From positions 25,126-89,125 of the forward strand of contig JACPSI010000042.1 of the NCBI GenBank assembly GCA_016193365.1: 64,000 nt of DNA. Direction: 5' to 3'. Positions 1 to 64,000 of the stretch are shown piece by piece. Source of the stretch: Ignavibacteriales bacterium (GTDB lineage Bacteria > Bacteroidota > Ignavibacteria > UBA10030). The translations under genes were made by a program, and so were the position numbers. The notes under the pieces were generated by a model. It was not told the DNA's origin. It ran no database searches and saw only the letters and a list, made by a program, of their open reading frames with translations. Position 1 is the stretch's first letter, and the number at the start of each line of letters is the position of its first letter.

Positions 1-749
1 TTCACTTTTGCTCTGAGAGGCCCGGCCAGACCATAGTATTCCCGAAGCTCGGCGTCGATCGACCCTACCACAACTTTGGTACTCACCTTCACGGGGATCT
101 TTCGCTCATCGTTCGTCATCCAAATCAGTATCCGGCCCTCGCTTTTGAACAAGCCGCCTTCTTTGATCAAGGGCTCTACAATGATGCAGTCAAAAGTTCC
201 GGCACCGACTTCTATCTGTTGATGACCGAGGAATTTGATCGCCAGTTGGTAGGTGGAATCTTTGTAGAAGTTTTGCAAATAGACTTTATGGCCGGGGCGC
301 GCTTCGGAAAAGTCGAGAGCCCTCGCATAGTAAAAGGCCGAAACGACATCATGGACATACTGCGGGATGGGATGCTCACCCTCGGAAGTTTTCGCGACGA
401 GCCTGATGTGGTCGAACTCCGCGCTGAAATCCCTGCTGTATTTTCCTTCGCGAATCCGCTGAGTAAACCTCCACGGAAAAATCCCCTTCGTGTCCAGCAT
501 CGTCTCGTAACGGTCCTCGACCTTGTAAATCCATGAAAACGAGGGCGTTGAATTCACTGTGAAGAGAACCTGATAGCATTCACGGCCATTGAGGGTGTCG
601 AGCTTTGGTATGGCGAACACAGCCTCCCCCGCTGTAATAAAACTGTATCCCACGTCGAACACAAGCCTCTCGCCAACCGCAAAGGCTGATTGCGGCATGA
701 CGCGGAGCGTGTCCAGAGATGACGGTTCATTTGCAATAGTTGATTTCAT
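1..749 (-). CDS. DUF3108-like protein, partial (3' end lies beyond the window start)
   Basis: Manual minus-strand translation from ATG at 749 is open to position 1 (MKSTIANEPSSLDTLRVMPQSAFAVGERLVFDVGYSFITAGEAVFAIPKLD...VKVSTKVVVGSIDAELREY) and looks DUF3108-like. It is absent from the ORF track only because its stop lies outside the window. It sits 81 nt downstream of the heptosyltransferase on the same strand. Confidence 0.6.
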   Translation of the reverse strand, partial: MKSTIANEPSSLDTLRVMPQSAFAVGERLVFDVGYSFITAGEAVFAIPKLDTLNGRECYQVLFTVNSTPSFSWIYKVEDRYETMLDTKGIFPWRFTQRIREGKYSRDFSAEFDHIRLVAKTSEGEHPIPQYVHDVVSAFYYARALDFSEARPGHKVYLQNFYKDSTYQLAIKFLGHQQIEVGAGTFDCIIVEPLIKEGGLFKSEGRILIWMTNDERKIPVKVSTKVVVGSIDAELREYYGLAGPLRAKV

Positions 750-829
750 CCCGCGGACCCCGGCCGAATCCTGGGCTTTCACACTACTGCTCCACATGAA
801 AGCTATGACAAGATATGGGATGTATCCGC

Positions 830-1810
830 TCAAGTTTCAATACTCACTGATTTCGGGGTACTGATAAGTTCGCGCACAGCCTCTACCACATTGTCCACCG
901 CAATTTGTTCCATGCAGATGTTCGAGCGACAATCGCCCCCCTGACACAACGGACACTTTGACCTGTCCGGAACAAAGATTTTCTTTTGCTCGGAAAGCGG
1001 ACCCCAGCGTTTTACGCTGCATGCCGGAATATCAGGATAAAAACCGATAACAGGAGTTCCGACTGCTGCCGCAATGTGGAGCGGGCCTGTGGAATTAGCC
1101 ACGAAAAGCCCCGCAAAGCTGATAAATGCCGCAAGTTCTCTAAGTTGAAAACGGCCTACAACAGGAACGCCCTTACCTTCTGAATGGTTTACTACCTGCT
1201 GAACGATCTCATTTTCGCCCGGCCCGCCAGTAATGACAACTTTGTATCCGTCATCGTGTAAAGCTTTTGCCAGCCGTCCAAAGTTTTCCGGGCTCCAATC
1301 TCTTGCAGATCCGCCGCTTCCGGGATGGAGTATAACCCACGGCTCACCGCGCTGGATGCCACTCTCATGCATCACTGTCAAAGCGGCGAGCCGATCCTCC
1401 TCCAAAACCTTGAGGCGAGGATTGGCAGACCGTCCGTTTTCAAGCCCAAGACCACGGAGGAGTCCTACGTTGTATTCGCTCTCGTGGCGTTCACCGGTTT
1501 TACGATGTTCAAAGACTTTTCGGTTGAAAAGAAAAGAGTACCAACGGTAGCCCGTACCCACGCGGACCGGGATTCCGGCAATTAAGAGCAACAACGCAAT
1601 CCGAAATCTTGGAAATGCCACGATGGCGAGGTCGTAGCGGCCGCGTTTCAATTCATGCAACATTTCGAGAAACGATTTCGGCTTTCCCGCATGGTCGTAC
1701 GTAAGGACTTCCGAGAGACCTTCGTACCCTGACGCGATATCCTTCGTGTAATTCCGTAGAAGCATGGAGACGCTCGCCCGGGGAAACGCTGATCGTAAAA
1801 GAGGAACCAT
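830..1810 (-). CDS. ADP-heptose:LPS heptosyltransferase (glycosyltransferase family 9)
   Basis: 326 aa. GT9 hallmarks are the VILHPGSGGSARDWSPENF...GYKVVITGGPGE...NSTGPLHIAAAVGTPVIGFY nucleotide-sugar binding region. Confidence 0.85.
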   Translation of the reverse strand: MVPLLRSAFPRASVSMLLRNYTKDIASGYEGLSEVLTYDHAGKPKSFLEMLHELKRGRYDLAIVAFPRFRIALLLLIAGIPVRVGTGYRWYSFLFNRKVFEHRKTGERHESEYNVGLLRGLGLENGRSANPRLKVLEEDRLAALTVMHESGIQRGEPWVILHPGSGGSARDWSPENFGRLAKALHDDGYKVVITGGPGENEIVQQVVNHSEGKGVPVVGRFQLRELAAFISFAGLFVANSTGPLHIAAAVGTPVIGFYPDIPACSVKRWGPLSEQKKIFVPDRSKCPLCQGGDCRSNICMEQIAVDNVVEAVRELISTPKSVSIET

Positions 1811-1966
1811 CGGCAGGGAGAAAAGGACGTCACCGATGCGGTCGGTGCGGACGATAAGGATATTCTGAAATTGTTCCGTTCTTGCACCCTTAAGAAGACC
1901 AATTCGGGGAGAAATATAGTTGAAGATGGATTGACTTGCAAGGAAAGGAAAAAAGTGGCGAATTGT

Positions 1967-3136
1967 CTAGGAGACAAAAACTTTTGCCACATCCAGCAGC
2001 ATGGAGGGACGATTCCAGAGAGCCGCGCGAAAAATACCGCCGAGCGTTTGTTTATCCTCAGGAAGTTTTCGCGCGCTCTCAGCAATGCTGTTGTACGTCT
2101 CGTCGGAAAAACTGGTGATTGCATCCCTGATTTTGTAGAACACCTCATGCCTCCATCCAAGACGTTTGTGCCACCGCTTCTCGTATTCCGGGAGATACGA
2201 AAGGTCGTTCATCCTCACAGCCTCCGCCGCCACCTGGCCCGCGATCATTCCTCCAATCATCCCGCTGATGATGCCGGCCCCGGAGGTCGGGTTGACCTGG
2301 CGTGCAGCATCGCCCACAAGCATCACATTGTTTTTGACAACCGTGTCGGTCGTCTTTGCGCACGGTACGCCGCCGGCGATGCGAGTGAGTACGGCCGCAT
2401 CTGGAAATTTTTCCTGGATGAATTCTTCAAGATACCTGAGGGCGGATTTCTTTTTTGCGTCTTCGGCACAAATGCCAATGCCCACATTCGCAGTGTCCTT
2501 GCCCTTGGGAAACACCCACAAATAACCTCCCGGCGCCACATCGCCGCCGAAATAGAAATCGAGTGTATCGTCTTCGACCTCAATGCCGGAAAGCGTCATC
2601 TGCGCGCAGCTTTCCATATCCTTGATATGGCAGGTGGTGTCCATCCCGGCCCATTTTCCCACGCGGCTCTCCACACCATCGGCGGCAATAACGACTTTCG
2701 ACCGTATCTCCGTCTCCCGGTCTTTCAGAAGGGCTTTCACGCCCACCGCTTCGCCTTTTTCGTTCTTGAGAATGTCGTACACATAGGCTTTTGTGACAAC
2801 TTCCGCGCCTTCCTTTGCCGCGACTTTTGCAAGCTCGTAGTCAAAAATCCTTCGTTCAAGCACGTATCCTTTGCCGTCAAGCTGTGGAATGACGGATTTC
2901 CCATTCGGAGGCACAAGACGAAATCTCGTGATCGTAGAACCGATGAATTTTGAATCGGGCTCAATAAACTGGACGAGACCTTCGTGACTGACGGCTTCGC
3001 CGCACCGCACGGGATAACCGACATCACGATCCTTTTCGAGCATCAGGACGGATGCCCCCCCGGAGGAGGCATACCTTGCGGCCGTCGACCCAGCGGGCCC
3101 GGCGCCAACAATAATAATATCGTAAGATTCTTTCAC
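1967..3136 (-). CDS. Geranylgeranyl reductase family FAD-dependent oxidoreductase
   Basis: 389 aa. N-terminal DIIIVGAGPAGSTAARYAS FAD-binding motif, the VRCGEAV motif and overall ChlP/BchP-like architecture. Confidence 0.85.
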   Translation of the reverse strand: MKESYDIIIVGAGPAGSTAARYASSGGASVLMLEKDRDVGYPVRCGEAVSHEGLVQFIEPDSKFIGSTITRFRLVPPNGKSVIPQLDGKGYVLERRIFDYELAKVAAKEGAEVVTKAYVYDILKNEKGEAVGVKALLKDRETEIRSKVVIAADGVESRVGKWAGMDTTCHIKDMESCAQMTLSGIEVEDDTLDFYFGGDVAPGGYLWVFPKGKDTANVGIGICAEDAKKKSALRYLEEFIQEKFPDAAVLTRIAGGVPCAKTTDTVVKNNVMLVGDAARQVNPTSGAGIISGMIGGMIAGQVAAEAVRMNDLSYLPEYEKRWHKRLGWRHEVFYKIRDAITSFSDETYNSIAESARKLPEDKQTLGGIFRAALWNRPSMLLDVAKVFVS

Positions 3137-3187
3137 GGGCGGCGCTCGGTCTGGGGAGATGTTGCGCGGTTCACTTATGACAGGGTT

Positions 3188-3439
3188 TTATTCTGACCCG
3201 TTATTCAGGTATAACGGTTGCTCTTTGGGCAGTTCTGCCACACCCTCCCGATGGAATTCAATGACCTCCCAGGGGCACGCCCAGACGCATTTTTTGCAGT
3301 TTGTGCACCGTTCGTCGATGATGGCGATTCTTGATTCCATCAGTTCGATGGCATCTTCGGGACATACGCCAACGCAACAGCCGCAGAAGTCGCACTTCCC
3401 GGGAACGATGTGAATCATCAATGGAGTGCTGCGAGGCAT
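3188..3439 (-). CDS. 2x[4Fe-4S] ferredoxin
   Basis: 83 aa with two CxxCxxCxxxCP clusters (CDFCGCCVGVCP and CTNCKKCVWACP). It lies immediately upstream of, and co-oriented with, the GGR gene. Confidence 0.85.
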   Translation of the reverse strand: MPRSTPLMIHIVPGKCDFCGCCVGVCPEDAIELMESRIAIIDERCTNCKKCVWACPWEVIEFHREGVAELPKEQPLYLNNGSE

Positions 3440-3495
3440 GGTATGAAAATAAGGTAGAGAGAGAAGGGAAGAAAAGCAATCTCGTCGCAGCAGAC

Positions 3496-3610
3496 CTTCC
3501 GAAGGAATTCAGGTGAATTCGTGTCCTTCGGAAGGTTAACATTGCCAAAACTTCGAGTTGACGAGAGAACCTTCCGAGGGTCCTCTCATGGCGTTGAAAC
3601 CTTCGGAAGG
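3496..3610. repeat. Array of four 11-bp near-palindromes CCTTCSGAAGG between dnaG and the ferredoxin gene
   Basis: ccttccgaagg 3496-3506, ccttcggaagg 3525-3535, ccttccgaggg 3570-3580, ccttcggaagg 3600-3610. Orientation alternates, and the last unit abuts the dnaG stop codon. Confidence 0.5.
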
Positions 3611-3613
3611 TCT

Positions 3614-5461
3614 TTAGACCTTTTCCGTCTCTTTCATGAGTTTCATCAACTCCTGATGCCGGACGACGAACGGCATTTTGTCCGAGCCGCGTTGGGTCGC
3701 CTCTTTCAACATGCGCTGGTTTTCCTCAATTTGTTTTTGAATTGCACGCTTTTTTAGCAACGCAAGGGCATCCCTCGCGATCTGTTTGGGATCCGGTTCG
3801 TCGATTTCCTTGTTCACCCATCCTTTGCTCAACTCATACTTGCTCAATGATATGTCCGTAATGATTGCCTTTAATTCCTGATCGTCCATTTCATTCAAAA
3901 GAGAAACTGCATTGATTTCACCCAATTCACGCCAGTGGGAAAACAAATACTCCGTCAGCTTTCGAGCCCGTTCATCCGCAAACTGTTCGATCGTAACATT
4001 TTTCGAAATGAAATCGATTATTTCGCTTTGGCCCTCGAGCAACAGTTTCACGAGGTCACGTTCGGCTGAAGGCATATCGGATGTTTTGGGGACTGTGATG
4101 TCGGACAAGGTGACATCATAAACAGGAACTCGCTGAGACCCCGTTGCCTCTCTGCGTACAGGCTTGTCTTTCGAAATCCACCTCTCAAGCTCCCGGTACA
4201 GGATTGACTCGTAAATCTCGTATTTTTCGGCAACTTCTTTGATGTAGAAGTTGCGTTTGAGCTCGTCCCTCATTTTGGCAATCGATTGCACAATCGAGCG
4301 AACTGCTTCGGACTTTCGTTCCGGGGACAAAAACGCCCCCGTTTTCTGATACTGCCGTGCTTTGAAATCGATGAAGGACGTTGCCTGTTCAGCCAACTTC
4401 TGAAATTCCTTCCCGCCGTTTTTCCTAACAAACAAATCGGGGTCGTCGCCTTCGGGCAGTTCCACGACTCTCACGTCGAAATCCTGCTCAAGGGCAAGGT
4501 CCACTCCTCTCAACGTTGCACTCGACCCGGCTGAGTCGGCATCGTACACCAACGTCAACTTCCTGGAATATCGGGCGAGGAGCAGAAGTTGCTCTTCCGT
4601 TAATGCCGTTCCGCTAGATGCAACGACATTTTGAACTCCTGCCTGATACAACGAGATCAGGTCGGCATAGCCTTCGACCATCAATGCGTTGTCTTCTCCT
4701 CGGATCGCATCTTTGGAGTGGAAGAGTCCAAAGAGCACGCGGCTTTTGTTGTACATGGGCGTTTCCGGGGAATTGATGTATTTCCCGAGCGTATCATCCT
4801 CACGGATTTTGCGCGCGCCAAAAGCAATGACACGTCCCGTCGTGGCAAAAATGGGAAACATTGCCCGTCCGCGGAAGTAATCGTAATGGGTGCCATCTTC
4901 CCGGGTTCGCACAAGTCCTGCTTTCAAAAGATGTTCGAGCTTGAGGCCTTCCTCCAAAGCTTTTTTCAGAAAATTGTCCCACCGATGCAGCGAATACCCA
5001 AGGCCGAAAGCACGAATCGTGTCGTCCGTGAACCCTCTGGAATGAAAGTACTCCAGCGCCGACCTGCCCTCATCGGTTTTTGTGAGGTTGTTATGAAAAT
5101 GAAGGCCGGCGAACCTGCAGGCGTTGTAGAGCGCCTCGGTCTCCGTTTGTTGCTCAACCGAGATGTCTGCCGTCGGAAGCGCGATTCCCGCTCTCTCTGC
5201 CAGAGAACGGACAGCCTCAATGAACGAGACCTTTTCATATTCCATAACAAACGTAAACACGTTTCCGCCTTTGTGGCAGCCGAAACAATGATACATTTGC
5301 TTCTCCGGGCTTACGGTGAAGGAAGGTGTTTTTTCCTGGTGAAAAGGGCATAATCCAAGGAAATTCTTTCCCCTTTTCTTCAGGCGGACATGCGACGCAA
5401 TAATGTCAACAATATCCGAAGCCGAGCGCACTTCATCGATTTTGAAATCGGGAATTCTCAT
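3614..5461 (-). CDS. dnaG: DNA primase DnaG
   Basis: CHC2 zinc finger (LCPFHQEKTPSFTVSPEKQMYHCFGCHKGGNVFTF), then TOPRIM and C-terminal helical domains. I chose the internal ATG at 5461 (MRIPDFKIDEVRSASDIVDII...). The longest ORF start at 5680 adds a low-complexity, basic 73-aa extension that overlaps the upstream slt gene and a terminator hairpin. Confidence 0.88.
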   Translation of the reverse strand: MRIPDFKIDEVRSASDIVDIIASHVRLKKRGKNFLGLCPFHQEKTPSFTVSPEKQMYHCFGCHKGGNVFTFVMEYEKVSFIEAVRSLAERAGIALPTADISVEQQTETEALYNACRFAGLHFHNNLTKTDEGRSALEYFHSRGFTDDTIRAFGLGYSLHRWDNFLKKALEEGLKLEHLLKAGLVRTREDGTHYDYFRGRAMFPIFATTGRVIAFGARKIREDDTLGKYINSPETPMYNKSRVLFGLFHSKDAIRGEDNALMVEGYADLISLYQAGVQNVVASSGTALTEEQLLLLARYSRKLTLVYDADSAGSSATLRGVDLALEQDFDVRVVELPEGDDPDLFVRKNGGKEFQKLAEQATSFIDFKARQYQKTGAFLSPERKSEAVRSIVQSIAKMRDELKRNFYIKEVAEKYEIYESILYRELERWISKDKPVRREATGSQRVPVYDVTLSDITVPKTSDMPSAERDLVKLLLEGQSEIIDFISKNVTIEQFADERARKLTEYLFSHWRELGEINAVSLLNEMDDQELKAIITDISLSKYELSKGWVNKEIDEPDPKQIARDALALLKKRAIQKQIEENQRMLKEATQRGSDKMPFVVRHQELMKLMKETEKV

Positions 5462-5490
5462 TCGTGACCGAATGTAGCTAAAGAAAAGAC

Positions 5491-5525
5491 AACAAAAAAG
5501 CCCCTCCTGGGTTGGTCGGAGGGGC
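5491..5525 (-). terminator. Rho-independent terminator downstream of slt
   Basis: gcccctcc-N10-ggaggggc hairpin at 5500-5525, followed on the minus strand by a U-tract (plus-strand A6 at 5494-5499). It sits between the slt stop (5559) and the dnaG start (5461). Confidence 0.55.
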
Positions 5526-5558
5526 CGTGGCGTGTTTGGCGGTTGGGTATCGCGGGAT

Positions 5559-6395
5559 TTAATCGGAGACTTGTCCTCCCTGGCGTACGGCCGCGAGAAA
5601 TCCTCTCTTTGTTCTTTCCTGCTCTTTCGTTTCCGGAACAATCGCGTTTGTGTACGCCATGGTGCCGACGGAGTTTTCATAATATCTCATGATCCTGTCC
5701 ACATAACGAACGGTCTCCTTCCATCCCTCAAAGTAACCGTTCGGCGGCCGGTCTTGTTGCCAGAGGCCCTGGTGAAGCGTGTGGTATCTTCTGGAAAGCA
5801 ACGGCAGGGCATCGCGAACAGAATCCCAGCGACTCGGGTTGTGGCCAAGATACGCGGCAATCTGTCGAGCGTCGAGGACGCGGGAAATGCCGCCATTGTA
5901 TGCCGCGAGGGCCAGGCGAATACGGTTGTCCCTGTCGGTTTCCCTGAAAATGTGATAGAGCGATCTCAGATGGAATATTCCTGCCCTCACATTATTGTCG
6001 GGAGTCCTTGTTTCCTTCACACCGAGCTGCCATTTCAGTGTCGACTCTGTCGTTGGCATGATTTGCATTAATCCGTAGGCGCCTTTGTTGCTGACCGCGT
6101 CAGATTTGAATCCCGATTCCTGTCGAATGACCGACATGATGAGAACCCAGTCGAAGTGGTATTGTCCTGAATATCTTTGGACGAGAGGGAGATAGTCAAG
6201 TTCTGCGTCCACAAGACTCGGGGTCTCTTCGGGGAATGAGGCAGCGGTAAACCCTGCCACAGAAAAATCATTCTGCAAATGTTTCTTCCGAAAAACCGAA
6301 AGGCTTGTCACCGGCTCGAAACATCCAGCATGCAGGATGCACACCAGGAGCATCGCATTTCTAACGGTGATTCGGTAACGTTTTTGTTTCAACAT
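5559..6395 (-). CDS. Lytic transglycosylase (SLT domain)
   Basis: 278 aa. SLT catalytic motif ESGFKSDAVSNKGAYGLMQIMP, and AYNGG. Confidence 0.85.
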   Translation of the reverse strand: MLKQKRYRITVRNAMLLVCILHAGCFEPVTSLSVFRKKHLQNDFSVAGFTAASFPEETPSLVDAELDYLPLVQRYSGQYHFDWVLIMSVIRQESGFKSDAVSNKGAYGLMQIMPTTESTLKWQLGVKETRTPDNNVRAGIFHLRSLYHIFRETDRDNRIRLALAAYNGGISRVLDARQIAAYLGHNPSRWDSVRDALPLLSRRYHTLHQGLWQQDRPPNGYFEGWKETVRYVDRIMRYYENSVGTMAYTNAIVPETKEQERTKRGFLAAVRQGGQVSD

Positions 6396-6435
6396 ATTCC
6401 AGGACAGTATTCACGTCTGCAGAAAGTTCGCGGTG

Positions 6436-6561
6436 TCATGTGCTCATCGTCCCCGGCTCTTCTTTTTGGCGCCGCGACTTGTCCTCCCGCGAATGGGTAA
6501 TGGCCTCGAGAATGAGGATAAATGCCGCAATTCCACCAACGAACAAAATGATGTCAGTCAT
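6436..6561 (-). CDS. Possible small membrane peptide (41 aa)
   Basis: Manual translation gives MTDIILFVGGIAAFILILEAITHSREDKSRRQKEEPGTMST. It is one hydrophobic helix plus a basic tail, starts 12 nt after the upstream gene stop and ends 41 nt before the slt start. It is below the ORF-track length cutoff and rests on sequence only. Confidence 0.25.
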   Translation of the reverse strand: MTDIILFVGGIAAFILILEAITHSREDKSRRQKEEPGTMST

Positions 6562-6572
6562 AGAACCACTTT

Positions 6573-7607
6573 TCAGTTATTGAAGATTTCGCTCTGATCC
6601 GGTTTCCGGGCCGCTTGAGTTGCGACCGTGAAATCTTGCGATCCTTGTCCTGTCCTCGAGAAACCCGGCGTCAAATGTTGATAATGGTGCATACGAGCAA
6701 GGTCGATGCGGATGCGTGTTTCATCACCCCAATCGCTCCAATACACATCTTTCACGGGGAGAACGCCCAGACTGTGAGACGCACGTTCAAGAATAGCTCT
6801 GGAAAAATTGACCGACGGGAGCGACCTGAAGACTTCTTCGGCCGCCTCTTCCTCTCGCGTCGTTCCTATGGACTTCCATATTTTTTGAAAGGAAGAAAAC
6901 ATCTCCGGCGTGCATTCTCTGAACAAGCGGACAAACATTTCCGCGGTACCTACGAGTGTCATGGTATTCCATAGGCATCCTTTTTCAAACAGGAATTGCG
7001 TCAGCTCGTGTGCTGGTTTTTCCCAGAACTTCTTGACGTGAAAGATATTCTTCCCCTTCACCTGTCCAACGCAATCCCCTCTCTCAATCCAGCCATAGCC
7101 GGGTTGCAGGCTCGCGGGCCTGACTCCAAGGGTGACGATAAGTCCCGGAGTCCTTGCCACAAATGTAAACGCTCCCGCGACATACTCCATAAACCTTCGT
7201 TCTTCCAGAATAAAATGGTCTGCAGGAAAAATCGCGATAATGGCCTTCGGATCAACGGAATGGATGCGGGCAAGCGGAAGCAAGATCCCGGGCGCAGTTT
7301 CGCAGTTCAGCGGCTGCAAAACAACGCTTTGCGGTTCCCGGTCAAACAAATCATCCTTGGCGAACGACAGATGACGACGGCCTATGACTGTCACAAGGCG
7401 CGATCGGGGAATTAATGATGACGCGCGGTCAATCGTGTGCCTCAACATCGAACGCTTTCCAAGGAGCGCACAGAATTGTTTGGGCTTGTCCAATCCAAAA
7501 TGTGTCCTGAGAAAATCCTGAACCCGCTTCCCATCTCCCCCAGCCAGGATAATTCCCCAATAACGGTCCGATTCCGGTCTTCTGTTGGAAAGATTGAATT
7601 GTGTCAT
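6573..7607 (-). CDS. Mannose-1-phosphate guanylyltransferase / sugar nucleotidyltransferase
   Basis: 344 aa. N-terminal GIILAGGDGKR nucleotidyltransferase motif, and a length typical of GDP-mannose pyrophosphorylase. Confidence 0.78.
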   Translation of the reverse strand: MTQFNLSNRRPESDRYWGIILAGGDGKRVQDFLRTHFGLDKPKQFCALLGKRSMLRHTIDRASSLIPRSRLVTVIGRRHLSFAKDDLFDREPQSVVLQPLNCETAPGILLPLARIHSVDPKAIIAIFPADHFILEERRFMEYVAGAFTFVARTPGLIVTLGVRPASLQPGYGWIERGDCVGQVKGKNIFHVKKFWEKPAHELTQFLFEKGCLWNTMTLVGTAEMFVRLFRECTPEMFSSFQKIWKSIGTTREEEAAEEVFRSLPSVNFSRAILERASHSLGVLPVKDVYWSDWGDETRIRIDLARMHHYQHLTPGFSRTGQGSQDFTVATQAARKPDQSEIFNN

Positions 7608-7828
7608 GATTGGGTCTCTGGAGAATTGACTTGTTATGAAAATCGGTTCCGCAAAGGATAGAAAAGCGAAGTTTGGTTTGCAATCATGGAAGGGATGTAA
7701 TTTTGCGATTACAAATCCTGTACGATGATTCTTACATGATTCGATGTAGGAAACTACTCTCGGCTAGCATGTGTGTAGGAATTCCTCATTTGGCCGGCGG
7801 TGGGCTGATGGGCAGCTAAAGAAGGGGC

Positions 7829-7868
7829 GATAAAACAAAAGCCCCTTCACATTGCATCGTGAAGGGGC
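7829..7868 (-). terminator. Intrinsic terminator downstream of groEL
   Basis: Hairpin gccccttcac-N8-gtgaaggggc (7841-7868) followed on the minus strand by uuuuguuuua (RC of 7829-7840). A third segment, gaaggggc at 7821-7828, could pair alternatively. Confidence 0.55.
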
Positions 7869-7880
7869 TTGAACTTCTGT

Positions 7881-7928
7881 AGAAGTCAGTCTTTTGTCCC
7901 CGCGCCATCCTCAAAAAGACTGACTTCT
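7881..7928 (-). other. Long stem-loop immediately 3' of groEL
   Basis: 14-bp perfect stem agaagtcagtcttt / aaagactgacttct with a 20-nt loop, 11 nt after the groEL stop. Confidence 0.4.
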
Positions 7929-7938
7929 TACGTAAAGC

Positions 7939-9591
<1,653 letters not shown>

Positions 9592-9882
9592 TTACTTGGG
9601 CATGATTGCAAAAATGTCGCTTTCGCGCATGATCAGCAGCTCGTCGCCGTCAAGCGTCACTTCAGTTCCGGAATACTTTCCGTAAAGTACTCTGTCGCCG
9701 TTCTTAACCTCCATCGGGATGCTCTTCCCATCCTCGGTGACTCGACCGGGACCAACTGCCACAACCTCTCCCCATACCGGTTTTTCTTTTGCCGTATCCG
9801 GCACGATGATTCCGCCTTTCGTGCGTTCCTCAGCCTCAGCGGGCTTTACTACAACACGATCGGCCAAAGGCTTGATCTTCAT
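9592..9882 (-). CDS. groES: Co-chaperonin GroES (Hsp10)
   Basis: 96 aa. [35 protein letters not shown]...; 19 nt upstream of groEL. Confidence 0.95.
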
Positions 9883-9938
9883 AAGACTGACCTCCTTTTA
9901 AGGTGTTTATTTTGAATGACTTGTGGGATACTGCGAAA

Positions 9939-9965
9939 TTAGCACTCTTTAATTCTGAGTGCTAA
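9939..9965 (-). promoter_or_regulatory. CIRCE operator (HrcA binding site) upstream of groES
   Basis: Exact consensus TTAGCACTC-N9-GAGTGCTAA (ttagcactctttaattctgagtgctaa), 57 nt upstream of the groES start. Confidence 0.85.
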
Positions 9966-9992
9966 TATAATGCAGAAAGACCGATTTGTCAA
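9965..9992 (-). promoter_or_regulatory. Putative sigma-70-type promoter of groESL
   Basis: Minus-strand read cTTGACAaatcggtctttctgcatTATATTagcactc: -35 TTGACA, 17-nt spacer, -10 TATATT directly abutting CIRCE. Inferred from sequence only. Confidence 0.45.
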
Positions 9993-10684
9993 GAGGGATT
10001 ACCTTCTACAAGGATAACGTACTCACCTCGTGTGGGCTTTGAGGAGAGTTCTTTCAGGACTGTAGAGGCCCTACCCCGGACGATTTCTTCGAATTTCTTC
10101 GTCAGTTCTCTAGAAACGACCACCTTTCGCTCTCCCCAACCTTCAAGGATTTCCCTTAGGGTTTTCAAGATTCTATGAGGAGATTCATAGAGAACTACAG
10201 TCCTTGTTTCTGCTTTTAGTGCTTCCAGTCTGGTTTTTCGACCTTTCTTCTGAGGGAGAAAACCTTCGAACACAAAGCTCTTTGTGTCCAACCCGCTCGA
10301 GATGAGCGCGCTAAGAAAAGCCGATGGACCTGGAATTGGAACGATTGGAATTTCTTTTTCTATCGCTTGTGTAACAATATGATATGCGGGGTCTGAGATT
10401 CCGGGCGTTCCTGCATCAGAAACGAGCGCGATAGATTGGCCGCTTAAGAGTTTCTCAATGAGCTGTGGAGTCCTGGCTTTCTCATTGTAGCTGAAATAGC
10501 TCAGCATCGGTTTTGAAACCTGGTAATGGTCAAGGAGGATCTTTGTTTTGCGTGTGTCTTCAGCGGCGATGAGGTCAACTAAGGAAAGAACCTTGATTGC
10601 GCGATGACTGATGTCTTCAAGGTTACCGATTGGCGTTGCGACGATGAAAAGAGTGCCTCGGCTAGATTCCCCAGTCCCGGACAT
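9989..10684 (-). CDS. rsmI: 16S rRNA (cytidine1402-2'-O)-methyltransferase RsmI
   Basis: 231 aa. GTLFIVATPIGNLEDISHRAIKVL...LIAAEDTR tetrapyrrole-methylase-like fold typical of RsmI. Confidence 0.88.
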   Translation of the reverse strand: MSGTGESSRGTLFIVATPIGNLEDISHRAIKVLSLVDLIAAEDTRKTKILLDHYQVSKPMLSYFSYNEKARTPQLIEKLLSGQSIALVSDAGTPGISDPAYHIVTQAIEKEIPIVPIPGPSAFLSALISSGLDTKSFVFEGFLPQKKGRKTRLEALKAETRTVVLYESPHRILKTLREILEGWGERKVVVSRELTKKFEEIVRGRASTVLKELSSKPTRGEYVILVEGNPS

Positions 10685-11585
10685 AGCGGAAATCTACGTT
10701 GAGAGTTCGGTAGGAAACTTTGGCAATAAGCGGCGGGCGGCGCTTAAACTGGTTCTTTCGGACAAGCAGTCTTACTTTTTTCACAAACTCTTTCGAAAAC
10801 CCCATATTCAATAACTCGTCGTCGGAGCGGCGCTCATCAATCATTTGAAAAAGGAGCTGGTCAACCTCGCGATAGGAAAACCCCAGCTCGCCTTCATCCG
10901 TCTGTCCGGACCACAAGTCGGCGGTCGGCTTTTTGTCAACGATTCTTTTCGGCACACCGAGCGACTCTGAGATTTGCCATACTTGAGTTTTATAAAGATC
11001 GCCCAACGGGTTGATAGCACACGCCGTATCCCCGAAAAGCGTCCCGTAGCCAAGAAGTAATTCGGTCTTGTTACTCGTTCCAATAACAAGGGCTTTCTCT
11101 CGTGCAGAGATATCATAGAGCACGATCATCCGAACACGAGCCATGATGTTTCCCCGTCGGACCTTATCCGTCGCCTTGTGTTTGTCACAGTACGCATCCA
11201 CCATCGCTGATATATCAACGGTTTCCGATTTGATGCCCAGTTCACGCACAACGAGCTCAGCGTCCTGGACGCTTTGGGGCAAACCTGTTCTGTACGGAAG
11301 GATTACGGCGTGCGTGTTTGTTTTGCCCAGCGCTTTTGCCATCAGGTAAGCTGAAACGGCCGAGTCAACGCCTCCCGACAGGCCAATCACCCCCCTGGAA
11401 AAGCCGGCATTTCCTGTCTCGTCTTTGATGAATTGGACGAGAAGGTTCGTCACCGTTTCCGCATTGAGTTTCAGCGCTTCCTTGTGGTCGACTCGGGCAG
11501 TTTCCATATTCGTCATGTGTAGAAGCCTGCCTTCTACCCCGTCCAACGTGATAGAAGGCAGGCTTTCTGACAGGTCATTCTCCAT
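10662..11585 (-). CDS. nadE: NH3-dependent NAD+ synthetase
   Basis: 307 aa. PP-loop GLSGGVDSAVSAYLMAKALG. Confidence 0.9.
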   Translation of the reverse strand: MENDLSESLPSITLDGVEGRLLHMTNMETARVDHKEALKLNAETVTNLLVQFIKDETGNAGFSRGVIGLSGGVDSAVSAYLMAKALGKTNTHAVILPYRTGLPQSVQDAELVVRELGIKSETVDISAMVDAYCDKHKATDKVRRGNIMARVRMIVLYDISAREKALVIGTSNKTELLLGYGTLFGDTACAINPLGDLYKTQVWQISESLGVPKRIVDKKPTADLWSGQTDEGELGFSYREVDQLLFQMIDERRSDDELLNMGFSKEFVKKVRLLVRKNQFKRRPPLIAKVSYRTLNVDFRYVRDWGI

Positions 11586-12999
11586 TCATCATTTCTTTCA
11601 GAGCCTTGCGGATGATGCTGAACCCCTCATCCACTTCCTCCTTCTTAAGGTTGAGAGGTGGACGAAAGCGGATCGAATGATCTCCACAACCTATGAGGAT
11701 CAGCCCAGCCTCATACGCTTTTTGCTTCAAAAGGTCCCTGCTCTGGGAAGATTCAAGATCGATCGCGCAGAATAGTCCTCTTCCGCGCGCATTTGAGACC
11801 AGATCGGGAAAATCTTGTTCCAGCGCCTGCAACTGGCGCAACAGGTGTTCGCCTACGACTCTAGCATTTTCCACAAGCCCGTCTTCTTCGATAATCTCGA
11901 GAATCTTTGTAAAGCGAACCATGTCGACCAGGTTTCCGCCAAAGGTTGAATTGATCCGGCTTGGTTTGTGGAAGACGTTTTCGAGAACATCGTCGATTCT
12001 GGTACTGCACATGAACCCGCAAATTTGAGTCTTCTTCCCGAAGGTCAAGATGTCCGGCTTTACAAAGTGCTCATAGGCCCAGAACTTCCCGGTAATGCCG
12101 ACGCCCGTTTGGACTTCGTCAAAAATGAGGAGAATTTCATTTTCGTCACAGACAGTCCGCAGTTCAGCGAGAAATTCCTTGCGAAAATGGTTGTCGCCGC
12201 CTTCGCCCTGAATCGGTTCGATGATCAATGCGGCGATATCATCCGGGTTGTTGATGATGGCGCGCTTGATTTGCTCAATGGCAAGCGCTTCTTCCTTCTC
12301 CGCTTGCTCAAGGCGTGCGTCATTCAAAGGGAAGTGGATGGTCGGATTGTGGATGCGAGGCCAGCGGAATTTAGGATAGTAGTTGGTCTTCGTCGGGTCG
12401 GTATTCGTCATGGAGAGCGTATACCCGCTTCGGCCGTGGAACGACCTCCGGAAATGTATCACCTGACGCCCGCACTCTTCTGTGTATCCTTTGACGAAGT
12501 TTTTTCTCACTTTCCAGTCAAACGCAGTTTTGATGGCATTCTCGTTTGCCAACGCACCACCATCGACGAAAAACAAATACTGAAAGTGGTCAGGTTTCGC
12601 GATCCGGGCAAACGTTTCCACGAATTCTGCCATTTCCACTGTGTATGCGTCGGAGTTCGACGGCTTATTCACAGCCGTTCTACCAAGTTTTTCCAGAAAC
12701 TCCGGCGTCACCATTTTTGGATGATTCAGGCCGATGGATCCAGAGGCAAAAAAAGTGAAGAAATCGAGGTAGCGCTTGTTGTACCGTGAATCGTACAAAT
12801 ACGCGCCCTGGCTTCGTCGGAGGTCGACAACAAGGTCGAATCCGTCGACGAGCATGTGATCGGACAGTGTTGAATGGACTTCGGTTGGAAGAACCCTGAC
12901 GGAAGTTTTTGTCGTGGGTTTTTCGTTTACGGCTTTATTTCTGGAACCGTTGGATTTGGACTTGGAAATATCGGCAAAGTCTATTGTTTTCTGAGACAT
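11575..12999 (-). CDS. lat: Class-III aminotransferase, L-lysine 6-transaminase-like
   Basis: 474 aa. PLP class III fold (FFVDGGALANENAIKTAFDW...LLIFDEVQTGVGITGKFWAYEH...TFGKK), with the length and N-terminal region typical of lysine epsilon-aminotransferase. Confidence 0.78.
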   Translation of the reverse strand: MSQKTIDFADISKSKSNGSRNKAVNEKPTTKTSVRVLPTEVHSTLSDHMLVDGFDLVVDLRRSQGAYLYDSRYNKRYLDFFTFFASGSIGLNHPKMVTPEFLEKLGRTAVNKPSNSDAYTVEMAEFVETFARIAKPDHFQYLFFVDGGALANENAIKTAFDWKVRKNFVKGYTEECGRQVIHFRRSFHGRSGYTLSMTNTDPTKTNYYPKFRWPRIHNPTIHFPLNDARLEQAEKEEALAIEQIKRAIINNPDDIAALIIEPIQGEGGDNHFRKEFLAELRTVCDENEILLIFDEVQTGVGITGKFWAYEHFVKPDILTFGKKTQICGFMCSTRIDDVLENVFHKPSRINSTFGGNLVDMVRFTKILEIIEEDGLVENARVVGEHLLRQLQALEQDFPDLVSNARGRGLFCAIDLESSQSRDLLKQKAYEAGLILIGCGDHSIRFRPPLNLKKEEVDEGFSIIRKALKEMMNGE

Positions 13000-13118
13000 A
13001 AGGCACCATGGGAGTAGATGAGTTTTGAGTTCAGAGTAGTTGATTTCAGGTCAACACTCAGAAGAACTCCTGGTGCTCATAGAATGAAGTGATGTAGGGT
13101 CTGCCCTGCATTGCCGTC

Positions 13119-14606
13119 TCAGTAATTATCGATTTGGGCCCGTTGAAGTTTGCTGCTGTAGTCGACGTACACGGTTTTCCATTCGGTGAAGAAATCATAG
13201 ACAGTCCAGCCGCCCTCACGATGGCCGTTGCCGGTCTGTTTTACTCCGCCAAACGGAAGGTGGGCCTCTGCGCCTATCGTCGACGCATTAATGTACGTAA
13301 TTCCGGCCTGAATATCTCTCATAGCCATGAACGCCTTGTTGACGTCTCTTGTGTACACCGATGACGACAATCCATAAATTGTGTTGTTCAACGTTTGGAT
13401 TGCGTTTTCCAGCGATTTTGCGCGAAGAACGGAAAGAACGGGACCAAAGATTTCCTCTTTGGCAATCCGCATAGATGGCGACACATCGCCAAAAATTGTC
13501 GGTTCGTGGAACCAGCCCTTGCTCAATCCATCCCCTTTTGCCGCAGCCCCTCCAAAAACCAGCGTCGCTCCCTCTTTTTTCCCGACCTCCACATAACTCT
13601 CAACCGTCTTCCGCTGGCTTTCATTCACGCATGGTCCAACATCGGTGTCGGCTTTCAGGCCATCGCCGAGCCTGAGTTTTTTAGTCCTGTCGACAAGCAT
13701 CGATATGAACTTATCATAGATTTTGTCATGCAAAATCAGTCTGCTCGTCGCCGTGCAGCGTTGACCCGTGGTCCCGAATGCGCCCCACAAAACGCCGTCA
13801 AGCGCTAGGTCGAGGTCTGCATCATCCATAACGATTTGAGCGTTCTTTCCGCCGAGTTCAAGCGAAACCCGCTTCAATGTGTCGGCTGCGTCTTTCGAGA
13901 TTTGTTTTCCAACTGTTGTCGATCCAGTGAACGAGATCAAATCAACATCAGGATGGCCAACAATCGCAGTCCCTACCTCAGATCCTCCGCCGTGGACAAT
14001 ATTAACGACGCCTTCAGGGATGCCGGCTTTCATCATGATTTCAACCAGCGTCGTGGCGGTCTTTGGCGTATCCTGAGCCGGTTTGAAAACAACTGTATTG
14101 CCGGAAAGAACCGCGGGAAAGATTTTCCATGTCGGGATTGCCATCGGAAAATTCCACGGTGTGATAACGCCGGCGACTCCGATGGGAACACGCATGGACA
14201 TCGCAAACTTATTTGGCAACTCCGACGGAACTGTCTTCCCGAAGAGCCTTCGTCCTTCTCCGGCAGCGTAGTAAGCAGTGTCAATGCCTTCCTGGACATC
14301 CCCGCGGGTTTCGGCAAGTACTTTGCCCATCTCACGGGTCATTTCACGCGCCAACTCTTCCTTTTGCCGCGCCATAAGATCGCCAATTTTTCGCATGATG
14401 TCGGAACGGGCGGGCGCGGGAACGAGGCGCCATTTTTCAAAAGCTGCGCGCGCCGCTTTTACGGCCTCGTCGACATCTTCTTTTCCCGATTTCGGGAATG
14501 TGCCAACAACTTCTTCCCAATTCGCGGGATTCCGGTTTTCAAAAGTCCGCCCCGATTTTGCGTCAACCCATTTTCCGTTGATGAAATTCTGAAATTTCTG
14601 AGGCAT
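13119..14606 (-). CDS. NAD-dependent aldehyde dehydrogenase (aminoadipate-semialdehyde / piperideine-6-carboxylate dehydrogenase-like)
   Basis: 495 aa ALDH superfamily ([21 protein letters not shown], catalytic Cys region [10 protein letters not shown]). Being adjacent to lat suggests the lysine to aminoadipate pathway. Confidence 0.85.
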
Positions 14607-14610
14607 AACA

Positions 14611-14799
14611 CTACTCCCGTTTCTTTATTTCTAATTGCTTTCGAATCAAAGCACAGAGCGAGTCCGGTATTTCGGAGTGACGCGGAACGGGGGCACTCTT
14701 CTTTGAATTTGGATTAAAGTAAATATCAGGGTTCGAACCGTGACGTTTGAGAGGACAACCATTGCGTTCCAGTTCTCTGACAAAATCTCTTCTCTTCAA
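14611..14799 (-). CDS. hicA: Type II toxin-antitoxin system toxin HicA
   Basis: 62 aa. MKRRDFVRELERNGCPLKRHGSNPDIYFNP...PVPRHSEIPDSL is the classic HicA (YcfA-like) dsRBD pattern with the catalytic His in the KRHGS motif. Confidence 0.8.
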   Translation of the reverse strand: MKRRDFVRELERNGCPLKRHGSNPDIYFNPNSKKSAPVPRHSEIPDSLCALIRKQLEIKKRE

Positions 14800-15005
14800 A
14801 CAGCGATTCCCAATGCCTTCGTCTTGATCGAACTCCTTGGTGTATCGTTTTTTGCCTCATCCTTCATCAAGTTGTAAACCTCGCGCACATTTTTCTCCAA
14901 CTCCGTAAGGGTCCTACCCTGACTGAAAACGCCTGGAACCTCTCGGAGTTTACCGACATACCATTTTCCATCTTTCCAATACTCAAGTGTAAAATTGTGT
15001 TTCAT
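14796..15005 (-). CDS. hicB: Type II toxin-antitoxin system antitoxin HicB (short UPF0150 form)
   Basis: 69 aa. FTLEYWKDGKWYVGKLREVPGVFSQGRTLTELEKNVREVYNLM is the HicB RNase H-like partial fold. It overlaps hicA by 4 nt. Confidence 0.72.
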   Translation of the reverse strand: MKHNFTLEYWKDGKWYVGKLREVPGVFSQGRTLTELEKNVREVYNLMKDEAKNDTPRSSIKTKALGIAV

Positions 15006-15017
15006 GGTCTCTCCAGT

Positions 15018-16313
15018 TCAATTCAAGCCAACTTTTTCAAAAATGTAATCCAGTTGCTTCAGACTTCTTTTCGCGTCAAACAGTTCATCAACTTCCTTGT
15101 CGCTCAAAACTTTTTTGACTTCTTCCGCCGACATGATAAGGCTTTTGAAATCCTGACCGTTCTGCCATACCATCATTGCTTTTTCCTGGACAATTTTATA
15201 GGCGTCCTCGCGTTTCATCCCGTTTCTTGTCAGAGCCAACAGGACTTCCTGAGAAAAAATGAGGCCCTTCGTGGCGTCGAGATTTCGTCGCATGTTCTCG
15301 GGATAGACTGCGAGGTTTTCCATTACCTTTGTGAACTGGACCAACATGTAATCCAGAAGGATGCAGCTGTCCGGCATTATGACGCGCTCAACCGAAGAGT
15401 GGGTGATATCCCGTTCATGCCACAAGGAAACGTTTTCCATCCCCGCCATTGCGTTTCCACGAACGACGCGCGCTAATCCTGCAATTCTCTCACAGAGTAT
15501 CGGATTCCGCTTGTGGGGCATCGCTGAGGAGCCCTTCTGGCCCTTGGCGAATTGTTCTTCGACCTCCAGTACTTCGGTCTTCTGAAGGTGCCGGATTTCT
15601 GTGGCAAACTTTTCGAGCGAGGACGCACAAACGGCAAGAGCGTTAACAAATTCCGCATGGCGGTCCCGCTGGACGACTTGGGTGGAAATGGAATCAGCTT
15701 GAAGGCCTAATTTTTCGCACACATGCCGTTCTACGCTTGGGTCAAGATGCTGGTACGTCCCCACGGCGCCGGAAATCTTGCCGACCGAAATAGATTTTTT
15801 CGCCGCTTGAAGCCTTTCTGTATTGCGAATTGTTTCAGCGTACCACAGCGCCAGTTTCAGGCCAAACGTCGTCGGCTCTGCGTGGACTCCATGCGTCCTG
15901 CCAATCATCATCGTGTGCTTAAACTCTTTTGCCCGTTTCGCCAGAACCCATTTCAGCTCTTCGAGATCCCTGAGAATCAACTCAGCACTTTGCTTCAGCT
16001 GCACGGCTAACGATGTGTCAAGAACGTCGGACGAAGTCATTCCGAGATGAATGAAACGAGATTCAGGTCCAACGTATTCGCCGACATTCGTGAGGAAAGC
16101 GATGACATCGTGTTTCACTTCGTTTTCGATTTCCAGCACACGGATGACATCGAACTTCGCTTTTGACCTGATGACTTCCAACGCCTGTTGAGGGACGAGG
16201 CCGAGTTTCGACTGGGCTTCGCAAGCGAGAATTTCTATGTCCAGCCAGATGCGGAACCTGTTTTCATCTTCCCAAATCCTGCCCATTTCGGGCCGTGTAT
16301 ATCTTGCGATCAT
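15018..16313 (-). CDS. purB: Adenylosuccinate lyase
   Basis: 431 aa. MIARYTRPEMGRIWEDENRFRIWLDIEILACEA...HLGMTSSDVLDTS fumarate-lyase signature. Confidence 0.95.
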   Translation of the reverse strand: MIARYTRPEMGRIWEDENRFRIWLDIEILACEAQSKLGLVPQQALEVIRSKAKFDVIRVLEIENEVKHDVIAFLTNVGEYVGPESRFIHLGMTSSDVLDTSLAVQLKQSAELILRDLEELKWVLAKRAKEFKHTMMIGRTHGVHAEPTTFGLKLALWYAETIRNTERLQAAKKSISVGKISGAVGTYQHLDPSVERHVCEKLGLQADSISTQVVQRDRHAEFVNALAVCASSLEKFATEIRHLQKTEVLEVEEQFAKGQKGSSAMPHKRNPILCERIAGLARVVRGNAMAGMENVSLWHERDITHSSVERVIMPDSCILLDYMLVQFTKVMENLAVYPENMRRNLDATKGLIFSQEVLLALTRNGMKREDAYKIVQEKAMMVWQNGQDFKSLIMSAEEVKKVLSDKEVDELFDAKRSLKQLDYIFEKVGLN

Positions 16314-16388
16314 CCTTCACTACTATAAATTAGTTCCATGAACAGCTTGTATTTGTTCGCCACACACTTTTCAAGCCGACCCACCTCA

Positions 16389-16412
16389 CCTTCCCTCCAA
16401 GGGGAGGGAAGG
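16389..16412 (-). other. Perfect 10-bp stem hairpin between htrA and purB
   Basis: ccttccctcc-aagg-ggagggaagg. No U-tract on either strand, so it may be a regulatory or RNA-processing hairpin rather than a classical terminator. Confidence 0.4.
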
Positions 16413-16474
16413 AAGGGTCCGATATTTACGAGCAATGTGTTCGCAGACTGTTTCCCAATCGCGCCAGCGTTCCC

Positions 16475-17671
16475 TTATGATGGCTGACGTTCAACTTTCA
16501 ATTGTGCAGTCATCGTTTTTCGTTCGCGGTAAAACTTGATGTTCAAAACATCGCCGGCGCTGGCATCCAGGAGAATTGAGCTGAGGTCTTCAGAAGAATT
16601 AATCTTTTCTCCGTTGACCTCAACAATAATGTCTCCTACCTTCAACCCCGCTTTCTCCGCCGGGCTCTTCGTTTGAATTTCACTCAGGATAATTCCTTCG
16701 ACTTTCGTCAAACCAAAGTATCGGGCGATGCGAGTGTCCACCTGTTGAGCCTCAAACCCCACCCATACATCACGCACAATCTTGCCCTTGTTTTTCAGTT
16801 CAGTAACAATTTTCTTCACTTTGTTGATGGGAATCGCAAAACCGTAGCCGACGAAAGTTGAGCTCTGTCCGGCCGTATAAATCAGTGTGTTGACACCGAC
16901 AACTTCGCCAAGGCTGTTGACCAGGGGGCCGCCGCTATTTCCGCCATTAATCGCCGCATCCGTTTCAATCATATCCTTATAGAAATGCTCGCCGATGCGC
17001 CCAAGGTTCATACCAATGGAACTAATCACACCGACTGTAACGGTCGGTTTGTCGTTGATTTCAAAAAGGCCGAACGGGTTACCGAGTGCAATTGCCCATT
17101 CGCCCACAACGATGTCGTCTGAGTTGCCGAGCTTGACGAATGGGAGGTCTTTGCCGTCAACCTTGAGGAGTGTAATATCGGTTGCGGGGTCGGTTCCGAC
17201 AAGCTGAGCGCTCATCCGCTTGCCGCCCGTAAGAGTTACCGTAATCTCGGTGGCATTCCCGGCGACATGGTCGTTCGTCACGATGTAGCCGTCGGGTGAA
17301 ATAAAGAATCCGGAACCCAGCCCTTTGACTTCCTGCTTGTATGTCCGGTCGCCAAAGAACTGGCGGAAAAACGGGTCGTCACCGAAGAACCGTGAAAAGG
17401 GATCCCGGAATTGACGAACCTCAGTAACATTGATTCCGACAATCGCCGGGCTGACAGACGCCACTGCCTCAGTAATCGCGTTCCGACGGGAAGAAGTTAT
17501 TTGGTCCTGAAGAGAGGTCTGTTGAACTGACGGGAAAGATCTCTGGAACTCGTTCAAAGCCTGCGAGGAGTCCGATGTCCCAAGTGAAAATCCAATCCAA
17601 ACGCCAATAAGGGCCGGGATCATGAGAATGAGAGCAAATTTTACATATGTGCGCGCCATCTTCTTCCTCAC
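16475..17671 (-). CDS. HtrA/DegP-family periplasmic serine protease with PDZ domain
   Basis: 398 aa. Signal/TM N-terminus, catalytic triad context (TNDHV..., D, GNSGGPLVN) and a C-terminal PDZ domain. Confidence 0.9.
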   Translation of the reverse strand: MRKKMARTYVKFALILMIPALIGVWIGFSLGTSDSSQALNEFQRSFPSVQQTSLQDQITSSRRNAITEAVASVSPAIVGINVTEVRQFRDPFSRFFGDDPFFRQFFGDRTYKQEVKGLGSGFFISPDGYIVTNDHVAGNATEITVTLTGGKRMSAQLVGTDPATDITLLKVDGKDLPFVKLGNSDDIVVGEWAIALGNPFGLFEINDKPTVTVGVISSIGMNLGRIGEHFYKDMIETDAAINGGNSGGPLVNSLGEVVGVNTLIYTAGQSSTFVGYGFAIPINKVKKIVTELKNKGKIVRDVWVGFEAQQVDTRIARYFGLTKVEGIILSEIQTKSPAEKAGLKVGDIIVEVNGEKINSSEDLSSILLDASAGDVLNIKFYRERKTMTAQLKVERQPS

Positions 17672-18282
17672 ACAGTTTTTTGTTTGAAAAAAGACTTCAG
17701 TGTGTCAACGTGGCTCAAAATCAACATGAAACTCAAAGCACCTGAGAACTGGATGTATGCCACACTTTCGGCTGAAGCCACCATGAATACATTTATTGCC
17801 CTGTCCGGTATCACGGCAAGAATGAAAGGCGTTGCCAGGATGCAAAACACGTTCGCAAAGAGGATGTCTTTTTTGAGCCGATACACGAGCACCCACATCG
17901 AGCACCAAACAACCGTGTAGCTGACGCCGATAAGAAAAAGCCCTCCGCAGGCGGTTGCCAATCCCCTGCCACCTTTGAATCGAAGCCACATCGGATAGTT
18001 ATGTCCAAGAACAGATCCGAACAATCCAAAAGTCTTCAGCCAGAAATCTTCCCCGAAGAAAAGTCCCACGAACAAAACCGCCACAAGCCCTTTGAGCCCG
18101 TCGAGCACGCCGACGAGGTAGCCAATCAGCTTCGAGTTCGTGACACGAAAAGCATTGAACCCGCCGACATTGCCGCTGCCTGCTTCACGGATGTCGGCTC
18201 CCGTTTTTTGCTTTACGACAAGGTATGCCGTGGGGAGAGAACCGATGACATAGCCGCCGACAAGGCAAATGAAGTAAAGCAA
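17668..18282 (-). CDS. plsY: Glycerol-3-phosphate acyltransferase PlsY (copy 1)
   Basis: 204 aa polytopic membrane protein with the GSGNVGGFNAFR motif. Confidence 0.85.
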   Translation of the reverse strand: MLYFICLVGGYVIGSLPTAYLVVKQKTGADIREAGSGNVGGFNAFRVTNSKLIGYLVGVLDGLKGLVAVLFVGLFFGEDFWLKTFGLFGSVLGHNYPMWLRFKGGRGLATACGGLFLIGVSYTVVWCSMWVLVYRLKKDILFANVFCILATPFILAVIPDRAINVFMVASAESVAYIQFSGALSFMLILSHVDTLKSFFKQKTV

Positions 18283-18353
18283 ACTGATGTTCTTGGGAAT
18301 TTTCTAAGGAAAATTACGGAAAAGGCGCAGGGAAAGCAAGATGTCCCGATGAC

Positions 18354-18395
18354 CTTCCGAAGGTTCGCCAAGCCGTCTTATCGATCTTCGGAAGG
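18354..18395. repeat. Pair of 11-bp CCTTCSGAAGG palindromes
   Basis: ccttccgaagg at 18354-18364 and cttcggaagg at 18386-18395, in the plsY-gpsA intergenic region. They belong to the same family as the 3496-3610 array. Confidence 0.45.
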
Positions 18396-18398
18396 ACT

Positions 18399-19397
18399 TT
18401 ATGTTTCGCCTCTCGCGTCTCGTGTCATCAAGTCCTCCGTGGCTTTGTGAGGATCCTTGCCTTCGTAGAGTACTCGATAGACTTCGCTCACGATGGGCAC
18501 TTCCACATTGTGTTTCTGGGAAAGTTCATGGGCAGATTGAGACGTGGCAACTCCTTCAGCGACCATGACCATTTCTTTCAGAACATCCTGCAACTTTCGC
18601 CCTTTTCCAACTTCCTGACCAACGTGACGGTTGCGGCTGTGACGGCTCATGCAGGTGACAATCAAATCCCCTATTCCCGATAACCCTGCGAAAGTCCGCG
18701 GCTGTGCTCCCATTTTAACACCGAGACGTGTAATCTCGTAGATTCCGCGTGTCATGATCGCCGCTTTGGTATTATCGCCGAACCCGGCCCCGTCGCTTAT
18801 CCCAGCTCCGATTGCAATGATGTTCTTAATGGCGCCGCCAAGTTCAACTCCGCGAATATCTTCGTTGACATACACTCTGAAATAGCGCGTCATAAACGCG
18901 TCCTGCACGAGTTTTGCTGTCTTATCTTTGTATGCAGCCGAAACGACGGCCGTGGGGATTCTGCGACACACCTCCTCCGCGTGGCTCGGCCCGGAAAGAA
19001 TGGCGAGGTTCTCCTTTCGTTCATGCTTCAACACGTCTTCCAGCACTTCGGACATTGTCATGAGCGATTTATTCTCGATCCCTTTGGCCACGTTGCAGAT
19101 AATCGTTTTTTCGAGGTGAAGGTGGGCAATTTTTTCAATAACTGACCTCAAGAACTGCGAGGGTACTGCCGCAACAATCATATCTCTTTTACGACATGCC
19201 TCCTCAATGTCTGTCATGATATTCAGTTGCGGGGGGATCGGAATGCCGGGCAGGAATGAGGTGTTCTCTCCTTTTTTCCTCATCTGGTCGGCCTGTGCCG
19301 GTTTGTATGTCCACAGGTTGACGTCGTGCTTGTTCTCAAACAGCACGAGAGCGAGGGTCGTCCCCCAACTGCCAGCGCCAAGGACTGTGACTTTCAT
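18399..19397 (-). CDS. gpsA: NAD(P)H-dependent glycerol-3-phosphate dehydrogenase
   Basis: 332 aa. MKVTVLGAGSWGTTLALVL Rossmann start and the GpsA C-terminal domain. Confidence 0.95.
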   Translation of the reverse strand: MKVTVLGAGSWGTTLALVLFENKHDVNLWTYKPAQADQMRKKGENTSFLPGIPIPPQLNIMTDIEEACRKRDMIVAAVPSQFLRSVIEKIAHLHLEKTIICNVAKGIENKSLMTMSEVLEDVLKHERKENLAILSGPSHAEEVCRRIPTAVVSAAYKDKTAKLVQDAFMTRYFRVYVNEDIRGVELGGAIKNIIAIGAGISDGAGFGDNTKAAIMTRGIYEITRLGVKMGAQPRTFAGLSGIGDLIVTCMSRHSRNRHVGQEVGKGRKLQDVLKEMVMVAEGVATSQSAHELSQKHNVEVPIVSEVYRVLYEGKDPHKATEDLMTRDARGET

Positions 19398-19457
19398 ACG
19401 GCAGAGACTATCGGTGGTAACGAGAAGCCCGTTTGAAGAGCTAGAGGCTGAAGGAGT

Positions 19458-20147
19458 TTACCCTTTGACCGACTCCATGTTTTTTCGCGGCGGGAAAACC
19501 GAGATCCTGTTTTCGGTTCCTTCAAGAAGCCGCTTGATGTTTTTCCTGTGGGAATACACCAGGACGACAGCAACACCGAGACTGAAGAAGACGAGAGTGT
19601 GGTAGCTATGGATCTCATCCGAGAGGATGTTATGACGTATAATGATGGACAAAGGAAAAGCGATGGCGGCTGCCAGAGAACCCAAGGAGACGTACTTCCA
19701 TGCGAAAAACACGATGAAGAAAACAAGTGCAGAGACAGCGAATTCCGTCGGCGCTATGCCTATAAGCATTCCTGCCGCCGTGGCTATCCCCTTGCCGCCT
19801 TTGAATCCGGCAAACACGGTCCAGATATGACCAACGATCGCTGCGGCTCCGCAAATCATCTGTATGATCGTGAAATCGTCGAAAGGCGTCCGGTTATAAA
19901 AGGGCAACGTCGGATCCCAGAAGAGCCTCGCAACAACCGTCGTCGCGAGAACACCTTTCATGACGTCGACAACCATCACGAAAACGCCAGATTTCCATCC
20001 AAGCACGCGGAACACATTTGTACCGCCCGCGTTGCCGCTGCCTTTCGTGCGGATATCGAAGCCGTGCCTCCACTTCGATAGCATCACGCTTGTGGGAATG
20101 GAACCTACGATGTAACTGAGTATGACAACGATGGTCATGTTGACCAT
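19458..20147 (-). CDS. plsY: Glycerol-3-phosphate acyltransferase PlsY (copy 2, divergent paralog)
   Basis: 229 aa with the GSGNAGGTNVFR motif and similar topology. It sits on the other side of gpsA. Confidence 0.85.
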   Translation of the reverse strand: MVNMTIVVILSYIVGSIPTSVMLSKWRHGFDIRTKGSGNAGGTNVFRVLGWKSGVFVMVVDVMKGVLATTVVARLFWDPTLPFYNRTPFDDFTIIQMICGAAAIVGHIWTVFAGFKGGKGIATAAGMLIGIAPTEFAVSALVFFIVFFAWKYVSLGSLAAAIAFPLSIIIRHNILSDEIHSYHTLVFFSLGVAVVLVYSHRKNIKRLLEGTENRISVFPPRKNMESVKG

Positions 20148-20226
20148 GTTACTTTGCCTTTCGAGTCAGAATGAACGTTTGCCAAAATAGGAACTTCGAC
20201 GAACAAAAGCAAGGAATGAACGTACT

Positions 20227-20949
20227 TTAGTGGGAAGTCGATTGCTTCCAGCGCTCTAAAATCAGCACACCGAGGTCCAGGTCTTCCTGCGTCGTGATTT
20301 TGATGTTGTCGTAGCTCCCTTCCACAATCTTTACCTTCACACCACAACGCTCGACCAACGCGGCTTCATCCGTCGAATAAAATTTTTCTTTGCGCGCTTT
20401 ATCGAATGCTTTCTTCAACAGCGACGCTTTGAATGCTTGAGGCGTTTGCACGAGCCAGAGAGCTGTGCGGTCAAGTGTCTGGTCGAAAAAACCGCCGCCG
20501 TTCGAACGCCGGATCGTATCCTTCGGCTGAACTGCAAGAACCGCTGCGTCATGCGTCCTGCACGCTTTGATCACCTGACTGATTTTTTTCGGGCTGACAA
20601 ACGGCCTCACGCCGTCATGCACCACGACGACATCCGAGTCCTTCAGGACAAGACGGCTGAGGACGCGGGCTACGGAGTCCTGGCGCCTTTCACCTCCTGC
20701 CAGTACTTTGCTCACTTTGTGAAGCCGATATTCAGATACAAATGCTTCCATTTGCACGATAGAAGATTCCGGGACGGCAACGGCAACCTCGTCGATATCA
20801 GGACAGAATTCGAATTGCCTCAAGGTGTGAATGATAACCGGTTTTCCCTGGAGTGGAAGGAACTGCTTTTTCACTTTCGCACCGAGGCGCGAACCAGAAC
20901 CGGCGGCGGGTATGATAGCAAAGACCTTTGTACGGGAACGGGGCATCAC
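20227..20949 (-). CDS. ispD: 2-C-methyl-D-erythritol 4-phosphate cytidylyltransferase
   Basis: 240 aa. AIIPAAGSGSRLG...KQF motif and the VHDGVRPF motif. Confidence 0.9.
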   Translation of the reverse strand: MMPRSRTKVFAIIPAAGSGSRLGAKVKKQFLPLQGKPVIIHTLRQFEFCPDIDEVAVAVPESSIVQMEAFVSEYRLHKVSKVLAGGERRQDSVARVLSRLVLKDSDVVVVHDGVRPFVSPKKISQVIKACRTHDAAVLAVQPKDTIRRSNGGGFFDQTLDRTALWLVQTPQAFKASLLKKAFDKARKEKFYSTDEAALVERCGVKVKIVEGSYDNIKITTQEDLDLGVLILERWKQSTSH

Positions 20950-20953
20950 CAGC

Positions 20954-21991
20954 CTAGACTATCAACATCGAATCGCCATAACTGTAAAAGCGATAGCCCT
21001 CTTTGATCCCGCGCTTGTATGCCCTCATCAGGAAATCATGCCCCGCAAAAGCGCTGACGAGCATCAACAGGGTGGATTCGGGAAGATGGAAATTCGTCAC
21101 GAGCCTGTCAGTCACCTTGAAATCGTACGGAGGGAAGATGAACTTGTCCGTCCAGCCTTTTGCGGGTTTCACGTGGCCGTCTGCAGTAACGCTGGATTCC
21201 ACTGCGCGACAACTGCTCGTCCCGATGACAATCACGTTATGCCGGTTGTCGATCGTTCTGTTGATGATATGGGCTGATTCCTCGGGGATTTCGAAATACT
21301 CCGAATCCATCTTATGCTTGGTCAGATCTTCCACTTCCACGGCACGGAAGGAACCGAGCCCGACGTGCAGAATGACCGGAGCGAGTTTTACTCCTTTCGA
21401 CTGCATTTTCCTCAAGAGTTGCTTTGTAAAATGGAGGCCTGCAGTCGGCGCCGCCACCGCACCGAGGACGCGAGCATAGACCGTCTGGTATTGCTCCTTA
21501 TCCCTTTTCGTGGGCTCGCGCTTGATGTAGTACGGCAGGGGCGTGAGGCCTATACGCTCGATGATTTTGAAAAAATCGCCTTTGTGGTTGAAGCGAACGG
21601 TACGCCCGCGGGAAGTGGTGTTGTCGATAACCTCGCACCACAGCTTTCCGTCGTCGAAAAAAATCTTGTTGCCGATGCGGACTTTCCGTGCGGGGTCCAC
21701 AATGACATCCCAGATGTTCTCCTCGGCATTCAGCTCTCGCAGAAGAAAGACTTCAATCCTCGCGTTTGTTTTTTCCTTTTTCCCGAACAGCCGCGCCTGG
21801 AAGACTTTCGTTTCGTTAATGACAAGGCAGTCTCCCTTGCCCACATAGTCGATCAATTCACGGAATTCCCTGTCGACCATGGATTCGTCCGCGCGGTTCA
21901 ACACCATCATCTGCGCCTGGTCCCGTGGGTGCACAGGTTTCTTTGCAATGAGGTTCCGGGGGAGCGGATAGCGAAAATCGGAAAGTTTCAT
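20954..21991 (-). CDS. queA: S-adenosylmethionine:tRNA ribosyltransferase-isomerase
   Basis: 345 aa. MKLSDFRYPLPRNLIAKKPVHPRDQAQMMVL..., VAAPTAGLHFT, and TVGLGSFR-like motifs. Confidence 0.95.
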   Translation of the reverse strand: MKLSDFRYPLPRNLIAKKPVHPRDQAQMMVLNRADESMVDREFRELIDYVGKGDCLVINETKVFQARLFGKKEKTNARIEVFLLRELNAEENIWDVIVDPARKVRIGNKIFFDDGKLWCEVIDNTTSRGRTVRFNHKGDFFKIIERIGLTPLPYYIKREPTKRDKEQYQTVYARVLGAVAAPTAGLHFTKQLLRKMQSKGVKLAPVILHVGLGSFRAVEVEDLTKHKMDSEYFEIPEESAHIINRTIDNRHNVIVIGTSSCRAVESSVTADGHVKPAKGWTDKFIFPPYDFKVTDRLVTNFHLPESTLLMLVSAFAGHDFLMRAYKRGIKEGYRFYSYGDSMLIV

Positions 21992-22028
21992 ATGATCAGT
22001 GCCTCACTGTGTTTGACTGACATGGAAT

Positions 22029-24800
22029 TTACTTTTTTCGCCCCGACCGTCTTCGGCCGCCGCCTTTTTGTGTTTTTTTTGAGCCGTTGGAAGAGAGCGC
22101 CGCGCGGGCTGCCGCGAGCCGCGCAATCGGCACACGGAAAGGAGAGCAGCTGACGTAATTCAACCCTATCTGATGACAGAACTCAACACTGTTCGGGTCG
22201 CCGCCATGCTCGCCGCAAATCCCGATTTTCAATGCCGGACGTGTTGCTCTTCCCCTCTCCACCGCAATACTCATCAATGTGCCAACGCCGGTTCTGTCGA
22301 TCACTTCAAACGGGTCTTTGGCATAAATTTCCTTATCGACGTACGGAATCAAAAACCTGGCGGCATCGTCCCTGCTGACGCCGAGCGTTGTCTGCGTCAG
22401 GTCGTTCGTACCAAAACGGAAGAACTCAGCAACACGCGCAATTTCGTCTGCGGTGACGGCGCCGCGTGGAACCTCTATCATGGTTCCGACCAGATACGGG
22501 AATTTCACACCCTGCTCCTTCATGACATCCGCAGCAACTTGTCTCACGATCTTGTCCTGATGTTCCAGCTCCTTCACGTTGCCGACAAGCGGGATCATCA
22601 CTTCCGGCTCGACTGGTATCCCTTTTTTTTTCACTTCTGCGGCAGCCTCAAAGATGGCTCGGGATTGCATCTCCGAGATTTCTGGATAAATAACGCCCAG
22701 CCGGCAGCCGCGAAAACCAAGCATGGGGTTGAATTCATGGAGAGATTCAACTCTTTGTTTTACCTTTTCATAGGTAATGCCCATCTGTTGTGCGAGTTCA
22801 CGTTGAGCATTCTCTTCGTGCGGCAAGAATTCGTGAAGCGGCGGGTCGATTGTTCGGATCGTTACCGGCCTTCCGTTCATGACTTCGAAAATCCCGACGA
22901 AATCCTGTCTTTGAAGGGGAAGGAGTTTCGCCAGAGCCTTTCGCCGCTCTTCTGTGGTGTCGGCAAGAATCATTTCACGCATCGGCCCGATTTTTCCTTC
23001 ACCGAAGAACATATGCTCTGTCCGACAGAGGCCGATTCCCTCAGCGCCAAATTCCACAGCGTTTGCGGACTGGTCGGGCTGGTCGGCATTCGTCCGGATC
23101 TTCAGCGTCCGGTGCTTGTCCGCCCACTGCATGATTCTTGCAAACTGTCTGTACACGGGAGCATCTTTGGGGTCCAGCGTTTTATCGATAAGAACCTGAA
23201 GAACTTCCGATGGTTTGGTCTTGAGCTTGCCAAGAATGACCTGCCCGCTCGTGCCGTCTATGGAAAGCCAATCGCCCTCTTTGACGACCTGGGCATTTAC
23301 CTTCATCACACGGCTCGAATAATCGATGTCAAGATCTCCGCAGCCTGCTACACAAACTTTGCCCATTTGTCGGGCAACAAGAGCCGCATGCGAGGTCATG
23401 CCTCCGCGCGCCGTGAGAATTCCGTCCGCGGCATCCATTCCTTTGATGTCTTCCGGCGACGTTTCAATACGCGTCAGTATGACATGTTCACCCCTCTTTG
23501 CCCACTCTTCGGCATCATGAGCGTTGAAAACGGCTTTTCCTGTGGCGGCTCCCGGGCCGGCATTCAAACCTTTTGCAAGTAGCTTCCCGCCCTTTACCGC
23601 TGCATCTTTTTCCAGGACGTCAAAGATCGGACGCAGCAACTGGTTGAGCTGGTCTGGCTCAATGCGCATGAGTGCTTCTTTTTCGGATATCAGTTTTTCG
23701 CCGACCATGTCCACCGCGATCTTGATCGCCGCGAATGCCGTCCTCTTGCCAACGCGGCATTGCAGCATGAACAGCCTGCCCTGCTGAATAGTAAACTCGA
23801 TGTCCATCATGTCCCGATAATGTTTTTCGAGAACTTTTCTGATGCCATCGAGCTGTTTGTAAATTTTCGAGTCGGAAGCGGCCAGTTGAGCAATGGGTAG
23901 CGGCGTGCGGATGCCCGCAACGACGTCTTCGCCTTGCGCGTTCATCAAAAACTCCCCGTAAAACACGTTTTCTCCTGTCGCGGCATCCCGTGTGAACGCA
24001 ACACCGGTTCCCGAGTCTTCGCCCATATTGCCGAACACCATCGTCTGAACGTTGACAGCCGTCCCCCAGGACTCAGGGATATCATAGAGCTTTCGATATG
24101 CGATAGCGCGATCGTTCATCCATGAGCCAAACACTGCCCCGATGGCGCCCCAAAGCTGCCTCAGAGGATCTTCTGGAAAATCATGCCCGGTTTTTTGCTT
24201 TATCGCCGCCTTGAACTTCGCCACGAGGTCTTTGAGGTCATCCGCCGTCAGTTCAGTATCGAGCTTGACACCTTTTTCCTTTTTCTTGTGCTCGATAATT
24301 TCTTCAAACGGGTCGATGGCGTCCTTTCCTTCCGGTTTCAGTCCAAGAACCACGTCGCCGTACATTTGGACAAAGCGGCGGTACGAATCGTACGCAAACC
24401 GCTCGTTCTTTGTCTTTTTGATGATGCCGACAATCGTCTTATCGTTGAGGCCAAGGTTCAGGATCGTGTCCATCATCCCGGGCATGGAGGCTCGTGCACC
24501 GGACCTGACCGACACAAGAAGCGGGTTTGCCTCGTCTCCAAATTTCGCATCCATTGCCTTCTCTACTTTTGCCAACCCCGCAATGCCTTCTTTCTCCAGG
24601 GTTTTTGGGTACTGCCTGCCATGGGCATAGTAATACGTACACACTTCTGTTGTGATCGTGAAGCCAGGCGGAACCGGGAGGCCGATATTCGTCATTTCAT
24701 GAAGGTTGGCTCCTTTGCCGCCGAGGAGGTTTTTCATCTCAGCCTTGCCTTCAGCTCTTCCGCTGCCGAAGAAATAAACATACTTCGCTTTCGTTGCCAT
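22029..24800 (-). CDS. ppdK: Pyruvate, phosphate dikinase
   Basis: 923 aa. N-terminal YVYFFGSG...[10 protein letters not shown], the phosphohistidine domain ([15 protein letters not shown]) and the PEP-utilising TIM barrel. Confidence 0.97.
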
Positions 24801-24821
24801 GACTCAGTTACTTCCTTTCTC

Positions 24822-25529
24822 TCAGAGAGTTGTTGCTTTCATTCGCTTGGAATGTTGAACTTCCCGCAAGAACATGCTTGCGAGGTTTTTTGATACACTG
24901 TCGTCGATCATGCGCTCGGGATGCCATTGCACGAGCGTCAGGAACGGCATGCCCTCCTTCAGAGTCCACTCTGCAGCTTCGGTGACACCGTCCGGTGAGA
25001 GTGCTGTCGCCATGAGTCCACGACCGAGCTTTTTTACCGATTGATGGTGGGAAGAATTCACCATAATCTCCGCGGAACTGGTAATCTCCCTCAGCAAAGA
25101 ATGTGGATGAATGGTGAGGGAATGCACGTTTTCTGCATCCTTGACGCTTCTGTGTTTTTCAAACCCCTCGCTTTCAAGATCCAGAATAAGTTCACCGCCG
25201 AGGTACACGTTCATGAGCTGCATCCCGCGACAAATACCGAAAACTGGAATATCGTTATCAAGCGCTTTGTCAATAATCTCGAGTTCAAAAGCATCCCGCG
25301 CCTCATCGACGCCTTCAGTTTTGGAAAGATGTTTCTCCATTCCATAGAAACGTGGATGAACATCGCCTCCGCCGGTCAGGAGCAAACCATCCAGCTCAGA
25401 AACGTCAACGACATTCTTCTCTCGCTGCGAAAGTTTGGCGATTTCAACTTCCGGCTCGATGTTCGTTATCCAGCGAACGTAGAGGTTGTATTTGTCTTCC
25501 TTCAGGCAGTCAGTTATGCCGATACGCAT
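24822..25529 (-). CDS. Class-I glutamine amidotransferase-like gamma-glutamyl hydrolase (peptidase C26 family)
   Basis: 235 aa. GICRGMQLMNV nucleophile elbow and the HH..V motif. Confidence 0.78.
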   Translation of the reverse strand: MRIGITDCLKEDKYNLYVRWITNIEPEVEIAKLSQREKNVVDVSELDGLLLTGGGDVHPRFYGMEKHLSKTEGVDEARDAFELEIIDKALDNDIPVFGICRGMQLMNVYLGGELILDLESEGFEKHRSVKDAENVHSLTIHPHSLLREITSSAEIMVNSSHHQSVKKLGRGLMATALSPDGVTEAAEWTLKEGMPFLTLVQWHPERMIDDSVSKNLASMFLREVQHSKRMKATTL

Positions 25530-26562
25530 GCACGACGCTCTTCAGTTTTTCCTCAAGCACCTCGTTGCCCGAAATTATTTCAGGCTCGATTTCGACGTAG
25601 TAAACAGGGTATTCTTCCAGGAACTTCTGCCCAAAAGTGTTATCGCCGCTGAGGCGCGAGATATCTTTTTCCGTCGTTAGTATTGCGTCAGATTGGTGGC
25701 TGCGGAACAAGTTTTGAATACGGTCAATGTCTGAAGCTGAGTACCAATGATGGTCACGAAACACTACATGATCGACAACCCGTATTCCAATTGATTTCAA
25801 CGTTTCGCTGAATGCTGACGGCTCACCGATTCCCGAAAACGCAATCGGCTTTCTCCGCTCAACCTTGACTTCTTTTTTCGTCACTCCCGACCTTATTGCT
25901 TTGACCCTAGTCCGGAAGGCAAACATCGGTTTGTCGATTATCCTGAGGAGGATTGTGCGCGCTTTCTCATAGCCTTCTTTATTTTCACATCGTGAAATAC
26001 CGATCACGTCGGCTCTTTGTAAAGCAGACAACGTTTCGCGCCGGTTGCCTGCAGGCAGAGGAAAATCTCTCTTTACAAGATCTTCAAGACCCAGGACAAC
26101 AATGTTCAGGTCACGGTGCAAGTATCGATGCTGAAACCCGTCGTCCAGAAGTAACACTGATGCCTGAAAATCACGAACTGCGTGATCTGCTGCCCTCGTT
26201 CGTTTCTCATCGACAAGTACCACTGTCCCGTCCAGTTTCTCCGCAAGCTGACTTGCCTCGTCACCAGCCTTCCATGCCTCAGCGCAACGCTGCCGTCCGT
26301 TGCTGGCGACGAGATAGCCTTTGCTCTTTCGGCCGTACCCTCGGCTGATGACTGCCACTTTGTTGTTTGTACCGAGTTTCCGCGCCAAGAATTCAACGAG
26401 CGGCGTTTTTCCTACACCGCCGGCTGAAATGTTGCCGACAGAGATCACAGGAACCAAAGCCTTCCGAATGGGCAACAATCCGATGTCAAAGAACCAGTTT
26501 CTTAAGATGACTCCCGAATTATAGAGCAATGAGAACGGGAGCAACAAAAGACGCAGCGACAC
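25510..26562 (-). CDS. lpxK: Tetraacyldisaccharide 4'-kinase
   Basis: 350 aa. P-loop VISVGNISAGGVGKTP. Confidence 0.9.
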   Translation of the reverse strand: MSLRLLLLPFSLLYNSGVILRNWFFDIGLLPIRKALVPVISVGNISAGGVGKTPLVEFLARKLGTNNKVAVISRGYGRKSKGYLVASNGRQRCAEAWKAGDEASQLAEKLDGTVVLVDEKRTRAADHAVRDFQASVLLLDDGFQHRYLHRDLNIVVLGLEDLVKRDFPLPAGNRRETLSALQRADVIGISRCENKEGYEKARTILLRIIDKPMFAFRTRVKAIRSGVTKKEVKVERRKPIAFSGIGEPSAFSETLKSIGIRVVDHVVFRDHHWYSASDIDRIQNLFRSHQSDAILTTEKDISRLSGDNTFGQKFLEEYPVYYVEIEPEIISGNEVLEEKLKSVVHAYRHN

Positions 26563-26566
26563 GGCC

Positions 26567-27688
26567 TCAGGCCATCTGGAGAATACGGTTCGCTACTTTC
26601 CTCGAAGCCCCAACTTCACCAAGCATGTTCTTTACTTTCGAAAGCTCTTCTTTCATTTGAGAAAGCCGTGCTTCATCGCCGAGCAATGTGACAGCTGCCT
26701 GGACAAGTCGCTTTACTGATGCGCCGTACTGCACAAATTCCGGGACAATTTCCCTTCCGGCAACGATGTTGACCATGCCAATATTCCTCACCCGCACGAG
26801 CAGCCTGCCGATCAGATACGTCAGCCAGGAAGTCTTGTAGACAACGAACATCGGCGTCGCGAAGCATGCCGTTTCAATCGTCGCCGTCCCCGAAGTCACA
26901 ATCGCAAAATCGGCGTGGTCCATAAGGTCGTACGTCGCTCCAGAAATGAGATGAACCCCGTTCAGGGAAAAAAATGTTTTGAAGTATTTCTCTTCCAGCG
27001 TGGGTGCAACACCGACGGCAACTTCCATGTCCGATTCGTAGGCAATGTGCTTTGCCGCCGCAAGCATGACAGGAAAAATGTTCTCGATTTCCTGACGCCT
27101 GCTTCCGGGAAGCAAACCGAGGATTTTCTTTGTCCCGTCGATACCGTAACGCTTACAGAAGTTCTTTCGGGTCATGTGCGAATCGAGCACTTCCAGGAGC
27201 GGGTGACCGACGAATTCCACATCCACATGTTCTTTTTTGTAGAAATCAACTTCGAACGGGAAGATGACGAGCATCTTGTCCACCAGCTCACGGATATGCC
27301 TCACTCTCGACTTGTGCCATGCCCACACCTGAGGACTGATGTAATAGATGATCTTGATGCCATACTGTTTCGCGATCCTGGCAAATCGAAGGTTAAACCC
27401 GGGGTAGTCGATGAGCACAAGAACATCGGGTTTTTTGAATTTCAGGATTTGTTCCAGCGTCTTTTCCATGAGTTTGATAAACGGAAGATGCTTGAGCACC
27501 TCAACGAATCCCATAAACCCAAGTTCATTGATATGAAAAATCAGATGCATTCCCTCCCGGCGCATGTTCTCGCCACCCACGCCATACACATCCAGGTTTT
27601 TGTGAATTCTTTTCAGCTCCCGCACAACGCCCGAGCCGTGCAGATCTCCCGATGCTTCTCCTGCAATCATCATCACGCGCTTGACCAT
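26567..27688 (-). CDS. lpxB: Lipid-A-disaccharide synthase
   Basis: GT19 fold. MVKRVMMIAGEASGDLHGSGVVRELK is the typical LpxB start. The longest ORF (start 27964) adds a non-conserved 92-aa extension that overlaps the upstream gene, so I chose ATG at 27688. Confidence 0.88.
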   Translation of the reverse strand: MVKRVMMIAGEASGDLHGSGVVRELKRIHKNLDVYGVGGENMRREGMHLIFHINELGFMGFVEVLKHLPFIKLMEKTLEQILKFKKPDVLVLIDYPGFNLRFARIAKQYGIKIIYYISPQVWAWHKSRVRHIRELVDKMLVIFPFEVDFYKKEHVDVEFVGHPLLEVLDSHMTRKNFCKRYGIDGTKKILGLLPGSRRQEIENIFPVMLAAAKHIAYESDMEVAVGVAPTLEEKYFKTFFSLNGVHLISGATYDLMDHADFAIVTSGTATIETACFATPMFVVYKTSWLTYLIGRLLVRVRNIGMVNIVAGREIVPEFVQYGASVKRLVQAAVTLLGDEARLSQMKEELSKVKNMLGEVGASRKVANRILQMA

Positions 27689-28275
27689 GCTTGCCCTCTC
27701 TGCCAAAGCACGAGCAGGATCGCAATGACCAACCCCAGGGCCTGCAACGTCCGCCGTTCGGACCGAAGCGCCTCGCGCCAGTTGGGTTTCTGATGTTCCT
27801 GCGCCTGGCTGACATACGGAAGAAAACGGGGAAGAAAACGGGGAACGTTTTTCTTGAACTCGAGAAATGCCGCCCCAAACTCCCTTTCGAGAAACTCCTC
27901 CTCGAGAGACACGATCATCCAGTATTGGAAAGCAAAATACACGACGGCAATCATTGGCAACCATGGCACAAGAGCATCGGACATGATGCCGATGCCGAGA
28001 TACATCAACATGTTGCCGATATACAACGGGTTTCGTACAAAAGCGTACGGACCGGCCACCACAACCTCCGGTGCACCGACAGTCGTTACACGCGTCAAGC
28101 CCCCCGCGTACGCAACTCCCCAGAACCGAAGCAACTCCCCGGCGAGCATGACACCGCCGCCGACAAAGAGCGTTTGGATCGTCGGATGTGCGTACCAGAC
28201 CATGACACCAAGAAACGGGAACGGCGTGTAACTTCTATAATGAAATAGGCGTTCGCGCAGTTTCGACAAGCACAA
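27673..28275 (-). CDS. Isoprenylcysteine carboxyl methyltransferase (ICMT)/phospholipid methyltransferase family membrane protein
   Basis: 200 aa, multi-TM, with the conserved RNPLY...G motif region (FVRNPLYIGNMLMYLG) and EE.FL.E.FG C-terminal motif. Confidence 0.72.
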   Translation of the reverse strand: MCLSKLRERLFHYRSYTPFPFLGVMVWYAHPTIQTLFVGGGVMLAGELLRFWGVAYAGGLTRVTTVGAPEVVVAGPYAFVRNPLYIGNMLMYLGIGIMSDALVPWLPMIAVVYFAFQYWMIVSLEEEFLEREFGAAFLEFKKNVPRFLPRFLPYVSQAQEHQKPNWREALRSERRTLQALGLVIAILLVLWQRGQAWSSA

Positions 28276-28289
28276 CCCTCATGAGGTAG

Positions 28290-29006
28290 CTACCCTTGCA
28301 TGAAAACTTCTTTGCGGGCCAACTCCGCTTCACGACGTTTGCAAATTCGTTTCTGCTCGAGAATCTTCTCCAGCCGGAGTTGCACGTCGAGAAACGTCGA
28401 AAACTCGTGATACGTGATATTCTCCGCCTGACAGTATTTGATGAGGCCCCCCTTTGCAAAAACGACGTCGGCATAGCGGACAGGACAACGGTCCGAAATT
28501 CCATCGCCCGCATATACAATAATGTCGTCGTCGCCACTCATCGTAAGCAGATGGTTTCGTTTGCAGTTCCCGCATTGGCCGCATTCGGAATCCGTGTAAG
28601 GGAATTCTGGAGCGAGGCGCACATATTCTCCGTCCGCCTCAAGCTTCAGACGGTTGGCAAACCACGGTATGTGACTCAAACCGTGTTTTCGCAGGAGCCG
28701 CTCGACATAAAAATCGAGTCCGTCACTCAGGATTGTCATGGGGATTTCACGTTGTGAACAAAACAGCACAAAAGCGGTGAAATGCGGGTCGAGCGAACAG
28801 CCGTCGATGAACGTTTCCAATGATTCGAGAGTGACTTTTTCGACAGCAGCACATTCCTGCGTCAGACATTCAACCGCAGTCTTCGTTCCGTCAAGATACC
28901 CTTTGACGATCTCTTCGGCTTTCGATCCGGCAAAGTGGCGGAAGAGCTTGTTTCCCACATCCTCGGAGGCGACGGTGCCGTCAAAATCACAGAACATGCG
29001 AACCAT
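28290..29006 (-). CDS. HAD-superfamily phosphatase (MtnX/phosphoserine-phosphatase-like subfamily IB)
   Basis: 238 aa. Motif I FCDFDGTV, a cap domain, and motif IV GDGISD. Confidence 0.65.
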   Translation of the reverse strand: MVRMFCDFDGTVASEDVGNKLFRHFAGSKAEEIVKGYLDGTKTAVECLTQECAAVEKVTLESLETFIDGCSLDPHFTAFVLFCSQREIPMTILSDGLDFYVERLLRKHGLSHIPWFANRLKLEADGEYVRLAPEFPYTDSECGQCGNCKRNHLLTMSGDDDIIVYAGDGISDRCPVRYADVVFAKGGLIKYCQAENITYHEFSTFLDVQLRLEKILEQKRICKRREAELARKEVFMQG

Positions 29007-29008
29007 CG

Positions 29009-32000
29009 CTATCCCTTTGTCACCGATTCCGTCAGCCGGACGGAAACGAGTTTTGAAACGCCTTCTTCTTCCATTGTGACGCCATAGAGAGCATTGGCAG
29101 ATTCCATCGTTCTTTTGTTGTGGGTCACGACGACGAACTGCGTGTTGTCGGAAAACTTTTTCAGAATTTTCGTAAACCTGTCGATGTTGGAATCGTCCAG
29201 GGGAGCGTCAACCTCGTCAAGAATACAAAACGGACTCGGTTTAACGAGGTAAATCGCAAACAGGAGCGCGATGGCTGTAAGCGTTTTCTCGCCTCCGGAG
29301 AGGAGGTCGATGGATGTCGGGCGTTTTCCGCGGGGCTTGGCGGTTATCTCGATTCTCGCCTCCAGCGGGTCGACGTCTTTTTCCAGCGTCAGGTCGCAAT
29401 CGTCGCCCTCATCGAATAATTCCTTGAAAATCATGACGAAATTATCCCGGATCTTTTCAAACGTTGACAGGAACAGCTGTTGAGCTGTTGTGTTGATTTC
29501 TTCAATGGTTGCAAGCAAGGTCTTTTCGGACTCTTCCAAATCGTCCCTCTGTGCGACGACGAAATCCAGTCTTTCCTTCTCGCTCTTGTACTCTTCGAAC
29601 GCCGCAAAATTGATATTCCCCAGGTTCCGGATTTTTTCCTTTTTCTCGCGGATTTCTTCCCGGGCTTCGTTGAAATCGAACTGATCCTGGTCGGCGAATT
29701 CCTTCAACTCAAGCTCGATTTCAAACTCGTCTTTCGCCCGCGCTTTCAGGTTCTCCGACTTCATCGTGAGTTCCTGGATTTTGAACTCCAGGTCATGAGC
29801 CGCCTTCAGCGAACCTTGCTGCTTCAATCGTTCATCTTTGAGTTTCAGTTCAATCTCGTGGATATTGGCACGTTTGGCAACGAACTCGATGTCGACAGAT
29901 TTCTTTCGCTCAAGGAGGGCCTCGAACTCCTTCCTGCCTTCCGAAAGCGAACTCTCGAATTCTTTTATCCCGTCGGCAATAGTCCCAATTTCTATTTTTG
30001 CTGAGGCAATCTCCTGCGTGCGCTGGTCGAGGGTTGTTGCGATTGAGTGGAGCGTGGACTGAGTATGTTCGATCGACTGCAGAATACTCCGTTCTTCGGA
30101 TTTCAATGCGAGGACTTGCAGATGTGCCTCGTTTGCCGCTTTGGAATGCTCGTTCCACAGTGTTTCCATCGCTGCGAGCGCACTCGATGAAATACCTACC
30201 AGATGCTCTGTCTCAGTTTTCTGACGTTCACAGTGATCAATCGCCGGCGTCAACTTCTCCAATTCCCCGATGAGTGAGACAACTTCCTGCTGCTGTTTTT
30301 CGGCTTCTGTTTTATTGCGCTCAATGCTCTCGTGCGCCCGTTTCTTTTCGAACTCCAGCTGGGCAATGCGCACTTCAATCGATGTCTTGGCCTGTTCGAT
30401 CTCCCGTGCCTCTTCAGCCAGGGATTTGAGGTTTACGCGTCCCAGTTCCTCCATTTTTTCCTGAATCTCTCTGAGCACTTTCTCTTTTTGTATGGCAAGT
30501 TTCTTCAGGTCCTCCGCCAATTCGTCCAGCTGAGATTTCTTCCCGATGTGCCCACCCTCATCCTGGCGCAAACTACCCCCGCGCACAACTCCTTTGCCTG
30601 TGACAATTTCGCCTTCAATGGTTACGCAGCGAAGGTTCGGCTCTTGTTCAACGAGCTCGCTGGCAACGCGGACATCCTGTACCACAAGCGTTTCGTCAAA
30701 GAGAAAACCGAACAGTTTACCGTAACGTCCATCGAATCGCACAAGGTCCAACGCCCACCCGACAACTCCCGTCCCCGGTACCTGCGGCCGATGATTGTGA
30801 ATTGCCGGCAGTCTGTCAAGGCAAATGAACGTCGCTTTTCCTTTCTGATTCTTTTTGAGAAAGTCCATTGCGGCGTAAGCCTGGTCGACGCTCTCAACGA
30901 CTATGTATCCGGCGGCATCTCCAAGAGCAGTCTCGACAGCCACGCGGTGCTGAGGCTCGGTCGTCAACGCGTCACCGACGGGAGTCTGTATTCGGGATCC
31001 CCATTCGCTGCTGGTTATCAGATACCGTGCGCCTTCTGAATACCCGTCAAAGCTTTCAACGAGGCTCTTGAGAAAATCAATGCGGGATTGTTTGCGCTCG
31101 ATTTCACCCCGCAAATCCATGTCCTGATGACGCATGCGCTCAATGTCTTGCTGGATTTCGAGCTTGTAGTCTTCCCTTTGATGGACGCGCACTTCGGCCT
31201 CTGCAAATTTTCGGCGTAGTTCGCGGTCCTCTACTGTCAGTTTCGATATCAATTCCTCGTTGGCGGTAATATCCCGGCGATACTGCTCGTTTTCTTCGGA
31301 CGTGTAGCCTATGCGTCCACGAATGTTTTCGATACGGGCTTTTGCCTGTGATTCATGATGGCGCAGGTCGGAGATTTCATGAAGCAGAGAAATAACATGA
31401 TCCTGATGTGTTTTCAATTCCGCTTTTTTAGCGCTCAGCTGTTTGTCAAACTCGTCCAGCTCGCCCTTTTTGACATTGTAGATGTTCTCCGCTTCCGCAA
31501 CCTGGATTTTCACTTTCTCCAATTCATCCGCGAAGTTGCCCTGCTTCTGTCTGAGCTCTTTCTGCTGCTTCTGGAGGTCGATATTCTCATTCTCAAATCT
31601 TTCGACGTTGGCCGTCAGAGATCTCCGGCGTTCGATGGAGGTTGCAAGGTCTTGTTCGATTTCATGAATTCGCGACTGTTGGGAGGACAGATCCGTCTGC
31701 GCCGCTGTTAACCCGTCTTCGAGTTCCTCCATCTCAGCGCGCAGCACCTCCAGCAATGCCTCCTCCTGTCTCACTTCGATATCGACCCTGTTTTTTTCCG
31801 TTACTGCCTGCGAGAGCTGGTCTTTCAGCGGCGAGATTTTCGTCGCAATGCTTGCATATTCTCTGGAGAGAAGGTCGATTTCCTTTTCCGACAATGTTCT
31901 CACAAGCTCATTGTATTTCTGAGCCTTTTGAGCCTGTCGTTCGAGCGAGTTGACGGCTTTCTGGACCTCTCGTACAATGTCGTTGACGCGCGTCAGATCA

Positions 32001-32557
32001 AGTCTGACACTTTCAAGCCGGCGATATGCCTCCCTCCGACGATGTTTGTACTTCGTCACTCCGGCAGATTCTTCAAAGAGCCGTCGACGCTCATCCGAGC
32101 TATCGCTCAGGATGCTTTCGACCATTTTGAGTTCAATCACTGAATACGCATCAGACCCCATTCCGGTGTCCATGAAGAGGTCGCGGATATCTTTCAACCG
32201 GCAGAGCGTCTTATTAAGGAAATATTCGCCCTCGCCCGAACGATAGACACGGCGTGTAATTGTTACTTCAGAGTATTCCGTCGGGAGAATGCCTTTCGTA
32301 TTCTCGATGGTGATGGAGACTTCGGCCATACTCAGTGGTTTGCGGGATTTGGTCCCATTGAAGATGACGTCTTCCATCTTATCGCTGCGCAAGGTGGTGG
32401 GACGTTGTTCTCCCAAAGCCCATCGAATCGCGTCCACGACGTTGGTCTTGCCGCATCCGTTGGGCCCGACAATGGACGTCATCCCTGCGTCAAACGTGAG
32501 GTTCACTTTTTGGGCGAAGGATTTGAACCCGAAGATGTCCAGTTTGGCAAGATACAT
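29009..32557 (-). CDS. smc: Chromosome segregation protein SMC
   Basis: 1182 aa. Walker A GPNGCGKTN, long coiled coils, hinge, and C-terminal LSGGEKTLTAIALLFAIY signature plus Walker B ILDEVDAPLD. Confidence 0.97.
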   Translation of the reverse strand: MYLAKLDIFGFKSFAQKVNLTFDAGMTSIVGPNGCGKTNVVDAIRWALGEQRPTTLRSDKMEDVIFNGTKSRKPLSMAEVSITIENTKGILPTEYSEVTITRRVYRSGEGEYFLNKTLCRLKDIRDLFMDTGMGSDAYSVIELKMVESILSDSSDERRRLFEESAGVTKYKHRRREAYRRLESVRLDLTRVNDIVREVQKAVNSLERQAQKAQKYNELVRTLSEKEIDLLSREYASIATKISPLKDQLSQAVTEKNRVDIEVRQEEALLEVLRAEMEELEDGLTAAQTDLSSQQSRIHEIEQDLATSIERRRSLTANVERFENENIDLQKQQKELRQKQGNFADELEKVKIQVAEAENIYNVKKGELDEFDKQLSAKKAELKTHQDHVISLLHEISDLRHHESQAKARIENIRGRIGYTSEENEQYRRDITANEELISKLTVEDRELRRKFAEAEVRVHQREDYKLEIQQDIERMRHQDMDLRGEIERKQSRIDFLKSLVESFDGYSEGARYLITSSEWGSRIQTPVGDALTTEPQHRVAVETALGDAAGYIVVESVDQAYAAMDFLKKNQKGKATFICLDRLPAIHNHRPQVPGTGVVGWALDLVRFDGRYGKLFGFLFDETLVVQDVRVASELVEQEPNLRCVTIEGEIVTGKGVVRGGSLRQDEGGHIGKKSQLDELAEDLKKLAIQKEKVLREIQEKMEELGRVNLKSLAEEAREIEQAKTSIEVRIAQLEFEKKRAHESIERNKTEAEKQQQEVVSLIGELEKLTPAIDHCERQKTETEHLVGISSSALAAMETLWNEHSKAANEAHLQVLALKSEERSILQSIEHTQSTLHSIATTLDQRTQEIASAKIEIGTIADGIKEFESSLSEGRKEFEALLERKKSVDIEFVAKRANIHEIELKLKDERLKQQGSLKAAHDLEFKIQELTMKSENLKARAKDEFEIELELKEFADQDQFDFNEAREEIREKKEKIRNLGNINFAAFEEYKSEKERLDFVVAQRDDLEESEKTLLATIEEINTTAQQLFLSTFEKIRDNFVMIFKELFDEGDDCDLTLEKDVDPLEARIEITAKPRGKRPTSIDLLSGGEKTLTAIALLFAIYLVKPSPFCILDEVDAPLDDSNIDRFTKILKKFSDNTQFVVVTHNKRTMESANALYGVTMEEEGVSKLVSVRLTESVTKG

Positions 32558-35190
32558 TATCCAAGGCTCCTTGCGACGTTGAGGGCAAACTTCACGTACG
32601 AACCGATTGCAAATGCAGAGTCATAGTAGAGATACAGGGCACCGGCGAGAATTGCGCAGACAAAGATTCCGCCAGCATAGGATTTCGCAGGGCTGATATC
32701 GTAGATGACTGAAATCCCGGCGAAAACCCGAAGAGACGACCACAAAAGAAAAACACCGATGACCACCAATGAAGGGACAACGTAGATGGGGTTCTCCATG
32801 ACTTTGAACAGGCTCATCGCAACGGGACTGAGGAAAATTATCGGTAAGCCACCCCAAACGGGAACAGAGTATGCATGAAACCATCGAACTTTGGCTTTAA
32901 CGAAAAGAGAACAGGCCTTGACAAAAACGGCAAGAACCCAGAAGAGCACAAAGAAAATCACCGAGAGTCCGATGATCCCCGAAAAAGGATTCCACGTGGC
33001 ATAAATGAGCCATTCCTTCACGGCGTCCGAAACGATAACATACGTCAACGCGTAGTCGAAGAACTTGTCGGTGCGGTAATGATAGAAGATACTCGAAATC
33101 ATAACGGCAAACGTCACGGAGATCAGAGAGCCGAGAGTGAGCGTGTGCAGGACCGAGGCTGCGCGCATATCGCGGAGGTCCGCGTAAAAATTGTACGAAC
33201 GAAGGAAGGCACGACGTACCGACTCCCCGAATCGACGGTTGTATGCGTACTGATATCCGCCGAGGATCATCACGAACAGACCGGAGACAACATGCGCAAC
33301 AGGAAACGACGAACGATGTTGACCCACCGGTATCGCGGACGTCTTTTCTTCGTTGTAAAGAACCTTCACCATTTCATACGACAACCTTCGTTCCCTTCCA
33401 TAACTCATCAACCCAACGGGATGAACATAGGGGTCGGGCGAGTTCACCGTCAGGATGGGACGGTCGCCTCTCCAATCCGCAAAAGAGGAGATAAAACTCC
33501 CTGCAACGCCAACCTCCTTCATAGCTCCGTAATACTGCAGAAAGAAACGGGCCTGATATTCCTGGGACATCGGGTCGCTCCATCCATTCCTGTTGTTGTG
33601 CTCAACCTCTCTCCCGTAACTCAGGACAAGAACCGGTTTGCCGGGATGCTTTGCTTTCCATTCCTGCAGCGTTCGTTTGAAAGTCTTCAGCTCCTGAGAC
33701 GGCATGCCGACGGCTGCAAAATCCACCGACCCTGTGCAAAGGTCGTTCTCGATCATCCGAGAACCGAAGTAGACGGGGCGACTATCCAGGCTTTTCAAAA
33801 ATTTTGTGGTTCGATTGACATACAAAATGGATCGCGGGTCAGCCGAATCAAAATCGCTGCCGATCCCCCACGCAATCAGCGCCGGGCTGTCATGGAATTC
33901 GAGCACCATTTCACCAAGGGCGCTTTCCGCCAACATCTGAAATGCTTCATCTGACAGGACGTCGGCTGCGACGCTCCATACTGGCGCCTCAACGAATGCA
34001 AACAGGCCGTATCTGGCGCAAAGGTTGAGCAAATACGGATGGGGCGGATGGAACGCAAACCTGACCGCATTCACTCCGAGTGTCTTGATGAGAGCAATGT
34101 CTTTTTCCATTTGCTCGTATGTAAGCGACCCGCCGTACTCCGGTGAATCTTCGTGCCAGACAACGCCCCTCAGAACTCGGTGCGTGCCGTTAAGAGTAAT
34201 CCCGGCCGCGGTTAATTCGAGCTGTCGGAACCCTGTGTTTCTTGAGAACTGGTCAATGACAGTTCTTTGCTTGCCGTCCGTCATCGTGATATAAGCCCGG
34301 AGGATGTACATTTCCGGAGCCTCGGGGCTCCACAGCCTGGGGTTGCTTATCACGACGGAAGTTTGAACCTCGAGGTCCCGATTTGGTTCGAGCGAAAGCA
34401 GCACCGGCACGGATTGCGCAACCACAGCTTCTGAGAGCTTCTCCTGGACTTCAAGGTTTAGCACAAATGAAACCCGTGTCGACTTCGTGTCCACGGTGTC
34501 ACGAATCAGCAAGGGAAAATCGCGATTACTGACGGTTGCCGTGACATTAAACGTTCCCTGTTTGAATTCATTTTCCAGGCTTGCACCAACGGCCAATGCG
34601 TCAATCCAGAGTTTTGGGACGGCGAGCAAATACACGTCTCTGAGAATCCCGGCGTAGTTTTTCCACCCCCAGATTTGTTTTCTGACGGGCAGTGTTGTGC
34701 TGGCAGAAAGCTGGTTCGATACGATGATCCTGATAACATTCTCAGAACCCAGCTGGAGAGCATTGTCCGGAACATCGAGCTCGAAAGCGCTGTAGCCCCC
34801 GGTATGTTTTCCGACGAAGATATCGTTGACATACATTTCGGCGTCGTTGTTTATCCCAAGAGCAACAAATTTGATTGTGCAATTGCTCAAAAGAGAATCA
34901 TTGAGAGAGAACTTGCGTTGAAAAACGAGCCGGCCTTCGTAATCAATGGAGCTAGGTATTCTGATGGAGTTCCAATTCTCCTCGTCAAGCGTATAGAACC
35001 ATTCTCCCGCAAGGTCGATTTTCGTCCTTTTTTGACTATCCAGATAAATACCGACATCCGTGCCACGCAGAGTCGGCTGGCCGTTTTCGAAAACTCTAGG
35101 TTGTGAGAGACAGAAAGATCCTAAGAAAAAGGTCAGAAGTGAGAAAAGGAGGGTATCGAAAAGCCCAAGATTATTGGATCTTTTGGTCAA
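32557..35190 (-). CDS. Glycoside hydrolase family 2-like domain protein fused to a C-terminal polytopic membrane domain
   Basis: 877 aa. Signal peptide, GH2 sugar-binding jelly-roll and TIM-barrel-like region (NAVRFAFHPPHPY), then about 8 predicted TM helices. The position expected for the GH2 acid/base WxxGNE reads WGIGSD. Confidence 0.65.
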   Translation of the reverse strand: MTKRSNNLGLFDTLLFSLLTFFLGSFCLSQPRVFENGQPTLRGTDVGIYLDSQKRTKIDLAGEWFYTLDEENWNSIRIPSSIDYEGRLVFQRKFSLNDSLLSNCTIKFVALGINNDAEMYVNDIFVGKHTGGYSAFELDVPDNALQLGSENVIRIIVSNQLSASTTLPVRKQIWGWKNYAGILRDVYLLAVPKLWIDALAVGASLENEFKQGTFNVTATVSNRDFPLLIRDTVDTKSTRVSFVLNLEVQEKLSEAVVAQSVPVLLSLEPNRDLEVQTSVVISNPRLWSPEAPEMYILRAYITMTDGKQRTVIDQFSRNTGFRQLELTAAGITLNGTHRVLRGVVWHEDSPEYGGSLTYEQMEKDIALIKTLGVNAVRFAFHPPHPYLLNLCARYGLFAFVEAPVWSVAADVLSDEAFQMLAESALGEMVLEFHDSPALIAWGIGSDFDSADPRSILYVNRTTKFLKSLDSRPVYFGSRMIENDLCTGSVDFAAVGMPSQELKTFKRTLQEWKAKHPGKPVLVLSYGREVEHNNRNGWSDPMSQEYQARFFLQYYGAMKEVGVAGSFISSFADWRGDRPILTVNSPDPYVHPVGLMSYGRERRLSYEMVKVLYNEEKTSAIPVGQHRSSFPVAHVVSGLFVMILGGYQYAYNRRFGESVRRAFLRSYNFYADLRDMRAASVLHTLTLGSLISVTFAVMISSIFYHYRTDKFFDYALTYVIVSDAVKEWLIYATWNPFSGIIGLSVIFFVLFWVLAVFVKACSLFVKAKVRWFHAYSVPVWGGLPIIFLSPVAMSLFKVMENPIYVVPSLVVIGVFLLWSSLRVFAGISVIYDISPAKSYAGGIFVCAILAGALYLYYDSAFAIGSYVKFALNVARSLG

Positions 35191-35373
35191 TTCTTTGACA
35201 GAAAATGCTGAAGAGGGGCTGGGTTACGGCCCAGCTAAAGTGGACAAATATAACACAAAAACGAGGCGAATGCAACGAATAACTTAAGGAAAATCAATGA
35301 AATACGGCGTTTGCCCTCATAATTTACAATAGCTTATAAACGCTGTGTCGGAGAGTGGAGTTGACAAAGAAAA

Positions 35374-36147
35374 CTACTTTTTCGTAGATAGGGCCGCGGC
35401 CTGAATGATGGCGGAAAACGAATCTGGCTTGAGACATGCTCCGCCAACAAGCGCCCCGTCGATATCGGGCTGGTGGAGAAGGTCGGCCGCATTGTCAGCC
35501 TTTACACTCCCGCCATACTGGATCGTGACTCGCTCTGCCACTGTCCACGAATAGAGTTGAGAGATGAGCTTTCGAATCAGACGGTGAACGTCCTGCGCCT
35601 GTTGAGGCGTCGCGTTTTTTCCGGTCCCGATAGCCCACACGGGTTCGTAGGCAATGATCACCTTCTCCATGTCGGCAGCCGAAATTTCGGACAAACATCC
35701 TTTAACCTGAACGGACACAATCTGGTCGGTGATGTTCTTTTCCCGTTCATCGAGGCTCTCGCCAACACAGATAATCGGAATTAAACCTGAAGCTAGCGCT
35801 TTCCTCGCCTTCTTGTTAATAAACTCATTTGTTTCACTGAAGTATTGACGCCGTTCCGAGTGCCCGACGATAACGTACCTGCATCCCGCGGCTTTGAGCA
35901 TTTTCGGCGAGACTTCACCGGTGAACGCTCCCTCGTCTTCCGTGTGCATGTTTTGCGCTCCAAGCTCGAGGGGACTTCCTTCGATAAGCTTCGCCGCAAG
36001 GGCTAGAGAAGGAAACGGCGGACAAATGATAACTTTCGAACCGATGAGGTTGAAGTTCAGGGCTGTTTTCAAGTCGTTGATGAGCTTTTCCGTCTCACCA
36101 AGATCTTTGTTCATTTTCCAGTTGCCGGCGATTACTTTATTGCGCAT
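35374..36147 (-). CDS. tpiA: Triose-phosphate isomerase
   Basis: 257 aa. AGNWKMN, VGHSERR, and IAYEPVWAIGTGK motifs. Confidence 0.97.
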   Translation of the reverse strand: MRNKVIAGNWKMNKDLGETEKLINDLKTALNFNLIGSKVIICPPFPSLALAAKLIEGSPLELGAQNMHTEDEGAFTGEVSPKMLKAAGCRYVIVGHSERRQYFSETNEFINKKARKALASGLIPIICVGESLDEREKNITDQIVSVQVKGCLSEISAADMEKVIIAYEPVWAIGTGKNATPQQAQDVHRLIRKLISQLYSWTVAERVTIQYGGSVKADNAADLLHQPDIDGALVGGACLKPDSFSAIIQAAALSTKK

Positions 36148-36150
36148 GGG

Positions 36151-36195
36151 TTTGGATTAATGGATTATTGGAATGATGGAATGATGGATTAATGA
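36151..36195. repeat. Short degenerate tandem repeat (GGAWTRATGG units)
   Basis: ggattaatggattattggaatgatggaatgatggattaatgag, in the tpiA/gatB intergenic region. Confidence 0.3.
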
Positions 36196-36217
36196 GTTGA
36201 TTCGGTACTGGCTTCTT

Positions 36218-37675
36218 TCAAGAGGAGAGCTTCTTTTTCAAGATTTCATTCACCATCTTCGGATTCGCCTTGCCCTTCATCGCTTTCATCGTCTCTCCGA
36301 CAAAGAAACCGAAGACTTGATTTTTACCGCTTCGATATTTATCGACCTGTTCCTTGTTCTTTGAAAGAATCTCGTCAACTACTTTTTCAATTGCTCCCTC
36401 TTCGCTCACTTGCACGAGCCCTCTCTTCTCAACAATGGTTCTTGGGGAGTCCTTTGACTTCAGCATTTCCTCAAAGACATCTTTGGCAATCTTTCCGCTG
36501 ATGGTTCCGTCGACAATGAGGTTAATCATCTCGGAAAGGTTTTTTGGGGGAACGGGAAAATCTGAGATCTCAATGTGCTGCACTTTCAGCACACGCAAAA
36601 CGTCTGTCATTGTCCAGTTGCTTGCAAGCTTATACGTTTCGTCGCTCTTCTTGTCCAGGTTTTCGACGACTCCTTCAAAGTAATCGGCAAGCCCTTTTTC
36701 TGTTGTCAGAACATCGGCGTCGTATTTTGGAAGCTTGTATTCCTTGAGATACCTGTCCCTTCGTTCCGAGGGAAACTCGGGCAACGTCGCTTTCACTTTG
36801 TTGACCCAATTCTGATTCACCGCGACAGGAACAAGGTCGGGTTCAGGAAAGTACCGGTAATCGTGAGCTTCTTCTTTGGAACGCATCGGCACAGCGATGC
36901 CTTGATTCGAATCCCAGAGCAATGTCTCCTGGAGTACTTTCTGACCGTCTTCGAGGAGGGCAATTTGTCGCCCGATCTCATACTCCAGCGCTCTCTCGAC
37001 AAAACGAAATGAATTCATGTTCTTTACTTCCGTTTTTGTGCCGAATTTCGTTTCTCCTTTCTTTCTCACAGAAACGTTTGCGTCGCAACGCAGGCTGCCC
37101 TCTTCCATGTTTCCGTCACAGATGCCCAGGTAGGTTACGATTTGCCGAATTTTGTACAGATAAAGATAGGCCTCGTGCGGAGACCGAAGGTCCGGCTCGC
37201 TGACGATTTCAATCAACGGCACGCCGCAGCGGTTGACATCGACAACAGTGTCAATATCGATGTCGTGAATGGATTTCCCGGCGTCCTCTTCCATATGAAT
37301 GCGCGTGATCCCGATTTTCTTTTTTTTGCCATCTTCGAATTCGATGTCCACGAAGCCGTCTGTGCATAAGGGTTCCTCGTATTGCGAGATCTGAAAACCT
37401 TTGGGGAGGTCGGGATAGAAATAGTTTTTTCGTGCGAAAATTGATTTCGGCGCTATCGTACAGTGCGTTGCAAGTCCCATTTTGATGGTGAACTCGACAA
37501 CTTGTTTATTCAAAACAGGAAGAACGCCCGGCATGCCGAGACAAATCGGACAGACGTTCGAGTTGGGCTCGTTGCCGAATTGAGTGGAACACGAACAGAA
37601 TGCTTTGGATTTTGTCAGGAGCTGGCAGTGGACTTCAAGTCCGATGACGGGCTCGTAGTGTTCGTTCGACGGCAT
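36218..37675 (-). CDS. gatB: Asp-tRNA(Asn)/Glu-tRNA(Gln) amidotransferase subunit B
   Basis: 485 aa. Begins [22 protein letters not shown]...; C-terminal GatB/YqeY domain. Confidence 0.97.
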
Positions 37676-37745
37676 GAGCGAATGAAGAATAAATTAGGAA
37701 AGAAAAAAAGTGAAAAATGAAAAGTAAAATGTGGAAACTAAATCG

Positions 37746-38909
37746 TCAGGCGGCGATTGCTTTCGTCACCTTGTCCGCAGCGTCCTTCAAGTTTGCAGCC
37801 ACGAGAAAGCTGAGGCCGGAATTCTTGAGAATGTCTGCGGCGAGGTCGGCGTTCGTTCCAGCAAGTCGAATCACGATCGGGACTTTAACGTCGATGTTCT
37901 TTGCCGCCTCAACAACACCAGTGGCAACACGGTCGCAGCGGACGATCCCACCGAAAATGTTTATAAGGATTGTTTTGACGTGCGGGTCTTTCAGGATAAT
38001 GCGAAACCCGGCCTCTACAGTTTTCGCACTTGCTCCGCCGCCGACGTCAAGAAAATTCGCTGGCATCCCTCCCGCCAGCTTGATGATGTCCATCGTCGCC
38101 ATTGCCAACCCCGCGCCGTTCACCATGCATCCGACGTTGCCGTCCAGTTTGATATAATTCAGGTTTGAAGATGATGCTTCGACCTCAAGCGGGTCTTCCT
38201 CATCAAGATCACGAAGTTCGGCAAACTCAGGATGGCGGTAGAGCGCGTTATCGTCAAAGTTGATCTTCGCGTCGAGGGCAAGAACCTTGCCTTCCTGCGT
38301 GATCACCAACGGATTAATCTCCGCCAGTGAGGCATCACTCGATTCGTAGGCTTTATAAAGAGCAAGCAGGAATTTCACGCCGTTTTTGAATGCATCACCA
38401 GTTAAACCGAGTCCAAAACATAGCTTGCGTGCCTGGAACTTCTGCATGCCGACGCCTGGAGCGACATATTCCTTCAGTATTTTTTCCGGAGATTCTGCGG
38501 CAACTTTTTCGATTTCGACTCCGCCCTCCGTCGACGCCATGACGACATTTTGTGAGCGCGCGCGGTCAAGAGTTATGCCGACGTATAATTCGCGTGCGAT
38601 ATTCATTCCTTCTTCAATCAGCAGTCTTTTTACAATTCTGCCTTCGTGGCCTGTCTGATGGGTGACAAGCCGCATGCCCAGAATCTCCGATGACCTCTGA
38701 CGCACTTCGTCGATATTGCGGGCAAGTTTCACGCCGCCGCCTTTTCCCCTGCCCCCTGCATGAATCTGCGCTTTTACGACCCACACACTTCCTCCAACCG
38801 CTTCTGCCGCTCTCACGGCTTCATCAACATTGAACGCGACTTTCCCCAGTGGAACCGGTACACCGTATTTTTTCAGAATTTCTTTGCCCTGATATTCATG
38901 GATTTTCAT
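37746..38909 (-). CDS. sucC: Succinate--CoA ligase [ADP-forming] subunit beta
   Basis: 387 aa. [20 protein letters not shown]..., ATP-grasp, then CoA-ligase domain. Confidence 0.97.
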
Positions 38910-38923
38910 TTGAACCTCTGTTC

Positions 38924-39430
38924 CTATTGTTCGGCTTCTTCAGCTGTCTGGGATGAATTCCAGTCTTCAATCACGCCAACCGCCTCGATATACTCTGGAA
39001 TCGGCACAAAAACTTTTGCCGGCTTGCTGATATTGCTGCGGGAAATCGGCGAGTCTCCTCCGCCATCCCACACAAATCCTACGGAATTGAAATTCTGCAC
39101 TTGAATTTGAAAACCTTCGGATTCAAGAACGGCTTTCACAAGCTCTGAATCGCCGATCTCTGTCGACTGGAATGCCAGTGCCCAATCCTGTCGAATTTCA
39201 ACCTTCTCGTGGTCATGACAGAGGGTTCTTCCCTTCACGACCTTCGAACATTCGATGCAGACAACCTTCCGACAAATGACGCACACGCCGGAGGAAATTC
39301 TCTGGGGATGTGTATCACAACGTAATGTTCCGACGCCGCGAAGAAGTACTCCGCAATGAGGACAAAAATCGCTGTCTTCGGTTATCTCACCCTCACAGTT
39401 TTTGCAGTTGATATAGTCCATTGATTTCAC
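38924..39430 (-). CDS. Zinc-ribbon + DUF2007-like (putative signal-transducing) domain protein
   Basis: 168 aa. N-terminal CxxC...CxxC zinc ribbons (CKNCEGEI...CPHCG; CVICRK...CIEC), and a C-terminal beta-alpha-beta region resembling DUF2007. Confidence 0.55.
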
Positions 39431-39442
39431 ATGTTATCCATT

Positions 39443-39512
39443 AACCACGACCTGAAGGTCGTGGTTAGGTTTGATATTTGACAAGTAGCCACGACTTTAA
39501 AGTCGTGGCTAC
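39443..39512 (-). terminator. Twin hairpins sharing a CCACGAC core between the P5C dehydrogenase and the zinc-ribbon gene
   Basis: aaccacgacc-tgaa-ggtcgtggtt (39443-39466) and the 28-nt perfect palindrome gtagccacgactttaaagtcgtggctac (39485-39512). On the minus strand the second is followed by a U-rich run, ttgtcaaatat. Confidence 0.45.
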
Positions 39513-39515
39513 TGT

Positions 39516-41069
39516 TCATTTTACTTTCTCTGCAATGGATTTTGCCTGCATGAAGAGAAGAAGATAATCCCTCCCGCCGGCTTTTGAATCTGTGCCAGAC
39601 ATATTAAAGCCTCCGAAGGGATGGACTCCGACAAGAGCCCCCGTGATCTTTCTGTTGATATAAAAATTACCCACGTGGAAAAACTTTTTGGCCTTTTCGA
39701 TTTTCTTCCTATTCTTGGTCCAGACGCCGCCCGTCAGCCCGAATTCCGTGTTGTTCGCGACTTCGAGTGCATCGTCAAAATTTTTCGCTTTGATGATAGC
39801 CAGAACAGGGCCAAAGATTTCCTCCTGGGCAATCGTTGCGTTCGGAGCAACATCGGCGATCACGGTTGGACGAACAAAATAGCCGTCGCCGGAGTTTTCC
39901 TTTTTTCCTCCGGTAATGAGCCGCCCGCCTTCTTTCAAACCCGCTTCAATGTATTTCAGCGTTTTTTCTTCAGAGCCTTTGTTGACCACCGGCCCCATGT
40001 AATTGTTCGGGTCCGACGAATCACCAACTTTAATTTTTCCAACTTTTTCCTTCACGAGGTCAACAAACTTGTCGTACACTTTTTCTACCACAATTGCACG
40101 CGAGGCAGCTGAACATTTTTGACCCTGAAACCCAAATGCCGACGCGACCGTCGCTTGTGCTGCCGCTTCAAGATTCGTCTCGTCGTCGATCATGATGGAA
40201 TCTTTGCCCCCCATTTCAGCAATCACTCTCTTGAGCCATCGCTGACCGGGTTGAACTTTTGCCGCAAGCTCGTTGATGTGTATTCCAACTTCCTTGGATC
40301 CAGTGAAAGCAACAAACCTTGTTTTCGGATGTGAGACCATTGTGTCACCAACTGCACCGCCGGGACCTGTGACGAAATTCAAAACTCCTGCCGGAAGTCC
40401 GACCTCGCGCATGAGGTCGAAGAGAACCCACCCTGTCAACGGCGAATCGCTGGACGGCTTGAGCACCACCGTATTGCCGGTAACGATTGCCGCGGTAGCC
40501 ATGCCCGTCAGAATCGCGAGCGGGAAATTCCACGGCGGCACAACAACGCCAACGCCCAACGGGATATAGACCAGCTCGTTTCTTTCTGTCGGAATTTTTG
40601 TGACAGGTTGCTTACCGGCGTACCTCAACATTTCGCGTCCGTAGAATTCCATAAAATCGATCGCTTCGGCGGTGTCAGCATCTGCTTCCGGCCAGGTTTT
40701 GCCGACTTCATAGACCATCACGGCGCTGAATTCATGCTTGCGCTTTCGCATGATTTTTGCGGCCTTGAACAAATAGTCGGCTCGCTTCTTCGGGTCGACA
40801 TGCTGCCAGCGCTGAAAGGCATCAGCTGCGGTTTCGACCGCCTTTGTTGCCAAGGAGGCATCCGCTTTCTGAAATGTGCCGACAACCTCGCTCGGTTTTG
40901 ACGGGTTGTAGGATTTCAACTTGTCAGCGGTGCGAATTTCCTCGCCGCCGATGACGATGGGATATTCTTTCGAAAACAGAGATTTCACTTTAGCCAACGC
41001 AACTTCCATGGCTTTGCGATTGGCGGGCTTGGAGAAATCAGTGAGGGGTTCGTTTTTAAAGGGCTTCAT
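39516..41069 (-). CDS. L-glutamate gamma-semialdehyde (1-pyrroline-5-carboxylate) dehydrogenase
   Basis: 517 aa ALDH-family. Catalytic residues in EMGGKDS...QGQKCSAASR; P5CDH-type N-terminus. Confidence 0.82.
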   Translation of the reverse strand: MKPFKNEPLTDFSKPANRKAMEVALAKVKSLFSKEYPIVIGGEEIRTADKLKSYNPSKPSEVVGTFQKADASLATKAVETAADAFQRWQHVDPKKRADYLFKAAKIMRKRKHEFSAVMVYEVGKTWPEADADTAEAIDFMEFYGREMLRYAGKQPVTKIPTERNELVYIPLGVGVVVPPWNFPLAILTGMATAAIVTGNTVVLKPSSDSPLTGWVLFDLMREVGLPAGVLNFVTGPGGAVGDTMVSHPKTRFVAFTGSKEVGIHINELAAKVQPGQRWLKRVIAEMGGKDSIMIDDETNLEAAAQATVASAFGFQGQKCSAASRAIVVEKVYDKFVDLVKEKVGKIKVGDSSDPNNYMGPVVNKGSEEKTLKYIEAGLKEGGRLITGGKKENSGDGYFVRPTVIADVAPNATIAQEEIFGPVLAIIKAKNFDDALEVANNTEFGLTGGVWTKNRKKIEKAKKFFHVGNFYINRKITGALVGVHPFGGFNMSGTDSKAGGRDYLLLFMQAKSIAEKVK

Positions 41070-41114
41070 AGGCTTGATAGTTAATACGATAAGAAAACGG
41101 ATGCTCGATGAAGT

Positions 41115-41600
41115 TTATTTCTTTTTTTCTTGCATTTCTTTCATTGCTTCCAACTGCAAAATCATTTCCTCGTCCTTTTTCCTTCCGGCAAATTTCTTTG
41201 ACTTGATCAGCGCATTAATGCTCATAACACGGACCTTCAGTCCGAACATGCTCACCTCGGATGAGGCTTCTTCGGCCTCTTTGTAGAATCCCACGCCACC
41301 CACTTCTCCAAGAATGTCGATGTCGCCCAGCCGGGTTTCAAACGTAAAATTGAGCCCGGCTTTTAAAGTAGCTTCGTCAGCGCGAAACGGAAGGTCCTTT
41401 GGCGCTCCACGAAGAGTTGGATTCAGGGGGTGCAGGGCGCGTGCAAGGCGTTGAAGATTTTCCGGGGAACGATTATAGCAAATATGAATATCATACGTTG
41501 GAACGGTGACACCGTGAATGTTGGCCGCAAGCCCCCCTATAACAACAAACTCCACTCCCTCATTGAGGAGAGCCTTCAGCAACTCTTCGAATTGAGTCAT
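41115..41600 (-). CDS. Nucleotidyltransferase-fold protein (DUF6036-like), putative toxin-like component
   Basis: 161 aa. VEFVVIGGLAANIHGVTVPTYDIHICY resembles minimal NTase-fold proteins found in two-gene modules, and the C-terminus is K/E-rich. No exact family assignment was possible. Confidence 0.5.
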   Translation of the reverse strand: MTQFEELLKALLNEGVEFVVIGGLAANIHGVTVPTYDIHICYNRSPENLQRLARALHPLNPTLRGAPKDLPFRADEATLKAGLNFTFETRLGDIDILGEVGGVGFYKEAEEASSEVSMFGLKVRVMSINALIKSKKFAGRKKDEEMILQLEAMKEMQEKKK

Positions 41601-41793
41601 TCTCGGATAAGTCGGGATATAGTTGATTTCTGGCTTTTTTCACTTCTTCTGCAAACTTGACCCAATCCTGGAGTCGACGGAGACGCTGTTCAACGGTCAT
41701 CCTCAACGATGATTCAAGCAGAGAAATATCAATGCCGTACTCGCGCGCGCGTTCAATGGCTGATGATTGTTTGTCTTTTGGCATACGATACAA
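41560..41793 (-). CDS. Small helical protein, putative antitoxin-like partner of the downstream NTase-fold gene
   Basis: 77 aa. Predicted helical (TVEQRLRRLQDWVKFAEEVKKARNQL). It overlaps the start of the downstream ORF by 41 nt in a different frame. Confidence 0.4.
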   Translation of the reverse strand: MYRMPKDKQSSAIERAREYGIDISLLESSLRMTVEQRLRRLQDWVKFAEEVKKARNQLYPDLSENDSIRRVAEGSPQ

Positions 41794-41817
41794 ATTTAGT
41801 CAATCCCTCGCGGACAA

Positions 41818-44688
41818 TCAATGTGGAGAAGCGGCTCTCGTATTCTCACGTACGAGCGCATTCAACACCGCATCATGCACTCTCGGCCTCACGTCGAAAA
41901 TCTTGGTGCTTGCCCGGGACGGATGTACGCGATTCGTCAGAAAAACGATGATGACCTTTTTTTCCGGATCCACGACAACGGACGTCCCCGTAAAACCTGT
42001 GTGTAAGAATGTTTTCGTTGAGGTCAGCGTTCCGGAAAACGAGCGGTCTGAACTCTTCGTGTCCCATCCGATAGCTCGGCTGCTTTTGTCTGACTGGCGT
42101 GTTGTGAATTGTTTCACGGTTTCTTCTTTGATAAAACGCCTTCCTCCGTACGTACCGCCATTGAGAAGCATTTGAAGCATGATGGAAAGATCGGAGGTTG
42201 TCGAAAATAACCCCGCATGACCCGACACTCCTCCAAGTACTGCTGCATTTTCGTCGTGCACACGGCCGCGCACGGCAATACCGGTACGTTGCCAGAACGT
42301 GTCAACTTCCGTCGGAACGATGCGATCCCAGAGATCCGACGCAGGGTTGTACATGGTGTTTCGCATGCCGAGTGGCTTGAAGAACACCGAGTCGACATAT
42401 TTGTCCAGCCCGACTCCAGTGATTTTCTCTATGAGCTTTCCAATCGTGATCAAACCAAGGTCGCTGTAAATCGTGGAATCTCCCGTTTTGTAAACAAGCG
42501 GAGAAGCGAAGACGGAATCGAGGACGCATTGAGGAGTTGTGCAGAAATCGTAAAATCTCCGCCAGGCCGGAAGCCCGCTGTTATGAACCATGAGATTGTA
42601 CACAGTGAGTTTTTCTTTTCCCCGTTGTCCGAATTGTGGAAGGTGATTTACAATCGGGTCGTTTAAACTCAATTTGCCGTCATCAACCAGTCGCATGATT
42701 GCACTCGTTGTCGAGATGACTTTTGTCACCGAAGCGAGGTCGTAGATCGTATTTTCATGGACGGATTTCGAGTAAACGGCGTAGTCGAAAAACCCGTACC
42801 CTTTGTTGTACACGACGATACCATCTTTCGCAACGAGCAAGACGGCTCCGGGAAAGGCAGAATCCTTTGCGGCGGAATTTATCACGTCATCAACCAGTTT
42901 TAGTTTCTGCGAATTAAACCCCGCCTCTTCCGGAAGACCATCCCGTAACGTGAGCTTTGGATATTCTATGCCTTCACCAAATTTGTAAAGTTCCGGAATC
43001 GTAATCGGCAGTTTTCCTTTTGCCGGTTCTTCAGCAAAAATCACTTCGGCTGCCGCTTGCTGCATGCATTCAGCATCGGAGTAGGTGCAGATGTATGCGT
43101 CGAACGGCGGGAGGTCCATCGCCACGTAGGGATTCCCCCACGCAATGCCGACCATCGGCTTGCCAAGCGTTGAAAGATTCTTTACCAGCGCAACCTGATT
43201 GCTGTCGACAAAACCCGTCAACTCTCCCGAGCGCGTGTAGAGGTGAAGCTGAACCAGCAACATGTCTGCGCGCCTTGCTTTTGCCATTGTCGAATCATGG
43301 TCGAGCTGGTTGCTGTTGGGGCCTATTCTGGACCATCCCATTCTCCCGCGTCTCTGCTGCATCATGAAATGGAACGACCGGCCGTCAGAAAGATCTTCCG
43401 AGTCGGAGATAACGACGTCGAGGATTTTTGACGAATCGACCTTAGATAACGGGAGGATGTTCTTCTGATTACCCAACACCGTGACAGCATTACGGGCGAT
43501 TTCGAGTGCAAGTCGTTGATGTTCAGGAGCGCCAACAGCCTCCGCAACTTTGTCGACGTCGACAAAACGGTTAACGTTGAGGCTCATTCGCTCTTTGACA
43601 GTCAGGAGCTTTCGGACAGAATGGTCTATGCGTTCCACAGAAATCTCGCCTCTCTTGACTGCCGCAACGATCGCGTCAATGGCGATATCCACATCGACCG
43701 GCATCAGGACGATATCTGCGCCCGCTTTTACAGAAAGAACGGCGGCTTCGCCCGGAAGATATTTCTCTGAAACTCCTCTCATTTGAAGTGCGTCGGTGAC
43801 GATAAGGTCCGCAAATTGCAATTCACCTTGAAGAAGCGTTGTCGAGACGTTATGCGAGACTGTTGCAGGAATTCCGACAACGGTGTCATACGCCGGAACC
43901 GACGGATGGCCGACCATGACAGAAAGTGCTCCAGCTTGAATTGCTTCTTTGAACGGAGGAAGCTCGACCGACTGTAATCGTTCTTTGGTTAGGTTCAGGA
44001 CAGAGAGGCCAACGTGCGTGTCAATATCCGTATCGCCATGGCCGGGAAAATGCTTGATCGTTGCTATCATGCCGCCGTCTTGCGTGCCTTTGACGAAGGC
44101 GATGCCCATGTCTGTCACGAGTTTCACGTCGTCACCAAACGCGCGGGTATTAATGACAGGGTTTCTTGCGTTGTTGTTGACGTCTAAAACTGGAGCATAG
44201 TTTTGATGTATGCCAAGTGCCCGGCCTTCAAGCGCCGTTATTCTTCCCAGTTCGTATGCGTATTTTGGATTGTGCGTAGCTCCGATCGCCATTGCGCGAG
44301 GGAACATTGTGGAGTGTCGCACTCTCATGGCCACGCCGTATTCGAAGTCTCCCGCGATCAGAAGAGGAACGTCTGCCAGCTTTTGGAGTTTATTGATCTG
44401 CACTGCGTATTCGTAAACATCGCCGATGGAGAACACAAAATTGCCGATTTTGCGTTTGACTGCGAGGCGCTCCAATTCCTGCCAATGGTCGGAGTTTGCT
44501 GGATAATAGCGTCCCAGAGTCCAGAAGCAGATCAGCTGAGAGACTTTTTCTTCAAGTGTCAGGCGCTTCAGCGTCGATTCCACCCAGGCAGACGACGTTT
44601 GTCGGGTTTGGGAAGACTTGGGAACCGAACCGGCGCAACCGAGCAGAAGGAGTCCGATGGCTGCACAGAGGGTGACGAATTTTTTCAT
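41818..44688 (-). CDS. Bifunctional lipoprotein: glycoside hydrolase family 3 (NagZ-like) N-terminal domain fused to a class-C beta-lactamase/serine-hydrolase domain
   Basis: 956 aa. Lipoprotein signal (LLLGCAGS), GH3 region (AGDFEYGVAMRV..., KHFPGHGDTDIDTH), then S-x-x-K (ASVTK) and a YSD-like motif for the beta-lactamase fold. Confidence 0.85.
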   Translation of the reverse strand: MKKFVTLCAAIGLLLLGCAGSVPKSSQTRQTSSAWVESTLKRLTLEEKVSQLICFWTLGRYYPANSDHWQELERLAVKRKIGNFVFSIGDVYEYAVQINKLQKLADVPLLIAGDFEYGVAMRVRHSTMFPRAMAIGATHNPKYAYELGRITALEGRALGIHQNYAPVLDVNNNARNPVINTRAFGDDVKLVTDMGIAFVKGTQDGGMIATIKHFPGHGDTDIDTHVGLSVLNLTKERLQSVELPPFKEAIQAGALSVMVGHPSVPAYDTVVGIPATVSHNVSTTLLQGELQFADLIVTDALQMRGVSEKYLPGEAAVLSVKAGADIVLMPVDVDIAIDAIVAAVKRGEISVERIDHSVRKLLTVKERMSLNVNRFVDVDKVAEAVGAPEHQRLALEIARNAVTVLGNQKNILPLSKVDSSKILDVVISDSEDLSDGRSFHFMMQQRRGRMGWSRIGPNSNQLDHDSTMAKARRADMLLVQLHLYTRSGELTGFVDSNQVALVKNLSTLGKPMVGIAWGNPYVAMDLPPFDAYICTYSDAECMQQAAAEVIFAEEPAKGKLPITIPELYKFGEGIEYPKLTLRDGLPEEAGFNSQKLKLVDDVINSAAKDSAFPGAVLLVAKDGIVVYNKGYGFFDYAVYSKSVHENTIYDLASVTKVISTTSAIMRLVDDGKLSLNDPIVNHLPQFGQRGKEKLTVYNLMVHNSGLPAWRRFYDFCTTPQCVLDSVFASPLVYKTGDSTIYSDLGLITIGKLIEKITGVGLDKYVDSVFFKPLGMRNTMYNPASDLWDRIVPTEVDTFWQRTGIAVRGRVHDENAAVLGGVSGHAGLFSTTSDLSIMLQMLLNGGTYGGRRFIKEETVKQFTTRQSDKSSRAIGWDTKSSDRSFSGTLTSTKTFLHTGFTGTSVVVDPEKKVIIVFLTNRVHPSRASTKIFDVRPRVHDAVLNALVRENTRAASPH

Positions 44689-44807
44689 GGAGTTGAGGTC
44701 GGAAGAATGAGAAAAACCAAGTCTAAGACAAGAAAAACCTACGAAAGTATGTGGGGAGAAACAACGGAAAAGAGTTATGCGAACGTTTCAAGGCCGCATA
44801 GACAAAA

Positions 44808-44839
44808 GCCGGTCCAGATGTTTGGACGGGCTTTTTTTT
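44808..44839. terminator. Hairpin + T8, terminator-like, downstream of the DUF4153 gene
   Basis: gccggtcc-agatgttt-ggacgggc followed by tttttttt on the plus strand. It reads hairpin + uuuug on the minus strand. Confidence 0.45.
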
Positions 44840-44845
44840 GAGCTT

Positions 44846-44912
44846 GTCATTGCGAGCGTTGTACAGCGAAGCAATCTCACCAGGACGACTCCGCGTCGAG
44901 CCTGTCAGATGT
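44846..44912. repeat. Copy A of a ~70-100 nt inverted-repeat element (homolog of 47832-47928)
   Basis: gtcattgcgagcg...agcgaagcaatctcaccagg...cgcgtcgagcctgtcagatg aligns segment-by-segment with gtcattctgag...agcgaagaatctgattccagg...cgctcgactcagaatgac at 47832. It overlaps the last codons of the DUF4153 gene. Confidence 0.45.
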
Positions 44913-46275
44913 ATCCGAACACAGGCGGAAAGACGATAACGACGATGGCAGCCCACACGGCGTAGACGGGCAAGTAGTTCGTCTGCCATCGCTCAAGGTC
45001 CGTGAACGATCCACGTTCCCTCAAAAAGCGGATGTACAGAACGGCCGACCATGCGAGATTGACGAGGAGGATCACGTTAACCCCCAGAGCGGCCACTCGG
45101 TTAGGGGTGAAGCCGAACTCAGTAATGCGCGCGGAAATCGCCCACAGCGCTACCGCGTCGACCAACAACGCACTGACCACCAGCACCACCTGCATGACAT
45201 CGAAGGGGCCGGCAGGCATTCGGGCATCCCGCGCGGAAACGGAATAGAGCAGCAGGCCCAGGACGACAACCAGGAGAAGGTCAAAGGCGATGAGGACCTC
45301 GCGTTCGATGTCCAGGCCGCGCCCGGTCCAGATCAAAGTCGCTAAGAATGTGACCAGCAGCGCGGCGAAGAAGGGGGTGAAGAGTCGCGTCAACACGGGA
45401 GCCATGTTTTCGATCACGCTCTGCTTTGCCTCCACCAGCCAGGAAGCGACGAGGACGGCCCCGGCAGCCCCGCACGGGATCAGCCACGATTGGATGAACC
45501 ACTCGGCGTCGATGCCGATGGTTTTGAACATCATCATGAGGAACGCGGTGAGCACACCGCCCCCGAGCGCGATCAGGACGTAGTAGATGAACAGCTCGCC
45601 GGAGAATCGAATGAAGTCCATGCGGCCGGCGACCTCATTCCATCGGCTTCCTGCGTATGCAACACCGACTGCGACCCAGAGGGCGATCGGCAAGTGCAGT
45701 GCTGTCAGTGACTCAGTGGAGCCGGGCGACGCGAAGGGATAAACGTTGGCGAACACACCCGCGGCGACGATCGGCGCCGCCAACCACGGAACCGTCTTGG
45801 CGCCGAGCCGGCGCTTCCAGATGAAATAACCGGTCAGGAGCGGCAGTACGAAGAGACTCAGGTTGCGTGCATAGAAGCTCTCATTCTCCTTAAGGTCCAT
45901 CCCGAAAAGTTCGGGCAGCTTGATAAGCATGGCCGCAGCGACCGCAAGAAAAAAGGCGACGAATGCATCCGACCGCACTCCTGCTCCCTGCTCCCTCGAA
46001 TCCGACGGAAGAACGACGAGCTGTTTCCAGAGGCGGTCTGAGTGCTCGCGCGCGAACTCGCGTGAGAGGGCATCGAGCGCCCCCATGCGTTTCACCGCCA
46101 CAAGAAACGCCTCATCAGGGACGAGTCCCGCGTTCATGAGTCCCGCGATCTGTTCGCGCAGATGGTCTTCCAGCTCCGCCACATCAACAGAATGGATCGC
46201 CTGCCGGCGAAGGAGATAGCTCCGCCACTGGTCGATCTGCTCCTCGAGCGTTACTGTATTCGCTGGTGTCGTCAT
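44905..46275 (-). CDS. DUF4153 domain polytopic membrane protein
   Basis: 456 aa with about 10 TM helices and a cytoplasmic N-terminal region. It is markedly GC-richer than its neighbours and immediately downstream of a PadR regulator. Confidence 0.68.
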   Translation of the reverse strand: MTTPANTVTLEEQIDQWRSYLLRRQAIHSVDVAELEDHLREQIAGLMNAGLVPDEAFLVAVKRMGALDALSREFAREHSDRLWKQLVVLPSDSREQGAGVRSDAFVAFFLAVAAAMLIKLPELFGMDLKENESFYARNLSLFVLPLLTGYFIWKRRLGAKTVPWLAAPIVAAGVFANVYPFASPGSTESLTALHLPIALWVAVGVAYAGSRWNEVAGRMDFIRFSGELFIYYVLIALGGGVLTAFLMMMFKTIGIDAEWFIQSWLIPCGAAGAVLVASWLVEAKQSVIENMAPVLTRLFTPFFAALLVTFLATLIWTGRGLDIEREVLIAFDLLLVVVLGLLLYSVSARDARMPAGPFDVMQVVLVVSALLVDAVALWAISARITEFGFTPNRVAALGVNVILLVNLAWSAVLYIRFLRERGSFTDLERWQTNYLPVYAVWAAIVVIVFPPVFGYI

Positions 46276-46278
46276 AGC

Positions 46279-46674
46279 TCAGGCTCCTTGTGGAAGTGGT
46301 GTTGCAAACGCCGCGGTGCCAACCGGAATGAAAATGGAGAGCGCTTTCCAGATGCCGCGCAGCGTCGCGTCAACGGCCTGCCACTGCCGCCGTTCATCGG
46401 TGAGATGCGCCTTGCCCCTGGACGTGATGCGGTAGTACTTGCGACGGCGGCCGCTCCCCGCGACCTCCCATCGCGCCTCGACGTAGCCGAGTCGCTCGAG
46501 CCGATGGAGAACGGGATAGAGCATCCCGTCCGTCCACTCCATACGACCTCCGGACAGTTCTTGAACTCGCTTGATAATGGCGTAGCCGTAGCTGTCCTTT
46601 TTGGCCAGGATTGCCAAAACGATAGGGGTTGAGGAAGCGGCTATCAGGTCCTTGTTGAAGTCCATGGTTTCCAT
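46279..46674 (-). CDS. PadR-family transcriptional regulator
   Basis: Winged helix (ILAILAKKDSYGYAIIKRVQELSGGRMEWTDGMLYPVLHRLERLGYVEARWE). The start was chosen at METMDF..., because the longer ORF to 46755 adds a hydrophobic non-PadR leader. Candidate operator ACATA-N11-TATGT at 46721-46743 upstream. Confidence 0.8.
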   Translation of the reverse strand: METMDFNKDLIAASSTPIVLAILAKKDSYGYAIIKRVQELSGGRMEWTDGMLYPVLHRLERLGYVEARWEVAGSGRRRKYYRITSRGKAHLTDERRQWQAVDATLRGIWKALSIFIPVGTAAFATPLPQGA

Positions 46675-46929
46675 GCGTCGCGCTGGGTTAGTGAATTCGT
46701 GCGATTCTGCATGAGGCAATATACATAGAAGTGTTAGGTATGTCAAGCCTTGCATGTTTTTTTCTTGAGAACTCCGAAGTGACAGTTAGAGACGATGAGC
46801 TCGACAGGTATTTCGAGGCGGTACTAGGAGAGAGATTGGGAGATTGCCGAAGCCTACGTTCAGTATTGTTGCATCGGGATCCATTGGCACGTTGTTATGA
46901 AAGAAGGTGTGGAGAAGCCTTGTCGGGGT

Positions 46930-47634
46930 TCATTTACTTGACATCCACTGGTGTGTCATTCGAGCTAGATCACTCAGGACATCCCCATCCGTTTTTCCCG
47001 AGCTTTTCAGCACATGAAACGAATGGTCCGCGCCGTCGATAACATGTAGCGTTGCGAATTTTCCCAGTTTGTCCACTACAGGCTTCAACAGCGACATCTC
47101 CGCAAAATCGTCTCTCGTGCCCTGCAGAAACAACATCGGCACCGTAACTCTTGAGAGATGTTCTGCCCGCTCAATCGAAGGCTTGCCAGGCGGGTGCAGA
47201 GGGAATCCGAGGAAAACGATTCCACGCACATGAGGCAGCGGCTCCTCAGCTGCGGCGCTTGAGGTCATCCTTCCGCCAAAAGATTTCCCTCCTGCAAACA
47301 ACGGAAGTCCCGGTGCCAGCTTTGCCGCTGTTTCAACAGCTGAGCGAACTGTCGCATAAATAACCGGTTTTGGATCGGGACGTTTGCCTCCCTGCTCCAT
47401 GTAAGGAAACTGGTAACGGAATGTGCCGATTCCATGTTCTGCCAGTTTATGTGATATGGCCTCGAGGAATTTCTGCCGCATACCGGCTCCCGCGCCGTGC
47501 GCGAGGACGAGAAGGGCCTTGGCGTTGTCGGGGAGCATGAGGATTGCGCTGACGGTGCCAACAGATTTGGAGGCAATAAAAGACGTGTTGGTGATTTCAG
47601 TTGAAAGCATGTCGGAAAGTAAGAAGAAATCCAA
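46930..47634 (-). CDS. Alpha/beta-hydrolase-fold protein (COG3571/KANL3-like predicted hydrolase)
   Basis: 234 aa. LLVLAHGAGAGM, nucleophile-elbow-like GGKSFGG, and a C-terminal DH motif. Confidence 0.72.
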   Translation of the reverse strand: MDFFLLSDMLSTEITNTSFIASKSVGTVSAILMLPDNAKALLVLAHGAGAGMRQKFLEAISHKLAEHGIGTFRYQFPYMEQGGKRPDPKPVIYATVRSAVETAAKLAPGLPLFAGGKSFGGRMTSSAAAEEPLPHVRGIVFLGFPLHPPGKPSIERAEHLSRVTVPMLFLQGTRDDFAEMSLLKPVVDKLGKFATLHVIDGADHSFHVLKSSGKTDGDVLSDLARMTHQWMSSK

Positions 47635-47669
47635 CGAAGTCGAAGATGAGTAATTGACACACCCCTACA

Positions 47670-47779
47670 CCCCTCTCTCAACGCTCATTCCCACACACGA
47701 GAGGGGACTTTTTAGAGCTAAGGAAAAACGAGCGTAGGAATTCCCCTCTGTGTGATGGAATGTGTACAGGAGAGAGGGG
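47670..47779. repeat. Pair of ~37-bp hairpin-forming units in mutually inverted orientation
   Basis: cccctctctcaacgctcattcccacacacgagagggg (47670-47706) and cccctctgtgtgatggaatgtgtacaggagagagggg (47743-47779). The reverse complement of the second aligns with the first. Each has 7-8 bp terminal stems, cccctctc/gagagggg. Confidence 0.45.
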
Positions 47780-47831
47780 ATAAAGGGGTGTGTGCTTTGT
47801 CTTCACCCCGAAATCTCGGTGCAACTAGATT

Positions 47832-47928
47832 GTCATTCTGAGAGAAGCCCCGAAGGGGCGGAGCGAAGAATCTGATTCCAGGTATTAATCAGATTCTTCG
47901 TCTCGCATAAGCGCTCGACTCAGAATGA
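47832..47928. repeat. Copy B: ~97-nt element with 11-bp terminal inverted repeats enclosing two internal hairpins (candidate MITE/REP-like element or structured RNA)
   Basis: gtcattctgag ... ctcagaatgac terminal inverted repeats. Internal hairpins are gccccgaaggggc and cgaagaatctgatt-N-aatcagattcttcg. It is homologous to 44846-44912. Confidence 0.5.
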
Positions 47929-48017
47929 CATACTATTTGTGCACCTCGATTAAAGTCCCGCGGAATATGCTCCACGCACAAACCCGTCGATTTCGACCCC
48001 GCCCCACATCCGCGATC

Positions 48018-48212
48018 TTACTTGCCTTTGCTCAACCAAAGCGAAAGAAAAAGACGATTCATCCCGAGCGGAGACGAGGGATGGTTTTCGTTAAACTCGT
48101 TTAGCCGCATCAGCATTGCGCTGACGTTTCCGGAGGATTTGGAGGCGAGGAAGGTCGTGTTTGTTATTTTGGGTGATGACATGGTTGTTCTCTGTCCGTA
48201 GGGACACGGCAT
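48018..48212 (-). pseudogene. Decayed N-terminal fragment of an alpha/beta-hydrolase paralog
   Basis: The 64-aa ORF MPCPYGQRTTMSSPKITNTTFLASKSSGNVSAMLMRLNEFNENHPSSPLGMNRLFL aligns with the N-terminus of the 46930-47634 hydrolase (MLSTEITNTSFIASKSVGTVSAILMLPDNAKALLVLAHGAGAGMRQKFL), then stops. Confidence 0.5.
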
Positions 48213-48225
48213 GCCGTGTCCCTAC
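48198..48225. promoter_or_regulatory. 28-bp perfect palindrome upstream of ligD (candidate operator)
   Basis: gtagggacacggcatgccgtgtccctac is a perfect two-fold symmetric site 74 nt upstream of the chosen ligD start. No U-tract follows on either strand. Confidence 0.45.
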
Positions 48226-48298
48226 AAAGCGTAACCCCACAATAACAAACAATTCCAACAAAGCAAATCGGCGCCATTCTCATTATATTTGCAATCCA

Positions 48299-50623
48299 AT
48301 GGCGCGCACATCCCAATACGTCAAGGTTGGCAAACGAACTGTCGAACTCTCGAATCTCAAAAAAATCCTCTTTGCGGATGACGAGATCCTGAAGGCTGAG
48401 TTAATCCAGTTTTACCTCAAACTGGCTCCTACCATCCTCGCACATATCAAAGGCCGTCCCCTTTCCGTAGTCCGCTATCCGGATGGTGTCGGCGGGGATT
48501 CGTTTTTCCAAAAAAACCGTCCCGACTGGGCTCCTGCCTGGATGGACCATGCCGAGTTGGGCGACAAGGAAAAAGGCAAAACCATCGACTACATGATTGC
48601 CACCGAGGAGGCCTCGCTAGTCTTTCTGGCAAACCTTGCATGCATTGAACTGCACCAGATGCATTCGCGATCGCCGAATTTCGACAAGCCGGATTATTTT
48701 GTTGTCGATCTCGACCCGCCGGAGAGTTTTCCGTTTTCCAAAATCGTCGGCATCGCGTTCGAATTCAAGGAACACCTCGAATCGTTCGGCTATCATCCAT
48801 TTGTGAAAACGACGGGTAAGAAGGGGCTGCATATCGTCTCGCCGCTCGAACCTAAGTGGAGTTTCGACGAGGTCTTTGAAGCAGCAAAAGCCATCGCCCA
48901 GCCGTTCGTCGACAGCCACAAATCGACAACGACGCTGCACATCAAAAAAGAGTACCGCAAGGACAAGATGCTGATCGACATCTACCGCAACCGCACGTTT
49001 CAAACAATCATTTCTCCGTATAGTGTACGCGGAAGCAGAGGAGCTCCGGTTTCGACTCCATTGAATTGGGAAGAACTCGAACATTTGAAATCGCCAGCCG
49101 AGTTGAATCTGGAAACCGTTCCCGAACGAGTCATTGCAAATGGGGACCCGTGGGAAGCTATCGGCGCTTATGCAACCAGTTTGCACACCGACCGCAAATC
49201 CAAACGGCCAAAACCTCTTGAAAAAGAGAAAGCTGTCGAGTCTCTCAAAACATATGACAAGAAAAGGAGCTTTAACAAGACGCCCGAACCCGGCCCAAAA
49301 GTTCCCGCGGGAAAGGGCAACTCTTTTGTTGTGCATCGTCACCACGCATCGCGACTTCATTACGATTTGCGGCTGGAAAAAGGAGGCACACTGAAATCGT
49401 GGGCTGTCCCCAAAGGACTCCCGCCGCGTCCGGGCATTAAACGGCTTGCCGTCAACGTGGAAGACCATCCTATGGATTATCTCACCTTCGAAGGAAAGAT
49501 TCCGAAAGGCGAATACGGCGGAGGTGACGTGTGGGTGTTTGCGCTGGGCAAATATGTCATTACAAAAGAAAAGAAAGACGGATTCTATTTTCGACTTCAG
49601 AGCAAAGAGATCAACGCGGAGTATCGCACATTCCCGACGGACGGCAAGAACTGGCTGCTGGAACGACTCGACAACCCGCAAATCGATTTTCTGAGAGACA
49701 ATGTTGAGTATATGCTTTCAGAAAGCCGCGAAAAGGTGCCTACTTCAGGCGATTATCTTTATGAAGTGAAGTGGGACGGAATTCGCGCAATGATCTCGCT
49801 GGATGAAGGAGTCGTGAAAATCCGCAGCCGCAATAACAAAGACATCACCAAGAGTTTTCCCGAATTGCTCATCCCCGACAAAGCATTCCGTGCGACCAAT
49901 GCGCTTATCGATTGCGAAATAGTTTGCCTGGATAAGTCGGGAAAACCCGTGTTTAAAGATGTCATCAACCGCATGCACCAAACGACTGAAGGAGCGATTG
50001 CCCGCGCGAGAGCAAAATTCCCCGCAGTCTGTTATGTTTTCGACTGCCTCTATCTCGACGGCCGCGCTATTGTGAACGAACCGCTCACACGGCGGCGTGT
50101 CTGGCTTAAGGATGTCGTTCGCCCGGATACGCCGTATCGAGTCAGCGAGGTCGTTGAAGAAGGCGAGGATCTTTTTGAGGCTGCAAAGCAAATGGGGCTT
50201 GAAGGGATCATGGCAAAAGAGAGGAACAGTCAGTACGTCGTCGGCAAGCGCAGCTCTTACTGGCTGAAAGTCAAAACCAGGCAAACGGCGGATTGCGTGA
50301 TCATCGGCTACACGAAAGGGAAAGGAAGCCGCGACTCTGCTTTTGGTGCGCTCCACCTTGCTCAGAAGAAGGACGGCGACCTTGTGTACGTCGGCAAGGT
50401 CGGTACCGGCTTCGATGACCGGATGTTGAAATCGATTTACCTGGAGCTCAAAAAGTTTCGGAAAATCAAAAAACCCATCAAGCAAAAAACCCTCGACGAT
50501 GTTGCGACCATCTGGATCGAACCAAAGCTGTTTTGTGAAGTCCAATACGCCTCCCTGACCAAAGACAAGATGCTTCGCGAGCCTGTGTTTTTGAGGTTGC
50601 GGCCGGATTTGTCCAACGAGTGA
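48299..50623 (+). CDS. ligD: ATP-dependent DNA ligase LigD, three-domain (polymerase/primase - phosphoesterase - ligase)
   Basis: Pol domain (FFQKNRPDW, VVDLDPPE, KTTGKKGLHIV), PE domain (FVVHRHHASRLHYDLRLE), and ligase domain (EVKWDGIR KxDG motif, then OB fold). The start was chosen at MARTSQYVKV (ATG 48299). The longest ORF from 48161 uses an alternative start and overlaps the palindrome. Confidence 0.9.
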   Translation: MARTSQYVKVGKRTVELSNLKKILFADDEILKAELIQFYLKLAPTILAHIKGRPLSVVRYPDGVGGDSFFQKNRPDWAPAWMDHAELGDKEKGKTIDYMIATEEASLVFLANLACIELHQMHSRSPNFDKPDYFVVDLDPPESFPFSKIVGIAFEFKEHLESFGYHPFVKTTGKKGLHIVSPLEPKWSFDEVFEAAKAIAQPFVDSHKSTTTLHIKKEYRKDKMLIDIYRNRTFQTIISPYSVRGSRGAPVSTPLNWEELEHLKSPAELNLETVPERVIANGDPWEAIGAYATSLHTDRKSKRPKPLEKEKAVESLKTYDKKRSFNKTPEPGPKVPAGKGNSFVVHRHHASRLHYDLRLEKGGTLKSWAVPKGLPPRPGIKRLAVNVEDHPMDYLTFEGKIPKGEYGGGDVWVFALGKYVITKEKKDGFYFRLQSKEINAEYRTFPTDGKNWLLERLDNPQIDFLRDNVEYMLSESREKVPTSGDYLYEVKWDGIRAMISLDEGVVKIRSRNNKDITKSFPELLIPDKAFRATNALIDCEIVCLDKSGKPVFKDVINRMHQTTEGAIARARAKFPAVCYVFDCLYLDGRAIVNEPLTRRRVWLKDVVRPDTPYRVSEVVEEGEDLFEAAKQMGLEGIMAKERNSQYVVGKRSSYWLKVKTRQTADCVIIGYTKGKGSRDSAFGALHLAQKKDGDLVYVGKVGTGFDDRMLKSIYLELKKFRKIKKPIKQKTLDDVATIWIEPKLFCEVQYASLTKDKMLREPVFLRLRPDLSNE

Positions 50624-50820
50624 ATAACGGACACAGAACTCGGTGTGAGGGCGATGGTAATTCCTAGTAGAACTCACCCCTCGAGTAAAAAGCAAGTAAA
50701 TGAACCCTCTCCTAAAGCTCTGAAAAAACTTGGTGAGGAGAAGGGAGTCGCAGTAACTTTTGACCAGTTGTGCAATTTCAAAAGTTGTTGAATTCAAATC
50801 ATTTTCACAACCCCAGCGGT

Positions 50821-50849
50821 GGCGGGAATACTTCCCGCCCTACATTTTG
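50821..50849 (+). terminator. Possible terminator after ligD
   Basis: ggcgggaa-tac-ttcccgcc hairpin followed by a weak T run, ctacatttt. It lies in a 330-nt ligD-permease spacer. Confidence 0.35.
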
Positions 50850-50954
50850 GACAGCCTCTTCCTGAATCCACATGAGGGTGAGGTCTGAATTACCGTAGCC
50901 CTTAGCTTCTCCAACACGCCAGCCATTGGTAGAGCGATTTGAAAAAAGAAGATA

Positions 50955-52271
50955 ATGGAAACTGAACAACGAAAAAAAGTAGGCCTCATCACAGCCACCT
51001 CACTCGTCGTGGGGAACATGATTGGCTCCGGGCTCTTCATGCTTCCCGCTGCGTTGGCAGCATACGGAGGCATCAGTTTGGTGGGATGGGTTGTTTCCGG
51101 TCTCGGAGCGATGTCGCTTGCAATTGTCTATGGCTGGCTTGCAAAGCTCCATCCAAAAACCACCGGCGGGCCGTACGCATACACCTACATCGGGATGGGC
51201 GACTTTGCGGCTTTTCTCGTTGCGTGGGGATACTGGATTTCTGTGTGGTGCGCGAATGCCGCGATCACCGTTGCGTTTGTCAGCTACTTGAGCGCATTCG
51301 TTCCTGCTCTTGCCACCGACCCGTCGTTTGCAATTGGGACCGGCCTCGCTGCAATTTGGCTTCTCACGTGGGTCAACACGCTGGGAATCCGCGAAGCGGG
51401 CGCTGTTCAAGTTCTCACAACGATACTCAAACTTGTTCCACTTCTGCTCATCGCCGTTGCGGGCCTTTTCTATATTCGCTTTGAGCATTTTACACCGTTT
51501 AACCTGAGCACCGAATCCTCCCTCGGTGCCGTCACCAGCACAACAACGCTGACGCTGTTTGCGTATCTCGGACTTGAGTGCGCGACGATTCCGTCGGAAA
51601 ACATCGCGAACGCGCAAAAAACTGTCGCGAGAGCAACTCTTCTTGGTACTTATCTTACAACGGCGGTTTATATCCTGAGCACGATTGCGGTCATGGGACT
51701 GATTCCGCCGGATCTGCTGCGTACTTCGCAAGCACCCTTCGCTGATGCCGCCGCGTCGATCTGGGGAGAACCGGCAAGATACCTGGTTGCCGCAGCAGCT
51801 GTCATTGCAACTTTTGGAGCGCTCAACGGTTGGATTCTTGTACAGGGGCAGGTCCCTTTTGCGGCCGCCCGCGACAGGCTGTTCCCGGCTGTGTTCAGCA
51901 AAGAAAACAAAAAAGGCGTTCCCGGCATCGGGATCGTCATTTCCAGCGTACTGGTCTCCCTCCTTATGGGCATGAACTTCACCAATACTCTTGCCGACAC
52001 ATACAAGTACATGATCTTGCTGTCGACACTCACCGTGCTCGTACCTTATGTTCTTTCGATGGCCTCTTATGCCATCATCATTACAAAGGACAAAGCGCCG
52101 AACAGAAGCGTGTGGCCAAGGCTCTTCGTTGCTTTTCTTGGTTTTCTTTTTTCCCTCTGGGCAATCGTCGGGTCGGGCCGGGAAATTGTCTATTGGGGTT
52201 TCATCATGCTCATTGCAGGTATCCCTTTTTATGTCGTCATGAAATTCAAAAAAGAAAAAAATTCTTTGTGA
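50955..52271 (+). CDS. APC-superfamily amino acid permease (basic amino acid/polyamine antiporter-like)
   Basis: 438 aa, 12 TM. N-terminal GLITATSLVVGNMIGSGLFMLPA consensus of APC transporters. Confidence 0.85.
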   Translation: METEQRKKVGLITATSLVVGNMIGSGLFMLPAALAAYGGISLVGWVVSGLGAMSLAIVYGWLAKLHPKTTGGPYAYTYIGMGDFAAFLVAWGYWISVWCANAAITVAFVSYLSAFVPALATDPSFAIGTGLAAIWLLTWVNTLGIREAGAVQVLTTILKLVPLLLIAVAGLFYIRFEHFTPFNLSTESSLGAVTSTTTLTLFAYLGLECATIPSENIANAQKTVARATLLGTYLTTAVYILSTIAVMGLIPPDLLRTSQAPFADAAASIWGEPARYLVAAAAVIATFGALNGWILVQGQVPFAAARDRLFPAVFSKENKKGVPGIGIVISSVLVSLLMGMNFTNTLADTYKYMILLSTLTVLVPYVLSMASYAIIITKDKAPNRSVWPRLFVAFLGFLFSLWAIVGSGREIVYWGFIMLIAGIPFYVVMKFKKEKNSL

Positions 52272-53152
52272 AAACGACCTGCCATTCCGAATTTGGCAAA
52301 ATCAAAACGGTCGTTATCAAAAGAGCGACGAACGCATTTGTCAGTGAACGACTTCTTGAGGCTCAGTGGCGCGACCTTCATTTTCTGGAAAAACCTGATT
52401 TGGCTCAATCAGCAAAGGAATTCGACAGCTTCGAAACGATCCTGAAGACAAACGAAGCAACATTACTTTATCTCCCGCGTGACGAGAGTGTGACCATCGA
52501 TTCCATTTATTGCCGCGATGCTGTCATCACCACCGACCATGGAATGATCCTTTGCAATATGGGAAAGGCCTCCAGAATTCATGAGCCGGAAGCTTTGCAA
52601 CGGTTCCTTGAAGAACATCAATTTGAAGTGTTGGGACGCATTCAGGCTCCGGGAACCCTCGAGGGGGGAGATTGTGCCTGGATTAATGAGAACACGCTGG
52701 CGGTCGGTTTATCATCAAGAACAAATGCAGAGGGGATAAGACAATTGAAACGAATGCTGACTCCGTTTAATATTGATGTTCTTCTCGTTTCCCTGCCGCA
52801 TTACAAAGGCCTGCAGGATGTGTTTCACCTCATGTCGGTGTTCAGCCCGGTCGACACCGACCTTGCCGTTGTCTACCCGCCATTGATGCCCTTGGATTTT
52901 CGCAACGAGTTGCTTCGGAGGGATTTTCGGCTTATCGAAGTGCCTGAACGCGAGTTCGAATCCATGGGATGCAATGTTCTGGCAATCGCGCCGCGCAGAT
53001 GCGTAATGATCAATGAAAATCCGGCAACAAAAGCAGCGCTTGAGAAGGCAGGGTGTGAAGTGTTTGAATACGCAGGCCGTGAAATAAGCCTCAAAGGTGG
53101 CGGCGGGCCGACATGCCTGACGAGACCCATTGACAGATACGTGCATGAGTAG
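52268..53152 (+). CDS. Amidinotransferase-superfamily hydrolase (dimethylarginine dimethylaminohydrolase / arginine-deiminase / citrulline-hydrolase-like)
   Basis: About 294 aa. C-terminal nucleophile context GGGGPTCLTRPI is typical of the guanidino-group-modifying fold. The likely start is GTG at 52268, overlapping the permease stop (gtgA/tGA). The ORF-track N-terminal extension from 51830 overlaps the permease out of frame. Confidence 0.68.
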   Translation: MKTTCHSEFGKIKTVVIKRATNAFVSERLLEAQWRDLHFLEKPDLAQSAKEFDSFETILKTNEATLLYLPRDESVTIDSIYCRDAVITTDHGMILCNMGKASRIHEPEALQRFLEEHQFEVLGRIQAPGTLEGGDCAWINENTLAVGLSSRTNAEGIRQLKRMLTPFNIDVLLVSLPHYKGLQDVFHLMSVFSPVDTDLAVVYPPLMPLDFRNELLRRDFRLIEVPEREFESMGCNVLAIAPRRCVMINENPATKAALEKAGCEVFEYAGREISLKGGGGPTCLTRPIDRYVHE

Positions 53153-53200
53153 AAATAAACAAGAAAAGTAACGATATTAAGCAAAACCATCGGAGGAATC

Positions 53201-54055
53201 ATGAGAGCAATTTGGAAAGGCTATATTCGTTTTTCACTCGTCACCATCCCTGTGCGCGTGTACAACGCCGTCGACACGGAGCAGAAGATCAGCTTCAACC
53301 AGCTCCATAAAGAAGACAACGGCCCGATCGGGTACGAGAAGAAATGCAAAAAGTGCGGAAAGGCGGTACCCAACGAAGAGATCGTAAAGGGATACCAGTA
53401 CGAACCGGACCAGTATGCCATCGTTGAAAAAGATGACCTCGAAAAAGTGAAACTGAAAAGCACAAAAGTCATCGAAATCGAGGGCTTTGTAAACGCAAAG
53501 GAAGTCAGTCCGATGCTGTATGAATCTCCTTACTTCGCCGGCCCGGATGGAGCTGTCGCGGGAAAGGCGTTTGGCTTGTTGAGTCAGACGTTGAAGGATT
53601 CCGGAAAACTCGGCATAGGAAAAGTCGTTTTGCGCGATCGCGAAGATGTTGTCCTCATAGCTCCGATGGAAGGCGGGATCGTTCTCTACAAGCTGCGTTA
53701 TCCAAGCGAAGTTCGCAATATGAAGGAAGTGCCTCAACTTGACGGACAGGTTGTTGATAAGAATCAGCTGAAACTTGCACGGAGTCTTGTCGATTCGATG
53801 GCGACAACGATGAAAAAGCTGGACATGAAGGACAAATACCATGATGCTCTCAAAGAAATGATCGAAGCCAAGATCGAAGGCAAGGAAGTCGTGACCGTCG
53901 AGGAGGAAGTGAAGCCGGTTGTCGATATCATGTCCGCTCTGAAGCAAAGCATCGACCAGGCAAAATCACACCGCAAGCCGATGGAAAAAGCGAAAGGCAC
54001 GAAGAAAAAAGAAGCGATGAAACCCACAAAGGTGCGAAAGGCAAAAGCGGTTTAA
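53201..54055 (+). CDS. ku: Ku protein (NHEJ DNA end-binding)
   Basis: 284 aa. MRAIWKGYIRFSLVTIPVRVYNAV Ku core start, with a lysine-rich basic C-terminal tail. Confidence 0.9.
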   Translation: MRAIWKGYIRFSLVTIPVRVYNAVDTEQKISFNQLHKEDNGPIGYEKKCKKCGKAVPNEEIVKGYQYEPDQYAIVEKDDLEKVKLKSTKVIEIEGFVNAKEVSPMLYESPYFAGPDGAVAGKAFGLLSQTLKDSGKLGIGKVVLRDREDVVLIAPMEGGIVLYKLRYPSEVRNMKEVPQLDGQVVDKNQLKLARSLVDSMATTMKKLDMKDKYHDALKEMIEAKIEGKEVVTVEEEVKPVVDIMSALKQSIDQAKSHRKPMEKAKGTKKKEAMKPTKVRKAKAV

Positions 54056-54077
54056 GGGACGAATACTCTTTTCAATC

Positions 54078-55304
54078 TTGTTTGCCCCCTTGTCCAGATT
54101 CCTCAGATTCTCGCTGGTTCTCGCCGTCGCGGCTTTCTGTGCGATTGCGCAGCAGTCGGACCTCAAGCCAACCGTCATCCTCATCTCCTTCGACGGTTTT
54201 CGACCGGACTACATTGACAGAACGTCTTCTCCGAATTTTCATCGTTTCGTTACCGAGGGAGTTCGCGCAAAAGCAATGTACTCGTGTTTCCCGTCCAAGA
54301 CTTTTCCTAATCACTACTCGATTGTCACCGGACTTTACCCTGAGCATCACGGTATTGTGTCCAACAATTTTTTTGACCCCGAACTCAATGAAACATACAA
54401 CGCGTTTCGTGACATTGCGAAGGAAACGCGCTGGTACGGAGGAGAGCCAATCTGGGTGACGGCAGAGTCGCAAGGACAGATCGCCGCATCTTTCTTTTGG
54501 GTCGGCTCAGAAGTTTCTATCAAAGGGCGGCAGCCTTCGCGATGGAAAAAATACGACCATAACTTTCCCAATGCTCAGCGTGTGGACACGGTACTCTCCT
54601 GGCTTGACCTTCCGGCTTCGATCCGGCCGTCTTGCATAACCCTGTATTTCGCTCTCCTCGACGACGCCGGACACCGTTCCGGCCCTGATTCACCCAACAC
54701 GATGTTTGTCGTTGAACAAGCGGATTCCGTTGTCGGCCGCTTGATTGCCGGGCTCGAGAATCGAAAGCTGCTTGACAAGGTAAACATCGTCATTGTTTCC
54801 GACCACGGGATGTCTCAGCTGAGTCCTGACCGCGTTGTGTACCTCGAGGATTACATCGACTCCACCGACTCACGCGTTGTGGATTGGTCCCCGGTTGCGG
54901 CGCTCATTCCGGCAAGCGGAAGGGAAGAAAAGGTCTATGACGCATTGAAGAATGCCCATCCAAATCTCAAGTTGTACCGGAAAAATGAGATTCCAGAACT
55001 ATGGCATTACCGTGACAATCCCCGGATCAGTCAGCTTCTCGCAGTAGCCGATGACGGCTGGACAATTGCACGAAGACGCAGTCAGAGGGGCGAGCGGAGG
55101 TTATCGGGTGGAAACCACGGCTACGATCCGCGTCTGCCTTCAATGCACGCGTTGTTTCTTGCCAGAGGGCCCGTTTTTAAACAAAGATTTGTCGCGGAGC
55201 CGTTCGAGAACATACACGTTTACAGCCTTCTCTGCAAGATTCTCTCACTTACAACGGCTCCCAACGACGGGGATCTGAGACACATTATGAATATCTTACG
55301 ATAG
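54078..55304 (+). CDS. Ectonucleotide pyrophosphatase/phosphodiesterase (alkaline-phosphatase superfamily)
   Basis: 408 aa. Signal peptide; ISFDGFRPDY, TFPNHYSIVTGLYPEHHGIV, and DDAGH, SDHGM metal-ligand motifs. Confidence 0.8.
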   Translation: MFAPLSRFLRFSLVLAVAAFCAIAQQSDLKPTVILISFDGFRPDYIDRTSSPNFHRFVTEGVRAKAMYSCFPSKTFPNHYSIVTGLYPEHHGIVSNNFFDPELNETYNAFRDIAKETRWYGGEPIWVTAESQGQIAASFFWVGSEVSIKGRQPSRWKKYDHNFPNAQRVDTVLSWLDLPASIRPSCITLYFALLDDAGHRSGPDSPNTMFVVEQADSVVGRLIAGLENRKLLDKVNIVIVSDHGMSQLSPDRVVYLEDYIDSTDSRVVDWSPVAALIPASGREEKVYDALKNAHPNLKLYRKNEIPELWHYRDNPRISQLLAVADDGWTIARRRSQRGERRLSGGNHGYDPRLPSMHALFLARGPVFKQRFVAEPFENIHVYSLLCKILSLTTAPNDGDLRHIMNILR

Positions 55305-55305
55305 A

Positions 55306-55917
55306 ATGGCAAAGATACTTCCTTTTACGCAACAGGTTTCTGCCAAGCTCGGATTCGAGCGCGTCAAGAAAAGAAAAAAACCTGAGAAGGATCAGCTCAA
55401 TCTTTTTTCGCCGGGGTCACGCCGCATTCTGAATTTGCCAAGCAATCTGAGTCCCTTCGAAGAAGCGCTTCTTTTAGATGAGCGCGGAGACCCGAAGGCT
55501 GCAGACGCGTACGGAAAGGCAATTGCGGAAGAGGATTCGGTTGCCGACGCGTACTGTAACCTCGGAATTCTGGAATCACAAGCCGGCAGGACAACAAAAG
55601 CGTTTGACAGCTTTACCAAAGCATTGAAGCATGACCCGCGACATTTTGAGTCGCATTACAACCTGGGGAATCTCTATCTGGAGGTTGGAGATTTCAGACT
55701 CTCTCGAACACATTATCAAATAGCCGCCGAAATCGAACCCGCGTTTCCTAATGTGTATTTCAATCTTGGCCTTGTCCACGCTATTAACGAGGATTTTGGA
55801 GCCGCGGTCGAGGCACTGGACAAGTTCAAAGAACTCGTACCCAAGGACGAAGGAAACAAAGCCGACGGCCTTCTGTTGAGCCTGAAGCAGTCGCTCGTGC
55901 ACAAAGGAAAAAACTAA
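55306..55917 (+). CDS. Tetratricopeptide-repeat protein
   Basis: 203 aa with 3-4 TPR units (AYCNLGILESQAG..., HYNLGNLYLEVGD..., VYFNLGLVHA...). Confidence 0.7.
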   Translation: MAKILPFTQQVSAKLGFERVKKRKKPEKDQLNLFSPGSRRILNLPSNLSPFEEALLLDERGDPKAADAYGKAIAEEDSVADAYCNLGILESQAGRTTKAFDSFTKALKHDPRHFESHYNLGNLYLEVGDFRLSRTHYQIAAEIEPAFPNVYFNLGLVHAINEDFGAAVEALDKFKELVPKDEGNKADGLLLSLKQSLVHKGKN

Positions 55918-56163
55918 CCGGTAAACCCGACAGGTCTCAATCGAATTTCCGAAGGGCCATCAAAGGAGTTGTCGGTGTAGGAATTGGTGAGCTTGATGGA
56001 AAACCTTGCGTGAAAGTGCTTGTGGATAGGCGTACACGCCGGTTAGTCAAGCAAATACCAAAATCCATCGACGGATATCTTGTCCTCATCGAAGAAACGG
56101 GTGAGTTCAAAACGCGTAAAAGAATTCTTCCCTATTAAGAAGCCCACGCAGTCCACAAAAAAA

Positions 56164-56190
56164 GGCGTCGCTGAGACGCCTTTTTTATTT
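56164..56190. terminator. Bidirectional rho-independent terminator
   Basis: aaaaaaa-ggcgtc-gctga-gacgcc-ttttttattt is a GC stem flanked by an A7 and a T6 run. It abuts the stop of the minus-strand 56199-58871 gene and lies downstream of the plus-strand TPR gene. Confidence 0.75.
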
Positions 56191-56198
56191 CAGCCCTT

Positions 56199-58871
56199 TC
56201 AGCGACCCAGCCAGTATGACAGTTTGACGAGGAAGATATTGTCCGATGGCTCGCGGAGAAGTTCACCCGAATCGCGGCCAAATTCGAAATCCGATACATA
56301 TCCCACATGACTTCGCAAATGTTGCCAAACGACGAAGATTGTCGACCCCGGAAGGTATTCCCATCGCAGGACAAGGTTAGCCCGCACTGAACGGAAATTG
56401 AAGTCATCCTGTCCGAAGTTGTTCCCAAAGAAGAACGCGTTCGCCGGTCCGCCTCCGTCGGGATCGACCGTATACACCCGTGTCGCTGCATCATAGGTCA
56501 CCGTACCCTTATCCCGGCCGTACGCCGCGAAGTCATACGTCCCCGGTTGCAAAAATTCTTTGAAGAAATAGAAATCGCGCGCCTGAATGAACGGCTGGAT
56601 GACAAACTGCAGCGAGAGGTCCGGCGTGAAAGCCCAGTTCACTCGCGTGTTGAGCGACAAATTAGTGAGCGTTACGTCGGCGAACACGTATCGACGCCCA
56701 TATGTCGCGGCCGCCAATGAATCTGCCACACTCATAATATATTGGTCGGTGTCGCGTTCAAAGCCGAGTTGCGGTGTGAACTGGATTTGGATTGCCGGCG
56801 TCGGACGGAGGTTCAAGTTAAACGACACATACTTGTCGTATTCTCCAGAATAGTCCTCCCGGTACGAAACGCTCATGCCAACGACGACTTTATCGCGGCT
56901 GTCCGATTGAACGCTGAAACCGGTTCCGTATTGACCGACCACGGTCATGAGCGGACCGCCGCGTGTAAGTTTGTCGCTGAGGACATCGGGCCCCCAATAC
57001 GCATAACCGCTGAAGTTCCAGAAGCTCAAGCTGTTTGCATACCCCCCCACATTGTAGATTTCAAACATCCGGTCGCCGCCAAACGTCCACGCGTGGTTAG
57101 AGTAGCCGTAGATGCCGTAGTTACGGAAAGCTTGCCCGGGAGTGCGATCCTGATACTCTGCATATGTTGAGAATGCGCGGCGGTCTGCGAGGCTTGCAAA
57201 ACCCATGTCGTTGAGCTCGAGACCCGGAGAGCGTTCCTGATACGTCAGCGAGCCAATCCAGTTGCCCCCTCCGACTTTCATGAGAGTCGCCTCGCCTGCA
57301 AAGCCGCTGAGAGATGTTCTGTTCGCGTCAACTCCCAGATAATCGGCGTCGGGGCGTTGATAGTATCGTGCAGACGACCTCTGCGTTCGTTCAATGACGG
57401 CCTTATCACCGGCAACGCGGGACCCGGCGACAAATCCTCCGAAGAGCCAGTTTCGTTCGCCCCACCGATGTTCAAAATCGATGCCGCCCGTCGTCGCCGA
57501 CGAATGGAGGAGAGAATTGAACGCGGGATCGCTGAGGTTGCGATTCACAGATGTGATCAGACCGCCGACAAACGATTGTCCGTCGAAATCTTTCTTCACT
57601 CTGGTGACAAGATAATTTGTCAGAGGCTCCACCTCGACTGTTTGCTCGAGTCCTGAGCCGTCGATGTAGCGCGCAGATTCGCGTTGCGTCACCGCATTGA
57701 GTACTCCGACCGACAACCCCGACGATGTTTTCCCGCTGAGTTTTGCCGCGCCGAGGATCGTTGTCTGGTCTGGCACATCGACGTACGCTGCGCCGATTCC
57801 GCGCTGAGGCTGGCGGCCAATCCTCCTCGAATAAAAGTACTGACCTCCTCCGTAGCTGTTGTAGTTTCGCGTTCGCCCGAATGAAAAAATCTCCGACCCT
57901 TCAACAAAAAACGGGCGACGTTCGGGAAAAAATATTTCAAATGCTGACAGGTTCACCACAGCCGGGTCGACCTCGACCTGGCCAAAATCCGGGTTGACGG
58001 TGCCGCTGAGCGTAAAATCCGAAGTGACACCGTATTTGAAATCTGCACCGGTGTTGCCGAAGAAATCATTGGCCCGATAATACGGACTACCCGCAACGCG
58101 CTCCGGGGAACGTTTCACACGCGAAACAACGTATGGCTGAATTTCGAACCTCGCCGGCGCGCTTAAGCCCCTGATTCCCGTCAACGTTCCAAACCGTCCC
58201 ACGTAACTTCCGACGTCACCGGGCACGGGGCTCCAGAAGGAAAACTCTCCGTTGCGTGCGATGCGCCGTTGAAAATTAACACCCCATGTAAGGTCGTCTG
58301 TCGACTCGCTAAACCGTAATTGTGAAAACGGAATCCGAAACTCCGCCGTCCATCCGATTTCGTCCCTTGAGACCGAGGACTCCCACACGGCATCCCAACT
58401 GACGTCTTCCTGCGTGTCATTCGAAATCAAGATGTCTTTTTTCACTCCGGCCGGGTTCACGGCAAAGGAAAATGCGGTGCGACGGTCGAAGTAACTGTCG
58501 ATTTGCACGTAGAACCAGTCGCTCAATACATCGCCGTCGCGGCGAAACAACTCGCCGACGATGGAGTCCGGATGGTCGTATATGCGGGCGGCGACATAGA
58601 GTGCATCGTTGTCATAGAGAACGCGCACATCTGTAGCCTGAGATGCCGGTGCCCCCTCGTTGGGCCTCATTTGGACAAAATTGTTCGCAGCTGAGGTGTT
58701 CTTCCAGGCTTCTTCGTCGATCATGCCGTCAATGGTTACCGCGGTTCCCTCCAATCGGGAAGCCTGGTGAGACTTCGCAGAGTTTAAAGAAACAGAGACT
58801 TCGCCATTTTGACCGAAGGCTTGAATCGAACAAATACCTAGAAACAACAGTACTTCCTGGGCTCTTTGCAC
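56199..58871 (-). CDS. DUF5916/CBM9-like domain secreted or outer-membrane protein
   Basis: 890 aa. Signal peptide, N-terminal CBM9-like region (TIDGMIDEEAWKNTSAANNFVQMRPNEGAPASQATDVRVLYDNDALYVA), and a long beta-rich remainder. Confidence 0.68.
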   Translation of the reverse strand: MQRAQEVLLFLGICSIQAFGQNGEVSVSLNSAKSHQASRLEGTAVTIDGMIDEEAWKNTSAANNFVQMRPNEGAPASQATDVRVLYDNDALYVAARIYDHPDSIVGELFRRDGDVLSDWFYVQIDSYFDRRTAFSFAVNPAGVKKDILISNDTQEDVSWDAVWESSVSRDEIGWTAEFRIPFSQLRFSESTDDLTWGVNFQRRIARNGEFSFWSPVPGDVGSYVGRFGTLTGIRGLSAPARFEIQPYVVSRVKRSPERVAGSPYYRANDFFGNTGADFKYGVTSDFTLSGTVNPDFGQVEVDPAVVNLSAFEIFFPERRPFFVEGSEIFSFGRTRNYNSYGGGQYFYSRRIGRQPQRGIGAAYVDVPDQTTILGAAKLSGKTSSGLSVGVLNAVTQRESARYIDGSGLEQTVEVEPLTNYLVTRVKKDFDGQSFVGGLITSVNRNLSDPAFNSLLHSSATTGGIDFEHRWGERNWLFGGFVAGSRVAGDKAVIERTQRSSARYYQRPDADYLGVDANRTSLSGFAGEATLMKVGGGNWIGSLTYQERSPGLELNDMGFASLADRRAFSTYAEYQDRTPGQAFRNYGIYGYSNHAWTFGGDRMFEIYNVGGYANSLSFWNFSGYAYWGPDVLSDKLTRGGPLMTVVGQYGTGFSVQSDSRDKVVVGMSVSYREDYSGEYDKYVSFNLNLRPTPAIQIQFTPQLGFERDTDQYIMSVADSLAAATYGRRYVFADVTLTNLSLNTRVNWAFTPDLSLQFVIQPFIQARDFYFFKEFLQPGTYDFAAYGRDKGTVTYDAATRVYTVDPDGGGPANAFFFGNNFGQDDFNFRSVRANLVLRWEYLPGSTIFVVWQHLRSHVGYVSDFEFGRDSGELLREPSDNIFLVKLSYWLGR

Positions 58872-58966
58872 GAGAGTCTCCTTGTAGTTACTGGTAGGTT
58901 TGGCGTATATACTATAGACTACGCTTGACCCATTTTGGTTGTCAAACCGGAGAGGAAATCGAATGG

Positions 58967-60016
58967 CTAGTGTTTCTTGTGGTGGGGACTGATTTCGTAG
59001 TGTCTTTTTAAATAGTCAATGCCAAAATCGTTTTTGAAATCCCTCCAGACCGTATGAACATGGTTGGCATCATCCTGTGTGTTGTCGTACTCAAGGACAA
59101 ACCTCGGTCCATGAATCCTGTAATAATTGCCTTCTCCCTCCGTTGTTCCCCCCGCCCATGCAAAATGGATTTTTTCTATCCCGTCTTTGCCGATGGCCGC
59201 AAGGTATTCATCTGCGATCTCCGTTCGGAAGTTGTTGATGTACTCCTCGACCAAACGCATGAGAAGTGCCCGCTGGTCGTGACTCATGTCTGAGGCGGCG
59301 ATGCCACTCGGCTTTCCTATATCTGCTTCCCGGTCTGACCCTGTGATAATATCCGAAGGCGCACGTGCTGAAATAATCGCCTTTGCCCGCTGACGATCGT
59401 CCAGGCTCAACACAAGTTCCTTCGCAAGATCTTCTTCGAACTTGAGGACTCTCAGTCCTTTATGAGGGCCGCCCCTCACGTTAGCCGGGTTGGCCCCAAA
59501 GAACGTCGGCGTTGTTGCGACAAGTTTATTCGTCACTGATGAATAGTTGACCGACAAATGGTGTCCTTCGATTCGCCAACCCCATGGCTGAATCCTTGAT
59601 GGCGCTCCAAAGATCGTAAGATAATAGAGATCGGGGTCGCGATGCCGACCCTCAATTTCGCGCAGAACGCTTTCCAGTACGATCACCGCCGTCGCCTTGG
59701 AATATCCTCTTTCGCTGAGAGTACTTTTGAGCAACGCGTGGGCGGCACGCCTTTGGCGGTCGTTCATTTCCTTGAGACTGACTCCCTTTCGCCTGCGCGG
59801 TATGAAATGCCAATTCAAACGTTCGTCATCCTCAAAAGCAATACGCGCTCTCGTTCCTAGTTCTGAATCGAGTTCATTCACGAATTGAATTGCCGCTTCG
59901 ACAACTTCAACCGTGGACCCCTCGCCTTTCTGCTGCCCGTTGGATTCGGCGAGAAATAAATATGCCGCCACAATAAGTCCCCTGTAAAAGTTACTCATAC
60001 AAATTTGGCCTTCCAT
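58967..60016 (-). CDS. DUF3500 domain protein
   Basis: 349 aa. Signal peptide, and DUF3500-like conserved blocks (WHFIPRRRKGVSLKEM..., GWRIEGHHLSVNY). Confidence 0.7.
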   Translation of the reverse strand: MEGQICMSNFYRGLIVAAYLFLAESNGQQKGEGSTVEVVEAAIQFVNELDSELGTRARIAFEDDERLNWHFIPRRRKGVSLKEMNDRQRRAAHALLKSTLSERGYSKATAVIVLESVLREIEGRHRDPDLYYLTIFGAPSRIQPWGWRIEGHHLSVNYSSVTNKLVATTPTFFGANPANVRGGPHKGLRVLKFEEDLAKELVLSLDDRQRAKAIISARAPSDIITGSDREADIGKPSGIAASDMSHDQRALLMRLVEEYINNFRTEIADEYLAAIGKDGIEKIHFAWAGGTTEGEGNYYRIHGPRFVLEYDNTQDDANHVHTVWRDFKNDFGIDYLKRHYEISPHHKKH

Positions 60017-60133
60017 CTGGCACAGGAAGTGATGGAATCATATGAGAATGTTCGATGGTTCGATGTTTTTTCGCAAATTTTGCACAGGAAAGCATATTTC
60101 TTAAATATTGAATTACTAAAAAAGGAAATTCTC

Positions 60134-60475
60134 ATGGACAAATTGAAGAAAATACAATCCAGTTCTCTAAAAAAGGATATCGATTGGGCTGTAGAGCTTC
60201 TTCTCGATGCTCAGTCAAGGGGATTCATGAAACTCCTTATGAAACGGCTGGAGAAAGAACCCCGCTACATTTTCTTCCACAAAATGAGTCTTGGTTTGGA
60301 AGTATCCTTCTGGCTTTCGCAATTGGGGTTTACGTGGTCAAACCGCAATGAAGAGGTCGAATTGAGCATCGAAGCGTTGGTGAGAGTGCTTTCCCAACTC
60401 ATTAACGAAAAAGAACAGAGAAGGACAGCATTCGCATCCGCCCGCGGCCACCTTCTTGATAAGTTCCATTCCTGA
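60134..60475 (+). CDS. Hypothetical protein (113 aa from the internal ATG; the ORF runs from 60005)
   Basis: An ORF on the opposite strand between the DUF3500 and DUF3124 genes, with no recognisable domain. The coding call is weak. Confidence 0.3.
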   Translation: MDKLKKIQSSSLKKDIDWAVELLLDAQSRGFMKLLMKRLEKEPRYIFFHKMSLGLEVSFWLSQLGFTWSNRNEEVELSIEALVRVLSQLINEKEQRRTAFASARGHLLDKFHS

Positions 60476-60486
60476 GTGTGTGACTG

Positions 60487-60864
60487 TCATTTCGCACTCT
60501 CCTGGATCACCTTTCCTGAACTTATGAACGATATCCCCTGGCCGGAGATCGTCCCAATCATCAGACATTCAACGATGGGAGCGTTGATTTCTTTTGCGGA
60601 GTTCCAGCGCACAATGAAATTCGACCCAACGCCACCCTCTGCCTTGCTTCTCGGGATGAAGATGTGCGTTGTTTCGAGAGGTTTGAGAACAACTTCTTTC
60701 TCCAAATACTTTTTTAAAAGCTTTCCCTCCGTGTCATAGAAATCTGCCAACGTCACAGTCAGGGAATTCGCGGGATCTGTATTGCGAATAATGAGCGTGG
60801 CTTCCAGGGGAAAAGCAATGGCCTTAGGAGCTGTGAAGATGTTTGAATACACCGAAACGTACAC
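60487..60864 (-). CDS. DUF3124 domain protein
   Basis: 125 aa with a GTG start. Beta-rich, with DUF3124-like TVYVSVYSNIF...LEATLIIRNTD...ETTHIFIP blocks. Confidence 0.55.
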   Translation of the reverse strand: MYVSVYSNIFTAPKAIAFPLEATLIIRNTDPANSLTVTLADFYDTEGKLLKKYLEKEVVLKPLETTHIFIPRSKAEGGVGSNFIVRWNSAKEINAPIVECLMIGTISGQGISFISSGKVIQESAK

Positions 60865-61064
60865 GGTTTGCCCTTGGGATAAGCTCAGGTCGCCGAAACT
60901 CAGGCCCTCAACAGGAAAAAATGCAAGACAGAAAAAGCAAGAACAACCCTCCGCGTGAAAGTTTATTATATGGCATGTTTGTCATGATGACTCGCCCTCC
61001 ATTTGATCTTCGAGAATTGTTAGAATGGCCTCTTAGGTTGCCGATTGAGTACCGCCGCTCCTGT

Positions 61065-61505
61065 TCACGCGGTTCCACCGGTTGCGTTCATTTCGTCAAC
61101 TAAACGCGGAATCGCCCTATTCAGGTTCCTGTTGTAGATCGCTGCAAATAGCCTTCCCAAAAGAGATACATTGAACCCGTCTGCTTCAACAATCCAAACC
61201 AACTTCGTTTGTCTCGCATTCACGGCTTCAAAAATATGGTTGTAATGAATCGTCAACCATAGAAACGTACCCACCCATTTCCAATTGACGTAAGGATTGA
61301 ATTCGGACATTGTGAAGGCAGATTTCATTCCGTTTCGAAGATGGATGATCCCTGTTGACATCGGCCCAAATGTCCCAGCGGGGGTTACCTCGATACTTCT
61401 GATATGTCCTGCCCAACTCGGCCATTGATCCACCCTCGCAAGATGGTTCCACGCCTTTTCTTGCCCGACTTCAACAATGAATTCACGTCGAACCAGCGTC
61501 AGCAT
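61065..61505 (-). CDS. SRPBCC-superfamily (polyketide cyclase/START-like) protein
   Basis: 146 aa. FIVEVGQEKAWNHLARVDQWPSWAGHIRSIEV is the typical SRPBCC N-terminus. Confidence 0.68.
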   Translation of the reverse strand: MLTLVRREFIVEVGQEKAWNHLARVDQWPSWAGHIRSIEVTPAGTFGPMSTGIIHLRNGMKSAFTMSEFNPYVNWKWVGTFLWLTIHYNHIFEAVNARQTKLVWIVEADGFNVSLLGRLFAAIYNRNLNRAIPRLVDEMNATGGTA

Positions 61506-61508
61506 TTT

Positions 61509-62234
61509 TCAGGTCTTCGTGCACCACGCAACCATGTTCTCCGTCAACAGACGCGATGAGTTCTTTGCTTCAATTTGCCGAACAAGTCTAATCATTGCGC
61601 GGACGCTTTTCCACAATGCGAGGTTGAATTTGCCGTCAAGTGTGTCCGGAATCGGTGCAGTCTCTTTGAATTGGATATTCGTGAAACCGTTCATTTGCAG
61701 GATTTGTCGAAGCGAATCTTCCGCAAAAATAGTCAGGTGAGTCAAATCGCCGTAAATGACCTGTCCCGGGAAAAGGCCCTGGCCATTTGGCGTCTGGAGA
61801 ATGAACAGGCTATCCTGCCTGAGCGACTTATGGATGAGCGGAAATAATGCAAAAAGCTCTTCCTTTGAGAAATGCTCGATGAAGTCGATTGCCACAATCG
61901 CCGCGTATGTATTGCGTTTTCGGGCCAAGAACTTGTGAGCGTCTTGTACGGATGCATTGAGCTTCTGGGAAGTTGCAATTCGAATTTGTTCTGTCGAAAT
62001 GTCGATTCCTTCTGCATCCGTGAATCCTTTGGCGCGGAGGAATTCGAGAAAATAGCCGGGGCCGCATCCGAGTTCCAGAATAGGATCCCGGGAAGAGCAA
62101 CTTGCCAGGAGCGGGTAGAATCTGTGTTGATAGATACGAAAAAACTCCGTCACGTGCTGTTCATTCCGATGGAGCTGGTCGCGCTTGAGAGTGGATACGT
62201 AACGCTTGTAGAGCGTTTTTCGAAAATCTTTCAT
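61509..62234 (-). CDS. Class I SAM-dependent methyltransferase
   Basis: 241 aa. Motif I ILELGCGPGYF; post-I acidic DAEGIDIS; motif II IVAIDFIEH. Confidence 0.8.
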   Translation of the reverse strand: MKDFRKTLYKRYVSTLKRDQLHRNEQHVTEFFRIYQHRFYPLLASCSSRDPILELGCGPGYFLEFLRAKGFTDAEGIDISTEQIRIATSQKLNASVQDAHKFLARKRNTYAAIVAIDFIEHFSKEELFALFPLIHKSLRQDSLFILQTPNGQGLFPGQVIYGDLTHLTIFAEDSLRQILQMNGFTNIQFKETAPIPDTLDGKFNLALWKSVRAMIRLVRQIEAKNSSRLLTENMVAWCTKT

Positions 62235-62246
62235 CGCGTCCCGAGT

Positions 62247-62678
62247 CTACACATCGAGCCTTTTTTCGTACGGCACAACCTCGCCAAACTCCACGTAGCG
62301 TTTTAAGAGCCTGAGATACATCGCCCAGCAGAAGCAGGAAGTCCGATAATGGTCGTTGGATTCAGGCCAGCCGAGATGATGAAAGCGTACTTGAGTGACG
62401 CCGTTGCTTTCTTCCAGGTCAAAGCCTACCCGCGTTGGTTCCCAATCTCTGTCCGCTTTTGCGATTTTCAGCTCAAATTCCTTCGCACGCTTGCACTGAG
62501 ACACGATTGCGCGCCAATCGTATTCAGGGCCGAACCAGAGAGAGTATTCTGCCCCCACTTTTGGCTCTCCGGAACTTTTTTTCGTCCACCACGCATCCAG
62601 GCCGCGCGGAGAGGAAACCGCGTCGAAAACTCGTTCCGCTGAAGCATTAATGGGGAAATCGTGGAGAATATCGGGCAA
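62247..62678 (-). CDS. SRPBCC-superfamily protein (AHSA1/Aha1-like)
   Basis: 143 aa. INASAERVFDAVSSPRGLDAWWTK is the AHSA1-like start. Confidence 0.68.
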   Translation of the reverse strand: MPDILHDFPINASAERVFDAVSSPRGLDAWWTKKSSGEPKVGAEYSLWFGPEYDWRAIVSQCKRAKEFELKIAKADRDWEPTRVGFDLEESNGVTQVRFHHLGWPESNDHYRTSCFCWAMYLRLLKRYVEFGEVVPYEKRLDV

Positions 62679-62696
62679 GGTTGTCTGCTTTCGGAA

Positions 62697-63332
62697 TTAT
62701 TCAAACCCTAAAATTGACCAAGCGATTCCAAAGTTCATTCTCACAGCAGTCACCGCCTCAGCGTCTTCATAACTCATTCGCGTTCCGAGAATCTGAATCT
62801 CATAGATCTCAGCTATGACAAGGCTGCCTCCGAAAGAAAGGTGGCTGCCTTCAATCTCGTTTATCCCGCTGCTGTATCCTCCCCCGCCGGGTCCTGTATA
62901 GATCGTCGGTTCACCGGTTTTCATGGAAATGTTTGCATAACCATAGCTTCCCTGCACATACAATTGGGCCTTGGCAAATTCGAAAAGTGATCTCCTGATG
63001 CCGAGGTCAAAAATAAAAGTGTTGGCGGGAACATCTTTCAGGGTTTCGAAATCACCGCTCCCGAAGGTCCAATCAAGATTCATCATGAATATCAGTTTTG
63101 GGGAGAGTCCAAAACCCCAACCCAATCCTCCGCCTAGGTGTGTTCGCGTCACATAGTTTTCGCGTATCGATCCTATAATTCCTTCAGATTGGTATTCACG
63201 AAGAACGCTCGACCCTGATTGTGCAGCAACATGCCCCGCAACAAAAAAAGTAAGTTGCGAGTGGGCGTGAGAAAACATACCAAGAAATAAAACCGTTGAC
63301 AAGACTAAGCGCGATCTCAATGAAGCCTCCAT
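62697..63332 (-). CDS. Outer-membrane beta-barrel protein
   Basis: 211 aa. Signal peptide (LVLSTVLFLGMFSHAHSQ), alternating-hydrophobic beta strands, glycine-rich loops and an aromatic C-terminal strand. Confidence 0.55.
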   Translation of the reverse strand: MEASLRSRLVLSTVLFLGMFSHAHSQLTFFVAGHVAAQSGSSVLREYQSEGIIGSIRENYVTRTHLGGGLGWGFGLSPKLIFMMNLDWTFGSGDFETLKDVPANTFIFDLGIRRSLFEFAKAQLYVQGSYGYANISMKTGEPTIYTGPGGGGYSSGINEIEGSHLSFGGSLVIAEIYEIQILGTRMSYEDAEAVTAVRMNFGIAWSILGFE

Positions 63333-63365
63333 TAGATTTCGTTACAAGATGAACTTTGAAATGCT

Positions 63366-64000
63366 CTAGGCCGCTTTTTTCCCAAATTCCGGATCGACCT
63401 TTGCCAGCTTTGCCACCACGAAGCCCGGTATTGTGGCTATGCAAACCCAGATAAAGAAATTTTGATAACCAAGCCACTTCTGGATGTCGCCGCTGAACAT
63501 TCCCGGAATCATCATTCCGAGCGCCATGAAACCGGTGCATAAAGCAAAATGGGCTGTCGAGTGTTTACCCTGAGCTACGTACAGCATGAAAAGCGAATAC
63601 GCCGTGAATCCGAACCCGTAGCCGAATTGTTCGAATGCCACACACAGATTAATGATAAAATAGTTGTCCGGCTGGACGTACGCAAGGTAGACATACACGA
63701 GGTCGGGAATATTAATTGCTAAAACCATGGGCCACAACCAGAATTTGAAGCCCTTCCTTGCGGCTGCGATGCCGCCCAGAAGCCCCCCGATCGTAAGAGC
63801 AGAAATGCCAACGGTACCGTAGATAAATCCGACATCAGTTGTTGTAAGAGCAAGCCCACCCGCTTCCCGCGCATCCAGCATGAACGGCGAAGCCAACTTG
63901 ACGAGCTGAGCCTCGCCGAGTCTGTACAAAAGTAAGAAGGCCAATATAGGGCCTATATTTTCCTTTTTGAAGAACGCAACGAACGTCATGAGGAATTCTT
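63366..64000 (-). CDS. MFS-type transporter, C-terminal part (5' portion lies beyond the window end)
   Basis: At least 211 aa of hydrophobic helices (about 6 TM). The frame stays open past 64000, so the gene is truncated by the window. Confidence 0.6.
   Translation of the reverse strand, partial: EFLMTFVAFFKKENIGPILAFLLLYRLGEAQLVKLASPFMLDAREAGGLALTTTDVGFIYGTVGISALTIGGLLGGIAAARKGFKFWLWPMVLAINIPDLVYVYLAYVQPDNYFIINLCVAFEQFGYGFGFTAYSLFMLYVAQGKHSTAHFALCTGFMALGMMIPGMFSGDIQKWLGYQNFFIWVCIATIPGFVVAKLAKVDPEFGKKAA

What the first reader, a model, noticed from the sequence alone, without database searches (positions are those of the whole stretch)
3496..3610. CCTTCSGAAGG palindrome family: four-unit array after dnaG and a pair between plsY and gpsA
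The same 11-bp near-palindrome occurs 4 times in alternating orientation within 115 bp (3496-3610), with the last copy touching the dnaG stop, and twice at 18354-18395. The palindromic arms belong to the same CCTTC/GAAGG family as the groEL-downstream hairpins (gaaggggc/gccccttc) and the 16389 hairpin (ccttccctcc). This looks like a short genome-specific palindromic repeat family, REP-like. Alternatively these are clustered binding sites for a dimeric regulator positioned upstream of the ferredoxin-GGR operon and gpsA.
Basis: seen in the sequence. Interest (0 to 1): 0.5.

Follow-up and report, generated by a model that had tools for sequence, protein, structure and literature searches.

The report
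REP hairpins of a RAYT transposase
The repeated CCTTCSGAAGG motif is the two arms of a family of short hairpin-forming repeats (REP elements) that sit just after genes in Ignavibacteria and that, in related genomes, flank the gene of the REP-associated transposase thought to copy them; this is a known kind of element, newly seen in this lineage.

Summary
There are 4 exact CCTTCSGAAGG copies against 0.02 expected. With two one-mismatch copies they make six arms, all intergenic.

The 11-mer is not the unit. A C-centred arm and a G-centred arm pair into a 13-bp-stem hairpin with a 17-21 nt unconserved loop (-21 to -23 kcal/mol). There are three hairpins: two after dnaG and one after gpsA. Those after dnaG and gpsA start 3 nt past the stop codon and lie upstream of the next gene's conserved promoter-like block.

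A scan of public genomes found the same hairpin many times per genome in many Ignavibacteriota MAGs, and in Bacteroidota, Marinimicrobia and Anaerolineae MAGs.

In six related loci the hairpins directly flank a Y1/HUH transposase gene (Pfam Y1_Tnp; best NCBIfam match "REP-associated tyrosine transposase"). RAYT homologues picked by protein alone are flanked by hairpins with related arms.

At orthologous sites the hairpins are present, decayed or absent among close relatives.

The window has no RAYT, and the nadE-rsmI site that holds it in three related genomes is empty here.

Verdict: a REP/RAYT family, a new member of a known kind. The operator reading is rejected. The groEL and 16389 hairpins are not members.

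The parts
3569..3611 (.). REP hairpin A. Arms are 3570-3580 (CCTTCCGAGGG, one mismatch) and 3600-3610 (CCTTCGGAAGG), with a 19-nt loop. It starts 3 nt after the dnaG stop codon.
   Evidence: I24: 13 nt, 92% complementary; -21.3 kcal/mol, z -3.3
3494..3536 (.). REP hairpin B. Arms are 3495-3505 and 3525-3535, giving a perfect 13-bp stem (ACCTTCCGAAGGA / TCCTTCGGAAGGT). The 17-nt loop contains a small inner stem.
   Evidence: I16: 13 nt, 100%; -23.2 kcal/mol, z -5.4
18353..18395 (.). REP hairpin C. Arms are 18353-18363 and 18385-18395 (TCTTCGGAAGG, one mismatch), with a 21-nt loop. It starts 3 nt after the gpsA stop codon.
   Evidence: -21.9 kcal/mol, z -4.2. The orthologous copy in L025 keeps the arms while the loop has diverged.
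3614..5680 (-). dnaG (DNA primase), the gene whose 3' end carries hairpins A and B. Databases start it at 5461 (615 aa).
3188..3439 (-). 2x[4Fe-4S] ferredoxin gene downstream of hairpins A and B, followed by the geranylgeranyl reductase gene at 1967-3136.
3442..3480 (-). Conserved promoter-like block upstream of the ferredoxin gene (ATTGCTTTTCTTCCCTTCTCTCTCTACCTTATTTTCAT). Relatives keep it whether or not the hairpins are present, so the hairpins are an insertion between the dnaG stop and this block.
   Evidence: direct comparison of window, L122 and L123. The promoter function is inferred.
18399..19397 (-). gpsA (glycerol-3-phosphate dehydrogenase), the gene whose 3' end carries hairpin C.
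17668..18282 (-). plsY (glycerol-3-phosphate acyltransferase), downstream of hairpin C.
18306..18340 (-). Conserved promoter-like block upstream of plsY (CTTGCTTTCCCTGCGCCTTTTCCGTAATTTTCC). It is kept in relatives down to about 69-79% GpsA identity that lack the hairpin.
   Evidence: The promoter function is inferred.
10662..10684 (-). Empty RAYT site. nadE (10662-11585) overlaps rsmI (9989-10684) here. In L175, L024 and L089 a hairpin-flanked RAYT gene sits between these two genes.
   Evidence: The same empty state is seen in the close relative L176.

Best explanation
The six CCTTCSGAAGG copies are the arms of three REP (repetitive extragenic palindrome) hairpins. They belong to a family of short non-autonomous repeats whose partner enzyme is a RAYT, a REP-associated Y1/HUH tyrosine transposase.

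Shown here:
- Each element is a roughly 42-46 bp sequence, 5'-(A)CCTTCCGAAGG, a 17-21 nt variable loop, CCTTCGGAAGG(T)-3', that folds into a 13-bp-stem hairpin.
- The same hairpin recurs many times per genome in Ignavibacteriota relatives, almost always outside genes and very often within 0-14 nt of a stop codon.
- It is gained, lost or decayed at orthologous sites among close relatives.
- It directly flanks RAYT genes in related genomes.

Inferred from what is established for E. coli TnpA-REP and Pseudomonas REPIN-RAYT systems:
- The RAYT binds the folded single-stranded hairpin and cuts and rejoins DNA next to it, which creates and spreads copies.
- Copies survive where they do no harm, between a stop codon and the next promoter.
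- When transcribed as the 3' end of the dnaG and gpsA messages, the stable hairpins probably protect the upstream mRNA from 3' exonucleases or partly stop read-through into the ferredoxin and plsY units.

In the window's own lineage the RAYT site found in three related genomes (between nadE and rsmI) is empty. Two of the three hairpins carry a stem mismatch, so these copies may be orphans that are no longer renewed.
For: - Over-representation and hairpin geometry in the window.
Many genomes have several loci each, for example 6 loci in Ignavibacteria MAG VGWB01, 4 loci with 6 hairpins in CAYZRX01, and 10 loci in Chloroflexota JAGNBF01.
- In 37 Ignavibacteriota loci plus the window there are 42 hairpins. 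The arm spacing is 19-21 nt in 28 of them, the loops are unrelated, and the flank consensus is rAA-arm-TTy.
- 31 of the 42 have an ORF of at least 120 codons ending within 150 nt. 17 stop codons lie 0-14 nt from an arm.
- Orthologous sites at gpsA-plsY: intact in L025 (GpsA 95% identical; arms 21/22, loop about 57%), decayed in L133 (94%), and absent in all 17 relatives at 69-86% identity.
- Orthologous sites at dnaG-fdx: absent in L122 (DnaG 86% identical, only a 40-nt spacer), one decayed pair in L123 (83%), absent in L124.
- RAYT link: tblastn and Pfam PF01797 above its cut-off. The best NCBIfam hit is NF047646, REP-associated tyrosine transposase, at E about 1e-17. This holds for ORFs next to the hairpins in L121, L024, L029, L089 and L064, which were ascertained only by the hairpin.
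- L175 was ascertained through DnaG, not through the hairpin. It has perfect hairpins on both sides of its RAYT.
- RAYT homologues chosen by protein alone are flanked by hairpins with related arms: CGTCCCGAAGG-N8-CCTTCGGGACG in a Chloroflexi MAG and CCTTGCGAAGG-N8-CCTTCGCAAGG in an Ignavibacteriales MAG.
- JGI names many family members 'REP element-mobilizing transposase RayT'.
Against: - No RAYT gene lies in the 64-kb window. None of the best 120 homologues carries an accession near the window MAG's proteins. A partner enzyme in this genome is therefore not shown.
- The classical REP tag GTAG (or CGTC) is absent from the flanks.
- The RAYTs score below the NCBIfam equivalog cut-off (63-65 bits against 80).
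- Phmmer finds no match to solved structures.
- Loops are completely unrelated between copies while arms are identical. That is unusual for freshly copied mobile DNA and needs either selection on the arms or an arm-templated mode of formation.
- The copy number in the window's own genome is only extrapolated from 3 hairpins in 64 kb.
- No transposition, cleavage or RNA-level effect has been observed.
Confidence: 0.85

Rival explanations
1. They are ordinary factor-independent transcription terminators or mRNA 3'-end stabilisers of dnaG and gpsA, with no link to a transposase. The shared stem sequence would be incidental.
For: The position is right after stop codons and upstream of the next promoter-like block. 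The hairpins are stable. Many relatives' copies have A-rich 5' and T-rich 3' flanks.
Against: None of the three window copies is followed by a U tract, and their loops are 17-21 nt. The organism's groEL terminator is canonical and looks different. Terminators do not need identical 11-13 nt arms across hundreds of sites and several phyla. The RAYT flanking is unexplained under this reading. A terminator or stabiliser role for the host remains compatible with the REP explanation.
Confidence: 0.07
2. They are clustered operators for a dimeric or tetrameric DNA-binding regulator controlling the ferredoxin-GGR operon and plsY.
For: Each arm is nearly palindromic. The centre-to-centre spacing is tight, about 31 bp or three helical turns, in 28 of 42 copies.
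Against: The sites lie upstream of a separately conserved promoter-like block and hug the upstream stop codon. They are absent or decayed at the same promoters in close relatives. They occur after unrelated genes, often between convergent genes. The C-first order is strongly preferred, which a symmetric dimer site would not require. Related families have non-palindromic arms.
Confidence: 0.03
3. They are DNA uptake signal sequences of a naturally competent lineage. In Neisseria and Haemophilus such signals often occur as inverted pairs after genes.
For: The arms are short and conserved, the loops between them are unconserved, and the position is at gene 3' ends.
Against: The density is low at 6 arms in 64 kb, there are no exact copies inside genes, and none is unpaired. 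The same sequence is shared by different phyla, which defeats species-specific uptake. RAYT flanking is not expected under this reading.
Confidence: 0.02
4. They are genes or cis-elements for a structured small RNA or riboswitch-like element.
For: The fold z-scores are significant. Loop-conserved versions exist in Anaerolineae and Neomarinimicrobiota.
Against: There is no Rfam family at the gathering threshold or at the permissive threshold. Loops are unrelated among Ignavibacteriota copies. The stem reads the same on both strands, so no strand is defined.
Confidence: 0.03

Closest known systems
E. coli REP/BIME elements with TnpA-REP (RAYT), as described by Nunvar 2010, Ton-Hoang 2012 and Messing 2012 (cited from my own knowledge and via PMC3733652 and PMC6006769)
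   Same: They are short extragenic hairpin-forming repeats at gene 3' ends, present singly or in arrays with alternating orientation. Copies flank a single Y1/HUH transposase gene. Their distribution among relatives is variable.
   Different: There is no GTAG tag. The stem is 11-13 bp of moderate GC content with a long (17-21 nt) unconserved loop, rather than a short-loop imperfect palindrome. The RAYT is too distant for phmmer to reach the solved structures and scores below the NCBIfam equivalog cut-off.
Pseudomonas fluorescens REPIN-RAYT systems (Bertels and Rainey 2011, PMC3116915; PMC5581495)
   Same: They share an inverted arrangement that forms a long hairpin and a spacer less conserved than the arms. 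The RAYT is at a conserved chromosomal site in different genomes (nadE-rsmI in L024, L089, L175). There is apparent decay where the RAYT is missing.
   Different: Here the two 'REPs' are best read as the two arms of one hairpin, because related families have non-palindromic arms with 8-nt loops. The spacer is completely unconserved. The arms are shared across phyla rather than being lineage-specific.
TIRYT/TIRtron elements and TnpA-Y1 subclass 2.1, equal to Bertels group 1 (Di Nocera 2013, PMC3733652; Quentin 2018, PMC6006769)
   Same: The catalytic motifs of the Ignavibacteriota RAYTs are NHYH, FQ/FE and Y[IF]H[LM]NP. They match the signature tabulated for subclass 2.1 (NH[YF]H, FQ, Y[IV]HLNP). 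Both are flanked by inverted repeats that form moderately abundant families.
   Different: Subclass 2.1 proteins average 238 aa with a C-terminal HTH domain and were reported to have no REP-like sequences nearby. These proteins are about 186-192 aa and are flanked by dispersed hairpins. The assignment rests on motif signature only; no phylogeny was done.
Neisseria DUS and Haemophilus USS inverted pairs
   Same: They have short identical arms with variable loops placed after genes.
   Different: The density here is far lower, there are no intragenic or single copies in the window, and the elements are linked to a transposase.

Membership tests
REP / REPIN-RAYT system | Short (about 20-50 nt) sequence able to form a stable hairpin | tested here: met
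   The stems are 13 bp and the free energies are -21 to -23 kcal/mol, with z-scores of -3.3 to -5.4.
REP / REPIN-RAYT system | Many copies per genome, overwhelmingly extragenic | tested here: met
   All 6 arms in the window are intergenic. 31 of 42 hairpins lie within 150 nt of the end of a long ORF.
REP / REPIN-RAYT system | Copy number in the window's own genome well above chance | not testable with these tools
   Only 64 kb of this genome is available. It holds 3 hairpins, which would extrapolate to roughly 50 per Mb.
REP / REPIN-RAYT system | Copies flank a RAYT (Y1/HUH transposase) gene | tested here: met
   This is met in relatives L175, L024, L029, L089, L121 and L064. The reverse test with RAYTs chosen by protein gave flanking hairpins with related arms.
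REP / REPIN-RAYT system | A cognate RAYT in the same genome as the repeats | tested here: inconclusive
   There is no RAYT in the window. The nadE-rsmI site is empty. No near-identical homologue has an accession close to the window MAG's proteins. The MAG may be incomplete.
REP / REPIN-RAYT system | Conserved GTAG (or CGTC) tetranucleotide at one end (PMC3733652) | tested here: not met
   The flank consensus is rAA on the 5' side and TTy on the 3' side, with no GTAG or CGTC.
REP / REPIN-RAYT system | Presence/absence and decay at orthologous sites among close relatives | tested here: met
   gpsA-plsY and dnaG-fdx comparisons.
REP / REPIN-RAYT system | RAYT binds and cleaves the single-stranded hairpin and mobilises copies | not testable with these tools
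   This needs biochemistry or an evolution experiment.
NCBIfam NF047646 (REP-associated tyrosine transposase, equivalog) | Whole-protein score at or above the curated cut-off of 80 bits | tested here: not met
   Scores are 51-65 bits with E-values of 1e-14 to 5e-18. It is the best and only hit. Pfam PF01797 Y1_Tnp is above its cut-off for all six proteins.
TnpA-Y1 subclass 2.1 / Bertels group 1 | HUH, W/F and Y motif signature NH[YF]H, FQ, Y[IV]HLNP | tested here: met
   The motifs were read directly from the translations, against Table 1 of PMC6006769. Placement in a phylogeny was not done.
TnpA-Y1 subclass 2.1 / Bertels group 1 | Long protein (mean 238 aa) with a C-terminal HTH-like domain | tested here: not met
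   Family members are mostly 186-192 aa. Pfam reports no second domain.
Intrinsic (Rho-independent) terminator | GC-rich stem, short loop, then a U tract | tested here: not met
   The consensus scan does not call hairpins A-C as such; its one call nearby, 3605-3624, is a different small stem that overlaps the stop-proximal arm of hairpin A. The tails are UUCUCUC, UCUGCUG and UCAUCGG, and the loops are 17-21 nt.
Transcription-factor operator | Conserved at the orthologous promoter in relatives | tested here: not met
   The sites are absent or decayed in relatives that keep the promoter-like block.
Rfam RNA families | Match to a curated covariance model | tested here: not met
   There are no hits at gathering score in the window or in 17 loci carrying the hairpins. 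Only chance-level hits appear at E up to 10.

The most novel reading that the evidence does not exclude
A branch of RAYT transposases carries the catalytic signature of subclass 2.1 / group 1, which the literature describes as lacking REPs. This branch may in fact maintain a true dispersed REP population. Its arm core (CCTTCSGAAGG, with variants CCTTGCGAAGG and CGTCCCGAAGG) may have been kept, or exchanged, across Ignavibacteriota, Bacteroidota, Marinimicrobia and Chloroflexota. That would be an unusually old or unusually mobile enzyme-repeat partnership. In some genomes the RAYT reads in frame through its own REP into the 16S rRNA methyltransferase RsmI.
Probability: 0.35. Interest if true: 0.55.

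Novelty: new member of a known kind. Interest (0 to 1): 0.35.

Why it matters
REP/RAYT systems have been studied almost only in Proteobacteria. This finding gives a clear case in Ignavibacteriota, with a simple and easily searched arm sequence.

It offers a natural comparison between genomes that keep the RAYT at the nadE-rsmI site and close relatives that have lost it but still carry hairpins. That is the situation needed to test whether REPs decay without their enzyme.

Identical arms in several phyla, next to RAYTs about 50% identical, would allow a test of how tightly the enzyme and its repeat co-evolve.

For annotation, it explains the odd insertions after dnaG and gpsA. It also warns that ORFs can read through these hairpins, because the arms translate as PSEG and NLRK.

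Tried and rejected
- Rfam was scanned at gathering threshold on the whole window and on 17 loci, and at a permissive threshold on 3380-3680. Nothing came up.
- A full-text literature search for the four 11-mers returned only PCR primers and unrelated sequences.
- I tested whether the loop of hairpin C is inverted relative to L025. Forward and reverse alignments score alike, so the idea was dropped.
- C-first and G-first versions of the pattern were scanned on viral contigs. They gave 4 and 3 loci, which is background, so phages are not a reservoir.
- My crude ORF-based gene calls placed several hairpins 'inside' ORFs. On inspection these are spurious or read-through ORFs, for example window 3258-3548 and the array ORFs in L121, so I relied on distances to the stops of long ORFs instead.
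The E. coli YafM query, also from memory, gave the first weak RAYT hits, which were then confirmed with the loci's own proteins and with Pfam and NCBIfam.
- Phmmer against PDB sequences found no match.
- I looked for the window MAG's own RAYT by NCBI accession proximity. None was found among the best 120 homologues, which is inconclusive.
- I tested whether the groEL and 16389 hairpins belong to the family. This was rejected.

Full report
**1. The observation**

The pattern CCTTCSGAAGG occurs exactly at 3495, 3525, 3600 and 18353. That is 4 matches against 0.02 expected from shuffles.
- One mismatch adds 3570 (CCTTCCGAGGG) and 18385 (TCTTCGGAAGG).
- It also adds two lone sites, 26460 and 29937. 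These are what chance gives: 8 found, 1.83 expected.
- All six copies are intergenic and lie between genes on the minus strand.
- The first four lie between dnaG (3614-5680; primase domains) and a 2x[4Fe-4S] ferredoxin gene (3188-3439), which is followed by a geranylgeranyl reductase gene.
- The last two lie between gpsA (18399-19397) and plsY (17668-18282).

**2. Anatomy**

The centre base alternates C,G,C,G and C,G. A C-centred copy is the exact reverse complement of a G-centred one, so the copies pair up.
- Hairpin B is 3494-3536, with a perfect 13-bp stem and a 17-nt loop.
- Hairpin A is 3569-3611, with a 13-bp stem carrying one mismatch and a 17-nt spacing between the 13-nt arms.
- Hairpin C is 18353-18395, with an end mismatch and a 21-nt loop.
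- Folded alone as RNA they give -23.2, -21.3 and -21.9 kcal/mol, with z-scores of -5.4, -3.3 and -4.2.
- Hairpins A and C each begin 3 nt after a TAA stop codon.
- None is followed by a U tract.
- No Rfam family matches, at either the gathering or the permissive threshold.

**3. Source and relatives**

Identical contigs occur in Logan assemblies of one sequencing project. The window's DnaG is NCBI protein MBI3004629.1, from an Ignavibacteriales MAG.

**4. The same hairpin elsewhere**

- About 40 loci are from at least 16 Ignavibacteriota MAGs, several per MAG.
- Others come from Bacteroidota, Neomarinimicrobiota/Marinimicrobia, a Chlorobiaceae MAG and, with many copies, Anaerolineae/Chloroflexota MAGs.
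- My rough estimate for a pattern of this information content in 596 Gb is a few tens of random hits. The clustering of hits within particular genomes is the stronger argument.
- In 37 Ignavibacteriota loci plus the window I collected 42 hairpins.
- The gap between the 11-mers is 19-21 nt in 28 of them.
- The loops share no sequence.
- The flanks of each arm read rAA...TTy on both the outer and the loop side.
- Among additional pairs in those loci that were not selected by the pattern, the C-first order predominates.
- Viral contigs hold only background numbers: 4 C-first and 3 G-first loci.

**5. Position relative to genes**

31 of the 42 hairpins have an ORF of at least 120 codons ending within 150 nt on one side, and 8 have one on both sides. 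17 such stop codons lie only 0-14 nt from an arm. Crude gene calls put most copies between co-directional or convergent genes and few between divergent ones. The window copies fit this pattern.

**6. Orthologous sites**

gpsA-plsY:
- L025 is a close relative (GpsA 95% identical). It has a perfect hairpin at the same place, with arms conserved 21/22 and the loop only about 57% alike.
- L133 (94%) has a clearly decayed copy.
- All 17 relatives at 69-86% identity (L134-L151, L170) have none.
- Many of those that keep the plsY junction retain the downstream block CTTGCTTT...TTTTCCGTAATTTT.

dnaG-fdx:
- L122 (DnaG 86%) has only 40 nt between the stop and the ferredoxin start, made up of the conserved block TTGCTTTTCTT...
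- L123 (83%) has a 189-nt spacer with one decayed pair.
- L124 has none.
- L125 has a lone AACCTTCAGAAGGTT over the last dnaG codons.

The hairpins are therefore insertions between a stop codon and the next gene's conserved promoter-like block, and they come and go among close relatives. That is the behaviour of mobile or dispensable repeats, not of operators.

**7. The transposase link**

The ORFs found there were used as queries and then tested against profile libraries.
- L121:2656-3369, L024:5731-6252, L029:7474-7899, L089:6167-6736, L064:2901-3326 and L110:1299-1976 all pass Pfam Y1_Tnp (PF01797).
- For the four of them that were scanned (L121, L024, L089, L110), the only NCBIfam hit is NF047646, REP-associated tyrosine transposase. 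E-values are 1e-14 to 5e-18, and scores of 51-65 bits are below the 80-bit equivalog cut-off.
- They carry the HUH motif (NHYH) and the tyrosine motif (Y[IF]H[LM]NP).
- L029 and L089 have a hairpin on both sides. L024 has a hairpin downstream and only a lone degenerate copy upstream, and L064 has one downstream only. In L121 whole tandem arrays flank the gene.
- These loci had been selected only for containing a hairpin. An 8-kb block would contain a given single-copy gene with a chance of about 0.3%, so five or six such cases in 117 loci is a strong association.

Two independent checks agree.
- L175 was fetched through its DnaG (76% identical to the window's), not through the hairpin. Its order is nadE, hairpin, RAYT, hairpin (plus an extra arm), rsmI, with a third perfect hairpin upstream of nadE.
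- RAYT homologues chosen by protein alone are flanked by hairpins with related arms. These are CGTCCCGAAGG-N8-CCTTCGGGACG in a Chloroflexi MAG (L177, L179) and CCTTGCGAAGG-N8-CCTTCGCAAGG in an Ignavibacteriales MAG (L180).

Those variants are not palindromic within an arm. The repeat unit is therefore the hairpin, and the near-palindromy of CCTTC-S-GAAGG is a peculiarity of this variant. This also explains the C-first bias.

The protein family is large, with 5464 hits at E up to 1e-10. Members are mostly 186-192 aa, and JGI often names them 'REP element-mobilizing transposase RayT'.

**8. The window's own state**

- No RAYT homologue lies in the 64 kb.
- The order nadE-RAYT-rsmI is shared by L024, L089 and L175.
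- In the window nadE (10662-11585) overlaps rsmI (9989-10684), with neither a RAYT nor a hairpin. The same holds in the close relative L176.
- None of the best 120 RAYT homologues has an accession near the window MAG's proteins. This is inconclusive for an incomplete MAG.
- Two of the three window hairpins have a stem mismatch, and orthologous copies are decayed in L133 and L123. This fits the published idea that REP populations erode once the RAYT is lost (PMC8049555; bioRxiv 10.1101/2021.07.10.451892). Here it remains an inference.

**9. Mechanism**

Shown: hairpin structure, multi-copy extragenic distribution, turnover at orthologous sites, and RAYT flanking.

Inferred from E. coli TnpA-REP biochemistry as summarised in PMC3733652 and PMC6006769:
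- The RAYT recognises the folded single strand and cleaves beside it, generating and spreading copies.
- Copies persist where they are harmless, just past stop codons.
- As transcribed 3' hairpins they probably stabilise the upstream message or attenuate read-through. This would suit dnaG-to-fdx and gpsA-to-plsY, where the downstream gene keeps its own promoter-like block.

The unrelated loops with identical arms remain the least explained feature.

**10. Comparison with known systems**

This works like REP/BIME-RAYT and REPIN-RAYT systems. There are four differences.
- There is no GTAG or CGTC tag (PMC3733652).
- The loops are long and variable.
- The arms are shared across phyla.
- The RAYT motif signature (NHYH, FQ/FE, Y[IF]H[LM]NP) matches that tabulated for subclass 2.1 / Bertels group 1. 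That class was reported to have no nearby REP-like sequences and to correspond to the 'TIRYT' type with flanking inverted repeats.

The proteins here are shorter and lack the C-terminal HTH domain, and no phylogeny was made. The subclass assignment is a lead, not a result.

**11. Rejected readings**

- Operators are rejected on position, on lack of conservation at orthologous promoters, and on copy number.
- Plain terminators are rejected because there is no U tract, the loops are long, the arms are identical, and the groEL terminator at 7839-7870 is canonical and different.
- DNA uptake sequences are rejected on low density, absence from genes, and cross-phylum identity.
- A structured RNA is rejected because there is no Rfam match and the loops are unconserved.
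- The 16389 hairpin is a separate 10-bp-stem hairpin.

**12. Verdict**

This is a genuine REP family with an identifiable RAYT partner in relatives: a new member of a known kind. Interest is moderate. It rises if the cross-phylum conservation of the arms and the group-1-like RAYT assignment hold up.

Noticed in passing
window 9939-9965: A perfect CIRCE element (TTAGCACTC-N9-GAGTGCTAA), the HrcA operator, lies upstream of groES (9592-9882, minus). The expected chance count is 0.01. A CIRCE-like site is also present upstream of groES in L175.
   Followed up: partly
L175:6566-7825; L024:4990-6252; L089:6100-6170: In L175 and L024 the RAYT ORF runs in frame through the downstream REP hairpin (arms translated as PSEG and NLRK) into rsmI, giving a single 419-420 aa ORF that carries Y1_Tnp plus TP_methylase. 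In L175 there is no ATG, GTG or TTG for rsmI between the RAYT core and the conserved LYIVATPIGN. In L089 the rsmI ATG lies inside the REP loop. This is either a real fusion or coupling, or a gene-calling trap.
   Followed up: partly
L121:2423-2634 and 3093-3672: Tandem arrays of the hairpin with a roughly 60-nt period lie on both sides of a RAYT gene in an Ignavibacteriota MAG. The RAYT ORF reads on into the array as repeated NLRKVxK/PSNLRK peptides.
   Followed up: partly
L038, L039, L052, L096, L005, L034, L041, L057 (Anaerolineae / Ca. Trichofilum): A longer element of about 77-80 nt has the same arms but a conserved loop and flanks (ctggtgaaacaa-CCTTCCGAAGG-TTTCGTT..GACCAGTGG..-CCTTCGGAAGG-ctgaacggttac). 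It is sometimes tandem at about 80 nt. The 5' flank CTGGT can pair with ACCAG in the loop. There is no Rfam match.
   Followed up: no
L027, L104, L108, L117 (Neomarinimicrobiota): The same arms enclose a 36-nt loop (TTCGGTAAGATAAGCGTCTGTGTCATAATGAAAAAA) that is conserved between different MAGs. This is unlike the Ignavibacteriota copies.
   Followed up: no
L054, L058, L088, L085, L037: A sub-family has a loop carrying an inner GC hairpin (GTCCGCC-N4-GGCGGAAA). It is shared by Ignavibacteriales, Marinimicrobia and Bacteroidetes MAGs and occurs in both orientations.
   Followed up: no
window 3442-3480 and 18306-18340 (minus strand): Conserved blocks TTGCTTT...N...TA(nn)TTTT lie just upstream of the ferredoxin and plsY genes and are kept in distant relatives. 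They resemble the -33/-7 promoter type known from Bacteroidetes; that comparison is from my own knowledge and was not tested.
   Followed up: partly
L175:11837-11851 (= L125:4337-4351): A lone perfect 15-bp palindrome AACCTTCAGAAGGTT with an A centre overlaps the last codons of dnaG in a relative that has no hairpin after dnaG.
   Followed up: no
window 7839-7870 (minus): The groEL gene ends with a canonical intrinsic terminator (AAGCCCCTTCAC-GATGCA-GTGAAGGGGCTT followed by TTGTTTT). The organism therefore uses ordinary terminators alongside the REP hairpins.
   Followed up: yes
window 16385-16417 (minus): A hairpin CCTTCCCTCC-CCTT-GGAGGGAAGG lies between the protease gene and the adenylosuccinate lyase gene. 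It has no U tract and is not a member of the REP family by sequence.
   Followed up: partly
L110:1299-1976 (Patescibacteria MAG): A longer RAYT homologue (225 aa) is surrounded by a different palindromic repeat (GAAGACCGTCTTCGAAGACGGTCTTC). One copy lies inside the ORF near its 5' end. This recalls the REP insertions within tnpA-REP genes described for another subclass.
   Followed up: no
window 3614-5680: The longest dnaG ORF is 688 aa, but the database protein identical to it starts at 5461 (615 aa). The first 73 codons are probably not translated.
   Followed up: no

Follow-up and report, generated by a model that had tools for sequence, protein, structure and literature searches.

The two overlapping genes described here lie in the window, i.e., the whole 64,000-nt stretch of an Ignavibacteriales contig that was analyzed, and we read them, with a probability of roughly 0.58, as a toxin-antitoxin-type module resembling MenAT1 and AbiE. 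The AbiE-like character proposed in a preliminary description of this DNA is borne out in that form. The module consists of a small helical protein and a minimal nucleotidyltransferase (NTase), the closest solved relative of which is the tRNA-modifying toxin MenT1 of Mycobacterium tuberculosis. The features of the locus are as follows.

39516..41069, aldehyde (P5C) dehydrogenase gene, the neighbor after the NTase gene
41115..41600, minus strand, NTase gene, 161 aa, ATG start; minimal Pol-beta-fold nucleotidyltransferase, MenT1-like, putative toxin
41172..41198, minus strand, C-terminal catalytic helix motif K135-K-F-A-G-R140-K-K142-D143 of the NTase, from conservation in 95 relatives
41484..41498, minus strand, NTase motif II region T35-Y-D37-I-H39; family consensus T-x-D-x-D
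41532..41540, minus strand, NTase motif I, hGG (I21-G22-G23), aligned with VGG of MenT1
41560..41600, minus strand, gene overlap of 41 nt; NTase frame +1 relative to the small ORF
41560..41784, minus strand, gene of the small partner, 74 aa with the ATG at 41784 as start; putatively an antitoxin or a subunit that binds the NTase
41560..41793, minus strand, longer reading of the small ORF, 77 aa, TTG start
41791..41822, minus strand, promoter-like element ATTG-N20-TAAATTTG, with its end 6 nt upstream of the ATG of the small gene
41818..44688, GH3/beta-lactamase fusion gene, the upstream neighbor of the small gene

The module is embedded in a close-packed, co-directional series of genes in the order GH3/beta-lactamase fusion, small gene, NTase, P5C dehydrogenase, zinc-ribbon protein, and sucC. 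The preliminary description had reported two overlapping ORFs of 161 and 77 aa, and the ORF listing confirms both, together with the 41 nt that they share (41560-41600). The small ORF is real, and its length is better read as 74 aa: since all of its homologues of 73-76 aa start at the position of the ATG at 41784 (MPKDKQ...) and NCBI annotates a 74-aa product, HYY49_04510 (P0121, from an Ignavibacteriales MAG), which is 100% identical to it, this ATG appears to be a likelier start than the TTG at 41793. The longer protein had been described as having a minimal NTase core and a K/E-rich tail, and both the peptide VIGGLAANIHGVTVPTYDIHICY, quoted as that core, and the tail are found in it.

The TTG at 41793-41791 falls within the conserved TAAATTTG box of a promoter-like element, which overlaps the stop codon of the GH3 gene before it. 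The ATTG, TA, and TT columns of this element are invariant in 5 syntenic loci, inside otherwise divergent intergenic DNA. The resemblance of ATTG-N20-TAAATTTG to the Bacteroidetes -33/-7 promoter consensus (TTTG / TAnnTTTG) suggests that the pair of genes may have a promoter of its own. A scan for sigma-70 promoters and terminators gave matches at chance level only, and the Rfam scan of the whole window gave none.

Pfam searches with the window protein and 95 relatives place the 161-aa protein among minimal NTases in the neighborhood of DUF2204 and DUF6036, the latter being the kind of family initially suggested. The window NTase matches DUF2204 (PF09970, NTP_transf clan) with 26.0 bits (E 8.4e-06; gathering threshold 20.3 bits), and this model is also matched by 74/95 relatives (E<=0.01). 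It scores 19.0 bits with DUF6036 (PF19502), below the gathering threshold of 23.6 bits, yet 74 of the 95 relatives match that model at E<=0.01 (best 2.5e-08), so the family appears to sit at its border. AbiEii/DUF1814 (PF08843) has no match in the window NTase at E<=1 and is weakly matched by 12 relatives (best 2.8e-05), Aminoglyc_resit (ANT(2'') family) is weakly matched by 9/95, and matches of the Polbeta/NTP_transf_2 type are essentially absent (1/95). PADLOC-DB v2 contains no match for the window NTase, and the NCBIfam search yielded no significant match for either window protein, those to TraB and GspE being far below thresholds.

All 95 relatives share eight residues of the NTase (G22, T35, R44, R64, N84, K135, R140, and D143), and G23 (94), D37 (93), D39 (92), D95 (94), E99 (94), and K142 (93) are nearly invariant. 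Judged by these positions, the family represents a canonical NTase with the hGG...DxD motifs and is probably active. The window copy keeps motif I (hG[GS]) and has D37-I-H39 in place of the DxD of motif II. The earlier remark that a canonical DxD is missing is accordingly true of the window copy (T35-Y-D37-I-H39) and false for the family, where D39 is present in 92/95 sequences.

Because PDB sequence and profile searches with the NTase retrieved only TM1012, plus MenT1 with an E-value of 0.16, a comparison of structures was required. The AlphaFold2 model of the NTase, built on 95 sequences (pLDDT 96, pTM 0.90), has a Pol-beta NTase fold similar to the solved MenT structures. In the profile alignment with MenT1, the hGG motif, T35-x-D37-x-D39, and K135 fall onto GG, T39-x-D41-x-D43, and K137, T35 and K135 thereby occupying the positions of the phospho-acceptor and the catalytic lysine; in MenT3, the phospho-acceptor beside motif II is S78. 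In MenT1, the D41xD43 motif coordinates Mg2+ and K137 binds NTP, D41 and K137 are needed for activity, and T39 auto-phosphorylates on binding of the antitoxin MenA1 (PMC11375011). MenT toxins extend the 3' ends of tRNAs (PMC10435456, PMC7450476), and the antitoxin MenA1 is helical, 68 aa long, and devoid of a DNA-binding domain, its residues 1-32 being already sufficient for antitoxicity (PMC10435456).

The MenAT1 system of M. tuberculosis (Rv0078B antitoxin, Rv0078A MenT1 toxin) thus shares with the window family the hGG, T-x-D-x-D, and catalytic lysine motifs in register and, like the window pair, is a two-gene module with a helical partner of roughly 70 aa that has no DNA-binding domain. 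The identity between MenT1 and the window family is only about 19-22% (profile E-value 0.16), the MenT1 chain has 195-196 residues compared with 161 aa, and its C-terminus is a four-helix bundle, whereas the model of the window NTase has two helices there. The DxD of MenT1 is DxH in the window copy, which also lacks the Pfam AbiEii/DUF1814 match. In a profile search against PDB chains, MenA1 has no detectable sequence relation to the window partner and, unlike MenAT1, the window family includes partners in fused and helix-turn-helix (HTH)-bearing forms. MenT1 shows no toxicity in E. coli.

Other known NTases were compared as well. AbiE (AbiEi/AbiEii), MenAT3, and MenAT4 have DUF1814 NTase toxins of about 290 aa, in contrast to 161 aa for the window NTase, and COG5340 antitoxins. 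The latter are roughly 200-300 aa long and combine a winged HTH with an NTase-like domain; they are unrelated to the 74-aa window partner, and neither window protein is matched significantly in PADLOC. TM1012 (PDB 2EWR/2FCL/4HX0), an uncharacterised NTase of Thermotoga, is nearer in sequence than any other PDB entry (profile E 0.0017), ranks first in Foldseek, and, with about 160-170 aa, is similar in size to the window NTase, although the sequence alignment covers only the N-terminal 40 residues and no partner protein is described. LnuA and ANT(2'')-Ia, with 15-18% identity, are single-gene antibiotic nucleotidyltransferases that act on small molecules and have no conserved small partner.

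The small protein is helical, with the core motif E-Y-G-I-D-I-S-L-L-x-x-x-L-x-x-T-x-E-Q-R, and residues G17, D19, L22, L23, and R34 are invariant when it is aligned with its fused relatives. Fifteen close homologues were found, at least 6 of which share their contig with a homologue of the NTase (e.g., HY961_12550 and HY961_12555). The family profile, compared with 1.84 billion cluster representatives, retrieved 2014 proteins at E<=1e-3, each representing a 50%-identity cluster; most of them are 50-130 aa long, some contain two copies in tandem, and others are fused to an NTase (216-244 aa). The partner domain is new to Pfam, NCBIfam, and PADLOC, none of which has a model for the window small protein or its family. 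Among 131 small-family representatives, the Pfam scan found essentially no family (one HTH_17 and one MerR domain), and PADLOC-DB v2 gave nothing significant for the small protein, with two marginal matches only (E 0.0023 and 0.016). Low-scoring profile matches of the family to PDB chains (PPR-repeat and Trp-repressor) were rejected as spurious artefacts of composition.

The pairing of the two proteins is strict. At least 543 species genomes contain a relative of the NTase, and 80 loci were retrieved in the genome scan. In all 84 NTase-selected loci, from more than 10 phyla, the small domain is located directly upstream of the NTase or fused to it, which confirms the conserved pairing across genomes for which a gene-neighborhood check had been proposed. 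The small-protein HMM itself has a co-directional match immediately before the NTase, or one inside the NTase ORF, in 76 of the 84 loci, and therefore the small ORF is conserved and is no chance ORF; the other eight have diverged small domains or a contig-truncated one (L043), and no matches occur elsewhere within the 84 loci. Reverse look-ups from four stand-alone small proteins (7 loci, L085-L091) found an overlapping gene for 141-167 aa downstream in every case, which is DUF2204/DUF6036 wherever Pfam data are on record. The family is distributed among Ignavibacteriae, Acidobacteriota, Gemmatimonadota, Planctomycetota, Chloroflexota, Myxococcota, Nitrospirota, Latescibacterota, Actinomycetota, and other phyla, in differing contexts. 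It may occur in several copies: one MAG has two on different contigs (L056 and L064), and L078 has two within 5 kb. Coupled co-directional small genes, a conserved pairing, and a patchy distribution are what is generally found for type II toxin-antitoxin gene pairs.

The genes of the split pairs (n=74) are tightly coupled. Thirty-one pairs overlap by 4 nt (ATGA-type), 21 by 8-17 nt (13 of these by 14 nt), and seven by 41-50 nt, whereas 13 are separated by 2-20 nt and none by more than 20 nt. The 41-nt overlap of the window is also present in L001, L002, L094, and L095 and is more simply explained as a scar of gene fission; likewise, the conserved tail SIRRVAEG of the small protein is more simply a by-product of the conserved N-terminus of the NTase read in another frame. 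A programmed +1 frameshift giving a fused protein of the planctomycete kind was considered and is unneeded, since in most split pairs elsewhere the two genes share only 4-14 nt.

The small-protein motif recurs in an N-terminal extension of many NTase relatives (226-258 aa), where ...YGGYQVYSESGVDLTLLRENLKRS.EER... corresponds to ...AREYGIDISLLESSLRMTVEQR... of the window small protein; hence, both fusion and fission of the small domain and the NTase have occurred in nature. The model of a fused relative (pLDDT 91.6, pTM 0.87) contains an N-domain (pLDDT about 90) formed by a beta-hairpin, a short helix, and a long helix, followed by a less confident linker of ~15 residues. We infer from this model that the N-domain docks on the NTase, since a floating domain of 55 residues would not permit a pTM of 0.87. 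The idea that the small domain may complete a helical bundle, in the manner of the C-terminal domain of MenT1, was considered as well. CapRel(SJ46) is a fused toxin-antitoxin protein with a RelA/SpoT-like enzyme. The 226-258-aa relatives likewise join a putative neutralizing domain and an enzyme via a flexible linker, and such an architecture would be expected of an auto-inhibited toxin released by a trigger; the likeness is one of analogy only, the enzyme being here a Pol-beta NTase and the regulatory domain N-terminal.

In three loci (L069, L072, and L074), an Xre-type HTH_3 domain precedes the small domain (51.5, 46.4, and 36.3 bits, respectively), and in L072 the HTH, the small domain, and the NTase are contained within a single ORF of 269 aa. 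An Xre HTH placed before a small domain is a classic antitoxin architecture. The window partner itself has no Pfam domain, DNA-binding or other. On plasmids, the only two full-length NTase matches are distant (34-37% identity, T-E-D-A-D motif) and actinobacterial (L096 and L097); the gene before each of them is annotated as a "helix-turn-helix transcriptional regulator," the C-terminus of which bears the [ST]-x-E-R-helix signature, and the NTase homologues are labeled "hypothetical protein" in RefSeq. The 50,697 phage records contain no homologue.

If the toxin-antitoxin reading is correct, the active form of the NTase would most likely transfer nucleotides onto the 3' end of RNA, tRNA acceptor stems being the MenT precedent, and this addition would thereby arrest translation. 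The small helical protein encoded upstream would bind the NTase 1:1 or 1:2 and keep it inactive. It could act by occluding the active-site face of the NTase, and it may also induce auto-phosphorylation of the invariant threonine two residues before DxD, as MenA1 does on MenT1; because this threonine is invariant, induced auto-phosphorylation in the MenA1 style is plausible but unproven. In other lineages, the small domain fused to the N-terminus of the NTase would form an auto-inhibited single chain, and the small domain after an Xre HTH would be an antitoxin with a DNA-binding domain. At its widest, the proposal is that the small G-[IV]-D-x-[ST]-L-L...[ST]-x-E-R domain may be an undescribed and widespread antitoxin-type domain dedicated to the DUF2204/DUF6036 minimal NTases, which would define a large new MenT/AbiEii-like branch of toxin-antitoxin systems in environmental phyla, with split, tandem-duplicated, HTH-extended, and single-chain forms, the last auto-inhibited and perhaps able to sense a trigger, and neutralization possibly through induced phosphorylation of the threonine. 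This wider proposal is tentative, and we hold it at somewhat less than even odds.

The preliminary description also regarded the pair as inserted between a P5C dehydrogenase and a peptidoglycan-recycling enzyme, in the manner of a selfish or defense islet. The module is located between the GH3/beta-lactamase and P5C-dehydrogenase genes, and the islet interpretation is not supported. The same neighbors are kept in loci with NTase identities of 98% (L092), 76% (L093 and L094), 68% (L001), and 66% (L095), as far as each contig covers the two sides, and the flanking genes have diverged in parallel, with about 74-76% nucleotide identity. There is no compositional sign of recent transfer, the GC content of the module (0.46-0.51) being the same as that of its flanks, PADLOC found nothing significant, and no mobile or defense genes adjoin the module in the window, nor were integrases or defense genes seen beside it in the inspected loci of other phyla. 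With the flanking genes conserved in five relatives (66-98% NTase identity), the module is an old, vertically inherited resident of this locus rather than a recent insertion. In other phyla, it adjoins housekeeping genes unrelated to these (nuo genes with an ABC transporter, a nucleobase permease with an amidohydrolase, accD, parAB, and others), and these differences indicate that it has moved over long timescales.

The resident copy in the window is possibly decaying. Its second metal-binding aspartate of the DxD motif is replaced by histidine (CAT, 41486..41484); among the 95 relatives, a histidine at position 39 was observed only in the window and in the 98%-identical P0001/L092, whereas P0002, which is 93% identical to the window NTase, still has D-I-D. 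From its equivalence to the Mg2+-coordinating D43 of MenT1, the D39H substitution has probably left the window NTase weakened or dead. Over 1483 positions, the window and L092 show 21 differences, 14 of which fall inside the 679-nt module and result in five amino-acid changes, one nonsense codon, and otherwise synonymous changes; the remaining seven lie in the adjoining GH3 gene, all at 3-nt spacing. The nonsense codon is W41* (TGG>TAG at 41663) in the small ORF of L092, which is a single short contig, so that an assembly error could account for it. A toxin that has been inactivated, leaving its antitoxin dispensable, would be expected to give this order of events, with D39H first and the partner truncated afterwards in one strain; the pattern, seen in one pair of sequences, is weak evidence that a toxin-antitoxin pair is in decay.

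The same observations are open to a broader interpretation, namely, that the window copy is a non-functional remnant, with a catalytically dead NTase and a pair drifting toward loss, whatever the function of the family. We consider this a real possibility, a little short of an even chance, with the substitution at a metal-coordinating position, the nonsense codon in the nearest relative, and the concentration of the window-L092 differences in the module speaking for it. Conversely, both window ORFs are intact, all other invariant residues of the NTase are kept, a histidine could still bind a metal ion, and synonymous changes in the NTase equal or exceed the non-synonymous ones in a sample of one sequence pair. 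Truncation at W41 is also no clear loss if the partner behaves like MenA1, for which the first 32 residues are sufficient (PMC10435456).

For the family as a whole, the main competitor of the toxin-antitoxin reading is a two-part metabolic or resistance enzyme, in which the NTase would nucleotidylate a small molecule, as LnuA or ANT(2'') do, and the small domain would be an obligatory structural, lid, or substrate-binding subunit, fused or split according to lineage, with no toxin-antitoxin relationship. We judge this unlikely, although several observations suit it. The NTase is similar to LnuA, ANT(2''), and TM1012, and the weak Aminoglyc_resit matches (9/95) point in the same direction. The chromosomal position has remained stable over long divergence in Ignavibacteria (98% to 66% identity), and fusions are common, with the N-domain confidently docked in the fused model; both facts also fit an ordinary two-part enzyme and count against a toxin-antitoxin pair. 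With median pI values of 5.5 for the NTase family and 8.8 for the small family, the enzyme is the acidic and the partner the basic component, the reverse of the common pattern of a basic toxin and an acidic antitoxin, and the toxin-antitoxin reading is further weakened by the absence of an AbiEii match in the window protein and of anything significant in PADLOC and NCBIfam. The enzyme explanation is opposed by MenT1 being the top structural match, with residue-for-residue agreement of the T-x-D-x-D and lysine pattern, and by the invariant-type basic residues R44, R64, K135, R140, and K142, which fit the binding of a triphosphate or a nucleic acid. The Xre HTH on the partner in several relatives is a typical antitoxin feature that would be unusual in a subunit of an enzyme, and the patchy, sometimes multi-copy distribution in unrelated genomic contexts likewise argues against it.

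The resemblance to MNT-HEPN (type VII) modules suggested initially, by which the NTase would be an antitoxin modifying a toxic partner, is effectively refuted, since its sole support is the general likeness of a minimal NTase with an adjoining small gene, whereas the 74-aa partner has no histidine, hence no Rx4-6H motif, and no HEPN features or Pfam HEPN match, the small gene comes first and the NTase second, and Polbeta/NTP_transf_2-type Pfam matches are limited to 1/95 relatives.

An NTase toxin with a cognate antitoxin is of a known kind, and the NTase family considered here is catalogued only as DUFs; searches of the literature for DUF2204, DUF6036, PF09970, PF19502, and COG4914 found nothing relevant. 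If the toxin-antitoxin reading is true, the DUF2204 and DUF6036 families could be placed functionally, as MenT/AbiEii-like toxins, and a large family of small proteins without a Pfam model would become the cognate neutralizing domain of these NTases. The split, fused, duplicated, and HTH-extended forms that occur naturally would together offer material for the study of how NTase toxins are restrained and would allow a test of the generality of the antitoxin-induced auto-phosphorylation described for MenT1 and MenT3. For the Ignavibacteriales genome analyzed here, the module is an old, vertically inherited accessory element with a substituted metal-binding residue, and not a recently acquired defense islet.

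The small gene and the NTase gene of the putative toxin-antitoxin module are preceded in the window by a promoter-like element and by three further genes, all on the same strand:

41791-41822, minus strand: conserved ATTG-N20-TA..TT.. element just upstream of the small gene, also found in the syntenic loci
41818-44688, minus strand: GH3/beta-lactamase fusion gene, the upstream neighbour of the module
44905..46275, minus strand: 456-aa multi-pass membrane protein without a Pfam match
46279..46755, minus strand: PadR-family regulator (PF03551, 87 bits)

The ATTG-N20-TA..TT.. element, which we take to resemble a Bacteroidetes-type promoter, overlaps the stop codon of the GH3 gene, and just 6 nt separate its end from the small gene's start codon (ATG); given this spacing, the small-gene transcript may be leaderless or carry a very short leader. 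The gene whose end it overlaps encodes a 956-aa protein with a lipoprotein-like N-terminus, in which the N and C domains of glycoside hydrolase family 3 are fused to a beta-lactamase/PBP-like domain. The corresponding stretches are L001:1582-5735 and L095:1675-5678, in two loci syntenic with the window. A BcrAD_BadFG-type ATPase gene lies ahead of the fusion gene in relatives, and the arrangement looks like a conserved cell-wall-recycling cluster. Farther upstream, the PadR-family regulator gene adjoins the membrane-protein gene on its upstream side, and this pair may have been acquired horizontally. The GC content of the minus-strand segment 44905-46755 is 0.59-0.62 versus about 0.50 in the surroundings.

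In the closest relative (L092, a Logan SRR12113431 contig with 98.6% nucleotide identity), the small ORF carries a W41* nonsense codon (TGG>TAG), equivalent to window position 41663, and the D39H replacement of the NTase is kept alongside it. The nonsense codon could reflect either real decay or an assembly error in this single short contig.

One Gemmatimonadota MAG contains two copies of the small+NTase module within a single 10-kb locus (L078, 3614-4227, plus strand, and 7985-8615, minus strand), and one Acidobacteriota MAG has a module on each of two different contigs (L056 and L064). Planctomycete-type loci (L004:5388-5990 and L085/L086:3350-3976) carry a gene of the Uma2 (PF05685) endonuclease family immediately upstream, within 10-25 nt, of the module, which is fused in L004 and split in L085/L086; this may represent a recurrent association. 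On the Ignavibacteriae contig L002, positions 384-1054 hold a 133-aa PIN_2-domain gene and, upstream of it and overlapping it, a gene for 90 aa; the two lie ~5 kb from the NTase module and look like a separate toxin-antitoxin pair.

The small domain itself varies in architecture. In Gemmatimonadota relatives it is preceded N-terminally by an Xre HTH_3 domain (L072:667-1572, L069:730-1155, L074:5588-5992), and the L072 ORF combines HTH, small domain, and NTase in an unusual three-part single chain. Some small-family proteins (P0149, P0157, P0182, P0193, P0215, and P0255) have two G-[IV]-D...[ST]-x-E-R domains in tandem within 92-163 aa; this recalls the tuberculosis MenAT1 system, in which one MenA1 antitoxin binds two MenT1 toxin protomers.

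What the first reader, a model, noticed from the sequence alone, without database searches (positions are those of the whole stretch)
44846..47928. About 3-kb segment bounded by two copies of an inverted-repeat element, containing a GC-rich PadR+DUF4153 pair
Copy A (44846-44912) and copy B (47832-47928) align block by block: gtcattSYgag...agcgaagMaatct...cagg...cgNNtcgaNNcNNtcagaatg. B has perfect 11-bp terminal inverted repeats. Between them lie a DUF4153 membrane protein and PadR regulator whose GC content is visibly higher than the rest of the window (runs like ggccgcgcccggtccagatc), and an alpha/beta hydrolase. Just outside copy B lies a decayed fragment of a hydrolase paralog. This pattern suggests repeat-mediated acquisition or replacement of this block. 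No integrase or transposase is present.
Basis: partly seen in the sequence, partly recalled or inferred. Interest (0 to 1): 0.6.

Follow-up and report, generated by a model that had tools for sequence, protein, structure and literature searches.

The report
Acquired gene cassette beside hairpin repeats
A GC-rich regulator-plus-membrane-protein gene pair was horizontally acquired into a variable slot of an Ignavibacteriales genome. The "inverted-repeat elements" beside it are diverged copies of a widespread hairpin repeat that sit at the rearrangement joints, not the ends of a mobile element.

Summary
The sequence features are real, but the two "copies" are not equivalent.

- **Copy B:** a complete inverted doublet of a roughly 30-40 nt oriented hairpin unit (GTCAT-xyz-GAG...CGA(A)-x'y'z'-ATC).
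- **Copy A:** a single unit. Its right half matches B no better than chance and overlaps the conserved end of the membrane gene.
- **Third unit:** lies at 48058-48083.

The unit belongs to a cross-phylum family that is also found on more than 120 viral contigs. Its stem triplets co-vary, and it usually occurs as convergent doublets. It most resembles the Neisseria NTS/dRS3 "Ssn-related" hairpins, but it fails their published search pattern.

The GC shift is real. The membrane gene has the highest GC3 of 52 ORFs in the window.

PadR plus the membrane gene form a self-contained 1.9-kb cassette. It is about 80-89% identical at the nucleotide level in unrelated genome contexts, including a 65-70% GC contig whose composition it matches.

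The slot between the hydrolase and the glycosidase gene holds different cargo in related genomes: nothing, a methylase, a restriction-modification system, or a kinase.

A 26-codon remnant of the resident hydrolase sits next to ligD. This indicates replacement by a homeologous allele.

A causal role for the repeats is unproven. Overall the case is ordinary to moderately interesting.

The parts
44806..44841 (.). Terminator-like hairpin 'T' with T-runs on both strands. It is backbone DNA and is the hydrolase terminator in relatives.
   Evidence: Terminator scan finds it on both strands. Its homologue directly follows the hydrolase stop in L172 and lies at L171 5341-5377.
44846..44876 (+). Repeat unit A, a single oriented hairpin unit (GTCAT-TGC-GAGCG..AGCGAA-GCA-ATC). 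It is the left half of a truncated doublet.
   Evidence: Found by regex. It is 78-86% identical to the L171 units. It aligns to the L171 doublet through ATCTCACCA(G/T)GA and then diverges.
44877..44904 (.). Junction between the repeat spacer remnant and the cassette's 3' flank.
   Evidence: It matches B no better than chance. The CAGG after the stop codon is shared with cassette homologues.
44905..46275 (-). 456-aa polytopic membrane protein with an N-terminal 'permease prefix domain 1'. It is the GC-rich cassette gene (GC3 0.755).
   Evidence: NCBIfam NF038403 at 43 bits. More than 8000 homologues, the top 120 at 79-87% identity. GC3.
46279..46674 (-). PadR-family regulator of 131 aa. The open frame extends to 46755, but the promoter lies inside that extension.
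   Evidence: PF03551 at E = 8e-25. Promoter position. An independent gene call in L088 also gives 131 aa.
46718..46746 (-). The cassette's own sigma-70-type promoter (TTGACA-17-TATATT), overlapping a palindromic operator-like sequence that is conserved in all cassette homologues.
   Evidence: 11 of 12 consensus positions match. Conserved block shown.
46783..46929 (.). 147-nt spacer between the hydrolase stop and the conserved cassette. Its origin is unknown. The 36 nt nearest the cassette are shared only with L171.
46930..47610 (-). Full-length alpha/beta hydrolase (226 aa, Abhydrolase_11) with normal GC. It is the functional, probably imported homeologous, allele.
   Evidence: PF20408. Closest homologues are 82% identical. 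It is 78.8% nt identical to L171, the highest among the relatives compared.
47657..47794 (.). Long imperfect palindrome 'H' (CACACCCCT...AGGGGTGTGTG), a different hairpin element.
   Evidence: DNA fold of -38.1 kcal/mol, z = -7.4. A hairpin cluster of similar style occupies the same position in L171.
47832..47929 (.). Copy B, a complete convergent doublet. The units are 47832-47872 (+) and 47892-47929 (-), both with triplet TCT, separated by a 19-nt spacer.
   Evidence: This is the commonest architecture of the family: 51 of 70 neighbouring pairs are '+ -'.
47938..48046 (.). Segment 'S', non-coding. In L002 its homologue lies downstream of the hydrolase, next to a repeat doublet.
   Evidence: blastn gives 77% identity to L002 4481-4577.
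48058..48083 (+). Repeat unit U3, a degenerate single unit (TTCAT-CCC-GAGCGGAGACGA-GGG-ATG). It occupies the same position relative to S as the first unit of the L002 doublet.
48106..48183 (-). Remnant of the resident hydrolase gene: start codon plus 26 codons, after which similarity is lost.
   Evidence: pN/pS is 0.31-0.42 against the full copy and orthologues. The adjacent intergenic DNA is orthologous to the ligD-hydrolase spacer of L001.
48299..50623 (+). ligD (primase-polymerase, phosphoesterase and ligase domains), the conserved flank on one side of the locus.
   Evidence: Pfam. Synteny in L001-L003, L171, L172 and L174.
41818..44688 (-). GH3 glycosidase / beta-lactamase-domain fusion, the conserved flank on the other side of the variable slot.
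   Evidence: Pfam. Synteny in L002, L172 and L174.

Best explanation
The locus is a recombination-shaped variable slot in an Ignavibacteriales chromosome. It lies between two conserved genes: the hydrolase next to ligD, and a GH3 glycosidase.

**Shown**
1. PadR plus the membrane gene form a self-contained 1.9-kb cassette with its own promoter and operator. The cassette circulates horizontally among bacteria of different phyla. In this 51% GC host it keeps a high-GC signature.
2. Related genomes carry other cargo, or none, in the same slot.
3. The resident hydrolase has been reduced to its first 26 codons beside ligD. A second, full-length hydrolase allele now does the job.
4. The 'inverted-repeat elements' are diverged copies of a widespread oriented hairpin repeat: GTCAT, a 5-bp stem whose inner triplet co-varies, a conserved GAG...CGAAG internal loop, a variable tip, then ATC. 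Its usual form is a convergent doublet such as copy B.

**Inferred**
- One homeologous replacement brought in the stretch B-H-hydrolase-cassette-A, roughly 44846-48085. The donor was a relative organised like L171.
- One crossover was illegitimate. It left the hydrolase stump behind.
- The hairpin units lie at or within about 20 nt of every junction. This is either because such hairpins are preferred break or join points in incoming or replicating single-stranded DNA, or because they settle in the non-essential DNA that such events create.
- The units are not transposon ends, and nothing in the window could move the block.
For: **Source and synteny**
- The source is an Ignavibacteriales MAG.
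- L002 has GH3, about 500 nt, hydrolase, then ligD, with no cassette.
- L174 has a methyltransferase in the slot. L172 has a kinase. L171 has a restriction-modification pair followed by the same PadR cassette.

**Cassette**
- Conserved limits are 44898-46782.
- The neighbourhood differs in each of L081, L083-L087 and L176.
- Membrane-gene nt identity is 79-89% between all hosts, including the 65-71% GC contig L176. There its GC3 (0.83-0.89) matches its neighbours.
- In the window its GC3 is the highest of 52 ORFs.
- It has its own promoter.

**Hydrolase remnant**
- The ligD-side spacer is shared with L001, including the GGGACACGGCNNGCCGTGTCCC hairpin.
- pN/pS of the remnant against the full copy and orthologues is 0.31-0.42. 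This is the same as between functional orthologues, with pS = 0.62 against the full copy.
- The full copy is nearest to L171: 78.8% nt overall, and the lowest 5' pS at 0.28.
- Like L171, it is preceded by a same-family doublet plus a second hairpin.

**Arrangement**
- Three independent assemblies confirm 46218-48471 at 99.6% identity or better.

**Repeat family**
- Using a motif that does not require complementarity, 21 of 80 matches have perfectly complementary triplets, against 0-2 of 34-46 in shuffles.
- In viral contigs, 106 of 139 matches are complementary, with 6 different triplets.
- 51 of 70 neighbouring pairs are convergent doublets.
- B folds with z = -8.7.
Against: - The single-event replacement is inferred from only five roughly equidistant relatives. 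The two closest relatives (L001, L011) have contigs that stop at the critical place.
- The remnant is only 26 codons, so the pN/pS and 'nearest to L171' arguments rest on few sites.
- Segment S lies on the other side of the hydrolase in L002. At least one extra rearrangement, or mobility of S, is therefore needed.
- The terminator hairpin T lies before the cassette in L171 but after it in the window. The two cassette insertions may be independent.
- The window's repeat units are weak members of the family. A profile built from the viral copies finds only half-unit hits at E = 0.07-5, and single units do not fold better than shuffles.
- The left junction (44800-46200) is not covered by the independent assemblies.
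Confidence: 0.55

Rival explanations
1. Independent, unrelated events. The cassette alone was inserted between the hydrolase stop and its terminator. Separately, a partial duplication or insertion put about 570 nt (remnant, U3, S, B, H) between ligD and the original hydrolase. The hairpin repeats are passive settlers in spare intergenic DNA.
For: - The conserved cassette ends at 44898 and 46782 and excludes the hydrolase.
- The hydrolase has host-like GC. Its distance to relatives (74-79% aa) is in proportion to that of ligD.
- Terminator T sits on different sides of the cassette in the window and in L171.
- The repeat family is widespread and mostly intergenic.
Against: - An in-situ duplicate should have started identical and then decayed neutrally. 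Instead the two 78-nt copies differ at pS = 0.62 with pN/pS = 0.31, like functional orthologues. The stump also keeps its start codon and reading frame.
- The flanks of the full copy share nothing with the flanks of the stump.
Confidence: 0.25
2. The roughly 3-kb block 44846-47929 is one mobile unit whose ends are two copies of an inverted-repeat element. It would be moved in trans by a transposase or recombinase encoded elsewhere, like a pair of MITEs mobilising the DNA between them.
For: - B has perfect 11-bp terminal inverted repeats.
- A and B belong to one family.
- The block contains foreign-looking genes.
- A displaced hydrolase stump lies just outside B.
Against: - A is a single truncated unit and B is a full doublet.
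- There is no target-site duplication around B or around the block.
- The cassette occurs in seven other contexts without these repeats at its ends.
- L171 has a same-family doublet in the position of B, but its cassette is separated from the hydrolase by a restriction-modification system.
- No mobility gene was found among the 47 window ORFs scanned.
Confidence: 0.07
3. Vertical inheritance with differential loss. The PadR-membrane pair is ancestral to this lineage and was lost from some relatives. Its high GC reflects amino-acid and codon constraints of a highly conserved membrane protein, not foreign origin.
For: - The pair is GC-richer than its neighbours in every moderate-GC host examined.
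- L171 has it in the same slot.
- The protein is unusually conserved, at 79-87% across the top 120 clusters.
Against: - The neighbourhoods are entirely different in L081, L083-L087 and L176.
- Nucleotide identity to the copy on a 65-71% GC, Gemmatimonadota-labelled contig (79.9%) equals that between Ignavibacteria-like hosts.
- GC3 tracks the host only in high-GC genomes.
- Three of five equidistant relatives lack it in this slot, and each has different cargo.
Confidence: 0.1
4. Assembly artefact: a chimeric MAG contig that joins a GC-rich foreign fragment into an Ignavibacteriales backbone at repeats.
For: - The repeats break short-read assemblies. Logan contig L090 ends 19 nt before copy B.
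- The left junction (44800-46200) has no independent coverage.
Against: - Three independent assemblies reproduce stump-S-B-H-hydrolase-PadR and the start of the membrane gene at 99.6% identity or better.
- L171 independently shows the cassette in the same slot.
- Backbone synteny continues on both sides.
Confidence: 0.03

Closest known systems
Neisseria Transformation Sequence (NTS) and Ssn-related motifs (SRM), which contain dRS3. These are hairpin repeats bound and cut as single-stranded DNA by the small GIY-YIG nuclease SsnA (Nat Commun 2025, PMC11893778; read).
   Same: - The element is oriented, with GTCAT directly 5' of a short palindrome.
- The palindrome begins ATT.. and ends ..AAT.
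- A C follows it immediately (ATC), and in canonical family members this is followed by CAG (NTS: ATCYRG).
- It is intergenic and clustered around variable genes.
- Simple-stem relatives in L009 and L016 match the published SRM pattern, and one of them fits dRS3 (ATTCCC-N8-GGGAAT).
- NTS is reported to modulate integration of incoming DNA.
   Different: - The window's units and the canonical GTCATTGCGAGCGAAGCGAAGCAATCCAG type fail the published degenerate SRM pattern.
- They have only a 5-bp outer stem, a conserved purine-rich internal loop (GAG / CGAA) and a GCGAAGC-type or variable tip.
- No ssn-like GIY-YIG gene is present in the window or next to 251 units examined.
- Copy number in the source genome is unknown.
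REP / REPIN elements with RAYT transposases (Bertels and Rainey 2011, PMC3116915; listed).
   Same: - Short imperfect palindromes with a conserved 5' head.
- The typical unit of occurrence is two inverted copies separated by a short spacer that form one long hairpin, as in copy B.
- Singlets look like decayed doublets, as in copy A.
   Different: - The head is GTCAT, not GTAG (from my own knowledge of REP).
- No RAYT (Y1 transposase) was seen in the window.
- REPINs are described as vertically inherited within lineages. This family spans phyla and viral contigs.
Neisserial intergenic mosaic elements (dRS3 + RS arrays) and 'minimal mobile elements' (Bentley et al. 2007, PMC1797815; Saunders and Snyder 2002, cited there).
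   Same: - Alternative small gene cassettes, including restriction-modification systems, sit between the same conserved flanking genes in different genomes, with no mobility genes of their own.
- Hairpin repeats alternate with short non-coding segments (here U3-S-B-H) next to the variable genes.
   Different: - The organism is a different phylum, with no evidence of natural competence.
- The arrays here are short (1-4 units).
- The exchange mechanism, homologous recombination in the flanks, is inferred and not tested.
PadR regulators paired with 'permease prefix domain 1' membrane proteins (NCBIfam NF038403; TIGR03433 padR_acidobact).
   Same: - A PadR gene lies immediately upstream of a membrane protein whose N-terminus matches NF038403 at 43 bits, against a cut-off of 30.
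- A palindromic operator-like sequence overlaps the promoter.
   Different: - The membrane part is not an FtsX/MacB-type permease. It is remotely DUF4153-like and below Pfam threshold.
- PadR scores 88 bits, below the TIGR03433 cut-off of 101.8.
- The function is untested.

Membership tests
NTS / Ssn-related motif (SRM) hairpin repeats | Conserved oriented 5' head (C)GTCAT / HGTCWY directly upstream of the palindrome | tested here: met
   A, B+ and B- start TGTCAT. U3 has TTCAT.
NTS / Ssn-related motif (SRM) hairpin repeats | Palindromic stem able to form a hairpin, maintained by compensatory change | tested here: met
   Triplets TGC, TCT, CCC, CCT, TCC, ACT, GCT and CGC each pair with their complement. 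21 of 80 matches are complementary against 0-2 in shuffles, and 106 of 139 in viral contigs.
NTS / Ssn-related motif (SRM) hairpin repeats | C immediately 3' of the palindrome, then YRG | tested here: inconclusive
   ATC is present in A, B+ and B-, but U3 has ATG. What follows is TCA or TGA in the window, against CAG in the commonest family members.
NTS / Ssn-related motif (SRM) hairpin repeats | Match to the published degenerate pattern HGTCWYN(0-2)YYVSBRHN(0-5)WNVSBRGN(0-2)RNCYNB | tested here: not met
   None of A, B+, B-, U3 or the canonical unit matches. Units in L009 and L016 do match.
NTS / Ssn-related motif (SRM) hairpin repeats | A small GIY-YIG (cd10448) ssn gene in the genome, typically flanked by the motif | not testable with these tools
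   None was found in the 64-kb window or near units in fetched loci. The rest of the source genome could not be searched.
NTS / Ssn-related motif (SRM) hairpin repeats | Genome-wide enrichment over shuffled sequence | not testable with these tools
   There are four units in 64 kb, all within 3.3 kb. The whole genome was unavailable.
REPIN / RAYT | Two inverted REP units with a short spacer forming a long hairpin | tested here: met
   Copy B has z = -8.7. 51 of 70 neighbouring pairs are convergent.
REPIN / RAYT | Single-copy RAYT (Y1 transposase) gene flanked by the repeats | not testable with these tools
   Absent from the ORFs scanned in the window.
MITE | Terminal inverted repeats plus a target-site duplication | tested here: not met
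   Terminal inverted repeats are present in B, but the flanks (..CTAGATT | B | ATACTAT..) are not duplicated. A has no second end.
Integron cassette / attC | Core sites RYYYAAC...GTTRRRY flanking a promoterless ORF, with an integron integrase nearby | tested here: not met
   The ends are GTCAT...ATGAC. The cassette has its own promoter. No integrase was found. The core-site consensus is from my own knowledge.
Minimal-mobile-element-type variable slot | Alternative cassettes between the same conserved flanking genes in related genomes, with no mobility genes | tested here: met
   The hydrolase-to-GH3 slot holds nothing (L002), a methyltransferase (L174), a kinase (L172), a restriction-modification pair plus PadR (L171), or PadR plus the membrane gene (window).
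Pfam DUF4153 (PF13687) | Score at or above the gathering threshold | tested here: not met
   7.4 bits against 27, E = 3. Homologues at 33% identity on Bacillus plasmids are annotated DUF4153.
PadR family (PF03551) | Score at or above the gathering threshold | tested here: met
   87 bits against 27.

The most novel reading that the evidence does not exclude
The GTCAT-stem-GAG...CGAAG-stem-ATC hairpin is the recognition site of an uncharacterised single-strand-specific nuclease or recombinase in Bacteroidota/Ignavibacteria and their phages. That enzyme would be an Ssn-like system with a different motif grammar. Its cuts in incoming or replicating single-stranded DNA would create the break points at which cassettes such as the PadR-membrane pair, restriction-modification systems and homeologous alleles are swapped at hot spots like this one.
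Probability: 0.15. Interest if true: 0.65.

Novelty: new variant of a known kind. Interest (0 to 1): 0.38.

Why it matters
The locus itself is an ordinary example of a small horizontally acquired cassette in a variable chromosomal slot. Two by-products have wider use.

1. **The hairpin repeat.** It is a coherent family with co-varying stems. It spans several phyla and more than 120 viral contigs, and it shares the head and tail of the Neisseria NTS/SRM repeats while escaping the published search pattern. If it is served by an Ssn-like enzyme, the known range and sequence grammar of that system would be wider than described. These repeats could then be used to predict recombination joints in uncultured genomes.

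2. **The cassette.** The PadR plus 'permease-prefix' membrane pair is exceptionally conserved (about 80-89% nt identity) and moves between phyla. This marks it as a candidate for a selectable, portable sensing or resistance function that has not been studied.

Tried and rejected
- **Rfam:** no family reached gathering score in the window. Only chance-level hits appeared at E up to 10 in 44650-48350.
- **tRNA/tmRNA:** none in the window, so there is no tRNA-type attachment site.
- **Exact-protein look-up of the membrane protein:** not on record.
- **Metagenome scan with the hydrolase:** It was useless for synteny.
- **Covariance model of the unit:** not built. MAFFT cannot place the 1-nt register shift between TGC-type and xCT-type units. 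I used a complementarity test that does not presuppose pairing and a hand-aligned nhmmer profile.
  - That profile splits the window's units into half-hits at E = 0.07-5, so it supports membership only weakly.
- **Thermodynamic folding of single units:** not better than shuffles.
- **GIY-YIG search:** a motif search in the window and all loci, and clustering of 549 small ORFs near units in viral contigs, found no recurrent nuclease neighbour.
- **Plasmid and phage collections:** no close copy of the cassette.
- **Literature searches:** searches with the repeat's DNA words and with the peptide strings it encodes found nothing for the GAGCGAAGCGAAG type. The NTS paper surfaced through the simple-stem variant. 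Its supplementary tables are not held.
- **Possible decayed unit at 46829-46880:** considered because of a shared 8-mer, GAGATTGC. Rejected as unsupported.
- **Circular-permutation (excised circle) idea:** this would explain why terminator T sits on different sides of the cassette in the window and in L171. Rejected because T directly follows the hydrolase in L172, which has no cassette.

Full report
**1. What is in the sequence**

The window is about 51% GC and is filled with housekeeping genes, among them dnaG, groES/EL, nadE, ppdK, lpxB/K, smc, tpiA, gatB and sucC. It comes from an uncultured Ignavibacteriales bacterium. The membrane protein is 100% identical to a protein of an 'Ignavibacteriales bacterium' MAG on a 98.8-kb contig.

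Reading the + strand, the region contains the following:

| Coordinates | Strand | Feature |
|---|---|---|
| 41818-44688 | - | GH3/beta-lactamase-domain gene |
| 44806-44841 | both | Terminator-like hairpin T |
| 44846-44876 | + | Repeat unit A |
| 44905-46275 | - | 456-aa membrane protein |
| 46279-46674 | - | PadR |
| 46746-46718 | - | Near-consensus promoter |
| 46930-47610 | - | Abhydrolase_11 hydrolase |
| 47657-47794 | . | Long hairpin H |
| 47832-47929 | . | Copy B |
| about 47938-48046 | . | Non-coding segment S |
| 48058-48083 | + | Third repeat unit, U3 |
| 48106-48183 | - | 26-codon stump of a second hydrolase |
| 48299-50623 | + | ligD |

**2. Check of the observation**

Copy B is as described. 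It has 11-bp perfect terminal inverted repeats and an inner 14-bp inverted repeat. Its single-strand fold is -32 kcal/mol (z = -8.7).

B is really two inverted copies of one unit. The unit is GTCAT, a triplet, GAG, a variable tip, (A)CGA(A), the complementary triplet, then ATC.

Copy A is one such unit only.
- Plain alignment of A with B is barely above background: 14 of 2000 shuffles, and about 1% of other window segments, score as high.
- The right half of A is at chance level.
- A's terminal 'tcagatg' is the stop codon and last codons (VFGYI*) of the membrane gene, which are conserved in homologues that carry no repeat.
- A aligns well with a doublet in relative L171, through the unit and about 10 nt of spacer, and then breaks off. 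A is therefore a truncated doublet.

The GC shift is real. GC3 is 0.755 for the membrane gene, the highest of 52 ORFs. It is 0.654 for PadR, against a range of 0.46-0.68 for the others.

'DUF4153' is not supported at Pfam's threshold. 'Permease prefix domain 1' is supported.

**3. The repeat family**

A search that fixes only the non-pairing parts of the unit finds perfectly complementary triplets in 21 of 80 matches in about 2 Mb of fetched loci. Shuffles give 0-2.

- 106 of 139 of those matches have a complementary 3' triplet followed by AT.
- Six different triplets occur.

Members occur in loci labelled Opitutaceae, Bacteroidetes and Ignavibacteriae. Versions with a simple perfect stem occur in a deltaproteobacterial and a Nitrospira locus.

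Neighbouring units are mostly convergent doublets with 15-40 nt spacers, which is the architecture of copy B. This holds for 51 of 70 pairs.

The window's own copies are divergent. They carry odd apical insertions, so a profile built from the viral copies finds them only as half-hits at E = 0.07-5. Single units do not fold better than shuffles. The window holds no other copy.

**4. Comparison with relatives**

A ligD-based scan of species-representative genomes, and look-ups of hydrolase homologues, gave five roughly equidistant relatives (ligD 77-80% nt identical).

All five have ligD and the hydrolase as a divergent pair. In four of them (L002, L172, L174 and, by inference, L171) GH3 lies beyond the hydrolase. 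What lies between the hydrolase and GH3 differs:

| Locus | Content of the hydrolase-to-GH3 slot |
|---|---|
| L002 | About 500 nt of non-coding DNA with S and a repeat doublet |
| L174 | An orphan N6/N4 methyltransferase |
| L172 | A small ORF and a Ser/Thr kinase-TPR protein |
| L171 | A methyltransferase + EcoO109I-like restriction pair, then hairpin T, then the same PadR cassette; the contig ends there |
| Window | The PadR + membrane cassette |

In L172, hairpin T directly follows the hydrolase stop. T is therefore backbone DNA. In the window, the cassette plus unit A lies between the hydrolase and T.

**5. The cassette is a horizontally moving module**

The conserved block is 44898-46782. 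It ends a few bases past the stop codon and begins about 35 nt upstream of the -35 box.

Seven other copies at 79-89% nt identity sit in seven different neighbourhoods.
- One lies on a 65-71% GC contig of a Gemmatimonadota-labelled MAG, next to a tRNA gene. Its GC3 there (0.83-0.89) matches its neighbours.
- In the 50-55% GC hosts it is always GC-richer than its neighbours.
- Identity between that high-GC copy and the window's copy (79.9%) equals the identity among Ignavibacteria-like hosts.

This pattern fits repeated transfer from high-GC donors with partial amelioration. It does not fit vertical descent. No close copy is on sequenced plasmids or phages.

**6. The two hydrolases**

The stump sits in the ancestral position. 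The DNA between it and ligD is orthologous to the ligD-hydrolase spacer of L001, the closest relative with sequence there. Both share a GGGACACGGCNNGCCGTGTCCC palindrome.

The stump and the full copy are only 72% identical. Their differences are mostly synonymous (pS = 0.62, pN/pS = 0.31), exactly as between functional orthologues (0.28-0.38). They therefore diverged as working genes in different lineages, and the stump was inactivated recently.

The full copy is nearest to L171. As in L171, it is preceded by a same-family doublet and a second hairpin.

The simplest history is a homeologous replacement.
- DNA from an L171-like relative carried doublet, H, hydrolase and cassette.
- It replaced the resident hydrolase from codon 27 onward.
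- One junction was illegitimate, at stump | U3.

This is inference. Two observations show that more than one event has shaped the locus: S is placed differently in L002, and T lies on different sides of the cassette in the window and in L171.

Three independent short-read assemblies reproduce 46218-48471 at 99.6% identity or better.

**7. Role of the repeats**

Units lie at or within about 20 nt of every junction: T | A-cassette, H-B | S, S | U3 and U3 | stump.

This is suggestive, but it does not separate cause from consequence. Repeats that insert into spare DNA also end homology blocks.

The block is not a repeat-bounded transposon.
- Its two 'ends' are unequal.
- There is no target duplication.
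- The cassette travels without these repeats elsewhere.
- No mobility gene is in the window.

**8. Comparison with known systems**

The closest described elements are the Neisseria NTS (CGTCATTCCCGCGMAVGCGGGAATCYRG, which contains dRS3) and the wider 'Ssn-related motifs'. These are bound and cut as single-stranded DNA by the 94-aa GIY-YIG nuclease SsnA and modulate integration of transforming DNA (PMC11893778).

The present family shares the GTCAT head, the ATT...AAT stem ends and the following C. In canonical copies it also shares the CAG tail.

The published degenerate pattern matches the simple-stem copies in L009 and L016. It does not match the window's units or the canonical GAGCGAAGCGAAG type. 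No ssn-like gene could be found with the sequence available.

The doublet architecture parallels REPINs.

The variable slot with restriction-modification and other small cassettes parallels neisserial 'minimal mobile elements' and NIME arrays (PMC1797815).

I therefore file the repeats as a new variant of a known kind of hairpin repeat, and the locus as an ordinary variable slot.

**9. Verdict**

- Observation: partly confirmed.
- Interpretation: partly supported. Acquisition and replacement hold. A repeat-bounded mobile block does not.
- Interest: modest.

Noticed in passing
window 47657-47794: A 138-nt imperfect palindrome (CACACCCCTACACCCCTCTCTC...GAGAGAGGGGATAAAGGGGTGTGTG) with a DNA fold of -38 kcal/mol, z = -7.4. 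It is unrelated to the GTCAT repeat. L171 has a hairpin cluster of the same style (CCCTCTCC-TTTTA-GGAGAGGG) at the same position upstream of its hydrolase.
   Followed up: partly
window 48198-48225: A perfect 28-nt palindrome, GTAGGGACACGGCATGCCGTGTCCCTAC, lies between the hydrolase stump and ligD. It is conserved in L001 (positions about 108-131) but absent from L171, L172 and L174. It may be an operator or a further hairpin repeat.
   Followed up: partly
L002 4277-4320 and 4699-4745: An approximately 45-nt direct duplication of the GH3 promoter-proximal sequence (..AAAACTACGAAA.TAAAGGC..) brackets the ~380 nt that contain segment S and the repeat doublet. It looks as if that piece was inserted with a long target duplication.
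   Followed up: no
L177-L296 (IMG/VR viral contigs): The canonical unit GTCATTGCGAGCGAAGCGAAGCAATCCAG and its TCT and CCT variants occur in more than 120 viral contigs, often as doublets between phage structural genes. They generate spurious ORFs with strings such as ILRFAQNDK and VILSEAKNL.
   Followed up: partly
L176 2515-2590: In the high-GC (Gemmatimonadota-labelled) contig, the PadR-membrane cassette lies about 280 nt downstream of a sequence that reads as a tRNA gene by eye. I did not run ARAGORN on it. tRNA genes are classic integration sites, but no integrase is on the contig.
   Followed up: no
window 50955-54055: Ku (53201-54055) is separated from ligD by an amino-acid permease and another gene. 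In L174 and L175, Ku directly adjoins ligD. The other flank of ligD has therefore also been remodelled in this lineage.
   Followed up: no
window 46700-46750, and all cassette homologues: A conserved palindromic sequence (consensus ACATACATAGAACTGTTATGTATA) overlaps the cassette promoter. It is probably the PadR operator, which would imply autoregulation.
   Followed up: no
L009 12405-12474 and 14386-14462; L016 5649-5806 and 13361-13428: In a deltaproteobacterial and a Nitrospira locus, simple-stem doublets that match the published SRM pattern lie immediately downstream of ligD. They bracket segments of roughly 1.9 kb and 7.5 kb. The content of those segments was not examined.
   Followed up: no
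window 17668-18282 and 19458-20147; 13119-14606 and 39516-41069: The window contains two plsY-type (G3P_acyltransf) paralogues and two aldehyde dehydrogenase paralogues. The repeat finder's 26.4-kb-spaced matches (D5, D12, D13) are the aldehyde dehydrogenase pair.
   Followed up: no
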